DNA of 64,000 bases. Origin: Gammaproteobacteria bacterium. GTDB lineage: Bacteria > Pseudomonadota > Gammaproteobacteria > G965277405. Every line of letters begins with the position of its first letter. Within the stretch, counting starts at the first letter, position 1. Positions 1 through 64,000 of this stretch are shown one piece after another. The translations under genes and the position numbers were made by a program. The DNA lies in contig OZ255726.1 of assembly GCA_965277405.1 (NCBI GenBank), positions 640,001-704,000 on the forward strand. Reading direction: 5' to 3'. The notes beneath the pieces were generated by a model. The model searched no databases, was not told the origin of the DNA, and saw only the letters and a program-made list of their open reading frames with translations.

Positions 1-714
1 GTCAACTCAAACGCCATGACAGACGGCAAGCGCCCGCTTGCTGCAGATCAATTTTACACCCGTCTTGCTCAACGTTTGTTGCACCTTGTGTCAACCCCAT
101 GCCTGCATGGTAGCGCCTATGATGTGGACACTCGACTGCGCCCACAAGGGAGCAAAGGCATGTTAGTGTACGCTCTTTCTCACCTAGAACGATATTTCAA
201 TGAACAAGCGTGGACATGGGAAATTCAAGCACTGATTCGTGCGCGACCTATTTGTGGTGATCCTGCTATCATGCAAGACTTTGCAGATATTCGCAGTCGC
301 GTGCTGCAACAACACCGCGAACAATCACAGCTACGTCAAGATATCGGCTGGATGCGCGGGCGTATCCGCGCGGCCAAAGGCAACACATCCGCTAAATTGC
401 TGGCAGGAGGGATAGTTGATATTGAGTTTTTGAGCCAATATTTGCTGTTATTGCACAGCCATATATTACCAACAATTACCCAAGCTGATAACACAATTGA
501 TGTCTGTAAAGCGCTATATAGGCACGGGGTGATTGATGCCGACACCCTGACGTTGCTGGTCGATTCGTATTGCGAGCAACGCGATGCAATTCATCTACAA
601 ACGTTATTAGATACACCACCTGATGTGCGTACTCACCCACAGATTATTGCGCAATGGAATAAACATATTGGTAACATTGAGCAGTTTACTCGCCCAGCAA
701 AATCACAAAAATAA
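1..714 (+). CDS. glnE: Glutamine synthetase adenylyltransferase, C-terminal part (5'-truncated by window edge)
   Basis: Motifs YDVDTRLRPQGSKG, EQAWTWEIQALIRAR and GGIVDIEF; frame is open back to position 1. Confidence 0.9.
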   Translation, partial: VNSNAMTDGKRPLAADQFYTRLAQRLLHLVSTPCLHGSAYDVDTRLRPQGSKGMLVYALSHLERYFNEQAWTWEIQALIRARPICGDPAIMQDFADIRSRVLQQHREQSQLRQDIGWMRGRIRAAKGNTSAKLLAGGIVDIEFLSQYLLLLHSHILPTITQADNTIDVCKALYRHGVIDADTLTLLVDSYCEQRDAIHLQTLLDTPPDVRTHPQIIAQWNKHIGNIEQFTRPAKSQK

Positions 715-889
715 TTTAACAAACACTGCTATGATACTGCAGCAATTCAAGCGCTAGTACTAGCCATTATTTTTTTATGGTCAATGAGCGACGGCTACGG
801 TCATCCCCCCATTCTTAACAGCACACAGCAGCACAAGTTTGTAGGTAAGCCACATTTCACTTAAGCCACCTCCGTAGCATTTACATTAG

Positions 890-1173
890 GGAACCTCTGA
901 TTAAGTCGCTGATGGAGCGAGTTTGATGGCAATTGCTGATGATTGCAAGGCGCATTCCGCAGGCGCATGCTGTAGCATATACGCCAAGGGATGCAACACA
1001 GCAAGTACCGCTACCATCAAACCGTTGTATATTCAACAGAAGGACGGGAAAAAACGCTGCGCTAACGTCGTTGCAGCACTTAATAATACCACCAGTATTA
1101 TCTGCGCACTGCGTCTAGTTATCATCAGCGTTTTTTCTCCGTCTCGCCCATCATGGACTTAATCAGAGATTCC
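890..1173 (+). mobile_element. MITE copy 1 (284 bp, non-autonomous, IS5-type ends)
   Basis: Terminal IRs GGAACCTCTGATTAAGTC / GACTTAATCAGAGATTCC; TTAG on both sides (886-889, 1174-1177); same sequence recurs elsewhere in the window. Confidence 0.9.
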
Positions 1174-1177
1174 TTAG

Positions 1178-2416
1178 GGAAGCTCTGATTAAGACTCGCA
1201 TATATTCCAATAACTCGCATATACTCCAAAAAAATAATAGCAATAATTTTCAATGGTCAATATTTGACCATTTCGCTGATCTTCGTGTTGCTGTTTTACT
1301 GTTTTTTACTGTTTTTTATTGTTTTTCTTGAATTTTGGGCGGTTCTATCCTGTTAGTCGTCCTCGCAGCATGTATAAGTTCGTCAATGCAAGCAAAGAAA
1401 ATACTTGTACTCGATTCTTTTCTAGTCCTTTGTAGCGAGCTTTCTTATAACCAAACTGACATTTGATTACCCGAAAACAGTGCTCAATCCGGGCGCGCAC
1501 CTTAGAGTTCTGTGTATTGCGTTGGCGCTGCGAGGTGCTCATTTGCTGCTTTGGCTTGCGTTTATCATTCACACGCCAATCTATCCCAAGGTGACGCGAG
1601 CCGCGTTTATAACTGTCGCTCGTATATCCTGCATCGGCAAAGATGACCTTATCTGTTTCAAGCAGCAATTTGGGGAGTTCATTGATGTCCTCTTCATTCG
1701 CGGCTGTCGTGGTGGACCGCGGCTGTGGTGGTAGGCATTGCCGCGCTATGAATCATATTGCTATTAGCGTCAGTTCCTATATGAATCTTCATGCCAAAAT
1801 ACCACTGCTTGTCTTTCCTTGTTTGCTGCATTTCAGGATCCCGTTTTTTCTCTTTATTCTTCGTAGATGATGGCGCATTGATGGTCGTGGCATCAACCAT
1901 TGTCCCTTGTGAGATTATTATATTATTTTCCATACAATACTCATTCACGACAGCAAGTATCTTGACGCTGAGTTGATGTTTTTCTATGATCCTGCGGGCA
2001 AGTTCAAGATGGTAGTTTCATCAGGGATGGCATCGTCTATCAGCTCTATATGGGCAAAACGCCGCATGCTTTCCATGTCATATAGTGCTTCTTCTACCCC
2101 TGGGTCTGATAAGTTGTACCATTGCTGTAAAAAATAAATGCGTAACATGGTCTGCATATTAATCGGTGGGCGGCCATTCCCTTTCTTGGGATAATGCGGT
2201 TCTATTAACTCTAACAACTGTTGCCATGGAGCTAATTTGTCCATTAACTGCAAGAATTTTTCACGTTTTGTTGTTACTTTCTTGTGGTCGTATGCAGCAC
2301 TGGCAAAAGTTGTTTGTTGCATAAGATTATCCGCTTATTCAAATATTCAAATAGATTCACCATTGTATATCTTTGTAGCTGATATTGCTGTTGTTTGGGA
2401 CTTAATCAGAGCTTCC
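1178..2416 (-). mobile_element. IS5-family insertion sequence (1239 bp)
   Basis: Perfect 16-bp IR GGAAGCTCTGATTAAG at both ends; TTAG duplication (1174-1177, 2417-2420); internal transposase. Confidence 0.93.
1345..2322 (-). pseudogene. IS5-family DDE transposase, frameshifted into three ORFs
   Basis: ORFs 1984-2322 (GRPP..MLRIYFLQQWYNLSD..IPDETTIL), 1694-1948 (VDATTI..WYFGMKIHIG) and 1345-1668 (ADAGY..RARIEHCF..KARYKGL); breaks near 1998 and 1700-1740. Confidence 0.9.
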
Positions 2417-2582
2417 TTAGGAGACTAAATGCTTCTCATCCGTTAAATAAGCACGATTGCAGTTTCTCCATGGGTGGAATGCAGGGCGATATTTGCATTG
2501 CGGGTTTCAAGCGCTGGCGCGACATATTGAATTTTGACGGACAGCAAGCTGATATTATTAAGTTACCACAACGGAGACTATC

Positions 2583-3536
2583 GTGAAATATACCAAATTT
2601 GAGGCCAAAGAATATGCGAGAGAAAATATGCGCGGTATTTGGGCTGCCGCGTTAAACCCTTTTCATCAAGATGGATCATTTAACGCGGCTGGTCTGCGTG
2701 CCAATATTCGGCATTGGATTGATGATTTGGATATTCAGGGTCTTTTCATCGCAGGTAAGCAAGGAGAATTTTTTTCTATGTCAGTCACTGAACGCAAACA
2801 CAATTTCGAAATTGCGGTTGATGAATGCGGTGATAAGGCTGCGACAATTATGTCTGCATCCGACCAAAATGTGAACACAGTTTTAGAGCTTGCCTTGCAC
2901 GCGCAGAATTGCGGGGCTGATTACGTCGTTGTCCATGCACCTGTATTGAGTTTCTGCCACGACCGTGCTGCCCTGTTGCTTAATTATTACCAACATCTTT
3001 GCGATCACCTTGAAATTGGCATTGCCATGTGGAGCCATCCTGACAGCGGCTATCTTATGGAACCAGAAATCTGCGCGCGCATTGCCAAGTTACCAAATAT
3101 TGTGGCTATAAAATATTCGGTACCGCGTGAAATGTATGTGCGCCTCTCGCATCTGGTTGGTAATAGTATCCATGTTTCTACCTCAACAGAAGATGACTGG
3201 TTAGACAATATCGAGGAATTGGGTTGGAAACTGTATCTTTGTTCATCTCCTCCTTATCAATTACAAAGCAAGAATGATCGACGCATGCACGACTATACGC
3301 AACTGGCGTTTGCAGGGAAATTCAAAGAAGCGCGGCTAGTAAGAGACAGTTTAAACCCAGTTCGTGATGCGATTAAGAATACCAAACCAGGCGGTAAACC
3401 TACCGCCCATGGAAAATATTGGCAAGAACTATTAGGACAAGTTGGTGGGTGTGTCCGCCACCCTATGTTAGAACTAACAGACGAGGAAAAAGAACGGATA
3501 CGCAAGGCGTTTAATTGCTGCGGTTTACGATTGTAA
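2583..3536 (+). CDS. Dihydrodipicolinate synthase (DapA/NanA)-family aldolase/lyase, non-canonical
   Basis: GLFIAGKQGEFFSMS, GADYVVVHAP and NIVAIKYS (Schiff-base Lys) motifs. Confidence 0.8.
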   Translation: MKYTKFEAKEYARENMRGIWAAALNPFHQDGSFNAAGLRANIRHWIDDLDIQGLFIAGKQGEFFSMSVTERKHNFEIAVDECGDKAATIMSASDQNVNTVLELALHAQNCGADYVVVHAPVLSFCHDRAALLLNYYQHLCDHLEIGIAMWSHPDSGYLMEPEICARIAKLPNIVAIKYSVPREMYVRLSHLVGNSIHVSTSTEDDWLDNIEELGWKLYLCSSPPYQLQSKNDRRMHDYTQLAFAGKFKEARLVRDSLNPVRDAIKNTKPGGKPTAHGKYWQELLGQVGGCVRHPMLELTDEEKERIRKAFNCCGLRL

Positions 3537-3704
3537 CTGTGGCATCGTCGCTGTGCAGATAGCTGTGATTTTTTTGTTAAAAATTCGGATAGTCGCTGCG
3601 TCGATAACTAAACAGCAGCGATGAACCGATACAGATTAAAAACTTGAGCAGCTAAACCTGTCGCAGTTGGGCGGTTAATGATATGTCCAGCGCTAAATAC
3701 CTGT

Positions 3705-3997
3705 GGAACCTCTGATTAATTCCATGATGGGCGAGATGGAGAAAAAACGTTGATGAAACTTAAGCGCAGTGAGCAGATAATACTGGTGGTCTTGTGGGTG
3801 CTGCCAAGTGCTGCAACGACGTTAGCGCAGCGTTTTTTCCCGTCCTTTTGTTGAATATACTTTGGGTTTGCTGCAGCGGTACTTGCTGTGTTGCATCCCT
3901 TGGCATATATGCTACGGCATGCGCCTGCGGAATGCGCCTTGGAATCATCAGCAATTGCAGGCAAACTCGCTCCATCAGCGAGTTAATCAGAGGTTCC
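3705..3997 (-). mobile_element. MITE copy 2
   Basis: IRs GGAACCTCTGATTAA / TTAATCAGAGGTTCC; reverse complement of copy 1 with a longer inner loop. Confidence 0.88.
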
Positions 3998-4196
3998 TTA
4001 AGTCCATGATGGGCGTGACGGCGCAACAACGCTGCTGATAACTTAAGTGCAGTGCCAAGCTAACACTGCTGGGTCTTGTGGGTATTGTGGGTATTGTGGG
4101 TATTGCCAAGTACTACAACGACGCAGCGCAGCGTTTTTTTCCGTCCCTCTGTTGCATATATATACTTTTGGTATGCGGCAGTTGTTTATGCTTATT
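3998..4196 (-). mobile_element. Older degenerate MITE fragment with a 9-bp tandem repeat
   Basis: Begins TTAAGTCCATGATGGGCG (MITE end lacking the outer IR); GGGTATTGT-type 9-mer repeated about 4 times near 4070-4106. Confidence 0.7.
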
Positions 4197-5395
4197 AAGA
4201 CCATTGCATTAACAGATATTTTCATAATAAATATCTGTATTCCTCATCACTCAAAAAATCATCTTATGCGGAGTATCAACAGGTTAAAATCTTAGTTTTA
4301 GTGATGCTTTGGTGGAAATTCCCTCTAGTAAACTTGATTGTTTGAAGACCTCATAGATTGGAAAGATCTTCGCCAACACCTGCGCATTGTGCGTGGAGAC
4401 TATGACAATATCAGTATGTTTCAAATACTCTTATTACCAACATGGTACGACTTAGCGGATGAAGCAGTGAGCCATGCAGTTGCTCGCGCTTTAGTTTTCT
4501 TAAACTTTTGTAATTTTACTCTTGCAGGCAGCTAATGCGGCAATGTGTGTCGTTTTCGGAAAAAGGTAACCACATAATCTTTTCAAAGCCCTCCTTGATA
4601 GCAGCAACGCTGCCATTGAACGTCACGGCTTAAAACTTAGCAATGCCAATATGTATCGGCGGATGCTACGTTGATACAAAGTGCTCGTCGTCCACGCCAG
4701 AAGCTATCGAGTACGAATTAGCGGATGGAACATATGAATTAGGAGAAGTTTAATATGCCGATGATGTTGCTGCGTCATGGATGAGCAAAGGTGATAAGTT
4801 GCTGTATGGATATAACTCTACTGTTGTAACAGATGAACATGGTATAGCGTAATCTATTGATACGCATGCGGCGAATACCAGCGAGATGGGTAGATTTTCA
4901 GATTGATATAGCACAAAGTAGGGCAAACGCTTATGTATGGATATGGATAGGATAAGGGAGCTGCCAGCAAAGCAAATCTAGGTGATAAGCTAATTCATGA
5001 TGGAATTATGCGGAAAAAGCCACGCGGTAAAGCAATGCCACACTGGCAAAAGGTTGGTAACAAGTTGATATCATCAAAACGTTTTGTGGTCGAGAGAACT
5101 TCCGCACAATGAAAAGGGTGTATGGTCTTCACCGCGCACGATATCTTGGAATAGCCAAAGTCCATGCTGAGGTTATAACTAAGGCGATGGCGTATAACTT
5201 GAAAAGGGCTATCAACTTATATCAAGAACAGCAGAAGTATTGCTCTTAAATGTTGGGAAATAGGACCAAAAAAGACCAGACAAATGGGCATATATGCACC
5301 ATTTTCGGCACATTCTATGTTTTTTTAGTAAAAATCTCCAATTTGCAATGTTTTACTCTTCAAAGCAAAAAGTGATGGGGTATTGCAGTGGTCTT
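4197..5395 (+). mobile_element. Degraded second IS5-family element (IS1106-like ends) with a transposase pseudogene
   Basis: Imperfect IRs AAGACCATTGCA / TGCAGTGGTCTT about 1.2 kb apart; transposase fragments (IDWKDL..MFQILLL..WYDLAD; RFVVERT; ARYLGIAKVHAEV) with many stops and frameshifts. Confidence 0.75.
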
Positions 5396-5546
5396 GCTAT
5401 GTGTTGCAATCACCGGGTTTGCAGAGATGCCTGGTTATAGTGCCAAGGCTGCGTGTGCTTTGCTGAGAATAAAATTCACAATATCGCGACTTAATTAAGC
5501 ATACCTTTAGTATATTGCGCGTAATACCACCACTCATAAGGAATAC

Positions 5547-6272
5547 ATGCCTTACAAAAAATTGATTGACGGGTTCAGGGTTTTTCAGGCAGATTATCTG
5601 ACAGCAAACAACAAAGATGAATTTCAGAAACTCGTTCTAGAAGGGCAAAAACCTACAACATTAGTGATTGCTTGTTCTGATTCACGCATTGATCCAGCCA
5701 TTATCACCAATAGCAAACCAGGGGATTTCTTTGCAGTACGCAATGTTGCCGCACTCGTTCCACCATATGACAACAGCGATTCCCTCCACGGCACAAGTTC
5801 CGCCATTGAATACGCTGTGCGGTTTTTGCAAGTTAAACATATTGTCATTCTCGGGCATGCAAATTGTGGAGGAATTCAGGCATTGGCAACTAACAATTAT
5901 GCGATCGACACCGATAGCAGTTTCCACTTTATTGAGCAGTGGTTGAACATTGCCAAAGATGCTAAGGAATTAGTGTCTAAGCAGTTTGCCACATATGATC
6001 AAACGACACAAACACGTATCTTGGAGCGTGCCGCGATATTAGTCTCTTTGCATAATTTACTCACGTTTCCGTGGATTGCCGATAAATGTCAGGCGAACGA
6101 ACTCAACATCCATGGCTGGTTTTTTGATATAAACGCTTCTGAATTACTAGAATATGACTGTGAGTCTGCCAGTTTTATCGATGTGCTTAAACATGAAATT
6201 ACCCCGTTAACTACGCATCCTGATATGACTGCATTTCTGAGCAATTGTGATTGCCATAATTTAGCTCAGTAA
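5547..6272 (+). CDS. Beta-class carbonic anhydrase
   Basis: IACSDSR, RNVAALV and ILGHANCGG zinc-binding motifs. Confidence 0.93.
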   Translation: MPYKKLIDGFRVFQADYLTANNKDEFQKLVLEGQKPTTLVIACSDSRIDPAIITNSKPGDFFAVRNVAALVPPYDNSDSLHGTSSAIEYAVRFLQVKHIVILGHANCGGIQALATNNYAIDTDSSFHFIEQWLNIAKDAKELVSKQFATYDQTTQTRILERAAILVSLHNLLTFPWIADKCQANELNIHGWFFDINASELLEYDCESASFIDVLKHEITPLTTHPDMTAFLSNCDCHNLAQ

Positions 6273-6283
6273 TATTGAAATCG

Positions 6284-7018
6284 ATGTTTTCTGAACACAT
6301 CAATACCCATTGTGGCGGTCGAATATTTCACTTTGACAGCATCGCCTCGACGAATTCGTTTCTGATTAACCACGCTGCACCAGCTATTTGTACCGCAAAT
6401 CATCAAACAGCTGGCCGTGGTCGCCATGGCAAAATATGGCAAAGTACAGCAGGCCATGGCATTGCTCTGTCAATATCATGGCCTGTTGATACGCTTGAAC
6501 ATTCAACTGGATTGAGCTTGGTAATTGGTATTGCTGTGTTGCGTGTATTGCAACAATACGGCATTGCCGCAAAAGTAAAATGGCCAAATGATTTACTGAT
6601 ATACAATGGCAATGGTCAATTACAAAAAGTGGCAGGAATATTGATAGAAGTTCACCAAGATGCTGGTGGGCATAAACTTATCATCGGCTGTGGAGTGAAT
6701 GTGTTTTCTGCACCTGATGGTGCAACATTTCTACAACATCATACTAACATTCAGCTAGATATAGCGCTGCTCATCCGCCAGTGTGTTGATGAAATATGCG
6801 TGGCTTGTCAACAATTCTTTCAATATGGATTGCTGACGTTTCGACCACAATGGCTGCAACATGCAGCGTTTATCCACAAGCCAGTCACGCTACAACAAAC
6901 TGATATTATCCACTCTGGCTTGTTTATCGATATAGATACTATTGGGGCTTTAGTCCTTGAGCAGCATGGCATTCATCATGCTTTTAGCAGCGGTACATTG
7001 CGGTTGGCTACACCTTGA
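6284..7018 (+). CDS. birA: Biotin--[acetyl-CoA-carboxylase] ligase (no N-terminal HTH)
   Basis: STN, QTAGRGRHG, KWPNDL and KVAGILIE motifs; ATG at 6284 preferred over TTG at 6275. Confidence 0.9.
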   Translation: MFSEHINTHCGGRIFHFDSIASTNSFLINHAAPAICTANHQTAGRGRHGKIWQSTAGHGIALSISWPVDTLEHSTGLSLVIGIAVLRVLQQYGIAAKVKWPNDLLIYNGNGQLQKVAGILIEVHQDAGGHKLIIGCGVNVFSAPDGATFLQHHTNIQLDIALLIRQCVDEICVACQQFFQYGLLTFRPQWLQHAAFIHKPVTLQQTDIIHSGLFIDIDTIGALVLEQHGIHHAFSSGTLRLATP

Positions 7019-7707
7019 TGAGCAGCCTATATATTGACCACGGTAATTCATCGTGCAAGTGGTGCTCTGATGGCGCAAATAATGTGCACAGTGGCAATTT
7101 GGGTGATTTGCGTAAATGGCTGGCTATGTACCCGCAGCAGTCTGTGTATATTGCCTCCGTTAGCGCCAATGCTGCTGCACTTGCTGCACTATTTGGCTGC
7201 GACACTGTGGTTACTTGGCTGCAAAGCAATGCACAATGGCATGAGTTAACCAATGCCTATTCGCCGCCAAATGGTTTAGGTGTTGATCGTTGGTGTGCGA
7301 TGATTGCGGCGTGGGCTAGTCTGCGGCATCAGTCGTTATGCGTTATTAGCTGTGGCAGTGCGACTACAATAGATTTTGTCAATGCTGATGGGCGACATCT
7401 AGGGGGGTTAATTACACTTGGCGTTACGGGGGCATTTCACGCGCTTGCTGGTGCAACCAATCTACCGATAGTTACTGTGCGTGAGCGCATCCAACCATAT
7501 GCGAACAATACCCAAGATGCAATCAATAGTGGTATATTAGGTATGATTGTTAATTGGCTGAACGCGCAAATACAGCAGCAGTTACCATCAAAAATAGTAG
7601 TCTATGGTGGTAATAGCGGCATAATTGCAAAACACTTACAATACCCTTATGTCATTCAAGATCATTTGGCACTTACAGGAATACAACTACAATGCGAATA
7701 CTCATAA
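7015..7707 (+). CDS. coaX: Type III pantothenate kinase
   Basis: IDHGNSSCKW, LGVDRW, CGSATTIDFV and HLGGLI motifs; follows birA. Confidence 0.88.
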   Translation: MMSSLYIDHGNSSCKWCSDGANNVHSGNLGDLRKWLAMYPQQSVYIASVSANAAALAALFGCDTVVTWLQSNAQWHELTNAYSPPNGLGVDRWCAMIAAWASLRHQSLCVISCGSATTIDFVNADGRHLGGLITLGVTGAFHALAGATNLPIVTVRERIQPYANNTQDAINSGILGMIVNWLNAQIQQQLPSKIVVYGGNSGIIAKHLQYPYVIQDHLALTGIQLQCEYS

Positions 7708-8486
7708 TAGTTCTAGCGGTCATCAACGTCGGTGTATTTATCATTTTCTTCCCCGACATCATGAACTCGTGGCAATCACCTGCTATGCAGGATCAGCTGT
7801 CGCAGACCATATTAGCAAAATTCAATAGTAATGATACGCCGCTGCAAAACACTGCTGCGCAGCAATCTACAGCAGTTACTACAGCGCTTAGCGATGCAGT
7901 TAGCCCTACCAGTGCACTCAAACAAAACACTGCAGCTAATAAACAAAATGTCAACAACGCCTCGGTTGCAAGTGATGCCAATGCAGCGACTGTGCCTGTA
8001 GTGACTGAAATACAGGCAATGTGTATCCAAATTCAGCGGTTTAAAACAAAAAAAGCAGCGGAGTCAGTGAAGGTGTGGTTGAAAGCGCGCGGTGTGGTAA
8101 GTTTACTCAAAACCAATGTGCTGTTGGTAGACCAAATGTACCGAGTGTATATTGGCAATACAGTCAGCAAGTCAAATGCCAAGCGCTTACAAGATTGGGT
8201 GGCTGATAAAAGTGTAGATGGTTTTGTATACCGCAGTGGTACTGGGACTTGGAGAGTATCTGTTGGGTCATTTAGTAGTGAAGAACTTGCAAAAAAACAA
8301 GCAGAACAACTCAAACCAAGATTAGAAAACACTGCAATTAAAATCGAACAGTTGGCGCAAACAAAGTCATATTTCACTTTACGCATTGAAGGTGTGTCAC
8401 TCAGTCGCTACGACAGCATTGACGCCATCATTCGCCAACAACAATTAAGCAAATACAAGGTTAGCACGCTTATATGTGGGCAATAA
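7692..8486 (+). CDS. SPOR-domain membrane-anchored protein
   Basis: N-terminal TM segment, low-complexity linker, SPOR-like repeats (WRVSVGSFSSEELA); conserved birA-coaX-SPOR context. Confidence 0.7.
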   Translation: MRILIIVLAVINVGVFIIFFPDIMNSWQSPAMQDQLSQTILAKFNSNDTPLQNTAAQQSTAVTTALSDAVSPTSALKQNTAANKQNVNNASVASDANAATVPVVTEIQAMCIQIQRFKTKKAAESVKVWLKARGVVSLLKTNVLLVDQMYRVYIGNTVSKSNAKRLQDWVADKSVDGFVYRSGTGTWRVSVGSFSSEELAKKQAEQLKPRLENTAIKIEQLAQTKSYFTLRIEGVSLSRYDSIDAIIRQQQLSKYKVSTLICGQ

Positions 8487-8492
8487 ATAATA

Positions 8493-9179
8493 ATGTGGGT
8501 TGATATCACCACAATTCTTGGACTTACAGCACTCGAGCTCGTCCTTGGCATTGATAATATTTTAATGATATCACTGCTGGTTGCGCATATTCCTCAGGAG
8601 CAGCGCCAAAACGTTCGCCTGCTTGGATTGACGTTTGCTTTGGTTGCGCGCATTTTAATGGTAATAGGTGCTGTATATCTTGCACAAATGGTAGACCCCA
8701 TTGTTTTGATTTTTTCATTGCGTGACTTGTTGTTTTTATTTGGTGGGGCATTCCTGCTGTATAAGTCCACAGAAGAAATCCTGTATATCTTTCGACCCAA
8801 AGATATAGCAGTCAAAACAGTGTCCCCAAAAAAAAGCATCCTAGTGCTGCAGATTATTGCCATGGATATGGTGTTTGCATTAGATTCTGTGCTCACCGCA
8901 ATCGCTGTAACGGAAAACACATGGATCATTATTGTGGCAGTCATTTTATCATTTATCATTGTGATGATTTTCGCAGGAGCAATTAGCGATTTCATCTGGC
9001 GCAACAAGTATATAAAAGTGATTGCTCTGGGCTTTTTATTTGCCATCGGTATTGCGCTTGTGACCGCGGCGTTTCATTTTACCTTCAATAAAAGTATTCT
9101 GTATGCACTGGTTGGAATTGCCTTGGTTATCGAATTTGGGCGTTTAGCATGGTTGCGCTGGAAGCGTCATGCCACGTAA
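8493..9179 (+). CDS. TerC-family integral membrane protein
   Basis: LELVLGIDN and QIIAMDMVFALDSVLTAI motifs. Confidence 0.88.
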   Translation: MWVDITTILGLTALELVLGIDNILMISLLVAHIPQEQRQNVRLLGLTFALVARILMVIGAVYLAQMVDPIVLIFSLRDLLFLFGGAFLLYKSTEEILYIFRPKDIAVKTVSPKKSILVLQIIAMDMVFALDSVLTAIAVTENTWIIIVAVILSFIIVMIFAGAISDFIWRNKYIKVIALGFLFAIGIALVTAAFHFTFNKSILYALVGIALVIEFGRLAWLRWKRHAT

Positions 9180-10074
9180 AAAAATCACCATTGCCACACG
9201 CAAAAGTCCATTGGCAATGTGGCAAACAGAATTTGTTCGCGACCAGCTGCAACAGCTCTACCCAGATATTGAGATTGTCTTACTCCCTATGCTCAGCAGC
9301 GGTGATCTGCGCTTGGATGCCCCATTATATGAAATCGGCGGTAAGGGTTTATTTATGAAAGAACTTGAGCTTGCATTACTCAATGGCTCCGCAGACATCG
9401 CAGTGCACTCGCTCAAGGATGTTCCGGCACGCCTTGAAGAACCATTTTCATTAGCTGCAATTTTGCAGCGCGGCAATGTCCATGATGCTTTAGTTGGCAG
9501 CAGTGGCGGTATCGCGCAGCTGCCAGAAAACGCAATAGTTGGCACATCAAGCAAACGCAGAAAACTACAATTACTTGCGATAAGACCAGACCTACAAATT
9601 ATCCCTGTACGCGGCAACGTGCAGACGCGTTTAGCTACAATACAACCGTCTGTTATTGATGCAGTCGTGTTAGCACAAGCAGGTCTTGAGCGCTTAGGTA
9701 TTGACAGCTATCCTTCTTCACTTTTGTCGACTGATGTCATGCTCCCAGCAGCAGGTCAAGGAGCATTAACAATTGAATGTGTCGCAACAAGAACAGATAT
9801 TATCGAACAGCTTGCTCCATTCCACCACCAACACACGGCAATATGCTGTACCACTGAACGTGATTTTGTTGCTGCCTTGGGTTTGGGATGTACTTCGCCT
9901 GTTGCCGCCTATGCAACGCTTGCAGATGGTATACTGTCGCTACAGACCTATTTTGTTGGTAGCAAGACCTACCGTCAACAACTGTCTGCGGCTGTAGCAG
10001 ACTATCGAACCCTAGGTCAAAAACTCGCTGCGCATATTACCGACGATGAAGTTACGCTTTCCCAGCAACACTAA
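9169..10074 (+). CDS. hemC: Hydroxymethylbilane synthase
   Basis: IATRKSPLAMWQ, GGKGLFMKELE, AVHSLKDVP and RGNVQTRL motifs. Confidence 0.96.
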   Translation: MPRKKITIATRKSPLAMWQTEFVRDQLQQLYPDIEIVLLPMLSSGDLRLDAPLYEIGGKGLFMKELELALLNGSADIAVHSLKDVPARLEEPFSLAAILQRGNVHDALVGSSGGIAQLPENAIVGTSSKRRKLQLLAIRPDLQIIPVRGNVQTRLATIQPSVIDAVVLAQAGLERLGIDSYPSSLLSTDVMLPAAGQGALTIECVATRTDIIEQLAPFHHQHTAICCTTERDFVAALGLGCTSPVAAYATLADGILSLQTYFVGSKTYRQQLSAAVADYRTLGQKLAAHITDDEVTLSQQH

Positions 10075-12226
10075 GCAACCGCTGCATAAAGACCCATTGT
10101 GGCAGCAGCTGCGTAGGCATCTGGTATACCTGCCAAAACGTCAAATTAGCCAAGTTCTTCAAGCATTCATGGTTGCCAAAACAGCCCATGAGGATCAAGA
10201 CCGCAGAAGCGGCGAGCCGTATATTTCACACCCTGTCAATGTGTGTGTTTTACTCGCGCAGCAAAAACTTGACGTTGCCTCGCTACAAGCTGGCTTATTG
10301 CATGATGTTATCGAAGATACCGCAGTCAGCAAACAAGATTTAACCGAAGAATTTTCACTGGACGTTGCAGAAATTGTTGATGGCGTCAGTAAATTAAAAT
10401 CTTTAAAAGACCTTCCCGCAGAGCAGCAGCAGGCCGAGAATTTTCAAAAAATGGCGTTCGCCATGTCACAGGATATTCGAGTTATTATTATCAAGCTAGC
10501 TGATCGACTGCACAATATGCGGACATTGCACCATTTACCTGAGCACAAACAGCGCAAAATTGCATTAGAGACACAAGCTATTTTTGCCCCAATTGCAGAT
10601 AGATTGTCGATGGAAAAAGTCAGAATTGAACTAGAAGATTTGAGCTTCAAAGTACTGTATCCACTGCGCTATCGGATGATCGAAAAAGCATTGCTCAAAG
10701 CGCGACGAACGCATAGCGACTATGTTGCAGAATTGATTAAGTTTTTTACCGAAACGTTAAAAAAATCAGGTTTTAAAGTACAGGTAGAAGGAAGGCGCAA
10801 ACACATTGCAGGTATTTATAAAAAAATGTCGCGAGGGCGTGCAGATAGCTTAGACCCGCTGCAAGAAAGCGACCAATTGCCCTCACGTACCTCATTTAAA
10901 GAAATGATGGATGTGCATGGCTTTCGCATTATTACTGACAGTGTCGATAATTGTTATCGCATCCTTGGACAAGTACATCAACGGTTTCGACCTTTTCCTG
11001 GTCGATTCAAAGACTACATTGCTGTGCCTAAATCGAATGGCTATCAATCGCTCCATACCTCGATTTTCGACCCAAGACGCTATCCTATTGAAGTGCAAAT
11101 ACGCACCCAAGAAATGCATGTTAATTCTCAGTTGGGCATTGCATCGCATTGGAGTTATAAATCACATCAAGCACACACTGCCAACCATGCAAGTTCATGG
11201 CTGAATAATTTAACAGGTTTACACGCTACATCAAACAGCCCCATTGAATTCATTAATTATGTAAAAACCGACCTGTACCCAAATGAAGTGTTAGTTTTTA
11301 GTCCTAATGGTCGTGTTTTTGCCTTGCCATCCGGTGCCACTGCCATCGATTTTGCCTATGCGGTGCACACAGATGTTGGCAACACCGCGATTAGTTGTGA
11401 GATTGACAAAATTCCAACCACACTATCTGCCAAACTTGTATCTGGTCAATGGGTGAAAATTATCACAAATCCAAATGCTAAGCCAAGTATTCATTGGCGC
11501 CGCTTTGCGGTGACTGCCAAAGCACTTTCAAGTATTGGCTATCATTTGCGCAGACTTGAACACAGCGATGCAAGCCGGCTTGGGCGCAGGTTATTGAACG
11601 ACGCGCTGGCGCGGTATGACGTTCATTTCGACAGTCTTGATGATAGAGATCTGCAAAAATTCTTAACGCTACGTGGTTTCACCTCTCCTGAACATTTATT
11701 AGAATCGATTGGCAAAGGAAAAGCGTATCCTGCTGGAGTAGCTTCTAGTTTGGCAACAATGTCAGACCACGATGAAAATACGCCCATCGCCCCGGTGAGT
11801 ATCGGTGAAGATGATACGTCACTTATTCAAATCCAATCTTGTTGTTATCCTATCAAAGGTGACGAAATAACAGCGGTGTTTACCGGCGGTCAAGGGCTAG
11901 TAATCCACCGTAGAAAATGCAAATTATTGCGTAAATCACTCAACAAGCCAGACACATATAGCCCTGCAGTCTGGTCGCACCGTTATAATACTGCAAATAC
12001 TGTGCAGGTGCGCGTTGATATTCCCAACCATAAGAACTTAATTGCTCATATTGTCAACACAGTCACAGCGACCAACTCCAGCATCCTGAAAATTGAAACC
12101 AATAAACAAGATCTGCACGTTCACTCGGTAATACTCGATTTGCAAATAGCCGACCGTGTCCACCTTGCTAAAGTCATCCGCAAACTCTACCGAACACAAA
12201 GTGTTATCGCCGTCCGTCGTCTGTGA
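10046..12226 (+). CDS. spoT: Bifunctional (p)ppGpp synthetase/hydrolase
   Basis: Intact HD motif (LLHDVIED), KLADRLHNMRTL, KDYIAVPKSNGYQSLHT; TGS and ACT regions. Confidence 0.93.
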   Translation: MKLRFPSNTKQPLHKDPLWQQLRRHLVYLPKRQISQVLQAFMVAKTAHEDQDRRSGEPYISHPVNVCVLLAQQKLDVASLQAGLLHDVIEDTAVSKQDLTEEFSLDVAEIVDGVSKLKSLKDLPAEQQQAENFQKMAFAMSQDIRVIIIKLADRLHNMRTLHHLPEHKQRKIALETQAIFAPIADRLSMEKVRIELEDLSFKVLYPLRYRMIEKALLKARRTHSDYVAELIKFFTETLKKSGFKVQVEGRRKHIAGIYKKMSRGRADSLDPLQESDQLPSRTSFKEMMDVHGFRIITDSVDNCYRILGQVHQRFRPFPGRFKDYIAVPKSNGYQSLHTSIFDPRRYPIEVQIRTQEMHVNSQLGIASHWSYKSHQAHTANHASSWLNNLTGLHATSNSPIEFINYVKTDLYPNEVLVFSPNGRVFALPSGATAIDFAYAVHTDVGNTAISCEIDKIPTTLSAKLVSGQWVKIITNPNAKPSIHWRRFAVTAKALSSIGYHLRRLEHSDASRLGRRLLNDALARYDVHFDSLDDRDLQKFLTLRGFTSPEHLLESIGKGKAYPAGVASSLATMSDHDENTPIAPVSIGEDDTSLIQIQSCCYPIKGDEITAVFTGGQGLVIHRRKCKLLRKSLNKPDTYSPAVWSHRYNTANTVQVRVDIPNHKNLIAHIVNTVTATNSSILKIETNKQDLHVHSVILDLQIADRVHLAKVIRKLYRTQSVIAVRRL

Positions 12227-13491
12227 TGCAGCTGCAACATACGCTACAACTGATTTGTACTTGTTGTGTATTTGCCAGTGTCACGGTGTATGCGACCGAT
12301 CACAGTATGGCTAGTTCACTTGTTATCGATCGCAGCATTGCCCCACTATTGACTAATGGCTACGTAGCCTTGTGGAATAGTGACGGCTCGACGCGGTATC
12401 AATACGGCAGTCTCAGCGTATTCACCCCTGCCTCAATAACAAAAATAGTAACAGCATGGGCGGCTATTCAAACGCTCGGACTGGATGCGGTCTTCAACAG
12501 TGACGTATATAGGCGCGGCAATACGCTTATTGTCAAAGGATTGGGAGACCCAATGTTATTATCTGAACACCTTGCCGTGCTGGCTAATGCACCGCAGTTG
12601 CGTCGTGCTAATTGTTGGGATGGCTTAGCAATTGATGACAGTTGGCAAGGAGATAGTCGTGTTGATGGCATTAGTATTTCGGCAAACCCATACGATAGCC
12701 AGCTTAACGCATTGACTGTTAATTTTAATAGTGGCTATCTTCGTAAGAATGCTGACGGCAGCATTGCTTCCGCCGAATCGCAAACACCACTCACCAACAT
12801 TGCCAAACGTTTTGGTGAACGGTTTTTTTCCACCCACCCACAGCAACACACGGTACGACTAAATATTGGTATTGATCAAATAAGCATCCGCAACAATACG
12901 CACCAACTATTGCTACGCTTCTTCCACAACGCTGGGGCTTGCTTCACCAATAACAGACTACAAATCGCCACAGTAACTCGCAACGATGTATTCCTCTATC
13001 AATTCAAAAACCCAGCAACGCTGCGGACTATACTGACTGCAATGCTGCAATTTTCTAATAACACAATTGCCAATCAGCTGGCTATACACATCGGCGCTCA
13101 ACTCCATCCAAACAACCAATCACATACACTGGCAACAGGAATCCAGCGCATATCCGCAATGCTTGCGCAACACCATATAGGTCAAATGACGTTGATTGAA
13201 GCATCAGGAATATCGCGGAACAACCGCATGGATATTCAATTTCTAAAATCATTATTGTTTGCCTTCCGACCGTGGCATACCATGCTCCCTGCAGCAAAAA
13301 ACAAAGGTATTACTGGCGTTAATGCTAAATCAGGCACATTGACAAGTGTCTACCACTATGCAGGATACATCCAAAAGCAACAACAATCACTGCCTTTTGT
13401 CATCATCAGCGAGCAACCAACAAACAACCGCGACGAAATTTTGTCTATACTCACCACGGCTGCTTTCGACAATACGGACAAAAGCAATTGA
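12223..13491 (+). CDS. dacB: D-alanyl-D-alanine carboxypeptidase/endopeptidase (PBP4, peptidase S13)
   Basis: SxxK (PASITK), KGLGDP, SxN (FSNN), SGISRNN and KSGTL motifs; signal peptide. Confidence 0.85.
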   Translation: MMQLQHTLQLICTCCVFASVTVYATDHSMASSLVIDRSIAPLLTNGYVALWNSDGSTRYQYGSLSVFTPASITKIVTAWAAIQTLGLDAVFNSDVYRRGNTLIVKGLGDPMLLSEHLAVLANAPQLRRANCWDGLAIDDSWQGDSRVDGISISANPYDSQLNALTVNFNSGYLRKNADGSIASAESQTPLTNIAKRFGERFFSTHPQQHTVRLNIGIDQISIRNNTHQLLLRFFHNAGACFTNNRLQIATVTRNDVFLYQFKNPATLRTILTAMLQFSNNTIANQLAIHIGAQLHPNNQSHTLATGIQRISAMLAQHHIGQMTLIEASGISRNNRMDIQFLKSLLFAFRPWHTMLPAAKNKGITGVNAKSGTLTSVYHYAGYIQKQQQSLPFVIISEQPTNNRDEILSILTTAAFDNTDKSN

Positions 13492-13522
13492 TTTGCAATA
13501 TTTTGTTGCTTAATACAAAATT

Positions 13523-13612
13523 GGAGAGATGCCTGAGTGGTTGAAAGGGCTCGCCTGGAAAGCGTGTAAGGGGGTAACTCCTTCGAGGGTTCGAATCCCT
13601 CTCTCTCCGCCA
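13523..13612 (+). tRNA. tRNA-Ser(GGA)
   Basis: Cloverleaf with long variable arm, anticodon loop CTGGAAA, TTCGAATC, encoded CCA. Confidence 0.96.
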
Positions 13613-13694
13613 TTGCTGTGTGTAAAATGCTATATATAATCAAGGTTATTTGAATAAATGATGGCAATATTCTTTATTTGTGTACCACATTTTG

Positions 13695-14160
13695 TAGCAA
13701 CGTAATCCGCTGACACATATTGCCATTGCTAAGTTTTAACCCTTGACGTTCAATGGAATGCTGCTATCAAGGAAGGCTTTCCAAGATTATCTGTTTACCT
13801 TTTTCGCAAGCGGACACCCATTGCCGTGTCAGCTGCCTGCAAGAGTAAAATTACAAAACTTTAAGAAAACTAAACCGCGAGCAACTGCATGGCTCAAGCT
13901 TCGTCCGCTAAGTTGTACCATGTTGGTAATAACAGTATTTTAAACATACTGATATTGTCTCAAGGCACAATGCGCAGGTGTTGGCGCAGATCTTGCAATG
14001 TATGATGTCTGCCAAACAATCGAGTTCACTAGCGGGAATTTCCACCAAAGCATCACTAAAACTCAGATTTTGATCTGTTGATACCCCGCAGACGCTGATT
14101 TTCTGAGTAATGAGGGATACAGATATTTTCTATGCAAATATATGTTAATGCAATGACCTT
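13695..14160 (-). mobile_element. Truncated second copy of the 4197-5395 IS (left end plus transposase 5' relic)
   Basis: Reverse complement aligns by eye to about 4197-4680; end AAGGTCATTGCATTAAC. Confidence 0.8.
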
Positions 14161-14243
14161 ATATGTTGCAGTATGTGTGCTAACGTGTCGCGTTGGCGAT
14201 TGAATGCGCGATTTATTCATCAATTCACGGGTGATTGCAGCAT

Positions 14244-15389
14244 ATGAGTCAAATTGCAAAAGTATTTGTTGGCGCTGATATCCACGATGGCACTGAACTC
14301 TACAACGATTCAGCTCTGCTGTGTTTTACCAACAATAGCGCTGAGATTGTTAAAGTTGCCAGCCTTGCTGCCAACATCCCAATACATATGCTGGCAGGCG
14401 GTATTATAATGCCAGGTTTTGTTGACCTGCAAGTAAACGGTGGTGGTGGGGTAATGTTTAACGAGCACCCATCTGTGGCAACATTGCGCTGCATGGCTAA
14501 TGCGCATGCCAACTGCGGCACTATGGCGCTGCTACCGACGTTGATTACTGACAGCCGTGCACGAACTATTGCGGCAATAAATGCTGTTGCGCAGGCGATA
14601 GCGGAGAAAGTGCCCACCATTATTGGCCTGCATCTTGAAGGTCCACATCTATCATCGGTGCGTAAGGGAGCGCATACGGAGGAATTGATTCGACCGATGT
14701 TAGCAGCAGATATGCAGGTGTTGCTAGATGCAGCCGCTCGGCTAGCAAATGTTATGCTGACTGTTGCGCCAGAGTCGACAACCAATACGCAAATTACCAC
14801 ACTTGCTGATGCTGGCGTCATTGTGTCTCTTGGACATACCGATGCAAGTTACGATTGTTGTATGGCCGCATTTGATGCGGGTGCAACGTGTGTGACGCAT
14901 TTGTTTAATGCGATGAGCCAGCTTGGCAACCGCCAGCCAGGTTTGGTTGGCGCTGCGCTGGCACATGGTGAGGTGTATGCGGGCATCATTGCTGATGGAA
15001 TCCATGTGCACCCAGCAACGATGCGGGTAGCGTTTGCTGCAAAACCTGATGGTGGGCGTATATTCTTAGTGACTGATGCAATGGCAACGGCGGGGTCTGC
15101 AATAAATACATTCATGTTGAATAACCGTGAAGTTGTGCGCCGAGACGGGCGCCTTGAACTGCTAGACGGCACATTGGCAGGAGCTGACATCAATATGGTG
15201 AGAGGAATATCGGTGTTGGTCAATCAAGTTGGGCTGTCTGTTAACCGCGCCATTAACAGCGCAACATCGTTACCTGCACAGCTGCTTTGCCACGACTTTG
15301 GATTTGGTAGATTTACTCAGTGTGCAGATGGGCTTATCTATCTTGACGAGGGAATGACCAAGGCGACGAGATTGGATGAGATGATATAG
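14244..15389 (+). CDS. nagA: N-acetylglucosamine-6-phosphate deacetylase
   Basis: PGFVDLQVNGGGG, GLHLEGP, SLGHT, THLFNAM, IADGIHV, LVTDAM and GTLAG motifs. Confidence 0.93.
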   Translation: MSQIAKVFVGADIHDGTELYNDSALLCFTNNSAEIVKVASLAANIPIHMLAGGIIMPGFVDLQVNGGGGVMFNEHPSVATLRCMANAHANCGTMALLPTLITDSRARTIAAINAVAQAIAEKVPTIIGLHLEGPHLSSVRKGAHTEELIRPMLAADMQVLLDAAARLANVMLTVAPESTTNTQITTLADAGVIVSLGHTDASYDCCMAAFDAGATCVTHLFNAMSQLGNRQPGLVGAALAHGEVYAGIIADGIHVHPATMRVAFAAKPDGGRIFLVTDAMATAGSAINTFMLNNREVVRRDGRLELLDGTLAGADINMVRGISVLVNQVGLSVNRAINSATSLPAQLLCHDFGFGRFTQCADGLIYLDEGMTKATRLDEMI

Positions 15390-15494
15390 GATTGGTTGGT
15401 GCAGCCTTGAGTAAGCTAGCGGCTCTGATGAAGCGAATGTAGCCAGCGCAACAGTAGGCTATTGCTGGTTAGCAATCGCAACGCCATCGTTGTA

Positions 15495-15565
15495 AAATAT
15501 ATTTGACGACAGCAAATATATTTGCTAGCATTAACAAAGCATGCGTTGAACATGAAAATATTCAT
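15495..15565 (+). promoter_or_regulatory. Candidate sigma70 promoter with overlapping palindromic operators for the inositol cluster
   Basis: TTGACG(15503)-N17-TAGCAT(15526); palindromes AAATATATTT (15495-15504), AGCAAATATATTTGCT (15511-15526) and near-palindrome ATGAAAATATTCAT (15552-15565). Confidence 0.55.
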
Positions 15566-15581
15566 TAAAACTAAACATTAA

Positions 15582-17042
15582 ATGCAAAAACCAGAATTTG
15601 ATCCTTACAACAATAGAGGCTTGTTTTATAACGGAACGTGGCAGCCTGCCAACGGATCTGGTAATTTGCCAGTGTACAACCCTTGTAATGAAGAAATTGT
15701 AGGGCGAATACAACCAGCGAATGCAGACGATACCCGCAAGGCAATATCATCCGCAGCGAATGCGTTAGCAAAATGGCGCGCAGTAGTACCTTGGGAGCGC
15801 GCAATGTTGTTGCACAAGGTTGCCGCAGTCATGAGACAGCACACACAAGACGCAGCGTATTTTCTTGCAACAGAGCTTGGTAAGCCAGTTGCTCAAGGTG
15901 AGCGTGAATGGGGCATGGCTATCGACCAATTTGAGTGGTACGGAGATGAAGCGCGAAGATTACATGGCGATATAATTGCCAGCCGTTTACCAGATGCGCA
16001 TTATGAAGTAACAATTGAGCCAGTTGGTGTTGTCGCGGCATTTACTGCATGGAATTTTCCGCCTTTATTAGCAAGTCGTAAAATTGCCCCGGCACTTGCC
16101 GCAGGGTGTTCGATTGTATTAAGACCTTCTGTTGAGGCTCCTGCTGCGGTATTGCTGTTAGTAGATTGCTGTCGTCATGCTGGCATTCCTGCTGGTGTGG
16201 TGAATGTTGTGGTCGGCCCTATTGATGCTACATATCAGCCATTAGTTGCCGACAAACGCGTTAAGAAAATTAGCTTAACTGGTTCAACAGCCGTTGGTAA
16301 GCAAATGATTCGTGATTGCGCTGATACTGTAAAAAAAATGAGTATGGAGCTTGGCGGTAATGCGCCAACCATCATATTTGACGACGTTGATATTCCGTCT
16401 GTTGTCGCCCAAGCTGTGGCCTCGAAGCATGCCAATGCGGGCCAAGTGTGCGCAGCTCCAGATCGGTTTTTTGTGCACGCGGCAATTTACAAAAAATTTG
16501 TTGCTGAATATGTCAAACAGGTTAAAAAAATTGTCGTGGGGGATAGCTTTGACGCAGCGACGAATATGGGTCCATTGGTGAATCAAAAGCGTGTTATTGC
16601 TGTTGATAAGGTCGTTCGTGACAGCATTGAAAAAGGTGCACAGCTACTTATTGGCGGCAAGCAACTTGATACAAAAGGTTTTTTTTATGCCCCGACGGTG
16701 CTGGCAGATGTTACGGATGACATGCTGTGTAGCTGTGAAGAAAACTTTGGTCCAATTACAGCATTTACTAGCTTTGATAATGAAGAGGAAGTTGTGCAGA
16801 GGGCGAATGCTGCGGAGCTTGGTTTAGCTGCATATGTCTTTAGCAAGCATCATAATAGACTGCGGAGGGTGGTGAGCCAGATACAAACGGGAATGGTCGC
16901 GGCAAATACATTCGCATTGGCCAGCGCGCAGATGCCATTTGGCGGAATAAAGCAAAGCGGCTATGGCCGCGAAGGCGGGTCAAATTCTATGCGTGATTAT
17001 TGTAATATTAAAGTAGCTCATTTTTTTACAGGTGGTGAGTAA
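15582..17042 (+). CDS. NAD(P)-dependent aldehyde dehydrogenase, succinate-semialdehyde dehydrogenase-like
   Basis: AWNFP, LTGSTAVG, SMELGGNAP, NAGQVC, EENFGP and PFGGIKQSGYGREG motifs (GabD-type, not IolA/MmsA-type). Confidence 0.88.
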   Translation: MQKPEFDPYNNRGLFYNGTWQPANGSGNLPVYNPCNEEIVGRIQPANADDTRKAISSAANALAKWRAVVPWERAMLLHKVAAVMRQHTQDAAYFLATELGKPVAQGEREWGMAIDQFEWYGDEARRLHGDIIASRLPDAHYEVTIEPVGVVAAFTAWNFPPLLASRKIAPALAAGCSIVLRPSVEAPAAVLLLVDCCRHAGIPAGVVNVVVGPIDATYQPLVADKRVKKISLTGSTAVGKQMIRDCADTVKKMSMELGGNAPTIIFDDVDIPSVVAQAVASKHANAGQVCAAPDRFFVHAAIYKKFVAEYVKQVKKIVVGDSFDAATNMGPLVNQKRVIAVDKVVRDSIEKGAQLLIGGKQLDTKGFFYAPTVLADVTDDMLCSCEENFGPITAFTSFDNEEEVVQRANAAELGLAAYVFSKHHNRLRRVVSQIQTGMVAANTFALASAQMPFGGIKQSGYGREGGSNSMRDYCNIKVAHFFTGGE

Positions 17043-17788
17043 TGAGTAATATTTGGCAGAAAGACAAAGTACTACTGAATGGTTGGCTATCAATAGCTAA
17101 TAGTTTTAGTGCCGAAATTATGGCTAAGCAAGGTTGGGATTGCGTTTGTATTGATGCCCAACATGGCATGCTGGATTTTTCTGATGCTTTTGGTATGTTG
17201 CAGGCAATCAAGACTACTGATGCAATTCCGTTGGTGCGGATACCGTGGTTGCGACCAGAACAGATATCAAAATATTTAGATGCTGGTTGTATGGGGCTGA
17301 TTTGCCCGATGATTAACAGCGTCGATGACGTTAAGAATTTTGTGAAGTGGAGCAGCTACCCAAAACAGGGTGAGCGCAGTTTTGGTCCTTCACGCGTGAT
17401 TTTTGAGAATCCTAATTATTTTCATGAGGCAAATGAGGCAATTACTCGTTTAGCGATGATAGAAACACAGCAGGCGGTGGAAAACCTCGAACAAATTTGT
17501 TGTGTGGAAGGTTTGGATGGACTGTATATTGGGCCTGCTGACTTGTCTTGTGCGTTTGGGTATGCGCCAGCTTTAGATAGGGAGGAAGATGAAATGATTG
17601 GCTTGATTAAAACAATCATTGCTACTGCTCATAAACAAGACAAAAAAGTTGGTATACACACGGCTTCTGCAGCATATGCAAAAAAGGCTATCGCATGGGG
17701 TGTTGACATGGTCACCATTTCAAACGATGTGCGACTGCTGGCATCTGCGGCACAAGATATTCTCAGTGAAATGAGGATAAGTAGTTAG
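17042..17788 (+). CDS. HpcH/HpaI-family class II pyruvate aldolase
   Basis: CIDAQHG, LVRIP, LDAGCMGLICPMI, MIET and YIGPADLS motifs. Confidence 0.88.
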   Translation: MSNIWQKDKVLLNGWLSIANSFSAEIMAKQGWDCVCIDAQHGMLDFSDAFGMLQAIKTTDAIPLVRIPWLRPEQISKYLDAGCMGLICPMINSVDDVKNFVKWSSYPKQGERSFGPSRVIFENPNYFHEANEAITRLAMIETQQAVENLEQICCVEGLDGLYIGPADLSCAFGYAPALDREEDEMIGLIKTIIATAHKQDKKVGIHTASAAYAKKAIAWGVDMVTISNDVRLLASAAQDILSEMRISS

Positions 17789-17861
17789 GGGGGATTCTAG
17801 ATAACACAATGATTGTTGAGTTCTTTAGAGTTCCTTATTTTATTATTATGAAGGAGAGAAA

Positions 17862-18797
17862 ATGAAAAAAATCTTACTGGTTATATTAACTATCTGTATG
17901 GCAGCACCGCTGCTGGCAGCCGATAGATATACATTTATATCGCATGCTCCAGACTCTGATTCTTGGTGGAACACTATTAAGAATTCATTGAAGGATGCTG
18001 AAAAAGCATTTACTGTGACTGTCGATTATCGTAATCCAGCTAATGGTGATTTAGCTGAAATGAGCCGCTTAATTGAGCAAGCAGTTGCGAGAAACAGTGA
18101 TGGTATTATCACTACTATTGCCGACTATGATGTATTGAAAGGACCAATCCAAAAAGCTGTGAATAAAGGAATTCCAGTAATCACGGTGAACTCAGGTACA
18201 CCTGAGCAAAGCAAATCCTTAGGTGCCATCATGCATATTGGTCAGCCAGAATATGCGGCCGGCTTTGGTGCTGGTGATAAAGCAAAAAGAGATGCTGGGG
18301 TGAAAACATTCCTGTGTGTCAACCACTATGCTACCAATCCAGTCTCGTGGGAACGTTGCCGTGGTTTTGCCAATGCCATTGGAATATCAGATGATGACTT
18401 TAGAAAATACGCTGTAGATAGTGGTACTGACCCAAGCACTATTACCGGTCGTGTTTCTGCGTATCTGCGCAAAAATCCAAAAACCGATGCGGTGTTGGCG
18501 CTTGGTCCTACTTCTGCGCATCCTCTGATCAGGTTATTGAAGAAAATGGGCTTGAGTGATAAAACATATTTTGCTACTTTTGATTTAAGTGGTGAAATTG
18601 CAGCTGCGATAAAGAGTGGTGAGATTGCATTTGGTATTGATCAACAACCATACATTCAAGGCTTTTTTGCTGTTGCTGTAATGAAAAAATTCAACCAGTA
18701 CGGCGTGTTACCAGGCAATAACATTAACTCAGGACCTGGGTTTGTTACCAAAGATAATATTGCTTTAGTTGAGAAATATGCAGGCGAGTATAGATAA
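17862..18797 (+). CDS. Sugar (probably inositol) ABC transporter substrate-binding protein
   Basis: Signal peptide; HAPDSDSWW, GIPVITVNSG and FGIDQQPY motifs; iol context. Confidence 0.88.
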   Translation: MKKILLVILTICMAAPLLAADRYTFISHAPDSDSWWNTIKNSLKDAEKAFTVTVDYRNPANGDLAEMSRLIEQAVARNSDGIITTIADYDVLKGPIQKAVNKGIPVITVNSGTPEQSKSLGAIMHIGQPEYAAGFGAGDKAKRDAGVKTFLCVNHYATNPVSWERCRGFANAIGISDDDFRKYAVDSGTDPSTITGRVSAYLRKNPKTDAVLALGPTSAHPLIRLLKKMGLSDKTYFATFDLSGEIAAAIKSGEIAFGIDQQPYIQGFFAVAVMKKFNQYGVLPGNNINSGPGFVTKDNIALVEKYAGEYR

Positions 18798-18811
18798 CAG
18801 GAGTATCTGAT

Positions 18812-18838
18812 AAATGGGGCCCTTAGGGCCCCATTTTT
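18812..18838 (+). terminator. Stem-loop/intrinsic terminator between the binding-protein and permease genes
   Basis: AAATGGGGCCC-TTA-GGGCCCCATTT followed by T run. Confidence 0.7.
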
Positions 18839-18979
18839 ATGGGGAATATCATCTCCATGGTGACGATTTGCATCGCTAGATGATTTCTCTGGCTAAATCC
18901 GTTGCGTTGCTAGGGTTCTTTTTATGGGTTTTGTGCAGGCAGCAATACTATTGGTTTACAACTTCAGGGGAGTGTATGT

Positions 18980-20071
18980 ATGGCTCATGATGAGCGAGTA
19001 AAGAAAATACCCATTATTAAAAGTTTATTACGCAGACCTGAATCGGCGTCAATTGTTGGTTTTATTTTTGTCACCTTCTTTTTTTTACTAACAGGCGATA
19101 TTGCCATGTTCAGTGTCGAAGGGATATTAAACTGGACCACCGTCGCTGCATACCTTGGCGTTCTTGCAGTAGGGGCATGTTTACTCATGATTGCTGGTGA
19201 ATTTGACCTATCTATTGGCTCAATGATTGGTTTTGCTGGCGTTGCTATTTCTATACCCACGGTGTATTGGGGGCTGCCTATCAGCGTAAGTTTGCTGTTG
19301 AGTCTACTGATATGCCTATTCTTTGGTTATTTGAATGGCTACCTAGTTGTACGCACGGGACTGCCATCTTTTATTATTACGCTGGCACTGTTATTTATAT
19401 TGCGCGGTTTAACGTTGGCGCTATCAATTTTATTTACCAACCAAACCATTGTCAGCGGTTTGGATGGCCCAGTGAGTGAGGATGCATTCGTATCATTTTT
19501 ATTCAAAGGGTATGCGTTTGAAGGTCTTTTTGCGTGGCTTGCTAGCGCAGGCGTGTTGGACACCTTCAAAGATGGCGTTACTCCGGTTGTTCAAGGTGTG
19601 CCAAAAGTCATTATTTGGTGTTTGATAATCACCGCAATTGGCACATTTGTATTGAACAAAACACGGCTTGGCAACTGGATTTTTGCATCTGGTGGCGATG
19701 CACATGCAGCGAGAAATGTTGGTGTCCCTGCTGATAATGTAAAAATTGTAATGTTTATGACAACTGCCTTTTGTGCTTGGTTATTTGCTGTGCTACAAGT
19801 GGTAGAAATAGGCTCTGCATCTGCAGATAGAGGGCTGCTCAAGGAGTTTGAAGCAATTATTGCAGTGGTGATCGGTGGAGCATTATTGACAGGAGGCTAC
19901 GGTTCAATAATTGGAGCATTTTTTGGTGCGATTATTTTTGGTATGGTGCAAATGGGCATCACATATACCGACATTACCTCTGACTGGTTCAGGGTATTCC
20001 TTGGCTTGGTGTTGTTAGCTGCTGTACTGTTTAATAATTATGTTAGACAGCAGGTTATGAAATCTCAGTAA
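18980..20071 (+). CDS. Sugar ABC transporter permease
   Basis: AGEFDLSIGS, GLPSFIITL, ASGGDAHAARNVGV and IAVVIGG motifs; multiple TM segments. Confidence 0.92.
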   Translation: MAHDERVKKIPIIKSLLRRPESASIVGFIFVTFFFLLTGDIAMFSVEGILNWTTVAAYLGVLAVGACLLMIAGEFDLSIGSMIGFAGVAISIPTVYWGLPISVSLLLSLLICLFFGYLNGYLVVRTGLPSFIITLALLFILRGLTLALSILFTNQTIVSGLDGPVSEDAFVSFLFKGYAFEGLFAWLASAGVLDTFKDGVTPVVQGVPKVIIWCLIITAIGTFVLNKTRLGNWIFASGGDAHAARNVGVPADNVKIVMFMTTAFCAWLFAVLQVVEIGSASADRGLLKEFEAIIAVVIGGALLTGGYGSIIGAFFGAIIFGMVQMGITYTDITSDWFRVFLGLVLLAAVLFNNYVRQQVMKSQ

Positions 20072-20079
20072 GGGGCAAT

Positions 20080-20874
20080 ATGAGCAATACAGTGTTAGCG
20101 TTACAAGGAGTCAGCAAGTTTTTTGGTACAGTTATTGCGCTTCAGGATGTTTCGTTTAGTTTGGAAAAAGCCGAAGTGCATTGTTTGCTTGGTGATAATG
20201 GCGCTGGTAAATCTACCCTAATCAAAATCTTGTCTGGCGTACACACACCGAGCACAGGTAAATACATATACGAAGGTAAGGAAATGCAGATGGATTCGCC
20301 ACGGAATGCGCTGAAGATGGGTGTGGCAACGGTGTATCAAGATTTAGCGCTAGTACCACTGATGAGTATTACGCGTAATTTCTTTATGGGACGTGAAATA
20401 TATTCATCTGTCGTCGGAATAAAAGTTTTAGATATGCCGACGATGAATGAAATCACCCATACGCAGCTTAAAAAAATAGGCATCGCCATTCGCTCGCCAG
20501 CACAGGCTGTTGGGACCATGAGCGGTGGCGAACGCCAATCATTAGCCATCGCTAGGGCGGTGTATTTTGGTGCAAAAGTATTGATTTTAGATGAACCAAC
20601 TGCCGCATTAGGTGTCGTGCAAACAGTCAATGTATTGAAGACTGTTCACCAAACAAAACTGGCTGGGGTATCTGTTATCTTTATAACTCATAATGTACGG
20701 CATGCAATGGCGGTTGGCGACCGTTTCACAGTGTTAAACAGAGGCAAAACGCTAGAGGTATGCAAGAGGAGCGGCACACACGTGACATTAGATTATTTAC
20801 AAAACTTGATGGCGGGTGACAAGGATTTGGAAGATATTACAGCAGAGCTTGGGGACACCGTCGCCAATGTATAA
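20080..20874 (+). CDS. Sugar ABC transporter ATP-binding protein
   Basis: Walker A GDNGAGKS, signature MSGGERQ, Walker B LILDEPT. Confidence 0.93.
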   Translation: MSNTVLALQGVSKFFGTVIALQDVSFSLEKAEVHCLLGDNGAGKSTLIKILSGVHTPSTGKYIYEGKEMQMDSPRNALKMGVATVYQDLALVPLMSITRNFFMGREIYSSVVGIKVLDMPTMNEITHTQLKKIGIAIRSPAQAVGTMSGGERQSLAIARAVYFGAKVLILDEPTAALGVVQTVNVLKTVHQTKLAGVSVIFITHNVRHAMAVGDRFTVLNRGKTLEVCKRSGTHVTLDYLQNLMAGDKDLEDITAELGDTVANV

Positions 20875-20904
20875 ATATTTCAGTAGTTAGGCTCCAAAAC
20901 TATA

Positions 20905-22740
20905 ATGCAAAAATTAACCGTAGCGCAGGGCTTAGTAAAGTATCTTTGTCACCAATATATAATTATTGATGGCAAAAAAAAACAACTTTTCCCTGGGATT
21001 TTTGGCATTTTTGGACATGGCAATGTCACCTGTTTAGCGAGTGCGCTGTATCAAGTTAAAGAAGTATTGCCAACATGGCGAGGGCAGAATGAACAGTCGA
21101 TGGCGCATGCGGCAATAGCGTATAGTAAGGCAGTCCTCAGACAGCAAATTATGGTTACTACCTCATCAGTTGGTCCTGGGGCATTGAACATGGTCACAGC
21201 CGCTGGAGTTGCGCATACCAATCACCTACCGCTGCTAATTTTGTCTGGTGACTATTTTGCCAATCGACGCCCAGATCCTGTGCTGCAACAAGTCGAGCAT
21301 CCACATGATCCAACATTGAGTGTGAATGATGCGTTTAAGCCTGTTACTCGCTATTGGGATCGGATAACCCATCCTGAACAAATTTTGCAAAGTCTGCCGC
21401 ATGCCGTGGCAACGCTGGTTGACCCTGGTAGCTGCGGCCCTGCTTTTATCGGTCTTTGTCAAGATATTCAAGGAGTTGCGTATGATTATCCTGAAGAGTT
21501 TTTTGCCGATTGCGTATGGCATATTCCGCGGCCAGAATCTGATAAACAAGAATTAAACAATGCGCTGGCGTTACTCAAATCAGCACAAAAACCTTTGATT
21601 ATTGCCGGCGGTGGGGTGCGCTATTCAAGAGCGAATGCAACGTTGTCGCAGTTTGCACAAAAATATCAAATACCTGTCGTAGAGACGGTCGCTGGTCGAG
21701 CAACATTAATTCATTCTGACCCATCTTTTGCAGGACCGATTGGGGTGACAGGGAGTGATAGTGCGAATTATATGAGCAAAAATGCTGATGTTATTTTGGT
21801 GCTTGGAACCAAGCTGCAAGACTTCACAACAGGCTCGTGGACTAACTTTTCACCTAGCGCCCAATTCATTGCAGTGAATACTCGGCGGTTTGATACAACC
21901 AAGCACCGAGCACTTGCTGTTGTAGCTGATGTTAAAGTAACACTCGAACAGTTTGACGCGCGTTTTACTGATTTTGCTGGATTCGATGCTGGCTGGTATG
22001 CAACGGCAAGAAGCCAATTACAACAATGGGATGGCGCAATCGATACGTATAACGCCCAAACAGGTACTTTAATGCACTATGGGCATATTATCGCCGCGGT
22101 AAATAAACAGTGCCAAGACAATAGCTATGTGCTTACCGCCGCGGGGGGCTTCCCTGGTGAATTGAATAAGATGTGGCGGACTAGCACACCAGATACTGTT
22201 GATTGTGAGTATGGGTTTTCTTGCATGGGGTATGAAATTGCAGGTGGTTGGGGCGCAAAAATGGCTTGTCCGCACAATGATGTGTATGTGCTCGTCGGTG
22301 ATGGCTCGTATATGATGATGAACAGTGATATATATTCATCAGTGCTCACTGGGCATAAACTCATCGTTATCGTTTGTGATAATTTTGGTTTCGCTGTTAT
22401 CAATCGGCTGCAAAACGCTACAGGCGGTGCGTCGTTTAATAATCAAATTGCAGATTGCAAAATAACCGAACCTTTTTCTGTTAATTTTGCGCAACATGCT
22501 GCGTCTATGGGCGCGTATAGCAAAAAAGTTGAGACGCAAGAGCAGTTTATAGCAGCGCTTAAATGGGCGAAAACTACAGATAAAACGACAGTTATTTGTG
22601 TCGAGATTGACCCTTTTACTTGGTCCAAAGGTGGGTGCTGGTGGGATGTTGGCATGCCAGAGGTGAGCGATAGCACCGCAATTCAACAAGCAAGTGTAGA
22701 GCATCAACACGGGAGATTGCAGCAAAGGCGCGGCATCTAA
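20905..22740 (+). CDS. iolD: 3D-(3,5/4)-trihydroxycyclohexane-1,2-dione acylhydrolase
   Basis: GIFGHGNV, GQNEQSMAHAA, RRPDPVLQQVE, EYGFSCMGYEIAG and TPP motif GDGSY. Confidence 0.95.
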   Translation: MQKLTVAQGLVKYLCHQYIIIDGKKKQLFPGIFGIFGHGNVTCLASALYQVKEVLPTWRGQNEQSMAHAAIAYSKAVLRQQIMVTTSSVGPGALNMVTAAGVAHTNHLPLLILSGDYFANRRPDPVLQQVEHPHDPTLSVNDAFKPVTRYWDRITHPEQILQSLPHAVATLVDPGSCGPAFIGLCQDIQGVAYDYPEEFFADCVWHIPRPESDKQELNNALALLKSAQKPLIIAGGGVRYSRANATLSQFAQKYQIPVVETVAGRATLIHSDPSFAGPIGVTGSDSANYMSKNADVILVLGTKLQDFTTGSWTNFSPSAQFIAVNTRRFDTTKHRALAVVADVKVTLEQFDARFTDFAGFDAGWYATARSQLQQWDGAIDTYNAQTGTLMHYGHIIAAVNKQCQDNSYVLTAAGGFPGELNKMWRTSTPDTVDCEYGFSCMGYEIAGGWGAKMACPHNDVYVLVGDGSYMMMNSDIYSSVLTGHKLIVIVCDNFGFAVINRLQNATGGASFNNQIADCKITEPFSVNFAQHAASMGAYSKKVETQEQFIAALKWAKTTDKTTVICVEIDPFTWSKGGCWWDVGMPEVSDSTAIQQASVEHQHGRLQQRRGI

Positions 22741-22768
22741 GGCTATTTTTTACCAACTAATTTTTTCA

Positions 22769-23665
22769 ATGCAACAATTAAACACAAAAATTGGTGTGTC
22801 AGCTATTGCCTGGCTGAACGACGATACACCAGAACTAACAAACCATGTCACCCTTGAGCAGGCGCTTGCTGATATGGAAAAAATCGGGTTTAAAGGAACA
22901 GAAAATGGCACTGCATTTCCAAAAGATGCTGCTGCTTTATCGAGTGTGCTGTGTCGCTATAACCTAGAGCTGGTTTCAGGCTGGTACACCGGCAAATTAG
23001 CAGAGAGAAGTTATCAAGACGAATTGCAGGCAATCAAAGCGCAGCTTAAGTTGTTCAAAGAGCTTGGTGCAGCGGTTATCGTCTATGGTGAAACCAGCAG
23101 AGCCATGAATCTAAGACAGCCATTGCTGCAAAAGCCAACCATTGCTAAAGATGAGTTTCCTGCATACGCGAGGAAAGTAGACGACCTTGCCAAGTATTGT
23201 AATGACTTTGGTGTGCCATTGGCGTTGCATCAACATATGGGGACCTGTATTCAACATATGGATGAATTACACCGATTGATGGATCTGACCACAGAGTTAC
23301 ATATCACTTTTGATACAGGGCATTGTCTGCTGGCAGGTGGTGATCCATTAGAAATATGTCAAATGTATGCGCAGCGCATCAATCACTTACATTTGAAAGA
23401 TGTCCGTAAGCCAATGCTTGATGCTCTTGATGTCGCGCAAGATTCATTTACTGATGTGCTCAGCAAAGGAGTGTTTACAGTTCCAGGGGATGGTTGCATC
23501 GACTATGACCCTATTATTGATACGTTACGACAGCATGGCTACCAAGGCTGGTTTGTTATTGAGGCTGAACAAGACCCGCGCAAGGCTGACCCATATGCAT
23601 TTTCAAAACAAGGCTATGAATATACGCAGCAGCTTGCCTTAAGACATAATTACCAACTCAATTAA
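22769..23665 (+). CDS. iolE: Myo-inosose-2 dehydratase
   Basis: IAWLNDD, HQHMGT, FDTGH, HLKDVR, FTVPGDG and WFVIEAEQDP motifs. Confidence 0.9.
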   Translation: MQQLNTKIGVSAIAWLNDDTPELTNHVTLEQALADMEKIGFKGTENGTAFPKDAAALSSVLCRYNLELVSGWYTGKLAERSYQDELQAIKAQLKLFKELGAAVIVYGETSRAMNLRQPLLQKPTIAKDEFPAYARKVDDLAKYCNDFGVPLALHQHMGTCIQHMDELHRLMDLTTELHITFDTGHCLLAGGDPLEICQMYAQRINHLHLKDVRKPMLDALDVAQDSFTDVLSKGVFTVPGDGCIDYDPIIDTLRQHGYQGWFVIEAEQDPRKADPYAFSKQGYEYTQQLALRHNYQLN

Positions 23666-23676
23666 GCTAACGCAGC

Positions 23677-24705
23677 ATGAAAAAAATTAAACTAGCGATC
23701 AGTGGCTTAGGTCGATTGGGAGCAATGCAGGCTGAAAATTTAGCGTATAGAATACCAGGCTGCAAACTAATTGCGGCGTGTGATCCTGATACAGCAAAAT
23801 TACAATGGGCAAAGGAGCATTTAGGCGTTGATCACACCTATACAAATTTTACAACACTTTGCAAGCAAGAGGATATAGACGGTATTTTCATTGTATCGCC
23901 GACGGCATTGCATGGTGAGCATATTATTGGGGCATTACAGTCTGGTAAGCATGTTTTTTGTGAAAAACCGTTAGCAATGACCATTAGGGAATGTGTTCAG
24001 ATTGAGCAAGAACGCGAAAAATTTAAAAAATGCATCGCTATGATTGGCTTTTCACGCCGCTATGACGCTGCATATATGCGCGCCAAGGCAAAAGTTGATG
24101 CGGGACAAATAGGCAGACCGTTCTTTATTCGCAGTACTTCAAGCGACATGCACGCAACCGCAGCGTTTCAAATTGAGTTTTCCAAAAAAAGCGGAGGTAT
24201 TTTTGTCGATATGGCAATCCACGATGTAGACATGGTGCATTGGATGAGTGGTCAGCAACTCAAGCGGGTATTTGGTGTAGGCGGCGCATATTGCAACCCT
24301 AGTTTTGCAGAATTTAACGATGCCGATAATGCAGCAGTTTTAGGGGAGCAACAAGACGGAACGATGGCGATGATACAAGTCACCAGAGATTCATTTTATG
24401 GCGACTCAACTGATTTAACGATTCAGGGGACAAAAGGAGCATTGCATGTCAACAATCATTCTCGACGCGACCAGCTCGATGAATATATTGACGGGGCAAT
24501 GAAAATTGAATGCACCGATGGTTTTTCACAACGATTTAGGCAGGCATTTATTACGGAAGCTGAATGTTTTGTAGACCACATTCGCTCAAATACCCAACCA
24601 CAGAACACGCTTACAGAGGCAACGTATGCTACAAAAGCAGCGATTGCCTGCCGTCAGGCATTACAAACGAAATCAATTATCGAACTGGACGAAGTAACAG
24701 ATTGA
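23677..24705 (+). CDS. Gfo/Idh/MocA-family oxidoreductase (inositol dehydrogenase-like)
   Basis: GLGRLG, HVFCEKP, GFSRRYD and SGGIFVDMAIHD motifs. Confidence 0.85.
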   Translation: MKKIKLAISGLGRLGAMQAENLAYRIPGCKLIAACDPDTAKLQWAKEHLGVDHTYTNFTTLCKQEDIDGIFIVSPTALHGEHIIGALQSGKHVFCEKPLAMTIRECVQIEQEREKFKKCIAMIGFSRRYDAAYMRAKAKVDAGQIGRPFFIRSTSSDMHATAAFQIEFSKKSGGIFVDMAIHDVDMVHWMSGQQLKRVFGVGGAYCNPSFAEFNDADNAAVLGEQQDGTMAMIQVTRDSFYGDSTDLTIQGTKGALHVNNHSRRDQLDEYIDGAMKIECTDGFSQRFRQAFITEAECFVDHIRSNTQPQNTLTEATYATKAAIACRQALQTKSIIELDEVTD

Positions 24706-24728
24706 TACGCTAACGAGGCAATTGACAC

Positions 24729-25724
24729 ATGATAAACGTAGCCGTTTTTGGCACAGGTAGAATTGGCAAAATTCATATTAATAATATAGCACAACATGCT
24801 GATGTGCGGCTGGTTGGGATTTGTGACCCATACGCTATAGATATCCACGTGATTGCGGATCGCTATCAAACCAAGGTGATGTTAGCAGTAGATATTTTTG
24901 CAGATACCTCAATCGAGATAGTGGTTATTGCCAGCAGCACCAGTACCCACTTTGAGCTGATACAACAATCCTTGTTACACGGCAAACATATTTTTTGTGA
25001 AAAACCAATAGATCTGGCGATTGATAAGGTTCGCAGCATTCAAGCATTAGCGGAGCAAAGCCAAAGTAAATTTGGCTTTGGGTTGAATAGGCGTCACGAT
25101 ACCAACTTTACCCATTTAAAGCAGGCAATCGATGCTGGTGAAATTGGGCAATTAGAAAGTTTGAGCATTATTTCGCGCGATCCTGCGCCACCACCTTTGG
25201 AATATATTAAAAATTCTGGTGGGCTAATTAGAGATATGATGATTCATGATCTAGATATGGCAAACTTTTTGCTAGGTAGCGACACCATTGTCGACGTGTA
25301 TGCCAGAGGCTCAAACTTTGTTGACCCTGCGATTGGCGCAGCAGGAGACATTGACGGCGCTAGCGTTCACTTTACCACCAACAACGGAGTGCTAGGCAAC
25401 ATCATTAATTCCAGAAGGTGCGCATATGGCTATGATCAAAGAATCGAAGCGTTTGGCGCCAAAGGACATTTGCTCGTCCACAATGTACCGCAGAACTTTG
25501 TCGAGAAGGCCACCGCAGATGCTGTGCAACACCCACTACCCCAGTTGTTTTTTTTGCAACGCTATGCAGCAGCATACCAAATTGAATTAGACGCATTTTT
25601 CAACTGGATACAAGGAGGCAAACCGTTTCGAGCCAATCTTATGGATGCTGTGTATGCCTCAGAGTTAGCAGAAATAATCATGACATCACTTGCAAGAAAA
25701 GAAAAAATGCAGGTTGATTTATGA
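24729..25724 (+). CDS. iolG: Inositol 2-dehydrogenase
   Basis: GTGRIG, FCEKP, SRDPAPPP, SGGLIRDMMIHD, YGYDQRIE and FFLQRY motifs. Confidence 0.88.
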   Translation: MINVAVFGTGRIGKIHINNIAQHADVRLVGICDPYAIDIHVIADRYQTKVMLAVDIFADTSIEIVVIASSTSTHFELIQQSLLHGKHIFCEKPIDLAIDKVRSIQALAEQSQSKFGFGLNRRHDTNFTHLKQAIDAGEIGQLESLSIISRDPAPPPLEYIKNSGGLIRDMMIHDLDMANFLLGSDTIVDVYARGSNFVDPAIGAAGDIDGASVHFTTNNGVLGNIINSRRCAYGYDQRIEAFGAKGHLLVHNVPQNFVEKATADAVQHPLPQLFFLQRYAAAYQIELDAFFNWIQGGKPFRANLMDAVYASELAEIIMTSLARKEKMQVDL

Positions 25725-26854
25725 TCAAATACAAGGTTGAGAAACCCTTACACATTGGGGTGATTGGTGCTGGATATATGGGGAAAAGCCATGCCCATGC
25801 GTATAGAAATCTTGCTGGTCATCCGTTACACCCGCGATTATACGCGGTTGCTACAAGCAATATTGCCTCGGCAAAACACGCGGCAGAAGCATATAATTTC
25901 CCGCGCTACACCGATTGTTGGCGGTTACTGTGTGAAGATGAGCAAGTAGATGTCGTCTGTGTTACTAGCCCGAATCAATTTCATCTTGAGCAGGCACAAT
26001 ACGCCCTTGAATGCGGTAAAAAATTATCGCTTGAAAAACCGTTGGTTATTAGCATCGCCGAGCTGGCAGTACTCAATACCACAGCAAAAGCGGCGAACAC
26101 TACGATTAACATTGGGTATAATTATTTGCATAACCCAATGCTGTATTACGCTAAGCAACTCATCCAAACGGGAAAAATAGGAGCATTAGTCAGTTTCCGT
26201 GTTATTCACAGTGAGGATTTTTTAGCCCAGCAAGCGAGTACTTTTAAATCATGGCATATTGACAAAAGCGTCGGCGGTGGTGTTGTCAGAGACATCGGCT
26301 CACACCCATTGTCAATGGTAAATTACTTGATTGGTGATGTTCAGCGTGTTTGCGCAATTGGTAAACGCCAGTTTGCGACAAGAGGTCCTAAGCACACCCC
26401 AGTAACCGTGGAAGACCATATTGATGTGCTTATCGCCATGGATGATAACCTGCAAGGTACGCTAACGGCATCGTGGATAGGTTCTGGTCGGGGGATGAAT
26501 CTGGGCTTCGAAATCTACGGCAGCCAAGGTGCATTATGTTTTAACCAAGAACGCCTCAACGAATTGCAACTGTATGTGGTCGATCAACATAATTTAGCCG
26601 ATAAAGGCGCACTGACATTACGCGCTGGTCAGCATCACCCCGAATTCGATGTGGTTTGTCCAGGCAATGAGCACGGGATAGGGTTCATGGATTTAAAAAT
26701 ATTAGAGGCTAAAAATTATTTAGACAGCATTTTGCAGAACAAACAGCCGATTACCAGTTTGGCAATGGGGTTGAAAGTAGAGCAACAAATTGCAGCTATA
26801 TATCAATCAATTGCGGCAAAAAATTGGATTGACGTGTGTTACGAAATTGCGTAA
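25721..26854 (+). CDS. Gfo/Idh/MocA-family oxidoreductase
   Basis: IGAGYMGKSH, LEKP, GYNY, DIGSH and FNQERLNEL motifs. Confidence 0.85.
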   Translation: MIKYKVEKPLHIGVIGAGYMGKSHAHAYRNLAGHPLHPRLYAVATSNIASAKHAAEAYNFPRYTDCWRLLCEDEQVDVVCVTSPNQFHLEQAQYALECGKKLSLEKPLVISIAELAVLNTTAKAANTTINIGYNYLHNPMLYYAKQLIQTGKIGALVSFRVIHSEDFLAQQASTFKSWHIDKSVGGGVVRDIGSHPLSMVNYLIGDVQRVCAIGKRQFATRGPKHTPVTVEDHIDVLIAMDDNLQGTLTASWIGSGRGMNLGFEIYGSQGALCFNQERLNELQLYVVDQHNLADKGALTLRAGQHHPEFDVVCPGNEHGIGFMDLKILEAKNYLDSILQNKQPITSLAMGLKVEQQIAAIYQSIAAKNWIDVCYEIA

Positions 26855-26869
26855 TAGCAGAGTATCACC

Positions 26870-27709
26870 ATGGAACTTGATAAAGTTAACACAACAATTG
26901 CTGAGATATATTCGAGCCTGAGTCCTGTTAATAAAAAAATTGCAAATTATTTCTTAACCAATCCAGACGAGATTGTTTTTTATAACATCGTCAGTTTGAG
27001 TCAGATTTTACAAATTAGTCCTTCAAGCATTTTCAAGTTTGCCAAACTATTAGGGTTAACCGGCTTTAAGGAATTACAGAATATCTACAGAATGCATCTG
27101 GTTCAAACTTCTGTAGAAGGTGGTTTTTCTGAAAAGCACAGCGCGCTCAAGCAGAGCGTAGCATTGACCACAAAATACGACCTACAGCGAGTTATTGATG
27201 ATATTGTAAAACAAGATTTACTGGCGCTTGAGCAAATGAGAAAGCATATAGACGTTGCTGATGTCGAACGTGCCATCAGTAAAATGCTTGCTGCAGATAC
27301 TATTTATATTGCAGGACAACTGCGTTCCGAATCGATTGCCAACTGGTTGTGCTATACCTTAACAATGCTTGGGAAAAAAAATCGCCTACTCAATGCCAGC
27401 GCAGCTGCTATGCATGGAGCACAAGGAAAATTCATTGGTTGCAATGATGTCCTGATGAGTATTTCGTTCCAGTTTTATTCAGAATTGGTTATTCAAACAA
27501 CCAACACTGCTAGGCAAAACAAATGCAATATTATTGCCATTACAGATGGAGATGCCTCGCCCTTGCAGCCGTTGGCTGACGTGTGTTTTTCATTGCCCTA
27601 TAAAGAGTATTTGTTTTCTAAATCACTGACAGCGGCAATGAGTTTAGCTCTCATTCTGACAACTGGCTTGGCGCAAAAATTTAAAAGTTATGAAAAAACG
27701 AATATCTAA
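26870..27709 (+). CDS. RpiR/MurR-family transcriptional regulator (IolR-like)
   Basis: N-terminal HTH (SPSSIFKFAKLLGLTGFKELQ) plus SIS domain (IAITDG..SPL). Confidence 0.88.
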   Translation: MELDKVNTTIAEIYSSLSPVNKKIANYFLTNPDEIVFYNIVSLSQILQISPSSIFKFAKLLGLTGFKELQNIYRMHLVQTSVEGGFSEKHSALKQSVALTTKYDLQRVIDDIVKQDLLALEQMRKHIDVADVERAISKMLAADTIYIAGQLRSESIANWLCYTLTMLGKKNRLLNASAAAMHGAQGKFIGCNDVLMSISFQFYSELVIQTTNTARQNKCNIIAITDGDASPLQPLADVCFSLPYKEYLFSKSLTAAMSLALILTTGLAQKFKSYEKTNI

Positions 27710-29417
27710 GGAACAGCTGCGCAGTTTTCGCTGGTATGGCAAAGATGATCTGCGCTCGTTTGGACACAGATCACGCAGCAAGCAAATGGGGCTGTGGGAT
27801 GAAGAATATATAGGAAAACCAATCATTGGGATAATCAACCCGTGGAATGAACTCAATACCTGCCATACGCATTTCCCCGATCGAGTTATAGATATTAAAA
27901 GGGGGGTGACTGCCAGTGGAGGGTTCCCCGTTGAAATTCCTGTCATGTCTTTAGGCGAGCAATTGATGAAACCAACGGCGATGTTGTTCCGTAATTTTTT
28001 GGCAATGGAAGTTGAAGAGATTATCCGCGCGTATCCCATCGATGGTGTCGTGCTGCTTGGTGGTTGCGACAAGACAACGCCTGGCGTAATAATGGGTGGC
28101 ATCAGCGTTGGCTTACCGATGCTATATGTGCCTGGAGGAGCAATGCGCAAGGCTGCTTGGCGTGGCGAAGTATTGGGCAGTGGCAGTGATGTTTGGAAGT
28201 ATTGGGAAGAAAAAAGAATTGGCACATTGCCTGCTGCAGATTGGGAAGATTTAGAAAATAGTATTGCCGCGACTCCAGGTACCTGCATGTCTATGGGCAC
28301 CGCCGCGACCATGATGAGCGTTGCCGACGCCCTGGGATTGTGCATTACTGGCGCGTCTTCGATTCCTGCCGTCGATGCCAACCATAGGCGCATGGGGTCA
28401 CAGTCTGGGCGTCTCATTGTGGAAATGGTTTGGCAGGATGTACGACCAACTGATATTATTAGTCGGCAAAGCGTTGAAAATGCTGTCAAAGTCTGCTGCG
28501 CTATTGGCGGCTCTACTAACGCCATCATCCATATTGTTGCAATCGCCAAGCGCGCGAAAATACCATTTTCTCTTGAAGAGTTTGATACGCTTGCAAAAGA
28601 TGTGCCATTACTCGCCAATATTAAGCCAACAGGTAAATATGTAATGGAGGATTTTTATTTTGCAGGTGGGTTAAAGGCGCTGATGTGGCAACTAAGAAGG
28701 CACTTAAATTTGCAGCTACCAACAGTTAATTTTCGCACGCTCCATCAAAACGTGGCTGAGAGTAAAGTGTGGAATGAAACAGTCATTACCAGTGTCGATA
28801 ACCCGCTCTCTCCTGGAGGCTCATTAGTCATCTTGAAAGGCAATATCGCACCAAATGGCTGCGTACTAAAACCGCATGCCATGGAAAAGCGGTTTTTGAA
28901 GCATACTGGCAAAGCGCTAGTGTATGACCACATTAAAACCATGAAAATAGCAATGGAAGATATGGCGCTTGATGTCAGCAAAGATGATGTATTGGTGCTG
29001 CGTAATGCAGGTTCAGTTGGTGCAATGGGGATGCCAGAATGGGGGCAGTTACCGTTACCAAAAAAACTCGTGAAACAAGGTGTTCGCGATATGCTGCGTA
29101 TTTCTGATGCACGGATGAGCGGCACAAGTTATGGCGCGTGTATTTTGCACGTCAGCCCAGAAGCTGCGCTGCATGGGCCGCTGGCGCTGATCCAAAATGG
29201 CGATGAAATTTGTTTAGATGTGGAAAAACGTAGCCTCCACGTTTTAGTCGATGAGGTAACGTTAGCTGCGAGAAGAAAAAAACTACCGCCAATAACAAGC
29301 TATGACTCTGGCTACGCTGCATTATTCAGCAAACACATCCAACAAGCAGATCAAGGCTGTGACTTCGATTTTCTTGCGCATGGCGATAGAACAAGTGATG
29401 AACCGTTTATTGACTAG
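27690..29417 (+). CDS. IlvD/EDD-family sugar-acid dehydratase (L-arabinonate dehydratase-like)
   Basis: LNTCH, GGCDKTTPG, PGTCMSMGTA, GGSTNA, GMPEWG and SDARMSGT motifs. Confidence 0.9.
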   Translation: MKKRISKEQLRSFRWYGKDDLRSFGHRSRSKQMGLWDEEYIGKPIIGIINPWNELNTCHTHFPDRVIDIKRGVTASGGFPVEIPVMSLGEQLMKPTAMLFRNFLAMEVEEIIRAYPIDGVVLLGGCDKTTPGVIMGGISVGLPMLYVPGGAMRKAAWRGEVLGSGSDVWKYWEEKRIGTLPAADWEDLENSIAATPGTCMSMGTAATMMSVADALGLCITGASSIPAVDANHRRMGSQSGRLIVEMVWQDVRPTDIISRQSVENAVKVCCAIGGSTNAIIHIVAIAKRAKIPFSLEEFDTLAKDVPLLANIKPTGKYVMEDFYFAGGLKALMWQLRRHLNLQLPTVNFRTLHQNVAESKVWNETVITSVDNPLSPGGSLVILKGNIAPNGCVLKPHAMEKRFLKHTGKALVYDHIKTMKIAMEDMALDVSKDDVLVLRNAGSVGAMGMPEWGQLPLPKKLVKQGVRDMLRISDARMSGTSYGACILHVSPEAALHGPLALIQNGDEICLDVEKRSLHVLVDEVTLAARRKKLPPITSYDSGYAALFSKHIQQADQGCDFDFLAHGDRTSDEPFID

Positions 29418-29454
29418 CTAAAATCGATACAACAAGAAATTAATGAGCACTTTT

Positions 29455-29502
29455 ACAATACAATACAATTACAAAACAACACAAAACCACACAATACAAC
29501 AA
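29455..29502 (+). repeat. Degenerate CAAHA pentamer tandem repeat (about 9 units)
   Basis: ACAATACAATACAATTACAAAACAACACAAAACCACACAATACAACAA. Confidence 0.5.
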
Positions 29503-29611
29503 GCCGTGTTAAGCAAGACAGGCATCCTGCAAGACGGTAGAATGCACGCAGACTTTAATAGCCACAATCAACCTGTATACCTGTACAGTAGATAATGAAT
29601 TCGGAGGAAAT

Positions 29612-30592
29612 ATGAAATTTACTAAATTAACCCTCGCAGCAATGCTGCTTGCTACCAGTATTGTTGCTCCTAGTTGGGGCTTTGAACCTGAAAATCCAGA
29701 ATGTATTGCCCCAGCTGATGCTGGTGGCGGGTGGGACTTTACCTGCCGTCAAGTAGGAAAAACGTTGTATGACCTTGGTTTAATACCTACTGTAATGCAA
29801 GTGACCAATCGCTCTGGTGGCGGTGGTGGTGTGGCGTATGCAGAAGTAGCCAATAAAAGAAATGATGACGACAACCTGATCGTTGCTGCAAGTGCCGCCA
29901 CTGCTACTCGTTTAGCGCAGGGAGCATACCCTGGCAACACTATGGCTGACATGCGCTGGATTGGCGCGATCGGCGCAGATTACGGCGTAATCGCAGTTGC
30001 GGCGAATAGCGAGATTACTTCACTTACCGCGCTGTTTGCTGCGATTAAAGCCGACCCTGCGTCGATCAGTTTCGCCGGTGGGTCCGCAGTTGGTGGCTGG
30101 GATCACCTCAAGGTATTATTACTCGCGCAGAAAATTGGTGTCAACAACGTCCGCAAGATTAAATACGTTGCCTTTGATGGTGGCGGTGAAGCAGTAGCAC
30201 AAATTCTGGCTGGATCAGTGCAAGCATTCACCGGTGATGTATCTGAAGTGCTTGGCTTTATGGAGTCTGGTGACTTAAGGGCAATTGCGGTTATGAGCCC
30301 AGTAAGATTGAGCGGGGCATTGGCGGCAGTGGCAACAGCCAAAGAGCAAGGAATAGATGTTATTGGGGCGAATTGGCGTGGGTTTTATGCGCCAGGAAAA
30401 ATGTCAGCCGCGGCGTATACGTATTGGAGTAAACAGATTCACGCTATGTATGCAACTCCACAGTGGCAAACGGTGATGAGTAATAATTCTCTGGCACCGC
30501 TTGATCTAACAGGAGCAGAGTTTGAGGCATTTGTGGCGGAGAGTATTGTAAGTATTGCGCAGCTTTCAAAAGATATTGGTTTGATTCGTTAA
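29612..30592 (+). CDS. tctC: Tripartite tricarboxylate transporter substrate-binding protein
   Basis: ECIAPADAGGGWD, GGSAVGGWDH, FDGGGEA and NWRGFY motifs. Confidence 0.9.
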   Translation: MKFTKLTLAAMLLATSIVAPSWGFEPENPECIAPADAGGGWDFTCRQVGKTLYDLGLIPTVMQVTNRSGGGGGVAYAEVANKRNDDDNLIVAASAATATRLAQGAYPGNTMADMRWIGAIGADYGVIAVAANSEITSLTALFAAIKADPASISFAGGSAVGGWDHLKVLLLAQKIGVNNVRKIKYVAFDGGGEAVAQILAGSVQAFTGDVSEVLGFMESGDLRAIAVMSPVRLSGALAAVATAKEQGIDVIGANWRGFYAPGKMSAAAYTYWSKQIHAMYATPQWQTVMSNNSLAPLDLTGAEFEAFVAESIVSIAQLSKDIGLIR

Positions 30593-30656
30593 GGCGACAT
30601 GTATATCTGGTTGAAATTTGCATTGACAGCAGCTGTGGATCAGGTGTGGAGCAGGT

Positions 30657-31088
30657 ATGACTGACCGCATTTTTGGAGTCATTATTATAGTGGTTTCATT
30701 GCTGTTTGCCTGGGGTGCGTCACTGACGCATGAAAGCTTTATTCAAGACCCTGTTGGACCAAAACTATTTCCATACATTTTGGCAGGGCTCGGAACATTG
30801 TTTGGCGCATTTATCGTCTTGCGACCAGATGAAAACCCACGTTGGCCAAACCGTGCTGGTGGCTTTGAGATTGGCGCAGCAGTATTGGCAATGTGTATGT
30901 ATACTGCATCGCTGGAGATGATAGGGTTTGTCATAGCCACGATACTTACCGCAATGTATTTTGCATGGCGGTTTGGTGCAACTGCAAAGGGCGCATTGCT
31001 ATCAGGGCTGCTGATTTCATTTGGCTTGTACGCAGTGTTTCACTTATTGCTAGGACTATCGTTGGCTAAAGGTCCATTTGGGTTTTAA
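30657..31088 (+). CDS. tctB: Tripartite tricarboxylate transporter small membrane subunit
   Basis: DPVGPKLFP motif, 4 TM segments, lies between tctC and tctA. Confidence 0.88.
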   Translation: MTDRIFGVIIIVVSLLFAWGASLTHESFIQDPVGPKLFPYILAGLGTLFGAFIVLRPDENPRWPNRAGGFEIGAAVLAMCMYTASLEMIGFVIATILTAMYFAWRFGATAKGALLSGLLISFGLYAVFHLLLGLSLAKGPFGF

Positions 31089-31102
31089 ACAAGGTTAGGA
31101 TT

Positions 31103-32605
31103 ATGGATTCGCTTGCATTACTTGTTGATGGGTTTGCCGTCGCGCTGACATTTCAAAATATTTTGCTTGCCCTCGTAGGCTGCGTCCTCGGCACAGTTAT
31201 TGGAGCATTACCAGGGCTTGGACCAGCGAATGGCGTAGCGATACTGATTCCATTAGTCTTTTCGCTGGGGCTTGATGCTGCGGCTGCGATGATTTTGTTG
31301 TCCTCGGTGTATTATGGTGCGATGTACGGCGGGCGTATATCTTCAATTTTATTGAATATTCCTGGTGACGAGCCGGCGATGATGACAACGCTGGATGGAT
31401 ATCCAATGACCCAACAGGGCAGGGCTGGCGAAGCCTTGTTTATTTCTGGTGTTGCAAGTTTCTTTGGGGCGTTTTTTGCTACATGGGGCTTGGTGTTGTT
31501 TGCGCCACTATTGGTAAAACTTGCCTTGCTGTTTGGACCAGCCGAATATCTAGCATTGTTCGTGTTAGCGTTCGCAACCTTGGGGGGAATATCTTCAAAA
31601 AACCAAGCAAAAGCAGGTCTGGCTGCGATTATAGGGCTGGGTATCGCCATAGTTGGTGTCGATGGGCAAACTGGTGTACCCCGGCTCTCGTTTGGTAATG
31701 TGTATTTTTATGATGGCATTGATTTCTTAGTTGCAATCGTCGGGATGTTCGCGTTGAGCGAAGTATTTATGTTTCTTGAAGACAGAACCGCGGCGATCAA
31801 AAGCAAGCCTGTCCCAACGATTGGCAAGATATTACCGAGCAGAAAAACCATTTTTCGAACGCTACGTACCATGTCTAGAGGGACAGTCCTTGGATTTATT
31901 GCAGGAGTACTGCCTGGCGCGGGGGCATCGCTTGGGTCATTTATTGCCTACTCAATTGAGAAGCGGTTTTTCGATAAAAAGCACACTTTTGGAACAGGTG
32001 ATCCACGCGGTGTTGCCGCACCAGAGGCAGGTAATAATGCCGCCGCAGGTGGCGCATTAGTGCCAATGCTGGCACTCGGCGTCCCAGGTTCAGGGACAAC
32101 AGCAGTATTACTTGCAATGCTACTCACCCTCAACATCACCCCCGGACCATTGCTTTTTCAAAAAAATCCAGATGTCGTTTGGGGCTTGATTGCCGCATTA
32201 TTTATTGCCAATGCGATGCTGCTGGCACTCAACTTACCATTGATTCGCCTGTTTGCGAATGTACTCAGACTACCGAATCGAATTTTGATGCCAACGGTAA
32301 CGATGATTTGTTTTATCGGTATCTATGCTGTTTCAGGGTCAACGTTTGATTTATATATAATGATTGCCTTCGGTATACTTGGCTGGGTGTTACGCAAGCT
32401 TAAAGTGTCGTTGGTTCCTGTAATCATGGGTATTTTACTCGGCAACTATATGGAAGACAACCTGCGCCGGGCGATGTCCATCTCTGATGGCGACCCGTCA
32501 ATTTTATTAGGGTCAGGCCTAGCAATAGGGCTATGGGTTGTAGCAATATTTGGTTTTTTCCTGCCAATACTTGTGTCCAATTTCTTGCGGGTAAAAAACA
32601 ATTAA
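31103..32605 (+). CDS. tctA: Tripartite tricarboxylate transporter large membrane subunit
   Basis: GALPGLGP, ILLNIPG, GVAAPEAGNNA and LGVPGS motifs. Confidence 0.93.
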   Translation: MDSLALLVDGFAVALTFQNILLALVGCVLGTVIGALPGLGPANGVAILIPLVFSLGLDAAAAMILLSSVYYGAMYGGRISSILLNIPGDEPAMMTTLDGYPMTQQGRAGEALFISGVASFFGAFFATWGLVLFAPLLVKLALLFGPAEYLALFVLAFATLGGISSKNQAKAGLAAIIGLGIAIVGVDGQTGVPRLSFGNVYFYDGIDFLVAIVGMFALSEVFMFLEDRTAAIKSKPVPTIGKILPSRKTIFRTLRTMSRGTVLGFIAGVLPGAGASLGSFIAYSIEKRFFDKKHTFGTGDPRGVAAPEAGNNAAAGGALVPMLALGVPGSGTTAVLLAMLLTLNITPGPLLFQKNPDVVWGLIAALFIANAMLLALNLPLIRLFANVLRLPNRILMPTVTMICFIGIYAVSGSTFDLYIMIAFGILGWVLRKLKVSLVPVIMGILLGNYMEDNLRRAMSISDGDPSILLGSGLAIGLWVVAIFGFFLPILVSNFLRVKNN

Positions 32606-32674
32606 GGTATAGGCATTTTATGCGCAATATAAAAGTTATGTGCAAATAGCTATTTAGTGAGGTAAATCTCTTAG

Positions 32675-32958
32675 GGAAGCTCTGATTAAGTCCATGATGG
32701 GCGAGACGGAGAAAAAACGCTGATGATAACTAGACGCAGTGCGCAGATAATACTGGTGGTATTATTAAGTGCTGCAACGACGTTAGCGCAGCGTTTTTTC
32801 CGTCCTTCTGTTGAATATACTTTGGGTTTGATGGTAGCGGTACTTGCTGTGTTGCATCCCTTGGCGTATATGCTACAGCATGCGCCTGCGGAATGCGCCT
32901 TGCAATCATCAGCAATTGCCATCAAACTCGCTCCATCAGCGACTTAATCAGAGGTTCC
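32675..32958 (-). mobile_element. MITE copy 3 (284 bp)
   Basis: Both IRs intact; TTAG duplication (32671-32674, 32959-32962); near-identical to copy 1. Confidence 0.92.
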
Positions 32959-33207
32959 TTAGCAGCCGCAAGCCGATAGACACGGTTTAATGTGCAAGGG
33001 ACTTGTTCGGCACGGGCGATACAATACCATTGTATTTGACAATGTGATGTGATTAGCAGTGTTGCCATTTACTGCATGCCACCGTTAAAATTTCATACAA
33101 TGTACCATTGATATCTGCTGCTAAATTGCGCAACTATCCAGCTATTGCAATAGTTAAATGCGACCTTGACATCAGCTAAGCTATTACTACATTTATATTT
33201 TATGTAT

Positions 33208-33283
33208 GCCCAAGTAGCTCAGTCGGTAGAGCAGAAGACTGAAAATCTTTGTGTCGGTGGTTCGATTCCGCCCTTGGGCACCA
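33208..33283 (+). tRNA. tRNA-Phe(GAA)
   Basis: Cloverleaf, anticodon loop CTGAAAA, encoded CCA; upstream TTGACA-N16-TACATT. Confidence 0.96.
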
Positions 33284-33937
33284 GTTGGTGTAATAGAACC
33301 AATGGATACAGCGCGGCTGCGGATAGTTTATGTTTGTCCTATTTATAGAACCAATTTACCCGCCTTTTTTAATTCATTTATAGCCGCTTTCCTAATGGCT
33401 GTTGGGTGGTCTGTGCTGTATTTAGCACGATTCTGTCGTCCGCCATCAGCAATATGGAATAAAGTTCTGCCACTGTGCTGTTACATCAATCGCCCTACGC
33501 TATTTATATGGGGAAGTTTATTGAGGAGGTGCTGAATACCGAGGAAGCTGGTGAATAAAAATCAAGAAAATCTCACTTAAATGGTCCTCATCGTGGCAAT
33601 GGGTGGCAACAGCCGAGGATGTAGATATTCAGGACAACAGTATTTGCTTGGTGAAGGCAGTCTAAATACGCTTGTACTCAACTCTCAACAGCAGTCGCAA
33701 CACTTTCTTGTGTGAATTATCCCAAGAGACGGTTGGCACGGCAGCAAAACAAAAACATTTAAGGAAACTCTGAACAATTCACCAAATTTGATTTTCTCAA
33801 CTTAACCATACAGTACAAGTTGTTGATTAGATTAACACTGTACGACCACCTTGAAAGGAGAGAAATGGCAGAGTTTAGGCGGGATTACAGTCGATGCAGC
33901 ACTGATAAATGGGTTGTCTGTGCCAGCAAGAACAAAG

Positions 33938-34165
33938 GGAATCTATGATTATTCCATCATGGACGAGACGGAGAAAAAACGCTGATGATAACCAGACACA
34001 GTGCGCAGATAATACTGGTGGTCTTGTGGGTGTTGCCAAGTGCTGCAACGCCGTTTGCGCAGCGTTTTTTCCCGTCCTTCTGTTGCATATTCTGTTGCAT
34101 ATATTACGGCAGTTTGCGGCAATTGCAGGCAAACTCGCTACAAAACCGAGTTAATCAGCGCTTCC
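33938..34165 (-). mobile_element. MITE copy 4, degenerate and internally deleted
   Basis: Decayed IRs GGAATCTATGATTATTCC / TTAATCAGCGCTTCC; lacks most of one hairpin module. Confidence 0.75.
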
Positions 34166-34317
34166 ACAGGCAATTATCGACTTTAGCCGTAAACTAAGAA
34201 CATCAGCATGGGTTGACTTTTATAAAAAGCGTTGCAAAAAACAAGATAGCCCACTGTGAAGTTGTCTGTATTTAATCCATGTATGTTATGCACAACTAAT
34301 CAGAACTGCCCGAGCAG

Positions 34318-35313
34318 TTAATAATTTGTAAACGCCTCCCCCATTTGAAACAGCGGCATATACAGCGCGAGTGCTAAAACTCCAACACAGGCGCCAGTGC
34401 ACAGCATCACCAACGGCTCAAGCCATACAAACACAGTGCTAAGACTATTGCGCATTGTTTGCCAATTAATCGCTGCGATATCTGAGAGCACGGTGGCAAG
34501 CGACCCACTGTGTTCAGCGCAGGCGAGCATTTGCAAGTCGACAGGATGAAAAAAAGGACATAGTGCAAAAGCAGTGGTCACTGGTGTGCCTTGGAGTAGC
34601 TGTTGGCTGGTATTATGGAGTTGTGAATGCCAAATTGGCATGCTATTGCTGAGTAAGATTGTCGCGTCGGCAATCGGCACATTTGACTTGAGCAAAATAT
34701 GGAGCAGTGAGGCGCTGCGATAACTGTAGTACTGCCGCACCACTGGGAACAGCCGCGTTGCAGTTCGCAAGCACGGCTGCGGAAATAGCAAAAAGATAGC
34801 AAATATTACTGCAATAATTGCAGGTGGCCACCACAAGGTATTTGACTCAAAAATATCAAATAATAATTGGGTGCTTGCAGGCAGCGGTTTGTCGCCGTAC
34901 AACGTCTGCATTTGCGGAATCATAAACCGCAATAAGCCAATACTTAGACCAATCCCAGCGCAAAGCACAAAACATGGATAACTTAGCTTATTCAATAGCT
35001 GCTGGCGCCACTTGCTATGCGTGCGCATAGTTGTGAGGAGCATTTGCAAGACTTGTGCGAGCTGCCCAGATTCTACTCCAATACCAATAATGCTAATGCA
35101 CTCCTTTCCAAACGCTTGCGTTGCTTTTGCAAAGGCATCAGCTATTCCAGCACCTGAATATAACGCGTATAATACTCGTTTGACTGCTGCACGCTGGCTG
35201 CGGCTGGGTTCACGCAGCAATAACAACTCTAGCGCATCGGTGAGCGGCAAATGGTTTTTGAGCAGCAATTGTAGGTTGGTTACGGTATGGAGTTGTTTGG
35301 TTGTTATCGCCAT
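34318..35313 (-). CDS. Type II secretion system F / PilC-family platform protein
   Basis: Two GspF repeats (IGVESGQL, AEHSGSL), LSYP and EPLVML..LYMPLFQM; ATG at 35313 (the longer ORF-track start lies in the MITE). Confidence 0.85.
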   Translation of the reverse strand: MAITTKQLHTVTNLQLLLKNHLPLTDALELLLLREPSRSQRAAVKRVLYALYSGAGIADAFAKATQAFGKECISIIGIGVESGQLAQVLQMLLTTMRTHSKWRQQLLNKLSYPCFVLCAGIGLSIGLLRFMIPQMQTLYGDKPLPASTQLLFDIFESNTLWWPPAIIAVIFAIFLLFPQPCLRTATRLFPVVRQYYSYRSASLLHILLKSNVPIADATILLSNSMPIWHSQLHNTSQQLLQGTPVTTAFALCPFFHPVDLQMLACAEHSGSLATVLSDIAAINWQTMRNSLSTVFVWLEPLVMLCTGACVGVLALALYMPLFQMGEAFTNY

Positions 35314-35333
35314 TTCTTTGCTATAGCTGCTAA

Positions 35334-35619
35334 GGAAGCTCTGATTAAGTCGCTGATGGAGCGAGTTTGATGGCAATTGCTGATGATTGCCAGGCGCATT
35401 CCGCAGGCGCATGCCGTAGCATATACGCCAAGGGATGCAACACAGCAAGCACAGCAATTGCCGCAAACCATCATATTTTCAACAGAAGGACGGGAAAAAA
35501 CGCTGCGCTAACGTCGTTGCAGCACTTGATAATACCACCAGTATTATCTGCGCACTGCGTCTAGTTATCATCAGCGTTTTTTTTCCGTCTCGCCCATCAT
35601 GGACTTAATCAGAGGTTCC
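35334..35619 (+). mobile_element. MITE copy 5 (286 bp)
   Basis: Both IRs intact; CTAA duplication (reverse complement of TTAG) at 35330-35333 and 35620-35623. Confidence 0.92.
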
Positions 35620-35687
35620 CTAACATGCAGATACATATAAAATCCTGTATTATCATCATCAACCAATAGCTGATTCATCGAATCCAT

Positions 35688-36278
35688 ATGCAATACGACA
35701 CGATACACCTCCCAAAACAACGCAGCTATGCGCTGATGAGTGACCCAATGTTTGAGTGTTTGTTCGCTAAACACGCAGAGATGATTGCGCCACAAATAAC
35801 GGTGCGCAAACATGAATGGGGAATGCTCGCTGCATTGTTCGATGACAACGAGGTGTATGGCATGCGCTGTGGAAAAACCGTCGCAGATGCGGTTGGAAAT
35901 TGGGATAAACAACACAATCTAGCGGTTAATACACAGCAAGCAGCACACCCGTTTTGGCTGGCATTAACTGGGCAATTAGCAACAAATGCCCCGCCAGTGC
36001 GGTTGGTATTCATCGGCACCATATTTCAATTATCTGTGTGGCGACAACTCGCACATCTGCCACCGCATCATTGCACCAGTTATCAACAACTGGCAATTGC
36101 AATCAATAATCCAAGAGCTGTTCGTGCGGTTGGCAAGACCATTGGTTTGAATCCTTTTTTTTATTTGAATCCCTGCCACCGCGTGCTATACGCCAATACT
36201 ACCATCAGCGGTTTTGCCTACGGCACACTGCTGAAAAAAACCATGCTGCGTCACGAACAAATCACGTGGAAAGAATAA
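35688..36278 (+). CDS. Methylated-DNA--protein-cysteine methyltransferase (Ogt-like)
   Basis: GTIFQLSVW, SYQQLA, RAVRAVG and PCHRV active-site motif. Confidence 0.85.
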   Translation: MQYDTIHLPKQRSYALMSDPMFECLFAKHAEMIAPQITVRKHEWGMLAALFDDNEVYGMRCGKTVADAVGNWDKQHNLAVNTQQAAHPFWLALTGQLATNAPPVRLVFIGTIFQLSVWRQLAHLPPHHCTSYQQLAIAINNPRAVRAVGKTIGLNPFFYLNPCHRVLYANTTISGFAYGTLLKKTMLRHEQITWKE

Positions 36279-36489
36279 CAACAAACGCATTCCCCAAAGC
36301 CTGCAAAATTGTTATAGAAATCACCCAAGCGGTGGTGATTGGCTTGGTAATGGCGTTGGCTACCTATGGATTTATCAGCGGGCTTGCATGGCTGCGCAGC
36401 CATCAGTATTCATCCGCTATGTTGCATATCGATATTGTTGATGCTTCGTTGCATGTACTTCGTTGCATGTAGCTGCATTCCTGTATATC

Positions 36490-36664
36490 AGTGTCGCTGC
36501 AAACCAAAAGTATATTGAACAGAGGGACGGAAAAAAAACGGTACTAACGTCGTTGCAGCACTTGGCAACACCCACAAGACCACCAGTATTATCTGCGCAC
36601 TGCGTCTAGTTAACGTCAGCGTTTTTTCTCCGTCTCGCCCATCATGGATTTAATCAGAGGTTTC
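36490..36664 (+). mobile_element. MITE partial copy (right half only)
   Basis: Matches the second hairpin module and right IR (..CATCATGGATTTAATCAGAGGTTTC). Confidence 0.75.
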
Positions 36665-36803
36665 ATAACACTATCCATTGTTGCAAATCAATCGGGACGC
36701 TATACATGTTTCGCTATCCATGTATAATTTAGTAACCCGCACCCTAACAACTACACAACAATACCTATTGTGGGTGATGTGTTTTTTATAATGGGTGTAT
36801 ATC

Positions 36804-37988
36804 ATGCGTTTTACTATTATTTTTATCACGGCATTATTGTTTGTCGTTTCTTTTGCTGCTAATGCGCGCACATTAGCAGAAATCCGCAAAGCGCAAAATC
36901 TACGCTGTGGTGTTTCCACAGGTCAAGCAGGCTTCTCTGAGCCAGACTCTCATGGCGTTTGGTATGGTTTTGATGTAACTCTTTGTAAAGCTATTTCTAT
37001 AGCACTTTTTGGTAATGATACAAAAGATGATATTGATAACCTTAATCTATTATCACTACCTGGAGGGAGTCATGAGTCTATAAGGTATGTGCCTTTACTA
37101 CCTTCTGAACGTGTTCCAGCGGTTATTGATGATACAGTCGATCTGTTATTCGCCAAGATACCTGTAACATTTTACAGCGAAATAAAACTCGGTATTAGTT
37201 TTCCCGCCATTAGCTATTATGACGGACAGACGTTTCTGGTACGCAAGTCTACAAACATTAAAAATGCGTGGAGAATTCCTGCCAACAGTTCAGTTTGTGT
37301 GCGTAACAACTCTGTTCGACAAGCACGGATGGATCATTTTTTCTCTCGATTTAACATCAGCATTCGCAAGGTTATTGCAAATGACATTGGTGGTCTAGTT
37401 GAAGCATTCAACGCAGGCGAATGCGATGTTATTACAGGTTATCAAACCAATCTTGCTGAATTGCGCCTTAGCTTAAATAAACCAGACCAAGCAGAAGTTT
37501 TGACGCAATTGATATCACGCCGCCCATTAGGACCAGCTGTGAAGGCAAAGTATACCGAGCTAAGCAACTTTGTTCGCTTTGTTATCAGCGTGTTAATTGA
37601 AGCCGAATACATTGGCATAGATTCAAACAATGTTGCCTCTGTGGCTGTTGCTGGCTCATCAGTTCAAAAAAACTTCTTGCAAATTTCTGCAAGACCTCCG
37701 TTATCCTTTGGTTTTCTTGAACCAAATCGGATTGAAACGCTGATTAGTGCTACTGGTAATTATGGTGAAATTTTCAATCGCAACCTTGGTGAAGGTTCTC
37801 CTTTAGCAATGTCACGCGGCATTAACCGCTCATGGTTCTATGGTGGCTTGTTATTAACGCCGCCTATTGCTAATTATGAAGCCGAAGACCTTGATCCATT
37901 TATTGATTTAGAGGAATACCAATATATGTTTGAAGATATTACGGAGATACAAAAGCTATTATCAGCAAAATATCAAGACCCTGAATAA
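36804..37988 (+). CDS. Amino-acid ABC transporter substrate-binding protein (AapJ/BztA-like), orphan
   Basis: LRCGVSTG, GFDV, YYDGQTFLV, PLGPAV and GNYGEIFNRNLG motifs; no adjacent permease. Confidence 0.8.
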   Translation: MRFTIIFITALLFVVSFAANARTLAEIRKAQNLRCGVSTGQAGFSEPDSHGVWYGFDVTLCKAISIALFGNDTKDDIDNLNLLSLPGGSHESIRYVPLLPSERVPAVIDDTVDLLFAKIPVTFYSEIKLGISFPAISYYDGQTFLVRKSTNIKNAWRIPANSSVCVRNNSVRQARMDHFFSRFNISIRKVIANDIGGLVEAFNAGECDVITGYQTNLAELRLSLNKPDQAEVLTQLISRRPLGPAVKAKYTELSNFVRFVISVLIEAEYIGIDSNNVASVAVAGSSVQKNFLQISARPPLSFGFLEPNRIETLISATGNYGEIFNRNLGEGSPLAMSRGINRSWFYGGLLLTPPIANYEAEDLDPFIDLEEYQYMFEDITEIQKLLSAKYQDPE

Positions 37989-38005
37989 ATTGAACTTGAC
38001 ATATT

Positions 38006-39631
38006 ATGGCGTGTAATTTTATTTTTATAACAGGTGGTGTTGTTTCATCATTAGGGAAGGGAATTGCTGCTGCAGGAATTGCCGCCACCCTCGAGTCAAA
38101 GCAAGGCTGTGTTACCATGCTAAAAATGGACCCGTATATTAATGTTGACCCTGGCACCATGAATCCCAACCAACATGGCGAGGTTTTTGTTACTGATGAT
38201 GGCACTGAAACTGACCTTGATTTAGGGTATTACGAACGTTTTATCTCTGCACAAATGTCTGAAAAGAATAATTTTACAGCAGGAAAAGTGTATGAAACGG
38301 TCATAGAAAAGGAACGCGCTGGCGGCTTTGATGGTGAAACCATTCAAGTAATTCCGCATATTACTGATGAAATTATTAAACGTATTCGTGCCGCTGGCAA
38401 AGGTTTTGAGTATTGTATTGTCGAGGTTGGTGGCACAGTTGGGGATATTGAGTCATTACCATTTATGGAAGCAATTCGCCAGTTACAGGTAAAGCTTTCT
38501 CGGCGCAGAACGTTCCATATCCACGTTACTCTCGTTCCATATCTACACAAAGCTGGCGAGATTAAAACCAAGCCAACGCAACATAGTGTCAAAGAGCTAC
38601 TTGCACTCGGCTTACAGCCAAACATGCTTCTTTGTCGCTGTAACGAGCCATTACCTGACAGCATCCGTCAAAAAATAGCACTGTTTACCCAAGTTCCGTT
38701 CAAAAACGTGGTGTCATTCGAAGACATTGACACCGTGTACCGTGTGCCATTATTACTTTACGAGCGGTCGGTCGCTAAAATTATTCTTAAGCATTTTGAT
38801 AAGGGTAATTCACACGCAGACATGCGGCCGTGGCGCGTATTTTCTAAACTGATAGATCAAGCATCTAACTCTGTTTCTATTGCCATAATTGGAAAATACC
38901 TAGGTCAAAAAGACACGTATAAATCTATAGTTGAAGCGCTGACTATTTGTGGCTACCACGTTGGGATAACAACCAAAATTCATCACATTGATGCCGAAAC
39001 AATCAACACTGCTACTGCACCAACAATATTGTCGAAATTCCAAGGAGTACTTGTTCCTGGTGGGTTTGGTGATCGTGGCATTGAAGGTAAAATAGCTACT
39101 ATCCACTATGCGCGCACCAATAACATACCTTTCTTTGGCATCTGTTTAGGTTTGCAAACAGCCGTAATTGAGTTTTCACGGAATGTACTCGGCTTGGTAG
39201 ATGCCAATAGCACTGAACAAAACCCTAACACCAATCATCCAGTAATTGTGACAGTCGAAGAGTGGCAAGATAACACAGGTCTGCGCAAGTTAAAAAGCAC
39301 AAAACGCGGCGGAACAATGCGCAAAGGTGGGATTGACATGCTGGTGAAGCGCAATACAACAGCATATTCGTGCTACAAAAAAATTAATGTCCGCGAGCGT
39401 CATCGACATCGTTGGGAAGTCAATGCAGCATACATTGCGCAGTTGGCAGAAGCTGGGATGATTATCAGCTGCACGTCTACAGACGATAGTCTTGTTGAAA
39501 TGATTGAAGTGCCAGAACACCCATGGTTTGTTGCGAGTCAATTCCATCCAGAATTTACCGCACGCCCAATGCAAGGTCATCCACTCTTTCAAGCATTTAT
39601 TAGCGCATGTACACACAACCAATCAAATTAG
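38006..39631 (+). CDS. pyrG: CTP synthase
   Basis: TGGVVSSLGKG, DPYINVDPGTM, KTKPTQ, GICLGLQ and QFHPEF motifs. Confidence 0.97.
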   Translation: MACNFIFITGGVVSSLGKGIAAAGIAATLESKQGCVTMLKMDPYINVDPGTMNPNQHGEVFVTDDGTETDLDLGYYERFISAQMSEKNNFTAGKVYETVIEKERAGGFDGETIQVIPHITDEIIKRIRAAGKGFEYCIVEVGGTVGDIESLPFMEAIRQLQVKLSRRRTFHIHVTLVPYLHKAGEIKTKPTQHSVKELLALGLQPNMLLCRCNEPLPDSIRQKIALFTQVPFKNVVSFEDIDTVYRVPLLLYERSVAKIILKHFDKGNSHADMRPWRVFSKLIDQASNSVSIAIIGKYLGQKDTYKSIVEALTICGYHVGITTKIHHIDAETINTATAPTILSKFQGVLVPGGFGDRGIEGKIATIHYARTNNIPFFGICLGLQTAVIEFSRNVLGLVDANSTEQNPNTNHPVIVTVEEWQDNTGLRKLKSTKRGGTMRKGGIDMLVKRNTTAYSCYKKINVRERHRHRWEVNAAYIAQLAEAGMIISCTSTDDSLVEMIEVPEHPWFVASQFHPEFTARPMQGHPLFQAFISACTHNQSN

Positions 39632-40431
39632 CATCAATATCTATAGCCAACAACTTACCACTTAGCGTAATTGGCGGGATTAATGTTCTTGAGAATTTTG
39701 ATATTGCAGTATCAATAGCTAATTCATTCCAGACTGCATGCGCAAATCATGGGCTTCCATATGTGTTTAAAGCTTCTTTTGATAAAGCAAACCGCTCTTC
39801 AATTCACTCATATCGCGGCATCGGCATCGATGCGGGTCTCCAACTGCTTGAACGAATTCGTAAAGAAATCGATGCCCCAATACTGACAGATGTTCATGAA
39901 GTTGATCAAGCCAAGCCAGTAGCTGAGGTAGCAGATATTTTACAAATCCCAGCTTTTTTGAGCAGACAGACAGATTTAGTCATTGCCATGGCACAAACTG
40001 ACAAAGTTATTAACATCAAAAAAGCACAATACCTTAGTCCACATGAAATGCAGCATATCGTGGAAAAATGCAAGCAAGCCGGCAATCAACACGTCATGGT
40101 ATGCGAACGAGGCACATGTTTTGGCTATAATAATTTAATCGTCGATATGCTCGGAATCGACACATTGCGTAATTCGTTTACCACAATTTTTGATGTTACC
40201 CACGCGCTACAAATTCCAGGCGGTAAAGCTGACGCTGCTGGAGGGCGCTCTAAGCAAACGTTTGCGCTGGCACGCAGTGCTGTAGCGATTGGCATTGCAG
40301 GTATTTTTATCGAATCTCACCCAGACCCGGCTAACGCAAAATGCGACGGACCATCTGCACTTGCGCAACAAGACATTCCTGCGTTAATTCACCAACTTGC
40401 GCAAATCGACACAGTTGTGAAGCAATTATAG
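39607..40431 (+). CDS. kdsA: KDO8P synthase
   Basis: KASFDKANRSS, QIPAFLSRQTD, ERGTCFGY, FDVTH and AKCDG motifs. Confidence 0.96.
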   Translation: MYTQPIKLASISIANNLPLSVIGGINVLENFDIAVSIANSFQTACANHGLPYVFKASFDKANRSSIHSYRGIGIDAGLQLLERIRKEIDAPILTDVHEVDQAKPVAEVADILQIPAFLSRQTDLVIAMAQTDKVINIKKAQYLSPHEMQHIVEKCKQAGNQHVMVCERGTCFGYNNLIVDMLGIDTLRNSFTTIFDVTHALQIPGGKADAAGGRSKQTFALARSAVAIGIAGIFIESHPDPANAKCDGPSALAQQDIPALIHQLAQIDTVVKQL

Positions 40432-40558
40432 ATTTTTTCTAAAAAAATATAGTTTTACTCCGCTGTAAAACTCAATCGAGTTGGCAAAGTTGTATCAAGA
40501 AGTCATAGCAGAGACAAACGTGGACTGCTAGCTAAACAGCAAAGTGGTTGCTGTTTAG

Positions 40559-40852
40559 GGAAGCTCTGATTAAGTCCATGATAGGCGAGACGGAAAAATA
40601 ACGCTGATGATAACTAGACGCAGTGCGCAGATAATACTGGTGGTCTTGTGGGTGCTGCCAAGTGCTGCAACGACGTTAGCGCAGCGTTTTTTCCCGTCCT
40701 TCTGTTGAATATACAACGGTTTGATGGTAGCGGTACTTGCTGTGTTGCATCCCTTGGCGTATATGCTACGGCATGCGCTTAGCGGTTTGCGCCTTGCAAT
40801 CATCAGCAATTGCCATCAAACTCGCTCCATCAGCGAGTTAGTCAGAACTTCC
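40559..40852 (-). mobile_element. MITE copy 6 (294 bp)
   Basis: IRs present (right IR with mismatches); TTAG duplication (40555-40558, 40853-40856). Confidence 0.9.
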
Positions 40853-40889
40853 TTAGCAGACGCGGCTAAAATAGTTGGCTGACCAAATA

Positions 40890-41897
40890 TTAAATAGCAT
40901 CCGCTCGCAACAATTCATCCACCAGTGCAAGCCCACGGTACACAAACCCTGTATACAATTGCACAGCTGATGCGCTGGCTGTAATAAAGTCTTGCATATC
41001 ATCTGGGTTGGTGATGCCGCCAACCCCAATAATTGGTTGGGTGCAGCCGTGGGCACGCAGTTGCGCGATGGCGTGTAAGGCTTTGTTATGAACTGGCGGG
41101 CCGCTGAGTCCGCCTGCTACTTGTGGCACGGTTGTTGGGATAACCGCGCTGTGGTCAATTGTAGTATTGGCAACTATCAATGCTGCGAGGGGAAATTGGT
41201 TGAGCACTGTGACGATTTGCGCAACCGCTGCATCATCTAGATCTGGTGCAATTTTTATGCACACCGGTGCCCCACTGTGTTGGGATTGGATGGCAAACAC
41301 TGGTTCTAGCAGCTTGATAAGGTGTTGTTGCTGTTGTAATTCTCGTAGTTTAGGCGTGTTTGGCGAGGAGATGTTCAGCGTTGTATAATCAGCAATATTG
41401 CGCAGCTGTTGGTAGCATTCGATGTAGTCCTTTGCTGCATCAGCAATATCAGTCGTTGTGTTCTTGCCGATGTTGACGCCGATACAACAATCAGGGTTTT
41501 GTTGTTTGAACGCAGCGACTTTGTTGGCAGTATAGCGCACACCGTGGTTGTTAAACCCCATGCGGTTGATAATTGCCTGATGGTGAGGATAGCGAAATAG
41601 CCTTGGTTTTGGGTTACCTAGCTGCGGTTTTGGGGTCACAGTGCCGACCTCGATAAACCCAAAGCCGCAGGCGGCGAGTGCATGCAAGTAGTCGCCATTT
41701 TTATCAAACCCCGCAGCAATGCCAACGCGATTGCTGATTGCAATGTCAGCAAGCTGCCAAGGGTGTTTTTTTGGCTTATTGCGCCGCATGCGCAACAATG
41801 GCGCAACACTGTTGAGGAGTGCTCCCCCAATCGTGTGGGCTTTTTCAGGCGGCAGTAGGTGGAGTAGTCGAATCATGCGCAGCATTGAGTGTAGCAA
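40890..41897 (-). CDS. pyrD: Quinone-dependent dihydroorotate dehydrogenase
   Basis: AAGFDKNG, EVGTVTP, INRMGFNN, NISSPNTP, KIAPD and GGLSG motifs. Confidence 0.95.
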   Translation of the reverse strand: MLHSMLRMIRLLHLLPPEKAHTIGGALLNSVAPLLRMRRNKPKKHPWQLADIAISNRVGIAAGFDKNGDYLHALAACGFGFIEVGTVTPKPQLGNPKPRLFRYPHHQAIINRMGFNNHGVRYTANKVAAFKQQNPDCCIGVNIGKNTTTDIADAAKDYIECYQQLRNIADYTTLNISSPNTPKLRELQQQQHLIKLLEPVFAIQSQHSGAPVCIKIAPDLDDAAVAQIVTVLNQFPLAALIVANTTIDHSAVIPTTVPQVAGGLSGPPVHNKALHAIAQLRAHGCTQPIIGVGGITNPDDMQDFITASASAVQLYTGFVYRGLALVDELLRADAI

Positions 41898-44385
41898 TAA
41901 GTAGGCGGCGGAGCTGCTGTTGCTGGTCTGGGTCTAACGGCTGCCCATTATTTTTTATGTCGAAAGAATCTTCAATGTTTTCTCCAAGTGTTGAAACCCG
42001 CGCACGTTGAATTGAAAAATTAAGGTCAAAAATAATTTGGGTGACCGCAGCGAGCAATCCGCTGATATTACTGCAGATAAGTTGCAGCGTCGTGCCACCG
42101 TGGGCATTCTCATTAAATTGGATTTTTGGTGTTTTCCAAAATTGTTGTTTTGAACGTTGCACCCAACGCTCGCTAGGACTGCTGCCGTATAGGATTGCGT
42201 TGATGAGTTCCTTGGCAATATCTGGATAGCGTTCTGGGGCAACGGGTCTGTTTGTTTCGTCTAGGACGATGAAAGTGTCATATACTAATCCAGTTGTGCT
42301 GGTAATAATCCGCGCATCTTGGATGTTGAAAGACTGTTTATCGATTGCATAAAAAATATCTCGCAATAATCCGCTGCGATCTTGATGGTGAATGAATATT
42401 CTGGTGGCCCCCAAATTATTATCATGGGTGGCTGAGAATTCTACCAAGGGATACGCGGTCGAGTGAAGAATTTTATCAGTCTGCCAGTGCAAGTTAGAGA
42501 TGGTGTGGTTCAAAAAATACTCTGTAGGTAAGGTATCCCACATTTTCTTAACGGTGCTGTGATGCTGTTTTGGAGTTTTTTCTAATATCGATTTTTTGCG
42601 CGCGATGATTTGCTGGTTGCGGGTATTGGGGATCTCTGTATGTAGATATTTGAGGGTGCTGCGGTATAAATAGTCAAATAACGTCGCACGCCAGCTTGTC
42701 CATAATGTCGGATTGGTGGCGTTGACATCAGCAACCGTAAGAATGTACAAATAATCAAGGTGTTCTTTGGTGCGGACTATTTTGCAAAATTGTTCAATAA
42801 CCCAAGGATCACTGATATCACTGTGTTGTGCCGTATATGAAAACGTCAAATGTTGGCGAACCAGCCACATCATAGTTGCGGATTGTTTTTTAGAATAACC
42901 ATGTTGTTTGGTGAATTTGGCAACATCAACCGCTCCTAGGACACTGTGATCGCCGCCTCTACCTTTGGCGATGTCGTGAAACAGCGCAGCAATTACCAGC
43001 ATATCATAGCGTTCAATATTCCGCATTACCGCGCTTACTAGTGACAATGAATCTTCAAGTTTTTTATCTATTTGTATTTTTTGCAGCATCGCCACAACCT
43101 GTAAGGTGTGGGCGTCTACAGTATAAACATGGAATAAATCATGCTGCATTTGCCCAGAAACTCTGCCAAATGCAGGAATGTAGCGGCTAAGAATACCGTA
43201 CCTGCTCATCAACTCTAAATGATGACTGATGTCTTCTGAGTACAATAAAATTTCAACAAACAATTGGTTGACACGGTTGTTGTTGCGCACAGTGTGGTTG
43301 ATAAGATGCCGCGAGGTAAATAAATGTTGCGCTAGTTGACTATGAATGGCGGTGACTGCTGGGGTTGTTGCCAGATGCCAAAACGCTAACATCAAATTTG
43401 CTGGATCCATTTCTAATAAACGGACGTGGCGAATATTCAGGGTGTTGCCGATGCAATAAAAAATTGCATCAAGATTTTTACGTTGCTGGGGCAATGTTTT
43501 GCGATGTTTATATTCCTCGCACGCCTGAAAGGTATTGGCGTTAATCGCAACGCAGGCGCGTGCGTCTCGATAATACTTTTTCATCATTTGCTCTACCGCA
43601 AGTTGTCGGCCGTCCTGAAAGCCAAACATTGTTGACATTTGCCGTTGGTATTCAAACGAAAGTCTATCATTGCCGCGCGGGTTTTCTGCCAATAAGTGAA
43701 GCCCAAGCCGCAGCATATTGATATTATCCGCAGCAGTATTCAGCCGCTGTAATGCTGCGGGACGAATGATGTTAGCAGTATCAACGTTGTGGAATGTATT
43801 GTGTTGTAACAGCCACAACACTGTTTGCATATCGCGCATTCCACCAGGCGCGTGTTTAATGTTAGGTTCAAGGCTATAGCTGCTGTGAGCAAACTTGGTG
43901 TGGCGCTGGTATTGTTCTGACTGTTTTGCTTGGATGAACTCATCCCAAGACCATGCGCCAATATGAATTTGTTGCCAGTCGATAGTATGCCTGGTTAATG
44001 TTCTAGCGTCGAGCAGCGCAGTTGCAAAGGTGCAATCTGCTGCTGCAGTTTGTTGCAGAGCGGCTGCGTTGATAACGCGCTGGCCAATTTTCCAACCGCC
44101 ATCCCATAATGTTGCGTTGAATGTTTCTACGTGCTTAGCATATCCAGCATCGGCAATAATCAATATATCAATATCAGAACAAGGAAACATCATTCGTTGA
44201 CCATAACCACCTAGGGCGAAAAGTTGGCAAGGGGTATCATGAAGTTGTGCGCGTTGCCACGCAGCACAGACGAATGCGTCTATATGTGCAGCAATAAGAT
44301 ATAGCAGACGTTGGGCGCGTGCGGCAGATGGGCTGCGCCAAAATATTGGCGCTATCCGCTCACGAAGTTGGGATGCAAGACTCAT
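41845..44385 (-). CDS. glnD: [Protein-PII] uridylyltransferase
   Basis: ALGGYG..SDIDIL, EPNIKHAPGGMRD, MQHDLFHVYTVDAH, FHDIAKGRGGDHS and ACT domains; start uncertain (44385 or 44454). Confidence 0.94.
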   Translation of the reverse strand: MSLASQLRERIAPIFWRSPSAARAQRLLYLIAAHIDAFVCAAWQRAQLHDTPCQLFALGGYGQRMMFPCSDIDILIIADAGYAKHVETFNATLWDGGWKIGQRVINAAALQQTAAADCTFATALLDARTLTRHTIDWQQIHIGAWSWDEFIQAKQSEQYQRHTKFAHSSYSLEPNIKHAPGGMRDMQTVLWLLQHNTFHNVDTANIIRPAALQRLNTAADNINMLRLGLHLLAENPRGNDRLSFEYQRQMSTMFGFQDGRQLAVEQMMKKYYRDARACVAINANTFQACEEYKHRKTLPQQRKNLDAIFYCIGNTLNIRHVRLLEMDPANLMLAFWHLATTPAVTAIHSQLAQHLFTSRHLINHTVRNNNRVNQLFVEILLYSEDISHHLELMSRYGILSRYIPAFGRVSGQMQHDLFHVYTVDAHTLQVVAMLQKIQIDKKLEDSLSLVSAVMRNIERYDMLVIAALFHDIAKGRGGDHSVLGAVDVAKFTKQHGYSKKQSATMMWLVRQHLTFSYTAQHSDISDPWVIEQFCKIVRTKEHLDYLYILTVADVNATNPTLWTSWRATLFDYLYRSTLKYLHTEIPNTRNQQIIARKKSILEKTPKQHHSTVKKMWDTLPTEYFLNHTISNLHWQTDKILHSTAYPLVEFSATHDNNLGATRIFIHHQDRSGLLRDIFYAIDKQSFNIQDARIITSTTGLVYDTFIVLDETNRPVAPERYPDIAKELINAILYGSSPSERWVQRSKQQFWKTPKIQFNENAHGGTTLQLICSNISGLLAAVTQIIFDLNFSIQRARVSTLGENIEDSFDIKNNGQPLDPDQQQQLRRLLIATLNAAHDSTTPPTAA

Positions 44386-44594
44386 TGGGTAAATTCTGAG
44401 TACGTAAGGATGTTCTGCTGAAGTCGCTGGTGCAACGTTGCATAGCTGCACCACTTTTTATATATAATTGCTAATGAGGGTTTAAGGTGGCATAGCTCAT
44501 CAGCGGCTAACACAGGCTTTATCATAACACCTTTAATAATCGATTGATATTTCTATAGCATTGGTGCGTGTAGCAAATTCAATAGTAGTGAATT

Positions 44595-44792
44595 ATGCGC
44601 AGATGCCTTCGAGGAAAAGACAAGGTAGACGACAGTGGTGCTGGTATCCGCACATCACAAACCGATCTTGATTTCGGGGTAGGCTATGCTGCTAGTCAAA
44701 CACTGACGCTGAATTTTAACATACGCGCCGATATTAGTAGTGATAATGGTGCTCAAGCTGGGGTTAACATGCTGTATAAACTGGGAGATTAA
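44595..44792 (+). pseudogene. C-terminal fragment of a probable outer-membrane beta-barrel/transporter
   Basis: Alternating beta-strand pattern (DLDFGVGYA, TLTLNFNIRA, AQAGVNMLYKL); no signal peptide or N-terminal part. Confidence 0.45.
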
Positions 44793-44880
44793 CCCTTACA
44801 ACAAGGAGGTGACACTATGGATTTTTTAATGAAAAATATTCTAATTTCTTTATTTTAAGCAAACTATTGAGGAGTTAACA

Positions 44881-45233
44881 ATGTTACGAAAAACTAAACA
44901 CCTAGTTGCTGTACTGCTTGTAGCAGGTTTTGCAGCACAACCTGCATTAGCGCAAAGCTTTAACCAAGACGATATGGACTTTGCTTTTGGTCATTCTGCT
45001 GTTAGCGCTGGTGTGAGCAATATCGCCCTGCTTTCCAGTGGGGCAATGCTGGAAACTGAGGGAGAGTTTGGACCATGGGGCGCTGTTGCTGGTGCAGGTG
45101 TTATGGCCGTTATGCAGGCAATGCCGTAGGTAGTGGTCATTTATCATGGCCTGCTCTGGCTGCTCGAATAACTGGCTTAACTGGAATTGCATATGGTGCC
45201 GCATCTACAAAGAATGGTGGTGGGACTAACTAA
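44881..45233 (+). pseudogene. Secreted Gly-rich bacteriocin-like precursor, frameshifted near 45102
   Basis: GAGGAG RBS; Sec signal (..AAQPALA); pro-region ending LLSSGAMLETEG; Gly/Ala-rich core continues in another frame (YGRYAGNAVGSG..GLTGIAYGAASTKNGGGTN*) to 45233. Confidence 0.6.
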
Positions 45234-45576
45234 CCGCAATAACAACCCTTCTCGACAAAATTGTACGGGAAGGGTTGTTACTGATAATAAATTTTATAAT
45301 AAATATTATTTTTTAACGTCAGTGTTGATTATTACAGTCTATCTTTTTGTTTATTTTTTGGACAATTATCCAGATTGGTTGATAATAACGCATGTTGTTA
45401 TTAATACAATATTAGTTATTTTTGGCACAATAGCATATAAAAATCCTACATATAATGAGTTCTGCAGGATGTGCGTAAAACCAAGCAATATATATCAAAA
45501 GATATTTAGAATATTCGGATTTACATGGATGTTTATTGCCTGTTTATCGTTGAATATTTTTGAATCAAACACATAA
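45187..45576 (+). CDS. Small AT-rich membrane protein (possible immunity protein); true start probably near 45275
   Basis: About 3 hydrophobic segments; very low GC; directly follows the precursor. Confidence 0.5.
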   Translation: MHMVPHLQRMVVGLTNRNNNPSRQNCTGRVVTDNKFYNKYYFLTSVLIITVYLFVYFLDNYPDWLIITHVVINTILVIFGTIAYKNPTYNEFCRMCVKPSNIYQKIFRIFGFTWMFIACLSLNIFESNT

Positions 45577-45589
45577 AATTATGATTATA

Positions 45590-46138
45590 ATGGATATTGT
45601 TAATGTTATTATCTTCAAACCTGAAGATATATCATATTATAACAAATACACTTTTATTCAAATATTTCTAATGGTTATTATTATATTTCTAGTGGTTATT
45701 ATTATATCATCAGTTATTTCATTGTCGCCGACTGTGCCATCAACCCATATGGTTGTCTCTTATAGTTATTCGTTAATTATTAATTTTATGTCGATAATTA
45801 TCGCGGCACTATTCATACATTTTTGGGTTAAGATAAAGAAGATAGAAACTTCGTTTAAATCAATTTTATGTCTGACAAGTTTCGTCTCTATCATTGATAT
45901 TTTATTGGGGCCAATTGGATTATTAATAATATTATTTGAGTCAAAATTTTTATATAGTTTTGTAGTTATTGCTGCAATTTTATCTATTGCAATTGCTGTT
46001 GTGGCTTTTTCTAAAAGCACTGGACTAAGTAAACGTTTTATCTTTTTAGGTGTGATACTAGGCACTGTTTTTATTAAATTTTTGGCTAGTTTAGTAATGA
46101 CTTTGTTCTTTACAACCGAGATAATCCCTGTTGTATAG
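45590..46138 (+). CDS. AT-rich multi-pass membrane protein (Yip1-like topology)
   Basis: About 5 TM segments; lies between the precursor and the C39 peptidase. Confidence 0.55.
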   Translation: MDIVNVIIFKPEDISYYNKYTFIQIFLMVIIIFLVVIIISSVISLSPTVPSTHMVVSYSYSLIINFMSIIIAALFIHFWVKIKKIETSFKSILCLTSFVSIIDILLGPIGLLIILFESKFLYSFVVIAAILSIAIAVVAFSKSTGLSKRFIFLGVILGTVFIKFLASLVMTLFFTTEIIPVV

Positions 46139-46150
46139 CCCAAAAAAACG

Positions 46151-46801
46151 ATGCTAAAAGCTTGTCTGATTGTTATTTTAGTAATTGCTAACTTTAAGGT
46201 CTTTGCTGCTGCTGTCCACCTTAATTACTACAACAACTAGCGCAGATGTTATAAACTCAACATGGAAAGAAATGCGTGATAAAGGCGTAGAAAAACAAGA
46301 CTTGGATTACCTTGTGGCTTAGCAGCAGCAGCAGCTATACTACGTTCTTTTTATTGCAAAGATGGATATGAAAAAGAAATTCTTGATGAGGTGATAAGGG
46401 TAGGAGACGATGGCAGTGCTTCGTTTGCAGACCTTGAGCAGGCAGTTAAGAAATTTGGTTTTAAAGCCGTTGGTTTAACCCTCAGTTTTACAAAGCTTAC
46501 AAGTATTCAAATCCCCGCGCTTGTTTATCTGCGTTACCGCGATACAGACCATTTTTCAGTGATTCGTGGGGTTAATGAGCAGGGTCTAGTTTGGTTGGGT
46601 GATCCAGCTTGGGGGAATCGTAAGTTTTCAGTGAGCAGATTTAAGTCGATGTGGGACACCCGAGACGACGACACCTTAACAGGGAAAATACTTTTGATTA
46701 TTCCAGAAAATAAAGCGTTAGCACCCATGCATCCAGAATTTTTTAAGTCACCACAAACCAATTCAACAGCTTACGATACGAAAATAGTATTTGTTGCATA
46801 A
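46151..46801 (+). pseudogene. Stand-alone C39-family cysteine peptidase, frameshifted
   Basis: Signal-like N-terminus; WKEMRDKGVEKQDLDY-[S]CG broken by a frameshift near 46310; SFADL, HFSVIRG and LGDPAWGN motifs in ORF 46391-46801. Confidence 0.8.
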
Positions 46802-46814
46802 GGAACCTCTGATT
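46802..46814 (+). repeat. Solo IS5/MITE terminal inverted repeat
   Basis: GGAACCTCTGATT directly after the C39 stop codon, with no element body. Confidence 0.55.
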
Positions 46815-46833
46815 TGCTGTTAGAAATGCAATA

Positions 46834-47163
46834 CTATGGTGATTCAGTTGGTGCGGCTGCGCTTGCTAATAGCGGTTGCAGCTCTCCAGATTGGTGCATT
46901 TCATATACAATGTCGCTACCGCCAAGCAACTCACCATTTGCCCACAGTTGTGGAAACGTCGGCCAGTTGGCAATTGATGGTAATGTTTTCCGTATTTCAG
47001 GTTGTTCTAGAATATTTACATAGGCGAATTTGCAACCACATTCGCTGAGAATTTCTACAGTTCGAGCAGAAAAGCCACACTGTGGCGCGTTCGGCGTACC
47101 CTTCATATATAGCAGAATTGGGTTTTCTTGTATTTGTTGCCGAATTGATTGTTCAATGTTCAT
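46834..47163 (-). CDS. grxD: Monothiol glutaredoxin (Grx4)
   Basis: LYMKGTP, PQCGFS, WPTFPQL and GGSDI motifs. Confidence 0.95.
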   Translation of the reverse strand: MNIEQSIRQQIQENPILLYMKGTPNAPQCGFSARTVEILSECGCKFAYVNILEQPEIRKTLPSIANWPTFPQLWANGELLGGSDIVYEMHQSGELQPLLASAAAPTESP

Positions 47164-47245
47164 TGTTACTCCAAGATAATATGTTGATTGCACTAAAATG
47201 TATCGCTTGCTATGTTCTATGCATATAACTTACTATAGTACTACG

Positions 47246-47584
47246 ATGCCAAAAATTCAAATTCTTCCACATCCAACTGTCTGCCCAGCTGGGGCGAGCA
47301 TCGAAGTGGCAACTGGAACTACTGTTCTTGACGCAGCGCTTTCACAGGGGATTTTTATTGAACATGCGTGCGAGAAATCGTGTGCGTGCACCACATGCCA
47401 TGTGATTGTTCGTGCAGGCTATGAATCGTTGGATGAAGCATGTGAAATTGAAGAAGATATGCTGGATAAGGCATGGGGGCTAGAAGGGAATTCGCGGCTG
47501 AGTTGTCAGTGTCAAATAATACACGAAGACCTGATCATTGAGATCCCAAAATATACGCTGAACCAAGTCAGCGAAAAAAGATGA
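47246..47584 (+). CDS. fdx: ISC-system 2Fe-2S ferredoxin
   Basis: IEHACEKSCACTTCH, EEDMLDKAWGL and SRLSCQ motifs. Confidence 0.95.
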   Translation: MPKIQILPHPTVCPAGASIEVATGTTVLDAALSQGIFIEHACEKSCACTTCHVIVRAGYESLDEACEIEEDMLDKAWGLEGNSRLSCQCQIIHEDLIIEIPKYTLNQVSEKR

Positions 47585-47775
47585 ATTGGACAGATATAAT
47601 AGATATTGCGATTGAGCTTGAAACATTGCACCCAGATATCGACCCGCAATGGATTAACTTTGTTGATTTACGCGACAAAGTTGTAGCTATACCTGGGTTT
47701 GTCGGCACGACCGATGGATGCAATGAACGAGTACTTGAAGCGATACAAACGGCATGGATTGACGAGCGGGAATAA
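47581..47775 (+). CDS. iscX: Fe-S cluster assembly protein IscX
   Basis: WTD..IAIEL, FVDL and ERVLEAIQTAWIDE; follows fdx. Confidence 0.92.
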   Translation: MNWTDIIDIAIELETLHPDIDPQWINFVDLRDKVVAIPGFVGTTDGCNERVLEAIQTAWIDERE

Positions 47776-47789
47776 AGCGACTATAAACA

Positions 47790-48060
47790 AGCGAGTTTGC
47801 CTGCAATGGCTGATAGTTGTAAGGTGCAAACCGCTGGGCAAACCGTTGCGGATACGCCAAGGGATGCTACACAGTAAGACAGCAAGTGTGGTTGCCGCAA
47901 GCCAAGAGTGTCTGCAATAGGGGTAGAGGAAAACGCTGCTAAATCGTTGCAGCACTTGATAATAGCCACCAAGACCCACTAGTGTTATCTGCAGAAAACG
48001 TTTAAGTTTCATCAGCGTAGTTGCTGCGTATCGCCTATCATGGCATTAATCTTAGCTTCC
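47790..48060 (+). mobile_element. Old, diverged MITE copy overlapping the 3' end of the DsbA-like gene
   Basis: GCGAGTTTGCCTGCAATGGCTGAT..CGCCAAGGGATGC..TCGTTGCAGCACTTGATAATA..ATCATGGCATTAATCTTAGCTTCC followed by CTAA. Confidence 0.7.
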
Positions 48061-48769
48061 CTAACTCCCGCTCAGTGAGTTTTTTTAATGCGACAAACAT
48101 ATTAGGAATGGAGCCAGATATTTTATGATTGACGGCAAATTGACCATTTACTACAAACATTTGTCCAGATATTTTCCCCATATCTATAATATTTTTTGCA
48201 TGCGTCATTAAATGGGTTACTTGCTCCGATTCAAACATCTTCCTGTATTCAAACGTATTGACACCATACACTCTAGAAAAGTGGTTGATAATGATGTTAG
48301 CATCATTTAGTTGCACGTTGCGTTGATGAATATCATGAAATGTTTCAACATGCGCGGTTGGTAATAGTCCCAAAACTTGATTGGTATAAAATGCGCGCGC
48401 TTGCAGATCCCATATTTGATTGTTTTGTAGAGGAATAAGCTGCACGTTGACTGGTTTATCGTAAAATTCATTTTTAAACAGATTGAAATAATGCTGCGCT
48501 GCGTTTGATGTCGGGCTGCCGTACCAAAAAAACTCTATAATGTCGACCATGCCGAGTTTACTCGGTGTTGTGATTGGTTTGCTATACCTGATAAATGGAA
48601 TGTTTGCTCCAATCGTGTCAACAGATATTGTGGCCAGGATACTTGGGTCAACCTTTTCATGGTCATAATAGCTGCTGGCGTTACGATTGAAAACGAATAC
48701 AGCTGTGATAGCAGCCGCTGCAATGAAAGCAAGTATTGAAACAATAGCAATTCGATTCTTAATGAGCAT
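48038..48769 (-). CDS. DsbA-like thioredoxin-fold protein lacking CXXC (SPTS), N-terminally membrane-anchored
   Basis: IIEFFWYGSPTS, ARAFYT, FHDIH and FVVNG motifs; divergent from engB. Confidence 0.75.
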   Translation of the reverse strand: MLIKNRIAIVSILAFIAAAAITAVFVFNRNASSYYDHEKVDPSILATISVDTIGANIPFIRYSKPITTPSKLGMVDIIEFFWYGSPTSNAAQHYFNLFKNEFYDKPVNVQLIPLQNNQIWDLQARAFYTNQVLGLLPTAHVETFHDIHQRNVQLNDANIIINHFSRVYGVNTFEYRKMFESEQVTHLMTHAKNIIDMGKISGQMFVVNGQFAVNHKISGSIPNMFVALKKLTERELGKLRLMP

Positions 48770-48877
48770 ATCTTGGCTAGTTGGTAGTATTTTTGTACTA
48801 ATATATGCCCTTTTACAGCTAAAAGGGATATGTTTCAATTTTTCCAGAACATATTTTTTAGATAATCAGAGGGTTGC

Positions 48878-49495
48878 ATGAGTTTTAATTGGTCGGCGGA
48901 ATACGGAGGAGCAGCGTTCACTTTAGCGCAATTACCGCCAGATTTTGGTAAAGAAATAGCCTGTGCAGGTCGGTCAAATTCTGGTAAGTCCAGTATTGTG
49001 AATGCGGTGTGCAATAACAAAAAACTGATGCGCATCAGTCAGACACCTGGATGCACTAAAGCTTTTCACTTTGTCGATATCCATTTACCCAATGTTGAGT
49101 TTGTAGCAGGGCGGATTGCAGACATGCCAGGACTTGGCTATGCCAAGGCTTCTAAAAAGCAGCGTAGGCAGTGGAAGATTGATATCTTCAATTATCTTGA
49201 ATATAGGCAGTCATTGGTTGCGCTTTGGTATGTGCTCGACTGTAGACACGGTGCCCAGCGCGTTGATGAACAAATGCTAGAATGGCTACAAGAGAGCAAT
49301 TGGCCGGTTTCAATGCTATTATCGAAGTCCGACAAGGTTTCTAAGAACCACCAAGCTGCAATGCGCGATTCTATCACACGTCAATTTGGTTTTCCAACAT
49401 TCTGCATTTCCGCAAGAAAATTATTAGGAATTGCAACGTTGCAAGCGCAGGTGAGTGATGTTATGAATAGCGCCGTTGAAAGCAAAAATCTTTAG
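48878..49495 (+). CDS. engB: Ribosome biogenesis GTP-binding protein YihA/EngB
   Basis: GRSNSGKSS, SQTPGCT, DMPGLGYA and SKSDK motifs. Confidence 0.92.
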   Translation: MSFNWSAEYGGAAFTLAQLPPDFGKEIACAGRSNSGKSSIVNAVCNNKKLMRISQTPGCTKAFHFVDIHLPNVEFVAGRIADMPGLGYAKASKKQRRQWKIDIFNYLEYRQSLVALWYVLDCRHGAQRVDEQMLEWLQESNWPVSMLLSKSDKVSKNHQAAMRDSITRQFGFPTFCISARKLLGIATLQAQVSDVMNSAVESKNL

Positions 49496-49541
49496 CATTT
49501 GATTTAATAACAGGTCCATGCAAAATAAAGTGGAATAGTGC

Positions 49542-49569
49542 TTGAGTTGTAGCAAGTTGCCGATAGTAT
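49542..49569 (+). promoter_or_regulatory. Candidate rRNA promoter
   Basis: TTGAGT-N16-TAGTAT followed by a GC-rich discriminator. Confidence 0.45.
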
Positions 49570-49772
49570 CCGCAGTCTCGCATCGTCGTAGTATGTTTTA
49601 TTTCTTAAAAAGCAACAAAACGACTAGATATCGCGAGAAGTTATTGAAAAATTTAGAATGAATGCGTGTGGGTGTCGGTGCACAAGATAAGCATCTTGAA
49701 GATGCACTGAACCCTTGAATATAACAATTCATTGGGTCAGATAAGAATTTCACTGTTTACAGTGAAATAAAC

Positions 49773-51303
<1,531 letters not shown>

Positions 51304-51427
51304 CAACAAAGAGATATTCTACGGAGTATCTCCAGCGCCGACACTCACAACGCATTCATTCTAAATAAGTTTTATTACACGACATTAGATCGTACAATTT
51401 AAGCATAAATATCAACTCGCGTTCGCT

Positions 51428-51688
51428 ATGAATTATTCAGTCCAACCAAAATATAGCTACGTTGTTTTTGAAGATACGTCGTGCGAAAAAAAATTCCTTA
51501 TTCGCTCAACAGTGCAAAGTGAAAAAATCATCCAATGGGAAGATGGGAAAGAATACCCTCATGTACTCATAGATGTTTCTTCAGCATCGCATCCATTTTA
51601 TACGGGTGAGCGGCGTACAACAGCATCAGAAGGACGTGTTGCCAAGTTTCAAAAGCGATTTACAGCAAAGATTTCAGCACAAAAATAA
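51428..51688 (+). CDS. rpmE2: 50S ribosomal protein L31 type B
   Basis: VVFEDTS, FLIRST, WEDGKEYP and DVSSASHPFYTG motifs; no CXXC. Confidence 0.92.
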   Translation: MNYSVQPKYSYVVFEDTSCEKKFLIRSTVQSEKIIQWEDGKEYPHVLIDVSSASHPFYTGERRTTASEGRVAKFQKRFTAKISAQK

Positions 51689-52017
51689 ATAACTGCTGTA
51701 TTTCGCAGCAATATTTCGCTGTGGCTAATCCACTCAAATACAATATTTTAATAGATTAGCTTTCAAACGTAGTTAGTAGCATACTATTGAGGATATGCTG
51801 TTAATGCTATGTGTTGGTTTGTCCATAGGAATAGATGAAATCTAACTGAGCTGCAAGTAGCACCGCACTGATTGAACTGGTAGAGAATAGCTGATAAATA
51901 ATGACTAGCAAGGCGCAGCTCTTCTTGTAGCTGGAATTGTGATTACAGCACATCAACGGCTATGACCGCTCAACGTCTTTAATTACTGCGTGCTGGAGGT
52001 TCTTTTTTAAAAAACAA

Positions 52018-52398
52018 CTACCAGTCCAGTGTTGTTTTTACGGCTTGCAATTCTTGCGAATACATCATTTCAAGCATTTGATAGCCGCACGTAACTATAA
52101 TTACGTTGCAATAATTATCCAATACTTGTTGCCAAATTTCAGCGTCAAGTTTTTTAGCAATCAGGTTTTTAAAGCTATTCATTTCCTGTCTTTCCATCAT
52201 TCGCAGCATTGTAGGGCTGTTCAAACCAATCGCACCCGCGTCGTTTGCCGTTTGTTGTTTGATATAAGCAATCACATTTTTTTTCATATTATCAGAGCCG
52301 TCAAAATTGACTGGGTCAACAAAACCTTTAGGTGCAGCGTATGCAACGCTTGCTAGCAACACGCTCAACATTACTATGTATTTCACCGAGCTATCCAT
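52018..52398 (-). CDS. Hypothetical exported protein (island cargo)
   Basis: 126-aa ORF with signal peptide (..ASVAYA); overlaps the stop of the upstream gene. Confidence 0.65.
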   Translation of the reverse strand: MDSSVKYIVMLSVLLASVAYAAPKGFVDPVNFDGSDNMKKNVIAYIKQQTANDAGAIGLNSPTMLRMMERQEMNSFKNLIAKKLDAEIWQQVLDNYCNVIIVTCGYQMLEMMYSQELQAVKTTLDW

Positions 52399-52699
52399 CT
52401 GTTTTTAGATTTCTTTTTTTAAAGAAAAAGTGTAACAGCAGCAATATTATGAATGCTAGAGCGTTGATTGTGGCAAAACCCACGCCTTCCATAAGCCCAG
52501 CTGTTACCAATAATGACGGCGATAAAAAAACAACGTTTATCATATTTATTGCCAATGCCGCAATACCAAACGCTAATCCTTTGCCTGTGGCAAAAATTGC
52601 AGATAAAGACGCAACTAACGTTAAATATGCGCCGAGTACTGGCACGAAGATAGAAACAATAGCCACCACTAACGCAACAATTCCTAAAGCTAAACCCAT
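52391..52699 (-). CDS. Hypothetical small membrane protein (island cargo)
   Basis: GGAG RBS before ATG at 52699; 3-4 hydrophobic segments and a basic tail. Confidence 0.6.
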   Translation of the reverse strand: MGLALGIVALVVAIVSIFVPVLGAYLTLVASLSAIFATGKGLAFGIAALAINMINVVFLSPSLLVTAGLMEGVGFATINALAFIILLLLHFFFKKRNLKTDG

Positions 52700-52929
52700 G
52701 CTGTTCTCCCGTTTGTTATATAACTTAATTAAAAATTTTAATTTATCACATAAAATCACAATGCAGCAATAAAGAGGCGGTGTATTGCACTGTTGACAAT
52801 ACTAGGTCAAACAGTAAATATCTCCCACTGCCGCAAGATCGGTGGTCGGGATTAGAGACCTGTATCTAGCGAGTGCACAGGCAATAAATATTTAGCAAGT
52901 GGATTTTTTACATGCTTTTGATGCGCTAG

Positions 52930-53510
52930 GCTCTTACTGAGCATGTTGGTTTGATACTACGTCGTGGACTATCGTTGCAAAAGTATTTTTACTTGCATGA
53001 ACACCTGCGAGCTTATCATTTTGATTATTAACGTTTTGGTCAATATTTTGTTGCAATAGCTGACGTGCGCTATATGCCGAATCTCTTGCATCTTTTAAAG
53101 GAAACGGCAGGATAGACCACGCTTGCAAGCACTGTTGCCTGTTTAAAAGGTCGATATTTTAAGTGCCAATATTTAGAGACGTTAGGGAAGCTCTGATTAT
53201 TCCATGATGGGCGAGGCGGAGAAAAAACGCTGATGAAACTTAAGCGCAGTGCGCAGATAATACTGGTGGTCTTGTGGGTGCTGCCAAGTGCTGCAACGAC
53301 GTTAGTTCCGCTTTTTTCCCCGTCGTTGTGTTGAATATACTTTGGGTTTGTCGCAATTGCTGACGCTTGTGTGTTGCATCCCTTGGCGTATCTGCTATGG
53401 CATGCGCCTTGCAATCATCAGCAATTGCAGGCAAACTCGCTCCATCAGCGAGTTAATCAGAGGTTCCTTAGGTTTGGCTTTGTTGACAAACAGCGCGGTT
53501 AATGTATTCA
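52930..53510 (-). pseudogene. P4-type tyrosine integrase N-terminal (arm-binding) relic, interrupted by a MITE
   Basis: Removing the MITE joins TLTALFVNKAKP to NVSKYWHLKYR..VYPAVS, then (frameshift) KDARDSAYSARQLLQQNIDQ..NTFATI; lies just downstream of tRNA-Met. Confidence 0.7.
53186..53467 (-). mobile_element. MITE copy 7 (282 bp)
   Basis: Both IRs present; TTAG duplication (53182-53185, 53468-53471). Confidence 0.9.
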
Positions 53511-53681
53511 CCACAAACTTGCAATTACGGGGGGGTATAAATATTTTGCGCACCAAATATACCCCAAAATAATCATTTATCATAGGACATATCATAAAAG
53601 GAGAATATACAAATAAGCTCGTTATCCCTGATAAAACCTAGGTTTTAAACGCTCACAATACTACAGCATACAAATAACTAG

Positions 53682-53755
53682 TGGCTATGGGTGGACTTGA
53701 ACCACCGACCCCAGCATTATGAATGCTGTGCTCTAACCAGCTGAGCTACATAGCC
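53682..53755 (-). tRNA. tRNA-Met(CAT), elongator type
   Basis: GGCTATG/CATAGCC acceptor stem, anticodon loop TTCATAA; discriminator A followed by CTA, not CCA. Confidence 0.92.
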
Positions 53756-53759
53756 AAAA

Positions 53760-53835
53760 TGGCTCCTCGGGCAGGGCTCGAACCTGCGACAAATTGATTA
53801 ACAGTCAACTGCTCTACCAACTGAGCTACCGAGGA
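53760..53835 (-). tRNA. tRNA-Asn(GTT)
   Basis: TCCTCGG acceptor stem, anticodon loop CTGTTAA, encoded CCA. Confidence 0.96.
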
Positions 53836-53954
53836 ATAACAGCGGCAAGAATAGTATGCATTCCGCTGCATTCCGTCAATCTCTCTACGGTGTCAAATAG
53901 CGTTTATTGTTTATTTCTATGACTTTCTTAGGTTTGTACTAAACTGCAACAAGG

Positions 53955-54680
53955 TTATTTGTTGGTGGTTTTTTGATATAATGCGCGTAGTGGGGCAAGG
54001 TCTTGCCACGTTTGCTTGCGTGTTGTTTCATCGTGTAGCAGTGTTGTCGCATCAAGACTGACAATCGTCGGTATACCCATAAATTCGTGCAATGCTTCTT
54101 GTTGTAACGCGTTAAAGGGCTTGTCTATAAATATATATTTGCTCACAAGTTCCCCGAGGCATATTAAAAAATCAAAGGAATTTCTGCTGCGTGAGCCATT
54201 GAGTGATGCGCGCAACGAGGCACAGGCAACATCAAAGCCTTGATCAAATTTTTGGATTGGTAATTGTGGCCAATTAAAGCGATGTTGTAGCTGTTGTTGA
54301 CCTGCGGCAACGACTTTGCAGTTGACGAGCATCCGCGCAATCAGGGCAACATGTTGCGAGGTATCGTTGAGCAATTGGTCGACAGAAAACACCACCATCA
54401 CGGCTCCAAGTTGCACCAGCATTAAGGAAAATGGTGCCACGGGCTTAGCGGTTGCAGGCGGTGCTGTTATGGGTGTTGTGGCAACTTTTTTGACTGGTTG
54501 CTGTGGATTTGCTTGTCGCATTAAATGACTTGGCAGCGGCACACTTGGCGCAACAACTTGCTGCATATTTGCTGCCGCTACAGCAGGTTGCGGTGTTATT
54601 TCATTTGCTTGTTGACGCAGTTGCCAGATAGTAATACCGAGCGTCCGTAACATGTCATATTTTCTTGCGGTTATACCCAT
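53955..54680 (-). CDS. Conserved hypothetical protein (HolD/uracil-DNA-glycosylase-like termini with Pro/Ala/Gln linker)
   Basis: N-terminal LRTLGITIWQLR and C-terminal TLLHDETTRKQTWQDL patterns. Confidence 0.55.
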   Translation of the reverse strand: MGITARKYDMLRTLGITIWQLRQQANEITPQPAVAAANMQQVVAPSVPLPSHLMRQANPQQPVKKVATTPITAPPATAKPVAPFSLMLVQLGAVMVVFSVDQLLNDTSQHVALIARMLVNCKVVAAGQQQLQHRFNWPQLPIQKFDQGFDVACASLRASLNGSRSRNSFDFLICLGELVSKYIFIDKPFNALQQEALHEFMGIPTIVSLDATTLLHDETTRKQTWQDLAPLRALYQKTTNK

Positions 54681-54699
54681 AAATGACCCATAAATGATA

Positions 54700-56232
54700 T
54701 TAGACGGTTGGTGGGCAGAGGATTTTCGGCACCGCTAAAGCGTTTAACGCGCTAATATATGCTTTACCAGCAGCTATGACGATATCTGTATCCGCAGCAA
54801 CGCCATTAACAATTCTACCAGCGTTTTCTAAGCGCACACTTGCCTCGCCTTGGGACTCACTTTCGTCGGTTGTGGCGTTGATTGAAAACAATTTAAGTTC
54901 TGCACCAGAATTCATTATTTTTTCTATAGCCTTAAATAATGCATCAACTGGTCCATTCCCTGTTGCTTGCTGTTGGTACAGTTCGTCTTCCCAAAATATT
55001 GCAACATTGGCGGTGGCGACCCCATTAAGTTTTGATGTTATTGCAACATCCTTCAAGGTAATCTGGTCTTGGTATGGCTCGTTATCAGATAACAATGCAA
55101 ATAAGTCTTCATCATAAATGTCATGCTTTTTATCAGCTAATGCTTTAAACCGTACAAATAATTCTCCCATTTGTTCGGCATTGACTTGGACACCCAGCCG
55201 CTGCAACCGATCTAATAATGCACGGCGACCAGAATGCTTACCAAGTACCAATTTATTGGCATTCCAACCAACATCTTTGGCTTCCATAATTTCATACGTC
55301 TCGCGGTGTTTTAATACACCATCTTGATGAATACCAGCCTCATGTGCGAAAGCATTTGCACCAACAATGGCTTTGTTGGGCTGCACTGCATAGCCCGTTA
55401 TTTGCGATATCAATTTTGAGGTGCTGACAATTTGTGTTGTATCAATATTTGTCGTTAAGCCAAAATGGTCTTTGCGGGTGCGCAACGCCATAACTACCTC
55501 TTCTAACGCGGCATTCCCCGCTCGTTCGCCAATACCGTTTATGGTTGCTTCTATCTGTCTGGCTCCAGCATCTATAGCTGCCAATGTGTTGGCAACGGCC
55601 AATCCCAGATCATTGTGGCAATGGGTAGAAAACACCACTTTGTCGGCGTTTGGTATCGCTGCAATCAACTTTCTGACGGTTTCGCCAAATTGGTGTGGTA
55701 ATGCATATCCGACAGTGTCGGGAATATTAACGGTTCCTGCCCCTGCTTGTATTGCTGCGGTGAGCAAACGCACGAGAAAGTCAAAGTCGCTGCGACCAGC
55801 GTCTTCTGCTGAAAACTCAACATCATCGCACATATTACGCGCACGTTTCACTGCAAACACGGCCTGATCTACAACTTGATCTGCTGTCATTTTCAGCTTG
55901 TACTGCATGTGGATAGGGGAGGATGCAATAAAAACATGGATTCTTGCTGCCTCTGCTTGGCGTAATGCCTCGCCAGCACGGTCTATATCTGTGCCTATCG
56001 CTCGGGCAAGCGAGCAGATACGTGCGTTTTTTACTTGTTGGGCTACGCTGCGCACCGCTTCAAAGTCGCCGACACTGGCGTTTGCAAAACCCGCCTCAAT
56101 AACATCTACACCAAGTGCTGATAATTTATGGGCAATACGGATTTTTTGTTCCTTGGTCATGGATGCGCCAGGACTTTGTTCGCCGTCGCGCAATGTGGTA
56201 TCAAATATTGTTACATTATTATTCGTTTGCAT
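54700..56232 (-). CDS. leuA: 2-isopropylmalate synthase
   Basis: FDTTLRDGEQ, HCHNDLG, GIGERAGN and HEAGIHQDG motifs plus regulatory domain. Confidence 0.97.
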   Translation of the reverse strand: MQTNNNVTIFDTTLRDGEQSPGASMTKEQKIRIAHKLSALGVDVIEAGFANASVGDFEAVRSVAQQVKNARICSLARAIGTDIDRAGEALRQAEAARIHVFIASSPIHMQYKLKMTADQVVDQAVFAVKRARNMCDDVEFSAEDAGRSDFDFLVRLLTAAIQAGAGTVNIPDTVGYALPHQFGETVRKLIAAIPNADKVVFSTHCHNDLGLAVANTLAAIDAGARQIEATINGIGERAGNAALEEVVMALRTRKDHFGLTTNIDTTQIVSTSKLISQITGYAVQPNKAIVGANAFAHEAGIHQDGVLKHRETYEIMEAKDVGWNANKLVLGKHSGRRALLDRLQRLGVQVNAEQMGELFVRFKALADKKHDIYDEDLFALLSDNEPYQDQITLKDVAITSKLNGVATANVAIFWEDELYQQQATGNGPVDALFKAIEKIMNSGAELKLFSINATTDESESQGEASVRLENAGRIVNGVAADTDIVIAAGKAYISALNALAVPKILCPPTV

Positions 56233-56302
56233 ATGACTTCCTGCTAGAAAGTGTGTGAAAAAATTATACGATAGGGTTTACTGGGAGGGGGGTATATCTG
56301 CC

Positions 56303-56371
56303 TTACGGCAGCAGCAGGAATCCTCTGAGCAATACAGCACTGCGTAAATGCAATTGTTGAATGGATGTCAT
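56303..56371 (-). promoter_or_regulatory. Putative leuA leader peptide MTSIQQLHLRSAVLLRGFLLLP (attenuator)
   Basis: 7 Leu in 22 aa ending in three CTG codons; that segment is complementary to the leuA Shine-Dalgarno region. Confidence 0.65.
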
Positions 56372-56503
56372 ATTGATGGGGAATGACCTTGAATAATCGA
56401 ATAACTCGTAAAGGTTACACAGCAACAAGTCAAATGCAATATCATAATTGTTTACCTTGCGTACAATTAGTGTCAATATGACTTTTTGACAATTTATATG
56501 ATT

Positions 56504-56968
56504 ATGAAAAGCGCACCCGCAGTCATAGATCAACTACAAGCACAGCTTTGCAATGAGTTGACCGCCATAAATCAATATTTCCTGCATAGTAAAATGCTGT
56601 CAAACTGGGGGTTTACCCAGCTGGCAAAAAAAGAATACGAAGAGTCTATAGGTGAAATGAAACACGCCGATATGTTGGTAGATCGTATTTTAATGCTCGA
56701 CGGCGCTCCCAACATGGAAAGTATAGGCAATCTTGGCATTGGTATGACTGTTGAAGAAATGTTGCAAAGTGATTTACGCTTAGAAACTGCGGCACAACAA
56801 ACCGTGAAGAATGGCATAGCAGCCGCAGAACAACACAATGACTTTGTTTCACGCGGTATACTGGAAACTATTCTCTCCGATACTGAAGAACATATTGATT
56901 ATTTAGAAACTCAACATGAAGTCATTAGCAAAGTTGGATTGCAAAACTACTTGCAATCAATTTTATAG
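56504..56968 (+). CDS. bfr: Bacterioferritin
   Basis: NELTAINQYFLH, EEMKH-like ESIGEMKHAD, EEHIDYLE and GLQNYLQ motifs. Confidence 0.95.
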   Translation: MKSAPAVIDQLQAQLCNELTAINQYFLHSKMLSNWGFTQLAKKEYEESIGEMKHADMLVDRILMLDGAPNMESIGNLGIGMTVEEMLQSDLRLETAAQQTVKNGIAAAEQHNDFVSRGILETILSDTEEHIDYLETQHEVISKVGLQNYLQSIL

Positions 56969-57051
56969 CTAAAAACGTCCGTTGGCGCGAGCAGTTCAAG
57001 CCATTTTAGGGTAATCCCAAGCTACTAAGCAACAGCATCTAAACGCTCTAC

Positions 57052-57080
57052 ACCGCCAATACTGTGACAGTATTGGCGGT
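57052..57080. terminator. Strong hairpin downstream of bfr
   Basis: ACCGCCAATACTG-TGA-CAGTATTGGCGGT, perfect 13-bp stem; no clear T tract. Confidence 0.5.
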
Positions 57081-57482
57081 ATGCATGGTAGATACGTGCT
57101 AAACGTAACATATGCTGTTGATTATCACTTTGCAAATGAGCTTTGTTAAATTCCTCAACGGTGGACTGTATTCAGATTGATTACCGTGTCTGTATGGGAT
57201 GCAGCAAACGCACGGTTGGTTGTATTGATGATTGATATTTGCATTCAAGTTCTTTTTGCTTGGCATAATTCGTGCCGACACGTTGATACAATGGTTGCTG
57301 CTGCAGTTACGCAAAATTCTTGGAGCCATATTGGAGCCATAATAGTAGTGCAACTGAAACAACATTTGTTTAAATTATTTTGGCTGGTGCTGGTATGTTG
57401 TGTCTTGTTCGTTGGTATCACCATGCTATTTTAGGATTGATACAACTAGCCTACAATTATTGCAGCCTGTGCATAGCTGGTA

Positions 57483-59468
57483 TCATCTCACTGCATACAC
57501 TGTGAGTATGTTAGCGGGGATATGTATGGCTGCTGTGGTACTTGTCAGCGAGATTTTCCAATAGCCAAAAGCAATTTCTCCAAAAAAACCTTGATGCACA
57601 ATACGCTGTTGCTTGTTAGCATCGACAACAAGTTGATAACTTGTGCCGCTGGGTGAAGTGATTTTTACCTCCACTGCTCCGACGATTTCTGCAGCCAACT
57701 CTACAGAGATTGATGCAACTGTTGCCCCTACTGCATCAATCAACACATTAGCGGCGTTGGCTTGTTTTGATGTGATTTTTTTTGATGATTTGACTACCAC
57801 AGGCTGCTTCGAAGCAGCCACATAGCTCTGCGCATATTGTATGGCAGCATTGACGTTGATTGTGCCAAAACCATCGATTTGGCTATATGTATATCCCGCG
57901 GCATTAGTGTTATTCTGCCCGTTGACGGGGTCAGCCGTTACCGCCAATATTTTTTTCAGATCATACAATGTCAATGTTGTTTGCTGGACAACCATAGTCA
58001 ATGCTGCTGCTGCGACAGCTCCGATAACATCAGCGCTGCAACTATGCTGTTGACAATTCAATGTTTTTGCTGCTGGTAACGACACCCACACCTGCGGTGC
58101 CTGCGCAACACCACCGACCATTCGAAAATATATTGGTTGCACAGCAACTGGCTGAAATGCGCACAAATCACAATCTGTATTGACCACTGCAGCCACAATA
58201 CTCATAGAGTTTGTAAGCCATGCATCATCTACGGCGCTGGCGACACCTGCTACAGTGGTGTTGAGTTGCACTACTGTATTTGCCTGCGCAGCTAGTTTTT
58301 GCAACTTGTTATCTTGCAGAATCAATTTGGAGCTTTGATACTCTACTGTGGCTGCTGGTATCAGTCCTTGTTGCGTAGTATTCCAGTTTTGCAGTATCCG
58401 CTGATACCAATAGCGTGGCACGGTTGTCATATCGACGTTATTCGAGACAAATACAATTGACACACCTTTACCAATATCTTTACCAAGAATGACGCCTTGC
58501 TGCGCGCGCAATGCTTGCATAAGTGTCGGTACTAATTTGCCTGTATTGATACCATCATAAATCACCTGAATTTTTGCACTGCTGTTTGATGAAATTTTGC
58601 CGCTTGCATCTTTTACTGATAAATACAAAAGTAGCTGCTCAGTGCCATCGGCAATTACGCCATATAATGGCAATTGAACCACTTCTATTTGTGTGTTTTT
58701 TTGTTGGGGAAAATCAATCCAGTTAACATTTTCTTGTAGGGAAACATGGTGGGTTGTTACGCTCCATTGCAAAACAGGCACGGCACTGCTCGCAACAATT
58801 CGGACGTCGACAAAGGCTTGATCGTTATCGACGACATCCTTGATAAATGAAATGGATGACTGCAACTTTTCGCGATTATTTACAACGATAACTTGGATAT
58901 ATGTATTGGCAACAAAGCCATCCAGTTCAGCTTGAACATTGATATAACCTGAGCCCTGTGCATGCAAAACCCCTTGCGGTGTAATTTGCGCTAAGTCAGA
59001 ATTCAGCACAGACCAATTTACAGTATTACTAACATCGCTGCGTTTGCCATTACTTAAATATCCATTCGCTATCAATTGATAACTGCTGTCTGTTTGCATG
59101 GTAATTGTATGCTGTACAGGAATTGCTATGCGCGTTAATGCCGCAGGAAAAACTTGAATAAACTGCAGTTGAGTGATGTCGCCATAGCTGACGTTGACAT
59201 TGGCACTGCCTACCGCTAATGCTTCTATTAAACCATCAGCTTGAATACTAATAATGCTGGTATTGTCACTTGACCATGTTACTTGCGCTGAAATATTGTC
59301 GCGCAGCGCTCCGTCACCAAAAAACGCATACAGTTGGAGTAACTGACCGACATGCATCGACTTTTGTGCAGGGACGATGTCAATGGCTAAGGCAGAAAAC
59401 GCCTGCGACGACGTTGTGCCAATTCCTAGGCAAATACCAAATACAATAAATTGGACAATACGATTCAT
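57483..59468 (-). CDS. Exported protein with two Big_2-type Ig-like repeats, a degenerate S8 (kexin-like) domain and a P-domain
   Basis: Signal peptide; VTWSSDNTSI/VNWSVLNSDL Ig repeats; LTLYDLKKILAVTA..NAAGYTYSQIDGFGTINVNAAI; ITSPSGT..FFGE..GYWKISL. Confidence 0.65.
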   Translation of the reverse strand: MNRIVQFIVFGICLGIGTTSSQAFSALAIDIVPAQKSMHVGQLLQLYAFFGDGALRDNISAQVTWSSDNTSIISIQADGLIEALAVGSANVNVSYGDITQLQFIQVFPAALTRIAIPVQHTITMQTDSSYQLIANGYLSNGKRSDVSNTVNWSVLNSDLAQITPQGVLHAQGSGYINVQAELDGFVANTYIQVIVVNNREKLQSSISFIKDVVDNDQAFVDVRIVASSAVPVLQWSVTTHHVSLQENVNWIDFPQQKNTQIEVVQLPLYGVIADGTEQLLLYLSVKDASGKISSNSSAKIQVIYDGINTGKLVPTLMQALRAQQGVILGKDIGKGVSIVFVSNNVDMTTVPRYWYQRILQNWNTTQQGLIPAATVEYQSSKLILQDNKLQKLAAQANTVVQLNTTVAGVASAVDDAWLTNSMSIVAAVVNTDCDLCAFQPVAVQPIYFRMVGGVAQAPQVWVSLPAAKTLNCQQHSCSADVIGAVAAAALTMVVQQTTLTLYDLKKILAVTADPVNGQNNTNAAGYTYSQIDGFGTINVNAAIQYAQSYVAASKQPVVVKSSKKITSKQANAANVLIDAVGATVASISVELAAEIVGAVEVKITSPSGTSYQLVVDANKQQRIVHQGFFGEIAFGYWKISLTSTTAAIHIPANILTVYAVR

Positions 59469-59753
59469 GACAACAACGTTGAGATAAAGGCTGTTGTTAT
59501 ATTTGTTAATGATTATATATGAGAGAAATTTAAAAAAGATAATAGCACGGTTGTCAACCAAAGTTCATGTAGTTTTCTGCCTCTTATATATTGCTGATGA
59601 AGCCCTTCGACAAAGCCTCTATAGTTATTAAGCAATACAAAACAAGTTGCATAGCAAAGTATATAATGCAATACCAATATTATCTGTCACAGACAGGTAT
59701 CCATAATTTTACCGTGTAGTATAACAGGTATTCCTTTACTCCTACCAAACACC

Positions 59754-61022
59754 TTGCTTAGCCCATCTCGTAGTGCCATTCTCCATATTCGCAGCTCCAT
59801 TCAAAAAATTATTTCTTTCGATGCTTCAAGTGGGATATTCCTGTTAATCGCAGCTGCAGTTGCCCTTGGAATAGCCAACTCCCCATTGAGTGAATGGTAT
59901 CAACATTGGTTACACACACCAATGGCGCTGAGTGTTGGTGGTTTTTCATTATCAATGAGCCTCGCCCATTTTATCAACGATGCGTTAATGGCAATATTTT
60001 TCTTGCTCATTGGCATAGAAATTAAACGAGAAGTACTGATTGGGCAATTGTCTAAAACATCCCAAATAACCTTTCCCGCTGTTGCTGCAGTTGGCGGTAT
60101 GGCCGCCCCTGCTTTGATTTTTCTTATCTTTAACATCAACACTGCAGCAGCACGCGGCTGGGCCATACCATCGGCAACAGATATTGCTTTTGCTGTTGGA
60201 GTTTTAGCATTGCTAGGTGATCGTGTTCCCCGCGGGGCGACATTATTTTTGCTGGCTGTTGCAATCATTGATGACTTTGGTGCCATCATAATTATTGCTT
60301 TTTTTTATACCAGTGAACTGAATATAGATGCAATGATTGCTGCTGGATGCTGTGCATTTTTGTTGCTACTGCTTAATATTTTACTTATCCGCCATGCAAT
60401 TGCATATTTAATCATTGGCGCGATAATGTGGTATTTCGTGTTGCTCTCAGGCATTCACGCGACACTTGCTGGGGTATTGTTGGCATTGGCAATTCCACTG
60501 CGTTACCCCGAAACCAATGAAAAAATGCCAAAAGTACTGTTGAATGAAATTGAGGGCTATCAGCGTAGTCAGACCCATCCTATGGCTATTCGCTTTGAAC
60601 ATGCGTTCACGTTCACGGTAAGTTTTGTTATTTTGCCACTGTTTGCGTTCGTCAATATGGGTATCCCGCTGGCCGGCATTGGACTGTCTACGCTATTTGA
60701 ACCAGTTGCGCTTGGTGTTTTTCTTGGTTTGCTGATTGGTAAGCCAGTTGGTATTATATTATTTTGTAAACTCATCTGTAAACTTGGTGTTTGTACCTTG
60801 CCTGCAGGCGTTAATAACAGAGTATTGTGGGGGTTAGCGGTATTGTGTGGGATAGGCTTTACTATGAGTTTATTTATTGGAGGATTATCGTTTGCTGAAG
60901 GGAGTGATGTATTGAATCAAGCAAAAATTGGTATACTGTCAGGTTCTATTTGCTCGGCTATTATTGGTCTAACTTTGCTCCATTTTGCCCTCAACAAAAC
61001 AGCTGATTCTGCAACAAATTAA
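59754..61022 (+). CDS. nhaA: Na+/H+ antiporter NhaA
   Basis: INDALMAIFF, EIKRE, ATDIAF, AIIDD, SGIHAT, GKPVG and GIGFTMS motifs. Confidence 0.96.
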   Translation: MLSPSRSAILHIRSSIQKIISFDASSGIFLLIAAAVALGIANSPLSEWYQHWLHTPMALSVGGFSLSMSLAHFINDALMAIFFLLIGIEIKREVLIGQLSKTSQITFPAVAAVGGMAAPALIFLIFNINTAAARGWAIPSATDIAFAVGVLALLGDRVPRGATLFLLAVAIIDDFGAIIIIAFFYTSELNIDAMIAAGCCAFLLLLLNILLIRHAIAYLIIGAIMWYFVLLSGIHATLAGVLLALAIPLRYPETNEKMPKVLLNEIEGYQRSQTHPMAIRFEHAFTFTVSFVILPLFAFVNMGIPLAGIGLSTLFEPVALGVFLGLLIGKPVGIILFCKLICKLGVCTLPAGVNNRVLWGLAVLCGIGFTMSLFIGGLSFAEGSDVLNQAKIGILSGSICSAIIGLTLLHFALNKTADSATN

Positions 61023-61046
61023 CCCTGTATACATACGCAATAATTC

Positions 61047-63710
61047 ATGTTCAATGCAATCGCCAGCAGTGTTTTTGGCTCAAAAAATGATCGCGAACTC
61101 AAACGCATGTCACGTTACATCACGGCGATCTCTCAATTCGAAGCAACAATCACAGACCTTGAAGATGCACAATTGGCACAACGACTGCAAGCACTACGCG
61201 ATAAACACCGCAACGCAGGAGCAGCGTTAGACACACTATTACCAGAGTGCTTTGCTTTGGTGCGTGAAGCCGGGAAAAGAGCGCTCTCAATGCGCCACTT
61301 TGATGTGCAAATGCTCGGAGGTATTGCTCTCCATCAAGGCAATATTGCTGAAATGCCAACTGGTGAAGGAAAAACCTTAGCCGCCACGCTGCCTGCTGTA
61401 CTGAATGCCCTCACTGGGAATGGTGTGCACATTGTTACAGTCAACGACTATCTTGCTAAGCGTGACGCCAAATGGATGGAACCTGCGTATGCGATGTTGG
61501 GCTTGACAGTTGGCTCAATCGTTTCTGGGCAAGATCACGATAGTAAAAAAGCCGCGTATAGCTGTGATATTACCTATGCAACAAACAACGAACTTGGCTT
61601 TGATTATTTGCGCGATAATATGGCGTTAGAGTCAGCTCAACTGGTGCAACGCGGATTAAATTTTGCAATAATTGATGAAGTCGATTCAATTTTAATAGAT
61701 GAGGCGCGAACTCCGCTGGTTATTTCTGGATCGACTGTCGATAACACCGATATTTATGTCGCAATCGACACCATGATTCCCAAGCTCACCCCAGCGGTAG
61801 CCGATGAAAACGGTGTCGCGATTGATGATGGCGATTTTATTGTCAACGAAAAAGACCGTAATGTTGAACTCACTGAGCATGGCTATGTCAATGCCGAACA
61901 ACAGCTAGAAAAATTGCGGCTAATGGCTAAGGGCAGCAGCTTATATGACATGCAAAATTTAACATTATTGCACCATATTACTGCAGGACTGCGCGCCCAT
62001 TCTGTTTTCAGCAAGGACATAGACTACATCGTCGATAACAATGAAATCGTCATCATCGATGAACACACTGGTAGGGCAATGCCTGGTAGACGTTGGTCAG
62101 AAGGGCTGCATCAGGCGATTGAAGCCAAGGAGCGTGTTACTATTCAAAATGAATCGCAAACGCTGGCATCAACTTCGTTTCAAAACTATTTTCGTCAATA
62201 CACCAAGCTATCAGGAATGACAGGCACGGCTGATACTGAAGCGTTTGAGTTTCGTGAAATTTATAATTTAGATGTGCGCGTTATTCCGCCCAATCAACCT
62301 TCTACACGAGTTGATCACAATGATCATATATATCTCACTGAGCAAGAAAAATTTGCTGCGGTAGTCATTGATATTCAAGATTGCTTGTCCCGCCACCAGC
62401 CAGTACTTGTTGGGACACCGACGATTGAGCAATCTGAATTGCTAGCCACCTACCTTAGCAAAGCCAAGATTTCACACACCATCTTAAACGCAAAACAACA
62501 CCAACACGAAGCAGAAGTTATCGCCAATGCTGGTAAGTCAGATACTGTTACGATTGCGACCAACATGGCAGGACGTGGCACCGACATTGTGCTTGGAGGT
62601 AACTTGCAAAAGGCTCTTGAACAAAACGACTTAAGCCAACATCCAGCTCTTAAAACACAGTGGAAGGGGAATCATCAAGCGGTTATGGCAGCTGGTGGCT
62701 TGCATATTATTGGGACAGAGCGTCATGAATCACGCCGCATCGACAACCAGCTGCGTGGTCGGTCTGGTCGGCAAGGCGACCCTGGATCATCACGATTCTA
62801 CCTTTCTGTTGACGATAGTTTGATGCGGTTGTTTGCATCAGAAAGAATCAAAAACATGATGCGTTCACTTGGCATGCCATCAGGCGAACCAATCGAGCAT
62901 CGGATGGTAAGCAATGCGATTGAACGTGCGCAACGCAAGGTGGAGAGTCGCAACTTTGATATGCGCAAGCAATTACTCGAATATGATGATATCGCCAACG
63001 AACAACGGATAGCAATATACCAGCAACGCAATGAAATCATGCATAGCAATATCATGATTTCAATTATTGACGGTCTTGCTGAGGATGTGATTCGCAATCA
63101 AGCAATAAAAATTCTCCCGCCACATACCCCGCCGCAACAATGGCCACACCAAGCTATTCAAGAACGGTTGCATACTGACTATGCTATTGATATCGATGTG
63201 GTCGCCATGATTGGCGACTCAGACGACATCAATATCATGATTGATACCCTCGTTGCCAGTTCACAACAACAGTGCCAACGCCAAGCCGACACAATTGATG
63301 AAGTAACACGAAATAGTTTTTTTAGGCAGGTGTTTTTACAAGTTATCGATAATCATTGGAAAACCCATTTACAGCAAATGGATTATCTACGCCAAGGCAT
63401 TCAACTGCGTGGCTATGCACAAAAAAATCCAAAACAGGAATACAAGCGTGAATCGTTTGAATTATTCCAACACATGTTAGAAACCATTAAATTCGATACG
63501 CTGCGGTTAGTCAGCCATATGAACATTCCTTCTGCAGCAGAGGTTATCCAAATGCAACAACAACGGCGGCGAGAGGCAGAACGTGCCCAGCAACAGCGAG
63601 AGCAGCAGACTGGGCAACCAATTACGCGTTCTGGAGAAAAAATTGGCAGAAATGCGCTGTGTCCGTGCGGGTCTGGAAAAAAATATAAATATTGTCACGG
63701 AAAATTGTGA
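61047..63710 (+). CDS. secA: Preprotein translocase subunit SecA
   Basis: [40 protein letters not shown] and C-terminal [13 protein letters not shown]. Confidence 0.98.
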
Positions 63711-63734
63711 CACAACAACACAGCTGTATACCTC

Positions 63735-64000
63735 ATGGAAGACAAATATCGTAATATTCGACCTTGGAATGATAGCGAAGTTGCTGAAACCCTGCAACGC
63801 ATCACCGCTTCCAACACACTATTAAGCGGTATCGCGCGCAGGCGCTACCCATTCCTCGCATCACATTTATTAACACCCTTGATGTTGTTTATCCGCCTGT
63901 ATTTGCGCTGGCAATGTCGTGGGGTAACCACAGTACGTCAAGTGCAAAAACGTTTTGTGTTACCACATGTTAAAACAGTGCTGGACAAATATACCGATGG
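63735..64000 (+). CDS. Probable glycerol-3-phosphate/lysophospholipid acyltransferase, N-terminal part (3'-truncated by window edge)
   Basis: Open frame MEDKYRNIRPWNDSEV..; the IRP.D.EV start resembles this family; catalytic motifs lie outside the window. Confidence 0.5.
   Translation, partial: MEDKYRNIRPWNDSEVAETLQRITASNTLLSGIARRRYPFLASHLLTPLMLFIRLYLRWQCRGVTTVRQVQKRFVLPHVKTVLDKYTD

Follow-up and report, generated by a model that had tools for sequence, protein, structure and literature searches.

The canonical myo-inositol pathway, found in Bacillus subtilis and many Proteobacteria, runs through IolG, IolE, IolD, IolB, IolC, IolJ or a DUF2090 protein, and IolA. In the GarL branch for D-glucarate and galactarate, a dehydratase of the enolase superfamily (GudD or GarD) acts ahead of an HpcH-family 2-dehydro-3-deoxyglucarate aldolase, which releases pyruvate and tartronate semialdehyde. 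Dahms and Weimberg routes combine an aldose dehydrogenase, an IlvD/EDD aldonate dehydratase, a 2-keto-3-deoxy acid aldolase and an aldehyde dehydrogenase. According to the part of the published account drawn on here, the oxidative DEHU pathway of alginate users oxidizes a uronate-type aldehyde acid to a 2-keto-3-deoxy-aldarate, with an RraA-like dehydratase/decarboxylase and KGSADH acting next (PMC8563752). The aldolase SwHKA of Sphingomonas wittichii (PDB 6r62) is described, in the sections cited, as accepting pyruvate, hydroxypyruvate and other pyruvate analogues (PMC10099721).

The locus examined here lies in a window of 64,000 nt, the whole stretch of DNA analysed, from a genome assembled as a single 2.17 Mb contig (98.26% complete). 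Sixteen closely packed genes, all read from the + strand, span 15582-32605. The first is an SSADH-like ALDH (15582-17042; PF00171, 510 bits), which overlaps by 1 nt an HpcH/HpaI aldolase gene (17042-17788; PF03328, 96.8 bits). A sugar/cyclitol ABC transporter follows, consisting of an SBP (17862-18797; Peripla_BP_4), a permease (18980-20071; BPD_transp_2) and an ATPase (20080-20874; ABC_tran), with a hairpin and T-run at ~18812-18840, 3´ of the SBP gene. The best model for the SBP is the rhizopine SBP NF052284, at 255.9 bits and under the cut-off of 420. IolD (20905-22740) and IolE (22769-23665) precede three GFO genes, which score with TIGR04380 (cut-off 355) at 285.4 bits for an IolG-like protein (23677-24705), 358.3 bits for IolG itself (24729-25724) and 111.3 bits for the third (25721-26854). 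The last of these overlaps iolG by 4 nt and weakly matches a levoglucosan dehydrogenase model (217.8 of 650). An RpiR/MurR-family regulator with HTH_6 and SIS domains (26870-27709) overlaps by 20 nt, at its 3´ end, the start of an IlvD/EDD dehydratase gene (27690-29417; ILVD_EDD_N and ILV_EDD_C), and the tripartite carboxylate transporter genes tctC (29612-30592), tctB (30657-31088) and tctA (31103-32605; PF03401, PF07331 and PF01970 for TctCBA) complete the series. Gene order, packing and families bear out the iol cluster described in the earlier note. Upstream, a perfect 16-bp palindrome, AGCAAATATATTTGCT, at 15511..15526 lies within a promoter-like site (15503-15531). No second copy was found anywhere in the 2.17 Mb genome, either perfect or with one mismatch allowed, and we infer that the palindrome is a candidate operator of the cluster. 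RpiR-type regulators (protein cluster c6) were also present in 12 of 25 related iol-HpcH loci.

As in the canonical pathway, the upper half is present in the window, with IolG, IolE (TIGR04379, 346.7 bits against a cut-off of 290) and IolD (TIGR04377, 823.9 bits against 715) all above threshold in the profile search of the cluster proteins. By these matches IolE is the inosose dehydratase, and IolD is the TPP hydrolase that opens the ring to give 5-deoxy-D-glucuronate. Unlike the canonical systems, the source genome lacks the IolB isomerase, IolC kinase and DUF2090 aldolase: searches of the whole genome returned no match to TIGR04378 or PF04962 for IolB, none for DUF2090, and a top TIGR04382 score for IolC of 64.7 bits against a cut-off of 300. 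Likewise, tblastn with the bona fide IolB and IolC-DUF2090 proteins of a relative (L102) gave no genome match at E<=1e-5. One class II FBP aldolase in the genome (C1:580391-581359) is presumably the housekeeping enzyme. The earlier note had iolA/mmsA missing along with these genes; that holds for the cluster, but MmsA/IolA is encoded elsewhere, at G000:C1:1861144-1862586 on the - strand (TIGR01722, 641.4 bits against 448.5). On another reading, a canonical cluster has shed iolB and iolC, the iol genes left behind no longer function, and the enzymes flanking them are unrelated. Two tRNA genes bracket the cluster, and gene loss is plausible because the genome is small (2.17 Mb). However, all 16 of the tightly packed reading frames are intact, IolD and IolE exceed their equivalog cut-offs, and the combination recurs in a metagenome contig (L104) and partly in more than 25 other loci, which makes a remnant highly improbable. 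The gene combination is more than chance, as it recurs in unrelated genomes.

We put at roughly 0.55 the probability, judged from sequence and gene context, that the genes of the cluster together make up a full inositol route that is oxidative, non-phosphorylative and independent of ATP. By family assignment, the ABC transporter would bring in a cyclitol, which IolG (joined by its GFO paralogues where other isomers are concerned) would convert to an inosose for dehydration by IolE and ring opening by IolD to 5-deoxy-D-glucuronate. Oxidation at C1 by the SSADH-like ALDH or a spare GFO protein may then give 5-deoxy-D-glucarate, from which the IlvD/EDD dehydratase would remove water at C2-C3 to form 4-hydroxy-2-oxoadipate (2-keto-3,5-dideoxyhexarate). 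HpcH would split this compound into pyruvate and malonate semialdehyde, and the MmsA encoded outside the cluster could take the latter to acetyl-CoA and CO2. Malonate semialdehyde is also the C3 product of the canonical pathway, whereas the lower half predicted here would oxidize, dehydrate and cleave without ATP, with pyruvate replacing DHAP. The conversion of an aldaric acid to a 2-oxo-3-deoxy acid followed by HpcH-family cleavage resembles the GarL branch, although the proposed substrate has no C5 hydroxyl, so malonate rather than tartronate semialdehyde would result, and the dehydratase in the window is of the IlvD/EDD type. Dahms and Weimberg routes likewise use these enzyme families and no kinase, but are fed by a pentose and not by the deoxy-uronate from cyclitol ring cleavage. 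The DEHU pathway is similar as an oxidative bypass beside a kinase route, avoiding reduction and phosphorylation, and differs in its substrate and downstream enzymes, with no HpcH aldolase in the part of the account cited (PMC8563752).

The assignments of the two leading genes are at the family level. For the ALDH, the top equivalog is SSADH (TIGR01780, 485.6 bits, under the cut-off of 646) and the closest solved structure is E. coli GabD (3jz4, 403 bits); we propose that it acts as a 5-deoxyglucuronate dehydrogenase, or alternatively as a malonate-semialdehyde dehydrogenase. HpcH, the only member of its family in the genome, scores under the HpaI, GarL and RhmA equivalog cut-offs, far under in the case of the GarL models (145-146 bits against 393-407), and reaches 117 bits with 1dxe, a structure of 2-dehydro-3-deoxygalactarate aldolase. 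Its closest solved structure is the class II metal aldolase SwHKA (6r62, 176.8 bits over residues 4-245, with HpaI at 134 bits). It is assigned as a class II (metal-dependent) 2-oxoacid aldolase, for which we propose the cleavage of 4-hydroxy-2-oxoadipate to pyruvate and malonate semialdehyde. The SwHKA residue said, in the part of the paper cited, to contact hydroxypyruvate, Phe210 (PMC10099721), appears aligned with His206 of the window protein, the Phe being chain position 211 in our alignment, one off the paper's numbering. His206 is nearly invariant in alignment A1. Against the proposed role, the window protein sits on a long branch (1.02) in the HpcH tree, only as sister, with support of 88, to a clade rich in iol-linked rows.

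The dehydratase is the one sugar-acid IlvD/EDD protein encoded in the genome. It exceeds the cut-off of subfamily PRK06131 (792 bits against 539), and its closest structures are 8ej0 (543 bits) and the L-arabinonate dehydratase 5j84 (527 bits). We propose, from family and context, that it converts 5-deoxyglucarate to 4-hydroxy-2-oxoadipate. The configuration at C4 of 5-deoxy-D-glucarate is that of D-xylonate and D-gluconate, unlike the L-arabinonate type, which counts against this proposal. On a different account, an ordinary Dahms-type aldose/aldonate route is made up of ALDH, HpcH, GFO and dehydratase, possibly joined by TctCBA, and iolGED is a truncated or accessory pathway that happens to share the island. 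All four Dahms enzyme types are in the cluster, and the dehydratase, nearest to L-arabinonate dehydratases, is only slightly under the cut-off of that model (NF009559, 864.8 against 882 bits). Furthermore, an Agrobacterium plasmid carries an HpcH homologue of 49% identity whose neighbours are a GFO gene, an amidohydrolase and a dehydratase annotated as acting on L-arabinonate, a Dahms-like setting with no iol genes, and two other loci (L053 and L081) combine HpcH with dehydratases of 55-56% identity, also without iol genes. The genome search turned up no Tct system other than TctCBA, which is encoded 3´ of the dehydratase gene and might take up a sugar acid; Tct genes are not beside the iol-linked dehydratases of L098-L104, and membership of TctCBA in the pathway is uncertain.

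Several observations make the Dahms-type account improbable. Between ALDH-HpcH and the dehydratase, iol and transporter genes take up 10 kb, so that the two halves of the supposed route are interleaved with iolGED, and the dehydratase gene overlaps rpiR. In the dehydratase tree, all six iol-linked rows and seven rows of unknown context formed one 13-row clade (SH-aLRT 91; 99 for a 14-row set), while the 75 dehydratases without iol neighbours all fell outside it. Among the closest relatives, the gene orders were IolE-GFO-IlvD-GFO-ALDH in L098, IolD-IolE-GFO-IlvD in L099 and L100 (ALDH and HpcH not seen within the stretches examined) and, as a full set, SBP-permease-ATPase-IolD-IolE-GFO-IlvD-IolG-ALDH-HpcH in L104; the dehydratases of L104 and L098 are thus nested between IolE-GFO and IolG or a GFO-ALDH pair. 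L102 also has a dehydratase relative in an iol cluster. Against the earlier note's reading, the dehydratase is found alongside IolB and IolC in L099 and L102. The link between dehydratase and inositol genes that the earlier note drew is borne out, as clade members of known context are all within iol clusters. Finally, no lactonase family was found among the cluster genes by Pfam scan, and an intact iolGED would, on this account, stop at a dead-end aldehyde acid.

The oxidative inositol route was also compared with the closest 80 HpcH loci in genomes of other species, counting a locus as iol-linked if IolD and/or IolE lay within 10 kb. IolD/IolE were carried by 25 of the 80, while the other 55 had HpcH relatives (44-51% identity) without iol genes. 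ALDH orthologues (41-52% identity) were immediately 5´ of HpcH in 20 of the 80 loci, 17 of them iol-linked, so the pairing of ALDH-HpcH with IolD/IolE recurs across many taxa. These 17 loci had no dehydratase, a further point against the Dahms-type account. The expectation that a dehydratase is the usual HpcH partner failed: a D-2-hydroxyacid dehydrogenase is present instead in 21 of the 25 iol-linked loci, and none was found in the window, the source genome (top match 25% identity) or L104. Dehydratase and 2-hydroxyacid dehydrogenase are almost complementary across loci. In most other carriers, the dehydrogenase may set the 2-oxo group oxidatively, with HpcH releasing hydroxypyruvate rather than pyruvate. 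The route first proposed is supported by comparative context in outline, but not in the position of mmsA or in the prevalence of the dehydratase.

These results raise the possibility that the cluster does serve cyclitol catabolism, with chemistry other than that proposed. The true feed could be a ring-cleavage product that IolB and IolC refuse, formed from a different isomer or derivative of inositol; alternatively, the ALDH could turn malonate semialdehyde into malonate, with a GFO protein carrying out the C1 oxidation, or the HpcH substrate could be a 3,4-dihydroxy-2-oxo acid made by a dehydrogenase, leaving the dehydratase on a side branch. The widespread module has additional GFO genes, the 2-hydroxyacid dehydrogenase and, at 17 of 25 loci, an SDR in place of a dehydratase; a GFO gene adjoins the dehydratase in every iol-linked relative; and ALDHs of the SSADH-like type take short omega-carboxy aldehydes. 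Most carriers also have a canonical iolCDEB set plus a second, module-linked IolD, suggesting a parallel branch with another substrate. Nevertheless, we consider different chemistry rather unlikely for this genome. IolD, IolE and the ABC transporter each occur once in it, no other lower pathway is present, and imported inositol must therefore use the cluster enzymes. In addition, MmsA (TIGR01722, over cut-off) is within three clusters that each have an SSADH-like ALDH (L024 and L025, from genomes in which IolB and IolC were not found, and L104, for which 16 kb of a 32.8-kb metagenome contig were covered), and IolB and IolC were not seen in the stretches examined. Because MmsA shares these clusters, malonate semialdehyde is probably not the ALDH substrate and, without IolB/IolC, is probably still a product.

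In the earlier note, the module of the oxidative route stands in for iolBC. IolB was over cut-off in 17 of the 25 carrier genomes and, with the source genome counted, IolC in 19 and a second, canonical-type IolD in 17 of 26. Since most carriers keep all three, the module is usually a parallel branch and not a replacement. Five of the 25 carriers gave neither an IolB nor an IolC match (G003, G004, G011, G012 and G017), all of them drafts, MAGs or a single-cell genome. In a sample taken evenly over the phylum, just one of 65 IolD-positive genomes lacked IolB. The window IolD belongs to a clade that contains all 25 HpcH-linked IolDs (SH-aLRT 100) and also three IolDs tied to a short IolC and a divergent IolB-like gene.

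A literature search found no description of an oxidative dehydratase/HpcH route for inositol. If the reading preferred here is true, this organism would degrade inositol without spending ATP, along a route not yet described that yields pyruvate instead of DHAP.

The 16 co-directional genes of the cluster (15582-32605, + strand) lie between a tRNA-Ser(GGA) gene (13523-13612) and nagA (14235-15389) on the left and a tRNA-Phe(GAA) gene (33208-33283) on the right, in the order SSADH-like aldehyde dehydrogenase (ALDH, 15582-17042), HpcH aldolase (17042-17788), sugar-type SBP, permease, ATPase, IolD, IolE, IolG-like GFO, IolG, third GFO, RpiR regulator, IlvD/EDD dehydratase (27690-29417), TctC, TctB and TctA. 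The genes are tightly spaced, with one base common to ALDH and HpcH, a 4-nt overlap between IolG and the next GFO gene and a 20-nt overlap between rpiR and the dehydratase gene. Housekeeping genes are found both upstream (hemC, spoT/relA and D-Ala-D-Ala carboxypeptidase) and downstream (T2SS-F protein, ogt, pyrG, kdsA, pyrD and glnD). The nagA-iol-tct block, about 19.6 kb between the two tRNA genes, looks like an island; we found no direct repeats at its borders between these tRNA genes and no GC shift across it. A promoter-like site, 55 bp ahead of where the ALDH gene starts, contains a perfect 16-bp palindrome (15511-15526), of which no further copies were present genome-wide, giving no link to other genes such as mmsA or tctC. 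We also noted a strong hairpin, GGGGCCC-TTA-GGGCCCC followed by a T-run (18812-18840), just past the SBP gene and ahead of the permease gene. It probably acts as a partial terminator, so that the SBP would be expressed more strongly than the membrane components. Elsewhere in the window, an ORF of 397 aa located between the ogt and pyrG genes (36795-37988, +) had no Pfam match at E<=1e-5, and a complete 16S rRNA gene (49773-51304, +; 1567 bits) was detected with no 23S or 5S match within the window. The 2.4 kb past the 16S gene (51305-53680) contain short ORFs only, followed by tRNA-Met and tRNA-Asn genes on the opposite strand, and the rRNA genes appear to be unlinked.

For the upper inositol pathway, the assignments were at the equivalog level: IolG (TIGR04380, 358.3 bits, cut-off 355), IolE (TIGR04379, 346.7 bits, cut-off 290) and IolD (TIGR04377, 823.9 bits, cut-off 715), whereas the ALDH, aldolase and dehydratase passed only at the family or subfamily level. 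The cluster encodes three GFO dehydrogenases, and no lactonase families were seen among the Pfam scans of its genes. The ALDH, for which the nearest structure is GabD (3jz4), fell below the cut-offs for succinate-semialdehyde dehydrogenase (TIGR01780, 485.6 of 646.35 bits; NF008415, 435.2 of 828). The dehydratase has both IlvD/EDD Pfam domains (PF00920, 325 bits; PF24877, 198 bits) and exceeds the subfamily PRK06131 cut-off (792 vs 539), but misses the equivalog cut-off for L-arabinonate dehydratase (NF009559, 864.8 vs 882 bits). Its residues C58, C126, D127, K128 and C199 are invariant (alignment A2), and we take the conserved Cys residues and Asp-Lys motif of IlvD/EDD proteins to be the Fe-S cluster and Mg sites. 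HpcH is a clear member of PF03328 (96.8 bits, over a gathering cut-off of 25) but did not reach the cut-offs for HpaI (167.9 vs 368.8 bits), GarL (146 of 393 and 144.9 of 406.75) or RhmA (125.8 vs 441). The solved structure nearest to HpcH is the hydroxyketoacid aldolase SwHKA (176.8 bits vs 134 for HpaI), which is reported to accept both pyruvate and hydroxypyruvate (PMC10099721).

The genome is a single contig of 2,174,577 bases, 98.26% complete, and was searched as a whole. An earlier note, made from the window's sequence alone, had proposed a kinase-free lower inositol pathway and listed iolB, iolC, iolJ and iolA/mmsA as missing from the cluster. For iolB and iolC the absence held up and extends to the entire genome: IolB models (TIGR04378 and PF04962) gave 0 matches, the best IolC match (TIGR04382) was 64.7 bits against a cut-off of 300, and the DUF2090 aldolase (PF09863) gave 0 matches, with all three detected in control genomes. 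Likewise, tblastn with IolB and IolC-DUF2090 from a metagenome locus, L102, returned no match at E<=1e-5. IolA/MmsA is indeed missing from the cluster but not from the genome, being encoded at C1:1861144-1862586 (TIGR01722, 641.4 bits, cut-off 448.5), in keeping with malonate semialdehyde remaining an end product of the route. The only IolD, IolE, HpcH-family and sugar-acid IlvD/EDD genes of the genome are all inside this cluster; the second IlvD/EDD member is the housekeeping IlvD, 30% identical to the dehydratase, and there is only one class II FBP aldolase that might take the part of IolJ. The lineage is isolated within the species-genome collection. The 40 relatives examined were no nearer than the same class, each from a different family, and IolD was present in only two of the 40, both of canonical type.

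IolG, IolE and IolD yield 5-deoxy-D-glucuronate, an IlvD/EDD dehydratase requires a 2,3-dihydroxy acid and a class II pyruvate aldolase requires a 4-hydroxy-2-oxo acid. Because 5-deoxy-D-glucuronate is a 2-deoxy acid from its carboxyl end, C1 must be oxidised before the dehydratase or the aldolase can act. We infer every step after IolD as follows. The SSADH-like ALDH, or a GFO dehydrogenase acting on the lactol, would oxidise C1 to give 5-deoxy-D-glucarate with a D-configured 2,3-diol, the dehydratase would convert this product to 4-hydroxy-2-oxoadipate, and HpcH would cleave the latter to pyruvate and malonate semialdehyde, to be consumed by MmsA. In what would be the commoner version, a 2-hydroxyacid dehydrogenase would instead oxidise the D-2-hydroxyl to give 3,4-dihydroxy-2-oxoadipate, and cleavage would yield hydroxypyruvate and malonate semialdehyde. 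A model with two versions fits the finding that the structure nearest to HpcH is an aldolase taking both pyruvate and hydroxypyruvate.

We examined the occurrence of the ALDH-HpcH module in other species genomes using a profile built from HpcH relatives. Among the 80 best loci, 25 have IolD and/or IolE within 10 kb of HpcH, and an ALDH orthologue (41-52% identity) is directly upstream of HpcH in 20 loci, including 17 of the 25 that are iol-linked; the pairing with iolDE seen in the window is recurrent. The carriers include Rhizobium, Labrys, Acuticoccus, Amaricoccus, Aestuariivirga, Pantoea, Amphritea and a Pelagibacteraceae single-cell genome. Nor is the module rare: of 400 other genomes sampled evenly across the phylum, 65 have IolD, and six of these have an HpcH orthologue <=8 kb from an IolD (6/64 if the unpublished genome G444, with matches to IolD and IolB but none to HpcH, is left out). 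Plasmids carry HpcH relatives as well, in 41 records of which most are rhizobial. On a conjugative IncFIB/IncHI1B plasmid of Klebsiella pneumoniae (NZ_CP092401.1, 93535-112269; locus L202), the dehydrogenase version of the module comprises SDR, iolE, iolD, RpiR, ALDH, aldolase, hydroxyacid dehydrogenase, iolG, GFO and ABC genes, with the generic labels "succinate-semialdehyde dehydrogenase", "aldolase/citrate lyase family protein" and "hydroxyacid dehydrogenase".

As on this plasmid, the usual third gene of the module is not a dehydratase. In other loci HpcH is directly followed by a gene for a D-isomer-specific 2-hydroxyacid dehydrogenase; 21 of the 25 iol-linked HpcH loci have it, vs 5 of the 55 remaining loci. 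We considered whether the gene in this position was a dehydratase of another family and rejected this, as it is the D-2-hydroxyacid dehydrogenase. Of the 25 iol-linked loci, 17 also encode an SDR, and additional GFO genes are frequent. Neither the 2-hydroxyacid dehydrogenase nor the module SDR has an orthologue in the window's genome (best identity 25-33%). Conversely, no orthologue of the window dehydratase was found in three carriers of the dehydrogenase version that lack IolB (G003, G004 and G011), which fits the two-version model. The proposed chemistry is also in line with the presence of MmsA in clusters where neither IolB nor IolC is seen and an SSADH-like ALDH is encoded.

The closest database relatives of the dehydratase are 68-71% identical (P0122-P0124), followed by proteins from a Motiliproteus MAG (65%) and SAR324 (63%) that are named L-arabinonate dehydratase. 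A metagenome scan gave 80 dehydratase loci, and five of the seven most similar are surrounded by iol clusters. L104 (SBP-permease-ATPase-IolD-IolE-GFO-IlvD-IolG-ALDH(40%)-HpcH(47%), with MmsA upstream) independently repeats the full gene set of the window on a metagenome contig, with no 2-hydroxyacid dehydrogenase within the 16 kb available. L098 reads IolE-GFO-IlvD-GFO-ALDH(46%) before the contig ends, L099 and L100 share IolD-IolE-GFO-IlvD, and L102 encodes IolD, RpiR, a 2-hydroxyacid dehydrogenase, HpcH, MmsA, IolB, IolC-DUF2090, IlvD, GFO, IolG and ABC genes. The other two of the seven were uninformative, the gene in L101 being at a contig edge and L103 spanning only 2 kb. No iol genes surround the remaining 73 loci (54-58% identity). 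We also observed PhyH-family (Fe/2-oxoglutarate dioxygenase) genes in L099 (1142-2302) and L100 (9004-9819), beside canonical iol genes and GFO-IlvD on these two marine metagenome contigs.

A tree of 88 dehydratases groups the six iol-linked rows with seven of unknown context in a single clade, that of the window (SH-aLRT 91; 99 for a 14-row set), and the 75 rows without iol context, including L053 and L081, fall outside it. About 35 alignment columns are clade-specific, several of them adjoining the Cys58 and Glu90 motifs, which are conserved; no clear gain of positive charge pointing to a dicarboxylate substrate was seen at these positions. An ordinary Dahms-type sugar-acid route, co-located by chance with iol genes, would find precedent in the Dahms-type contexts that do occur for HpcH homologues. 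Both the placement of the genes among iol genes and the iol-linked clade of the dehydratase argue against it, however, and we consider it unlikely. That the cluster is simply a decaying remnant strikes us as highly improbable.

Several observations bear on the relationship of the module to the canonical route. IolB was over the cut-off in 17 of the 25 carrier genomes and IolC in 19 of 26 genomes (the carriers and the window's genome); 17 of these 26 have at least two IolD genes. Where the paired IolDs were compared, the copy beside iolC and iolB scored 860-960 bits and the copy beside ALDH-HpcH about 790-850 bits. A tree of 45 IolDs places every one of the 25 HpcH-linked copies, the window's among them, in a single clade (SH-aLRT 100), with 13 canonical IolDs apart from it (SH-aLRT 98). 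The module does not have this clade to itself, since three further IolDs in it are linked to a divergent IolB-like gene and a short IolC. In this third arrangement, found in G013 (C141), G024 (C4), G393 (C9) and other genomes of family f86, a module-clade IolD adjoins a short IolC of 297-330 bits, not fused to DUF2090, and an IolB-like gene of 137-160 bits (cut-off 205). The kinase route may exist here in a separate form.

IolB and IolC gave no match in five carriers (G003, G004, G011, G012 and G017), which are drafts, MAGs or a single-cell genome. Acuticoccus kalidii is a culturable carrier in whose genome neither was found, and no paper on its growth phenotype turned up. Since IolB was missing in only one of the 65 IolD-positive genomes of the phylum sample, IolD without IolB is generally uncommon, with an enrichment among carriers of the module, though related genomes are not independent. 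The one IolB-less genome in the sample, G234, was rejected as a further example; its HpcH (40%) is away from IolD and has no ALDH partner. The co-occurrence of IolB and IolC with the dehydratase in L099 and L102 counts against a simple replacement model. The full canonical set alongside the module in most carriers suggests a separate substrate, and the enzymes could thus serve cyclitol catabolism with different chemistry or on a different isomer, a reading that we regard as doubtful, though it carries more weight with us than chance co-location.

A broader reading, to which we give a probability of roughly 45%, is that bacteria possess a second, widespread, kinase-free lower branch of inositol catabolism that proceeds by oxidation to 5-deoxyglucarate, one of two interchangeable 2-oxo-forming enzymes and cleavage by an HKA-type HpcH. 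The IlvD/EDD dehydratase would be used here and in the marine metagenome relatives, the D-2-hydroxyacid dehydrogenase would be used in rhizobia, Pantoea, Klebsiella plasmids and Pelagibacteraceae, and the HKA-type aldolase would yield malonate semialdehyde together with pyruvate or hydroxypyruvate. The earlier note knew of no such route, and in the openly accessible articles searched we likewise found neither the route nor its intermediates described in connection with inositol; papers that turned up for the intermediates deal with 4-carboxy-4-hydroxy-2-oxoadipate. In the GapMind account, the gaps in myo-inositol catabolism concern the DUF2090 aldolase (PMC9007349). Genomes are scored for inositol use by whether they have iolBCDE. 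A large survey of iol genes required at least three of these four (PMC9430895), and clusters with only iolDE would therefore have been scored as negative. What would be new here is the application of known enzyme families and a known non-phosphorylative logic to a new substrate, in a form that is likely widespread.

If this branch exists, it would include new enzymes, namely a 5-deoxyglucuronate dehydrogenase, a 5-deoxyglucarate dehydratase and a 4-hydroxy-2-oxoadipate aldolase, and would fill annotation gaps, given that the generically labelled families are found repeatedly with IolD/IolE in loci from rhizobial, Pantoea and other genomes. HKA aldolases that accept hydroxypyruvate, which are used in biocatalysis, would gain a physiological role. 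The inositol pathway's ATP and redox balance would be altered, and the branch would be the sole route in streamlined genomes without IolB and IolC. Predictions of which organisms consume inositols would change, among them those for SAR11-related cells and other small-genome marine bacteria.
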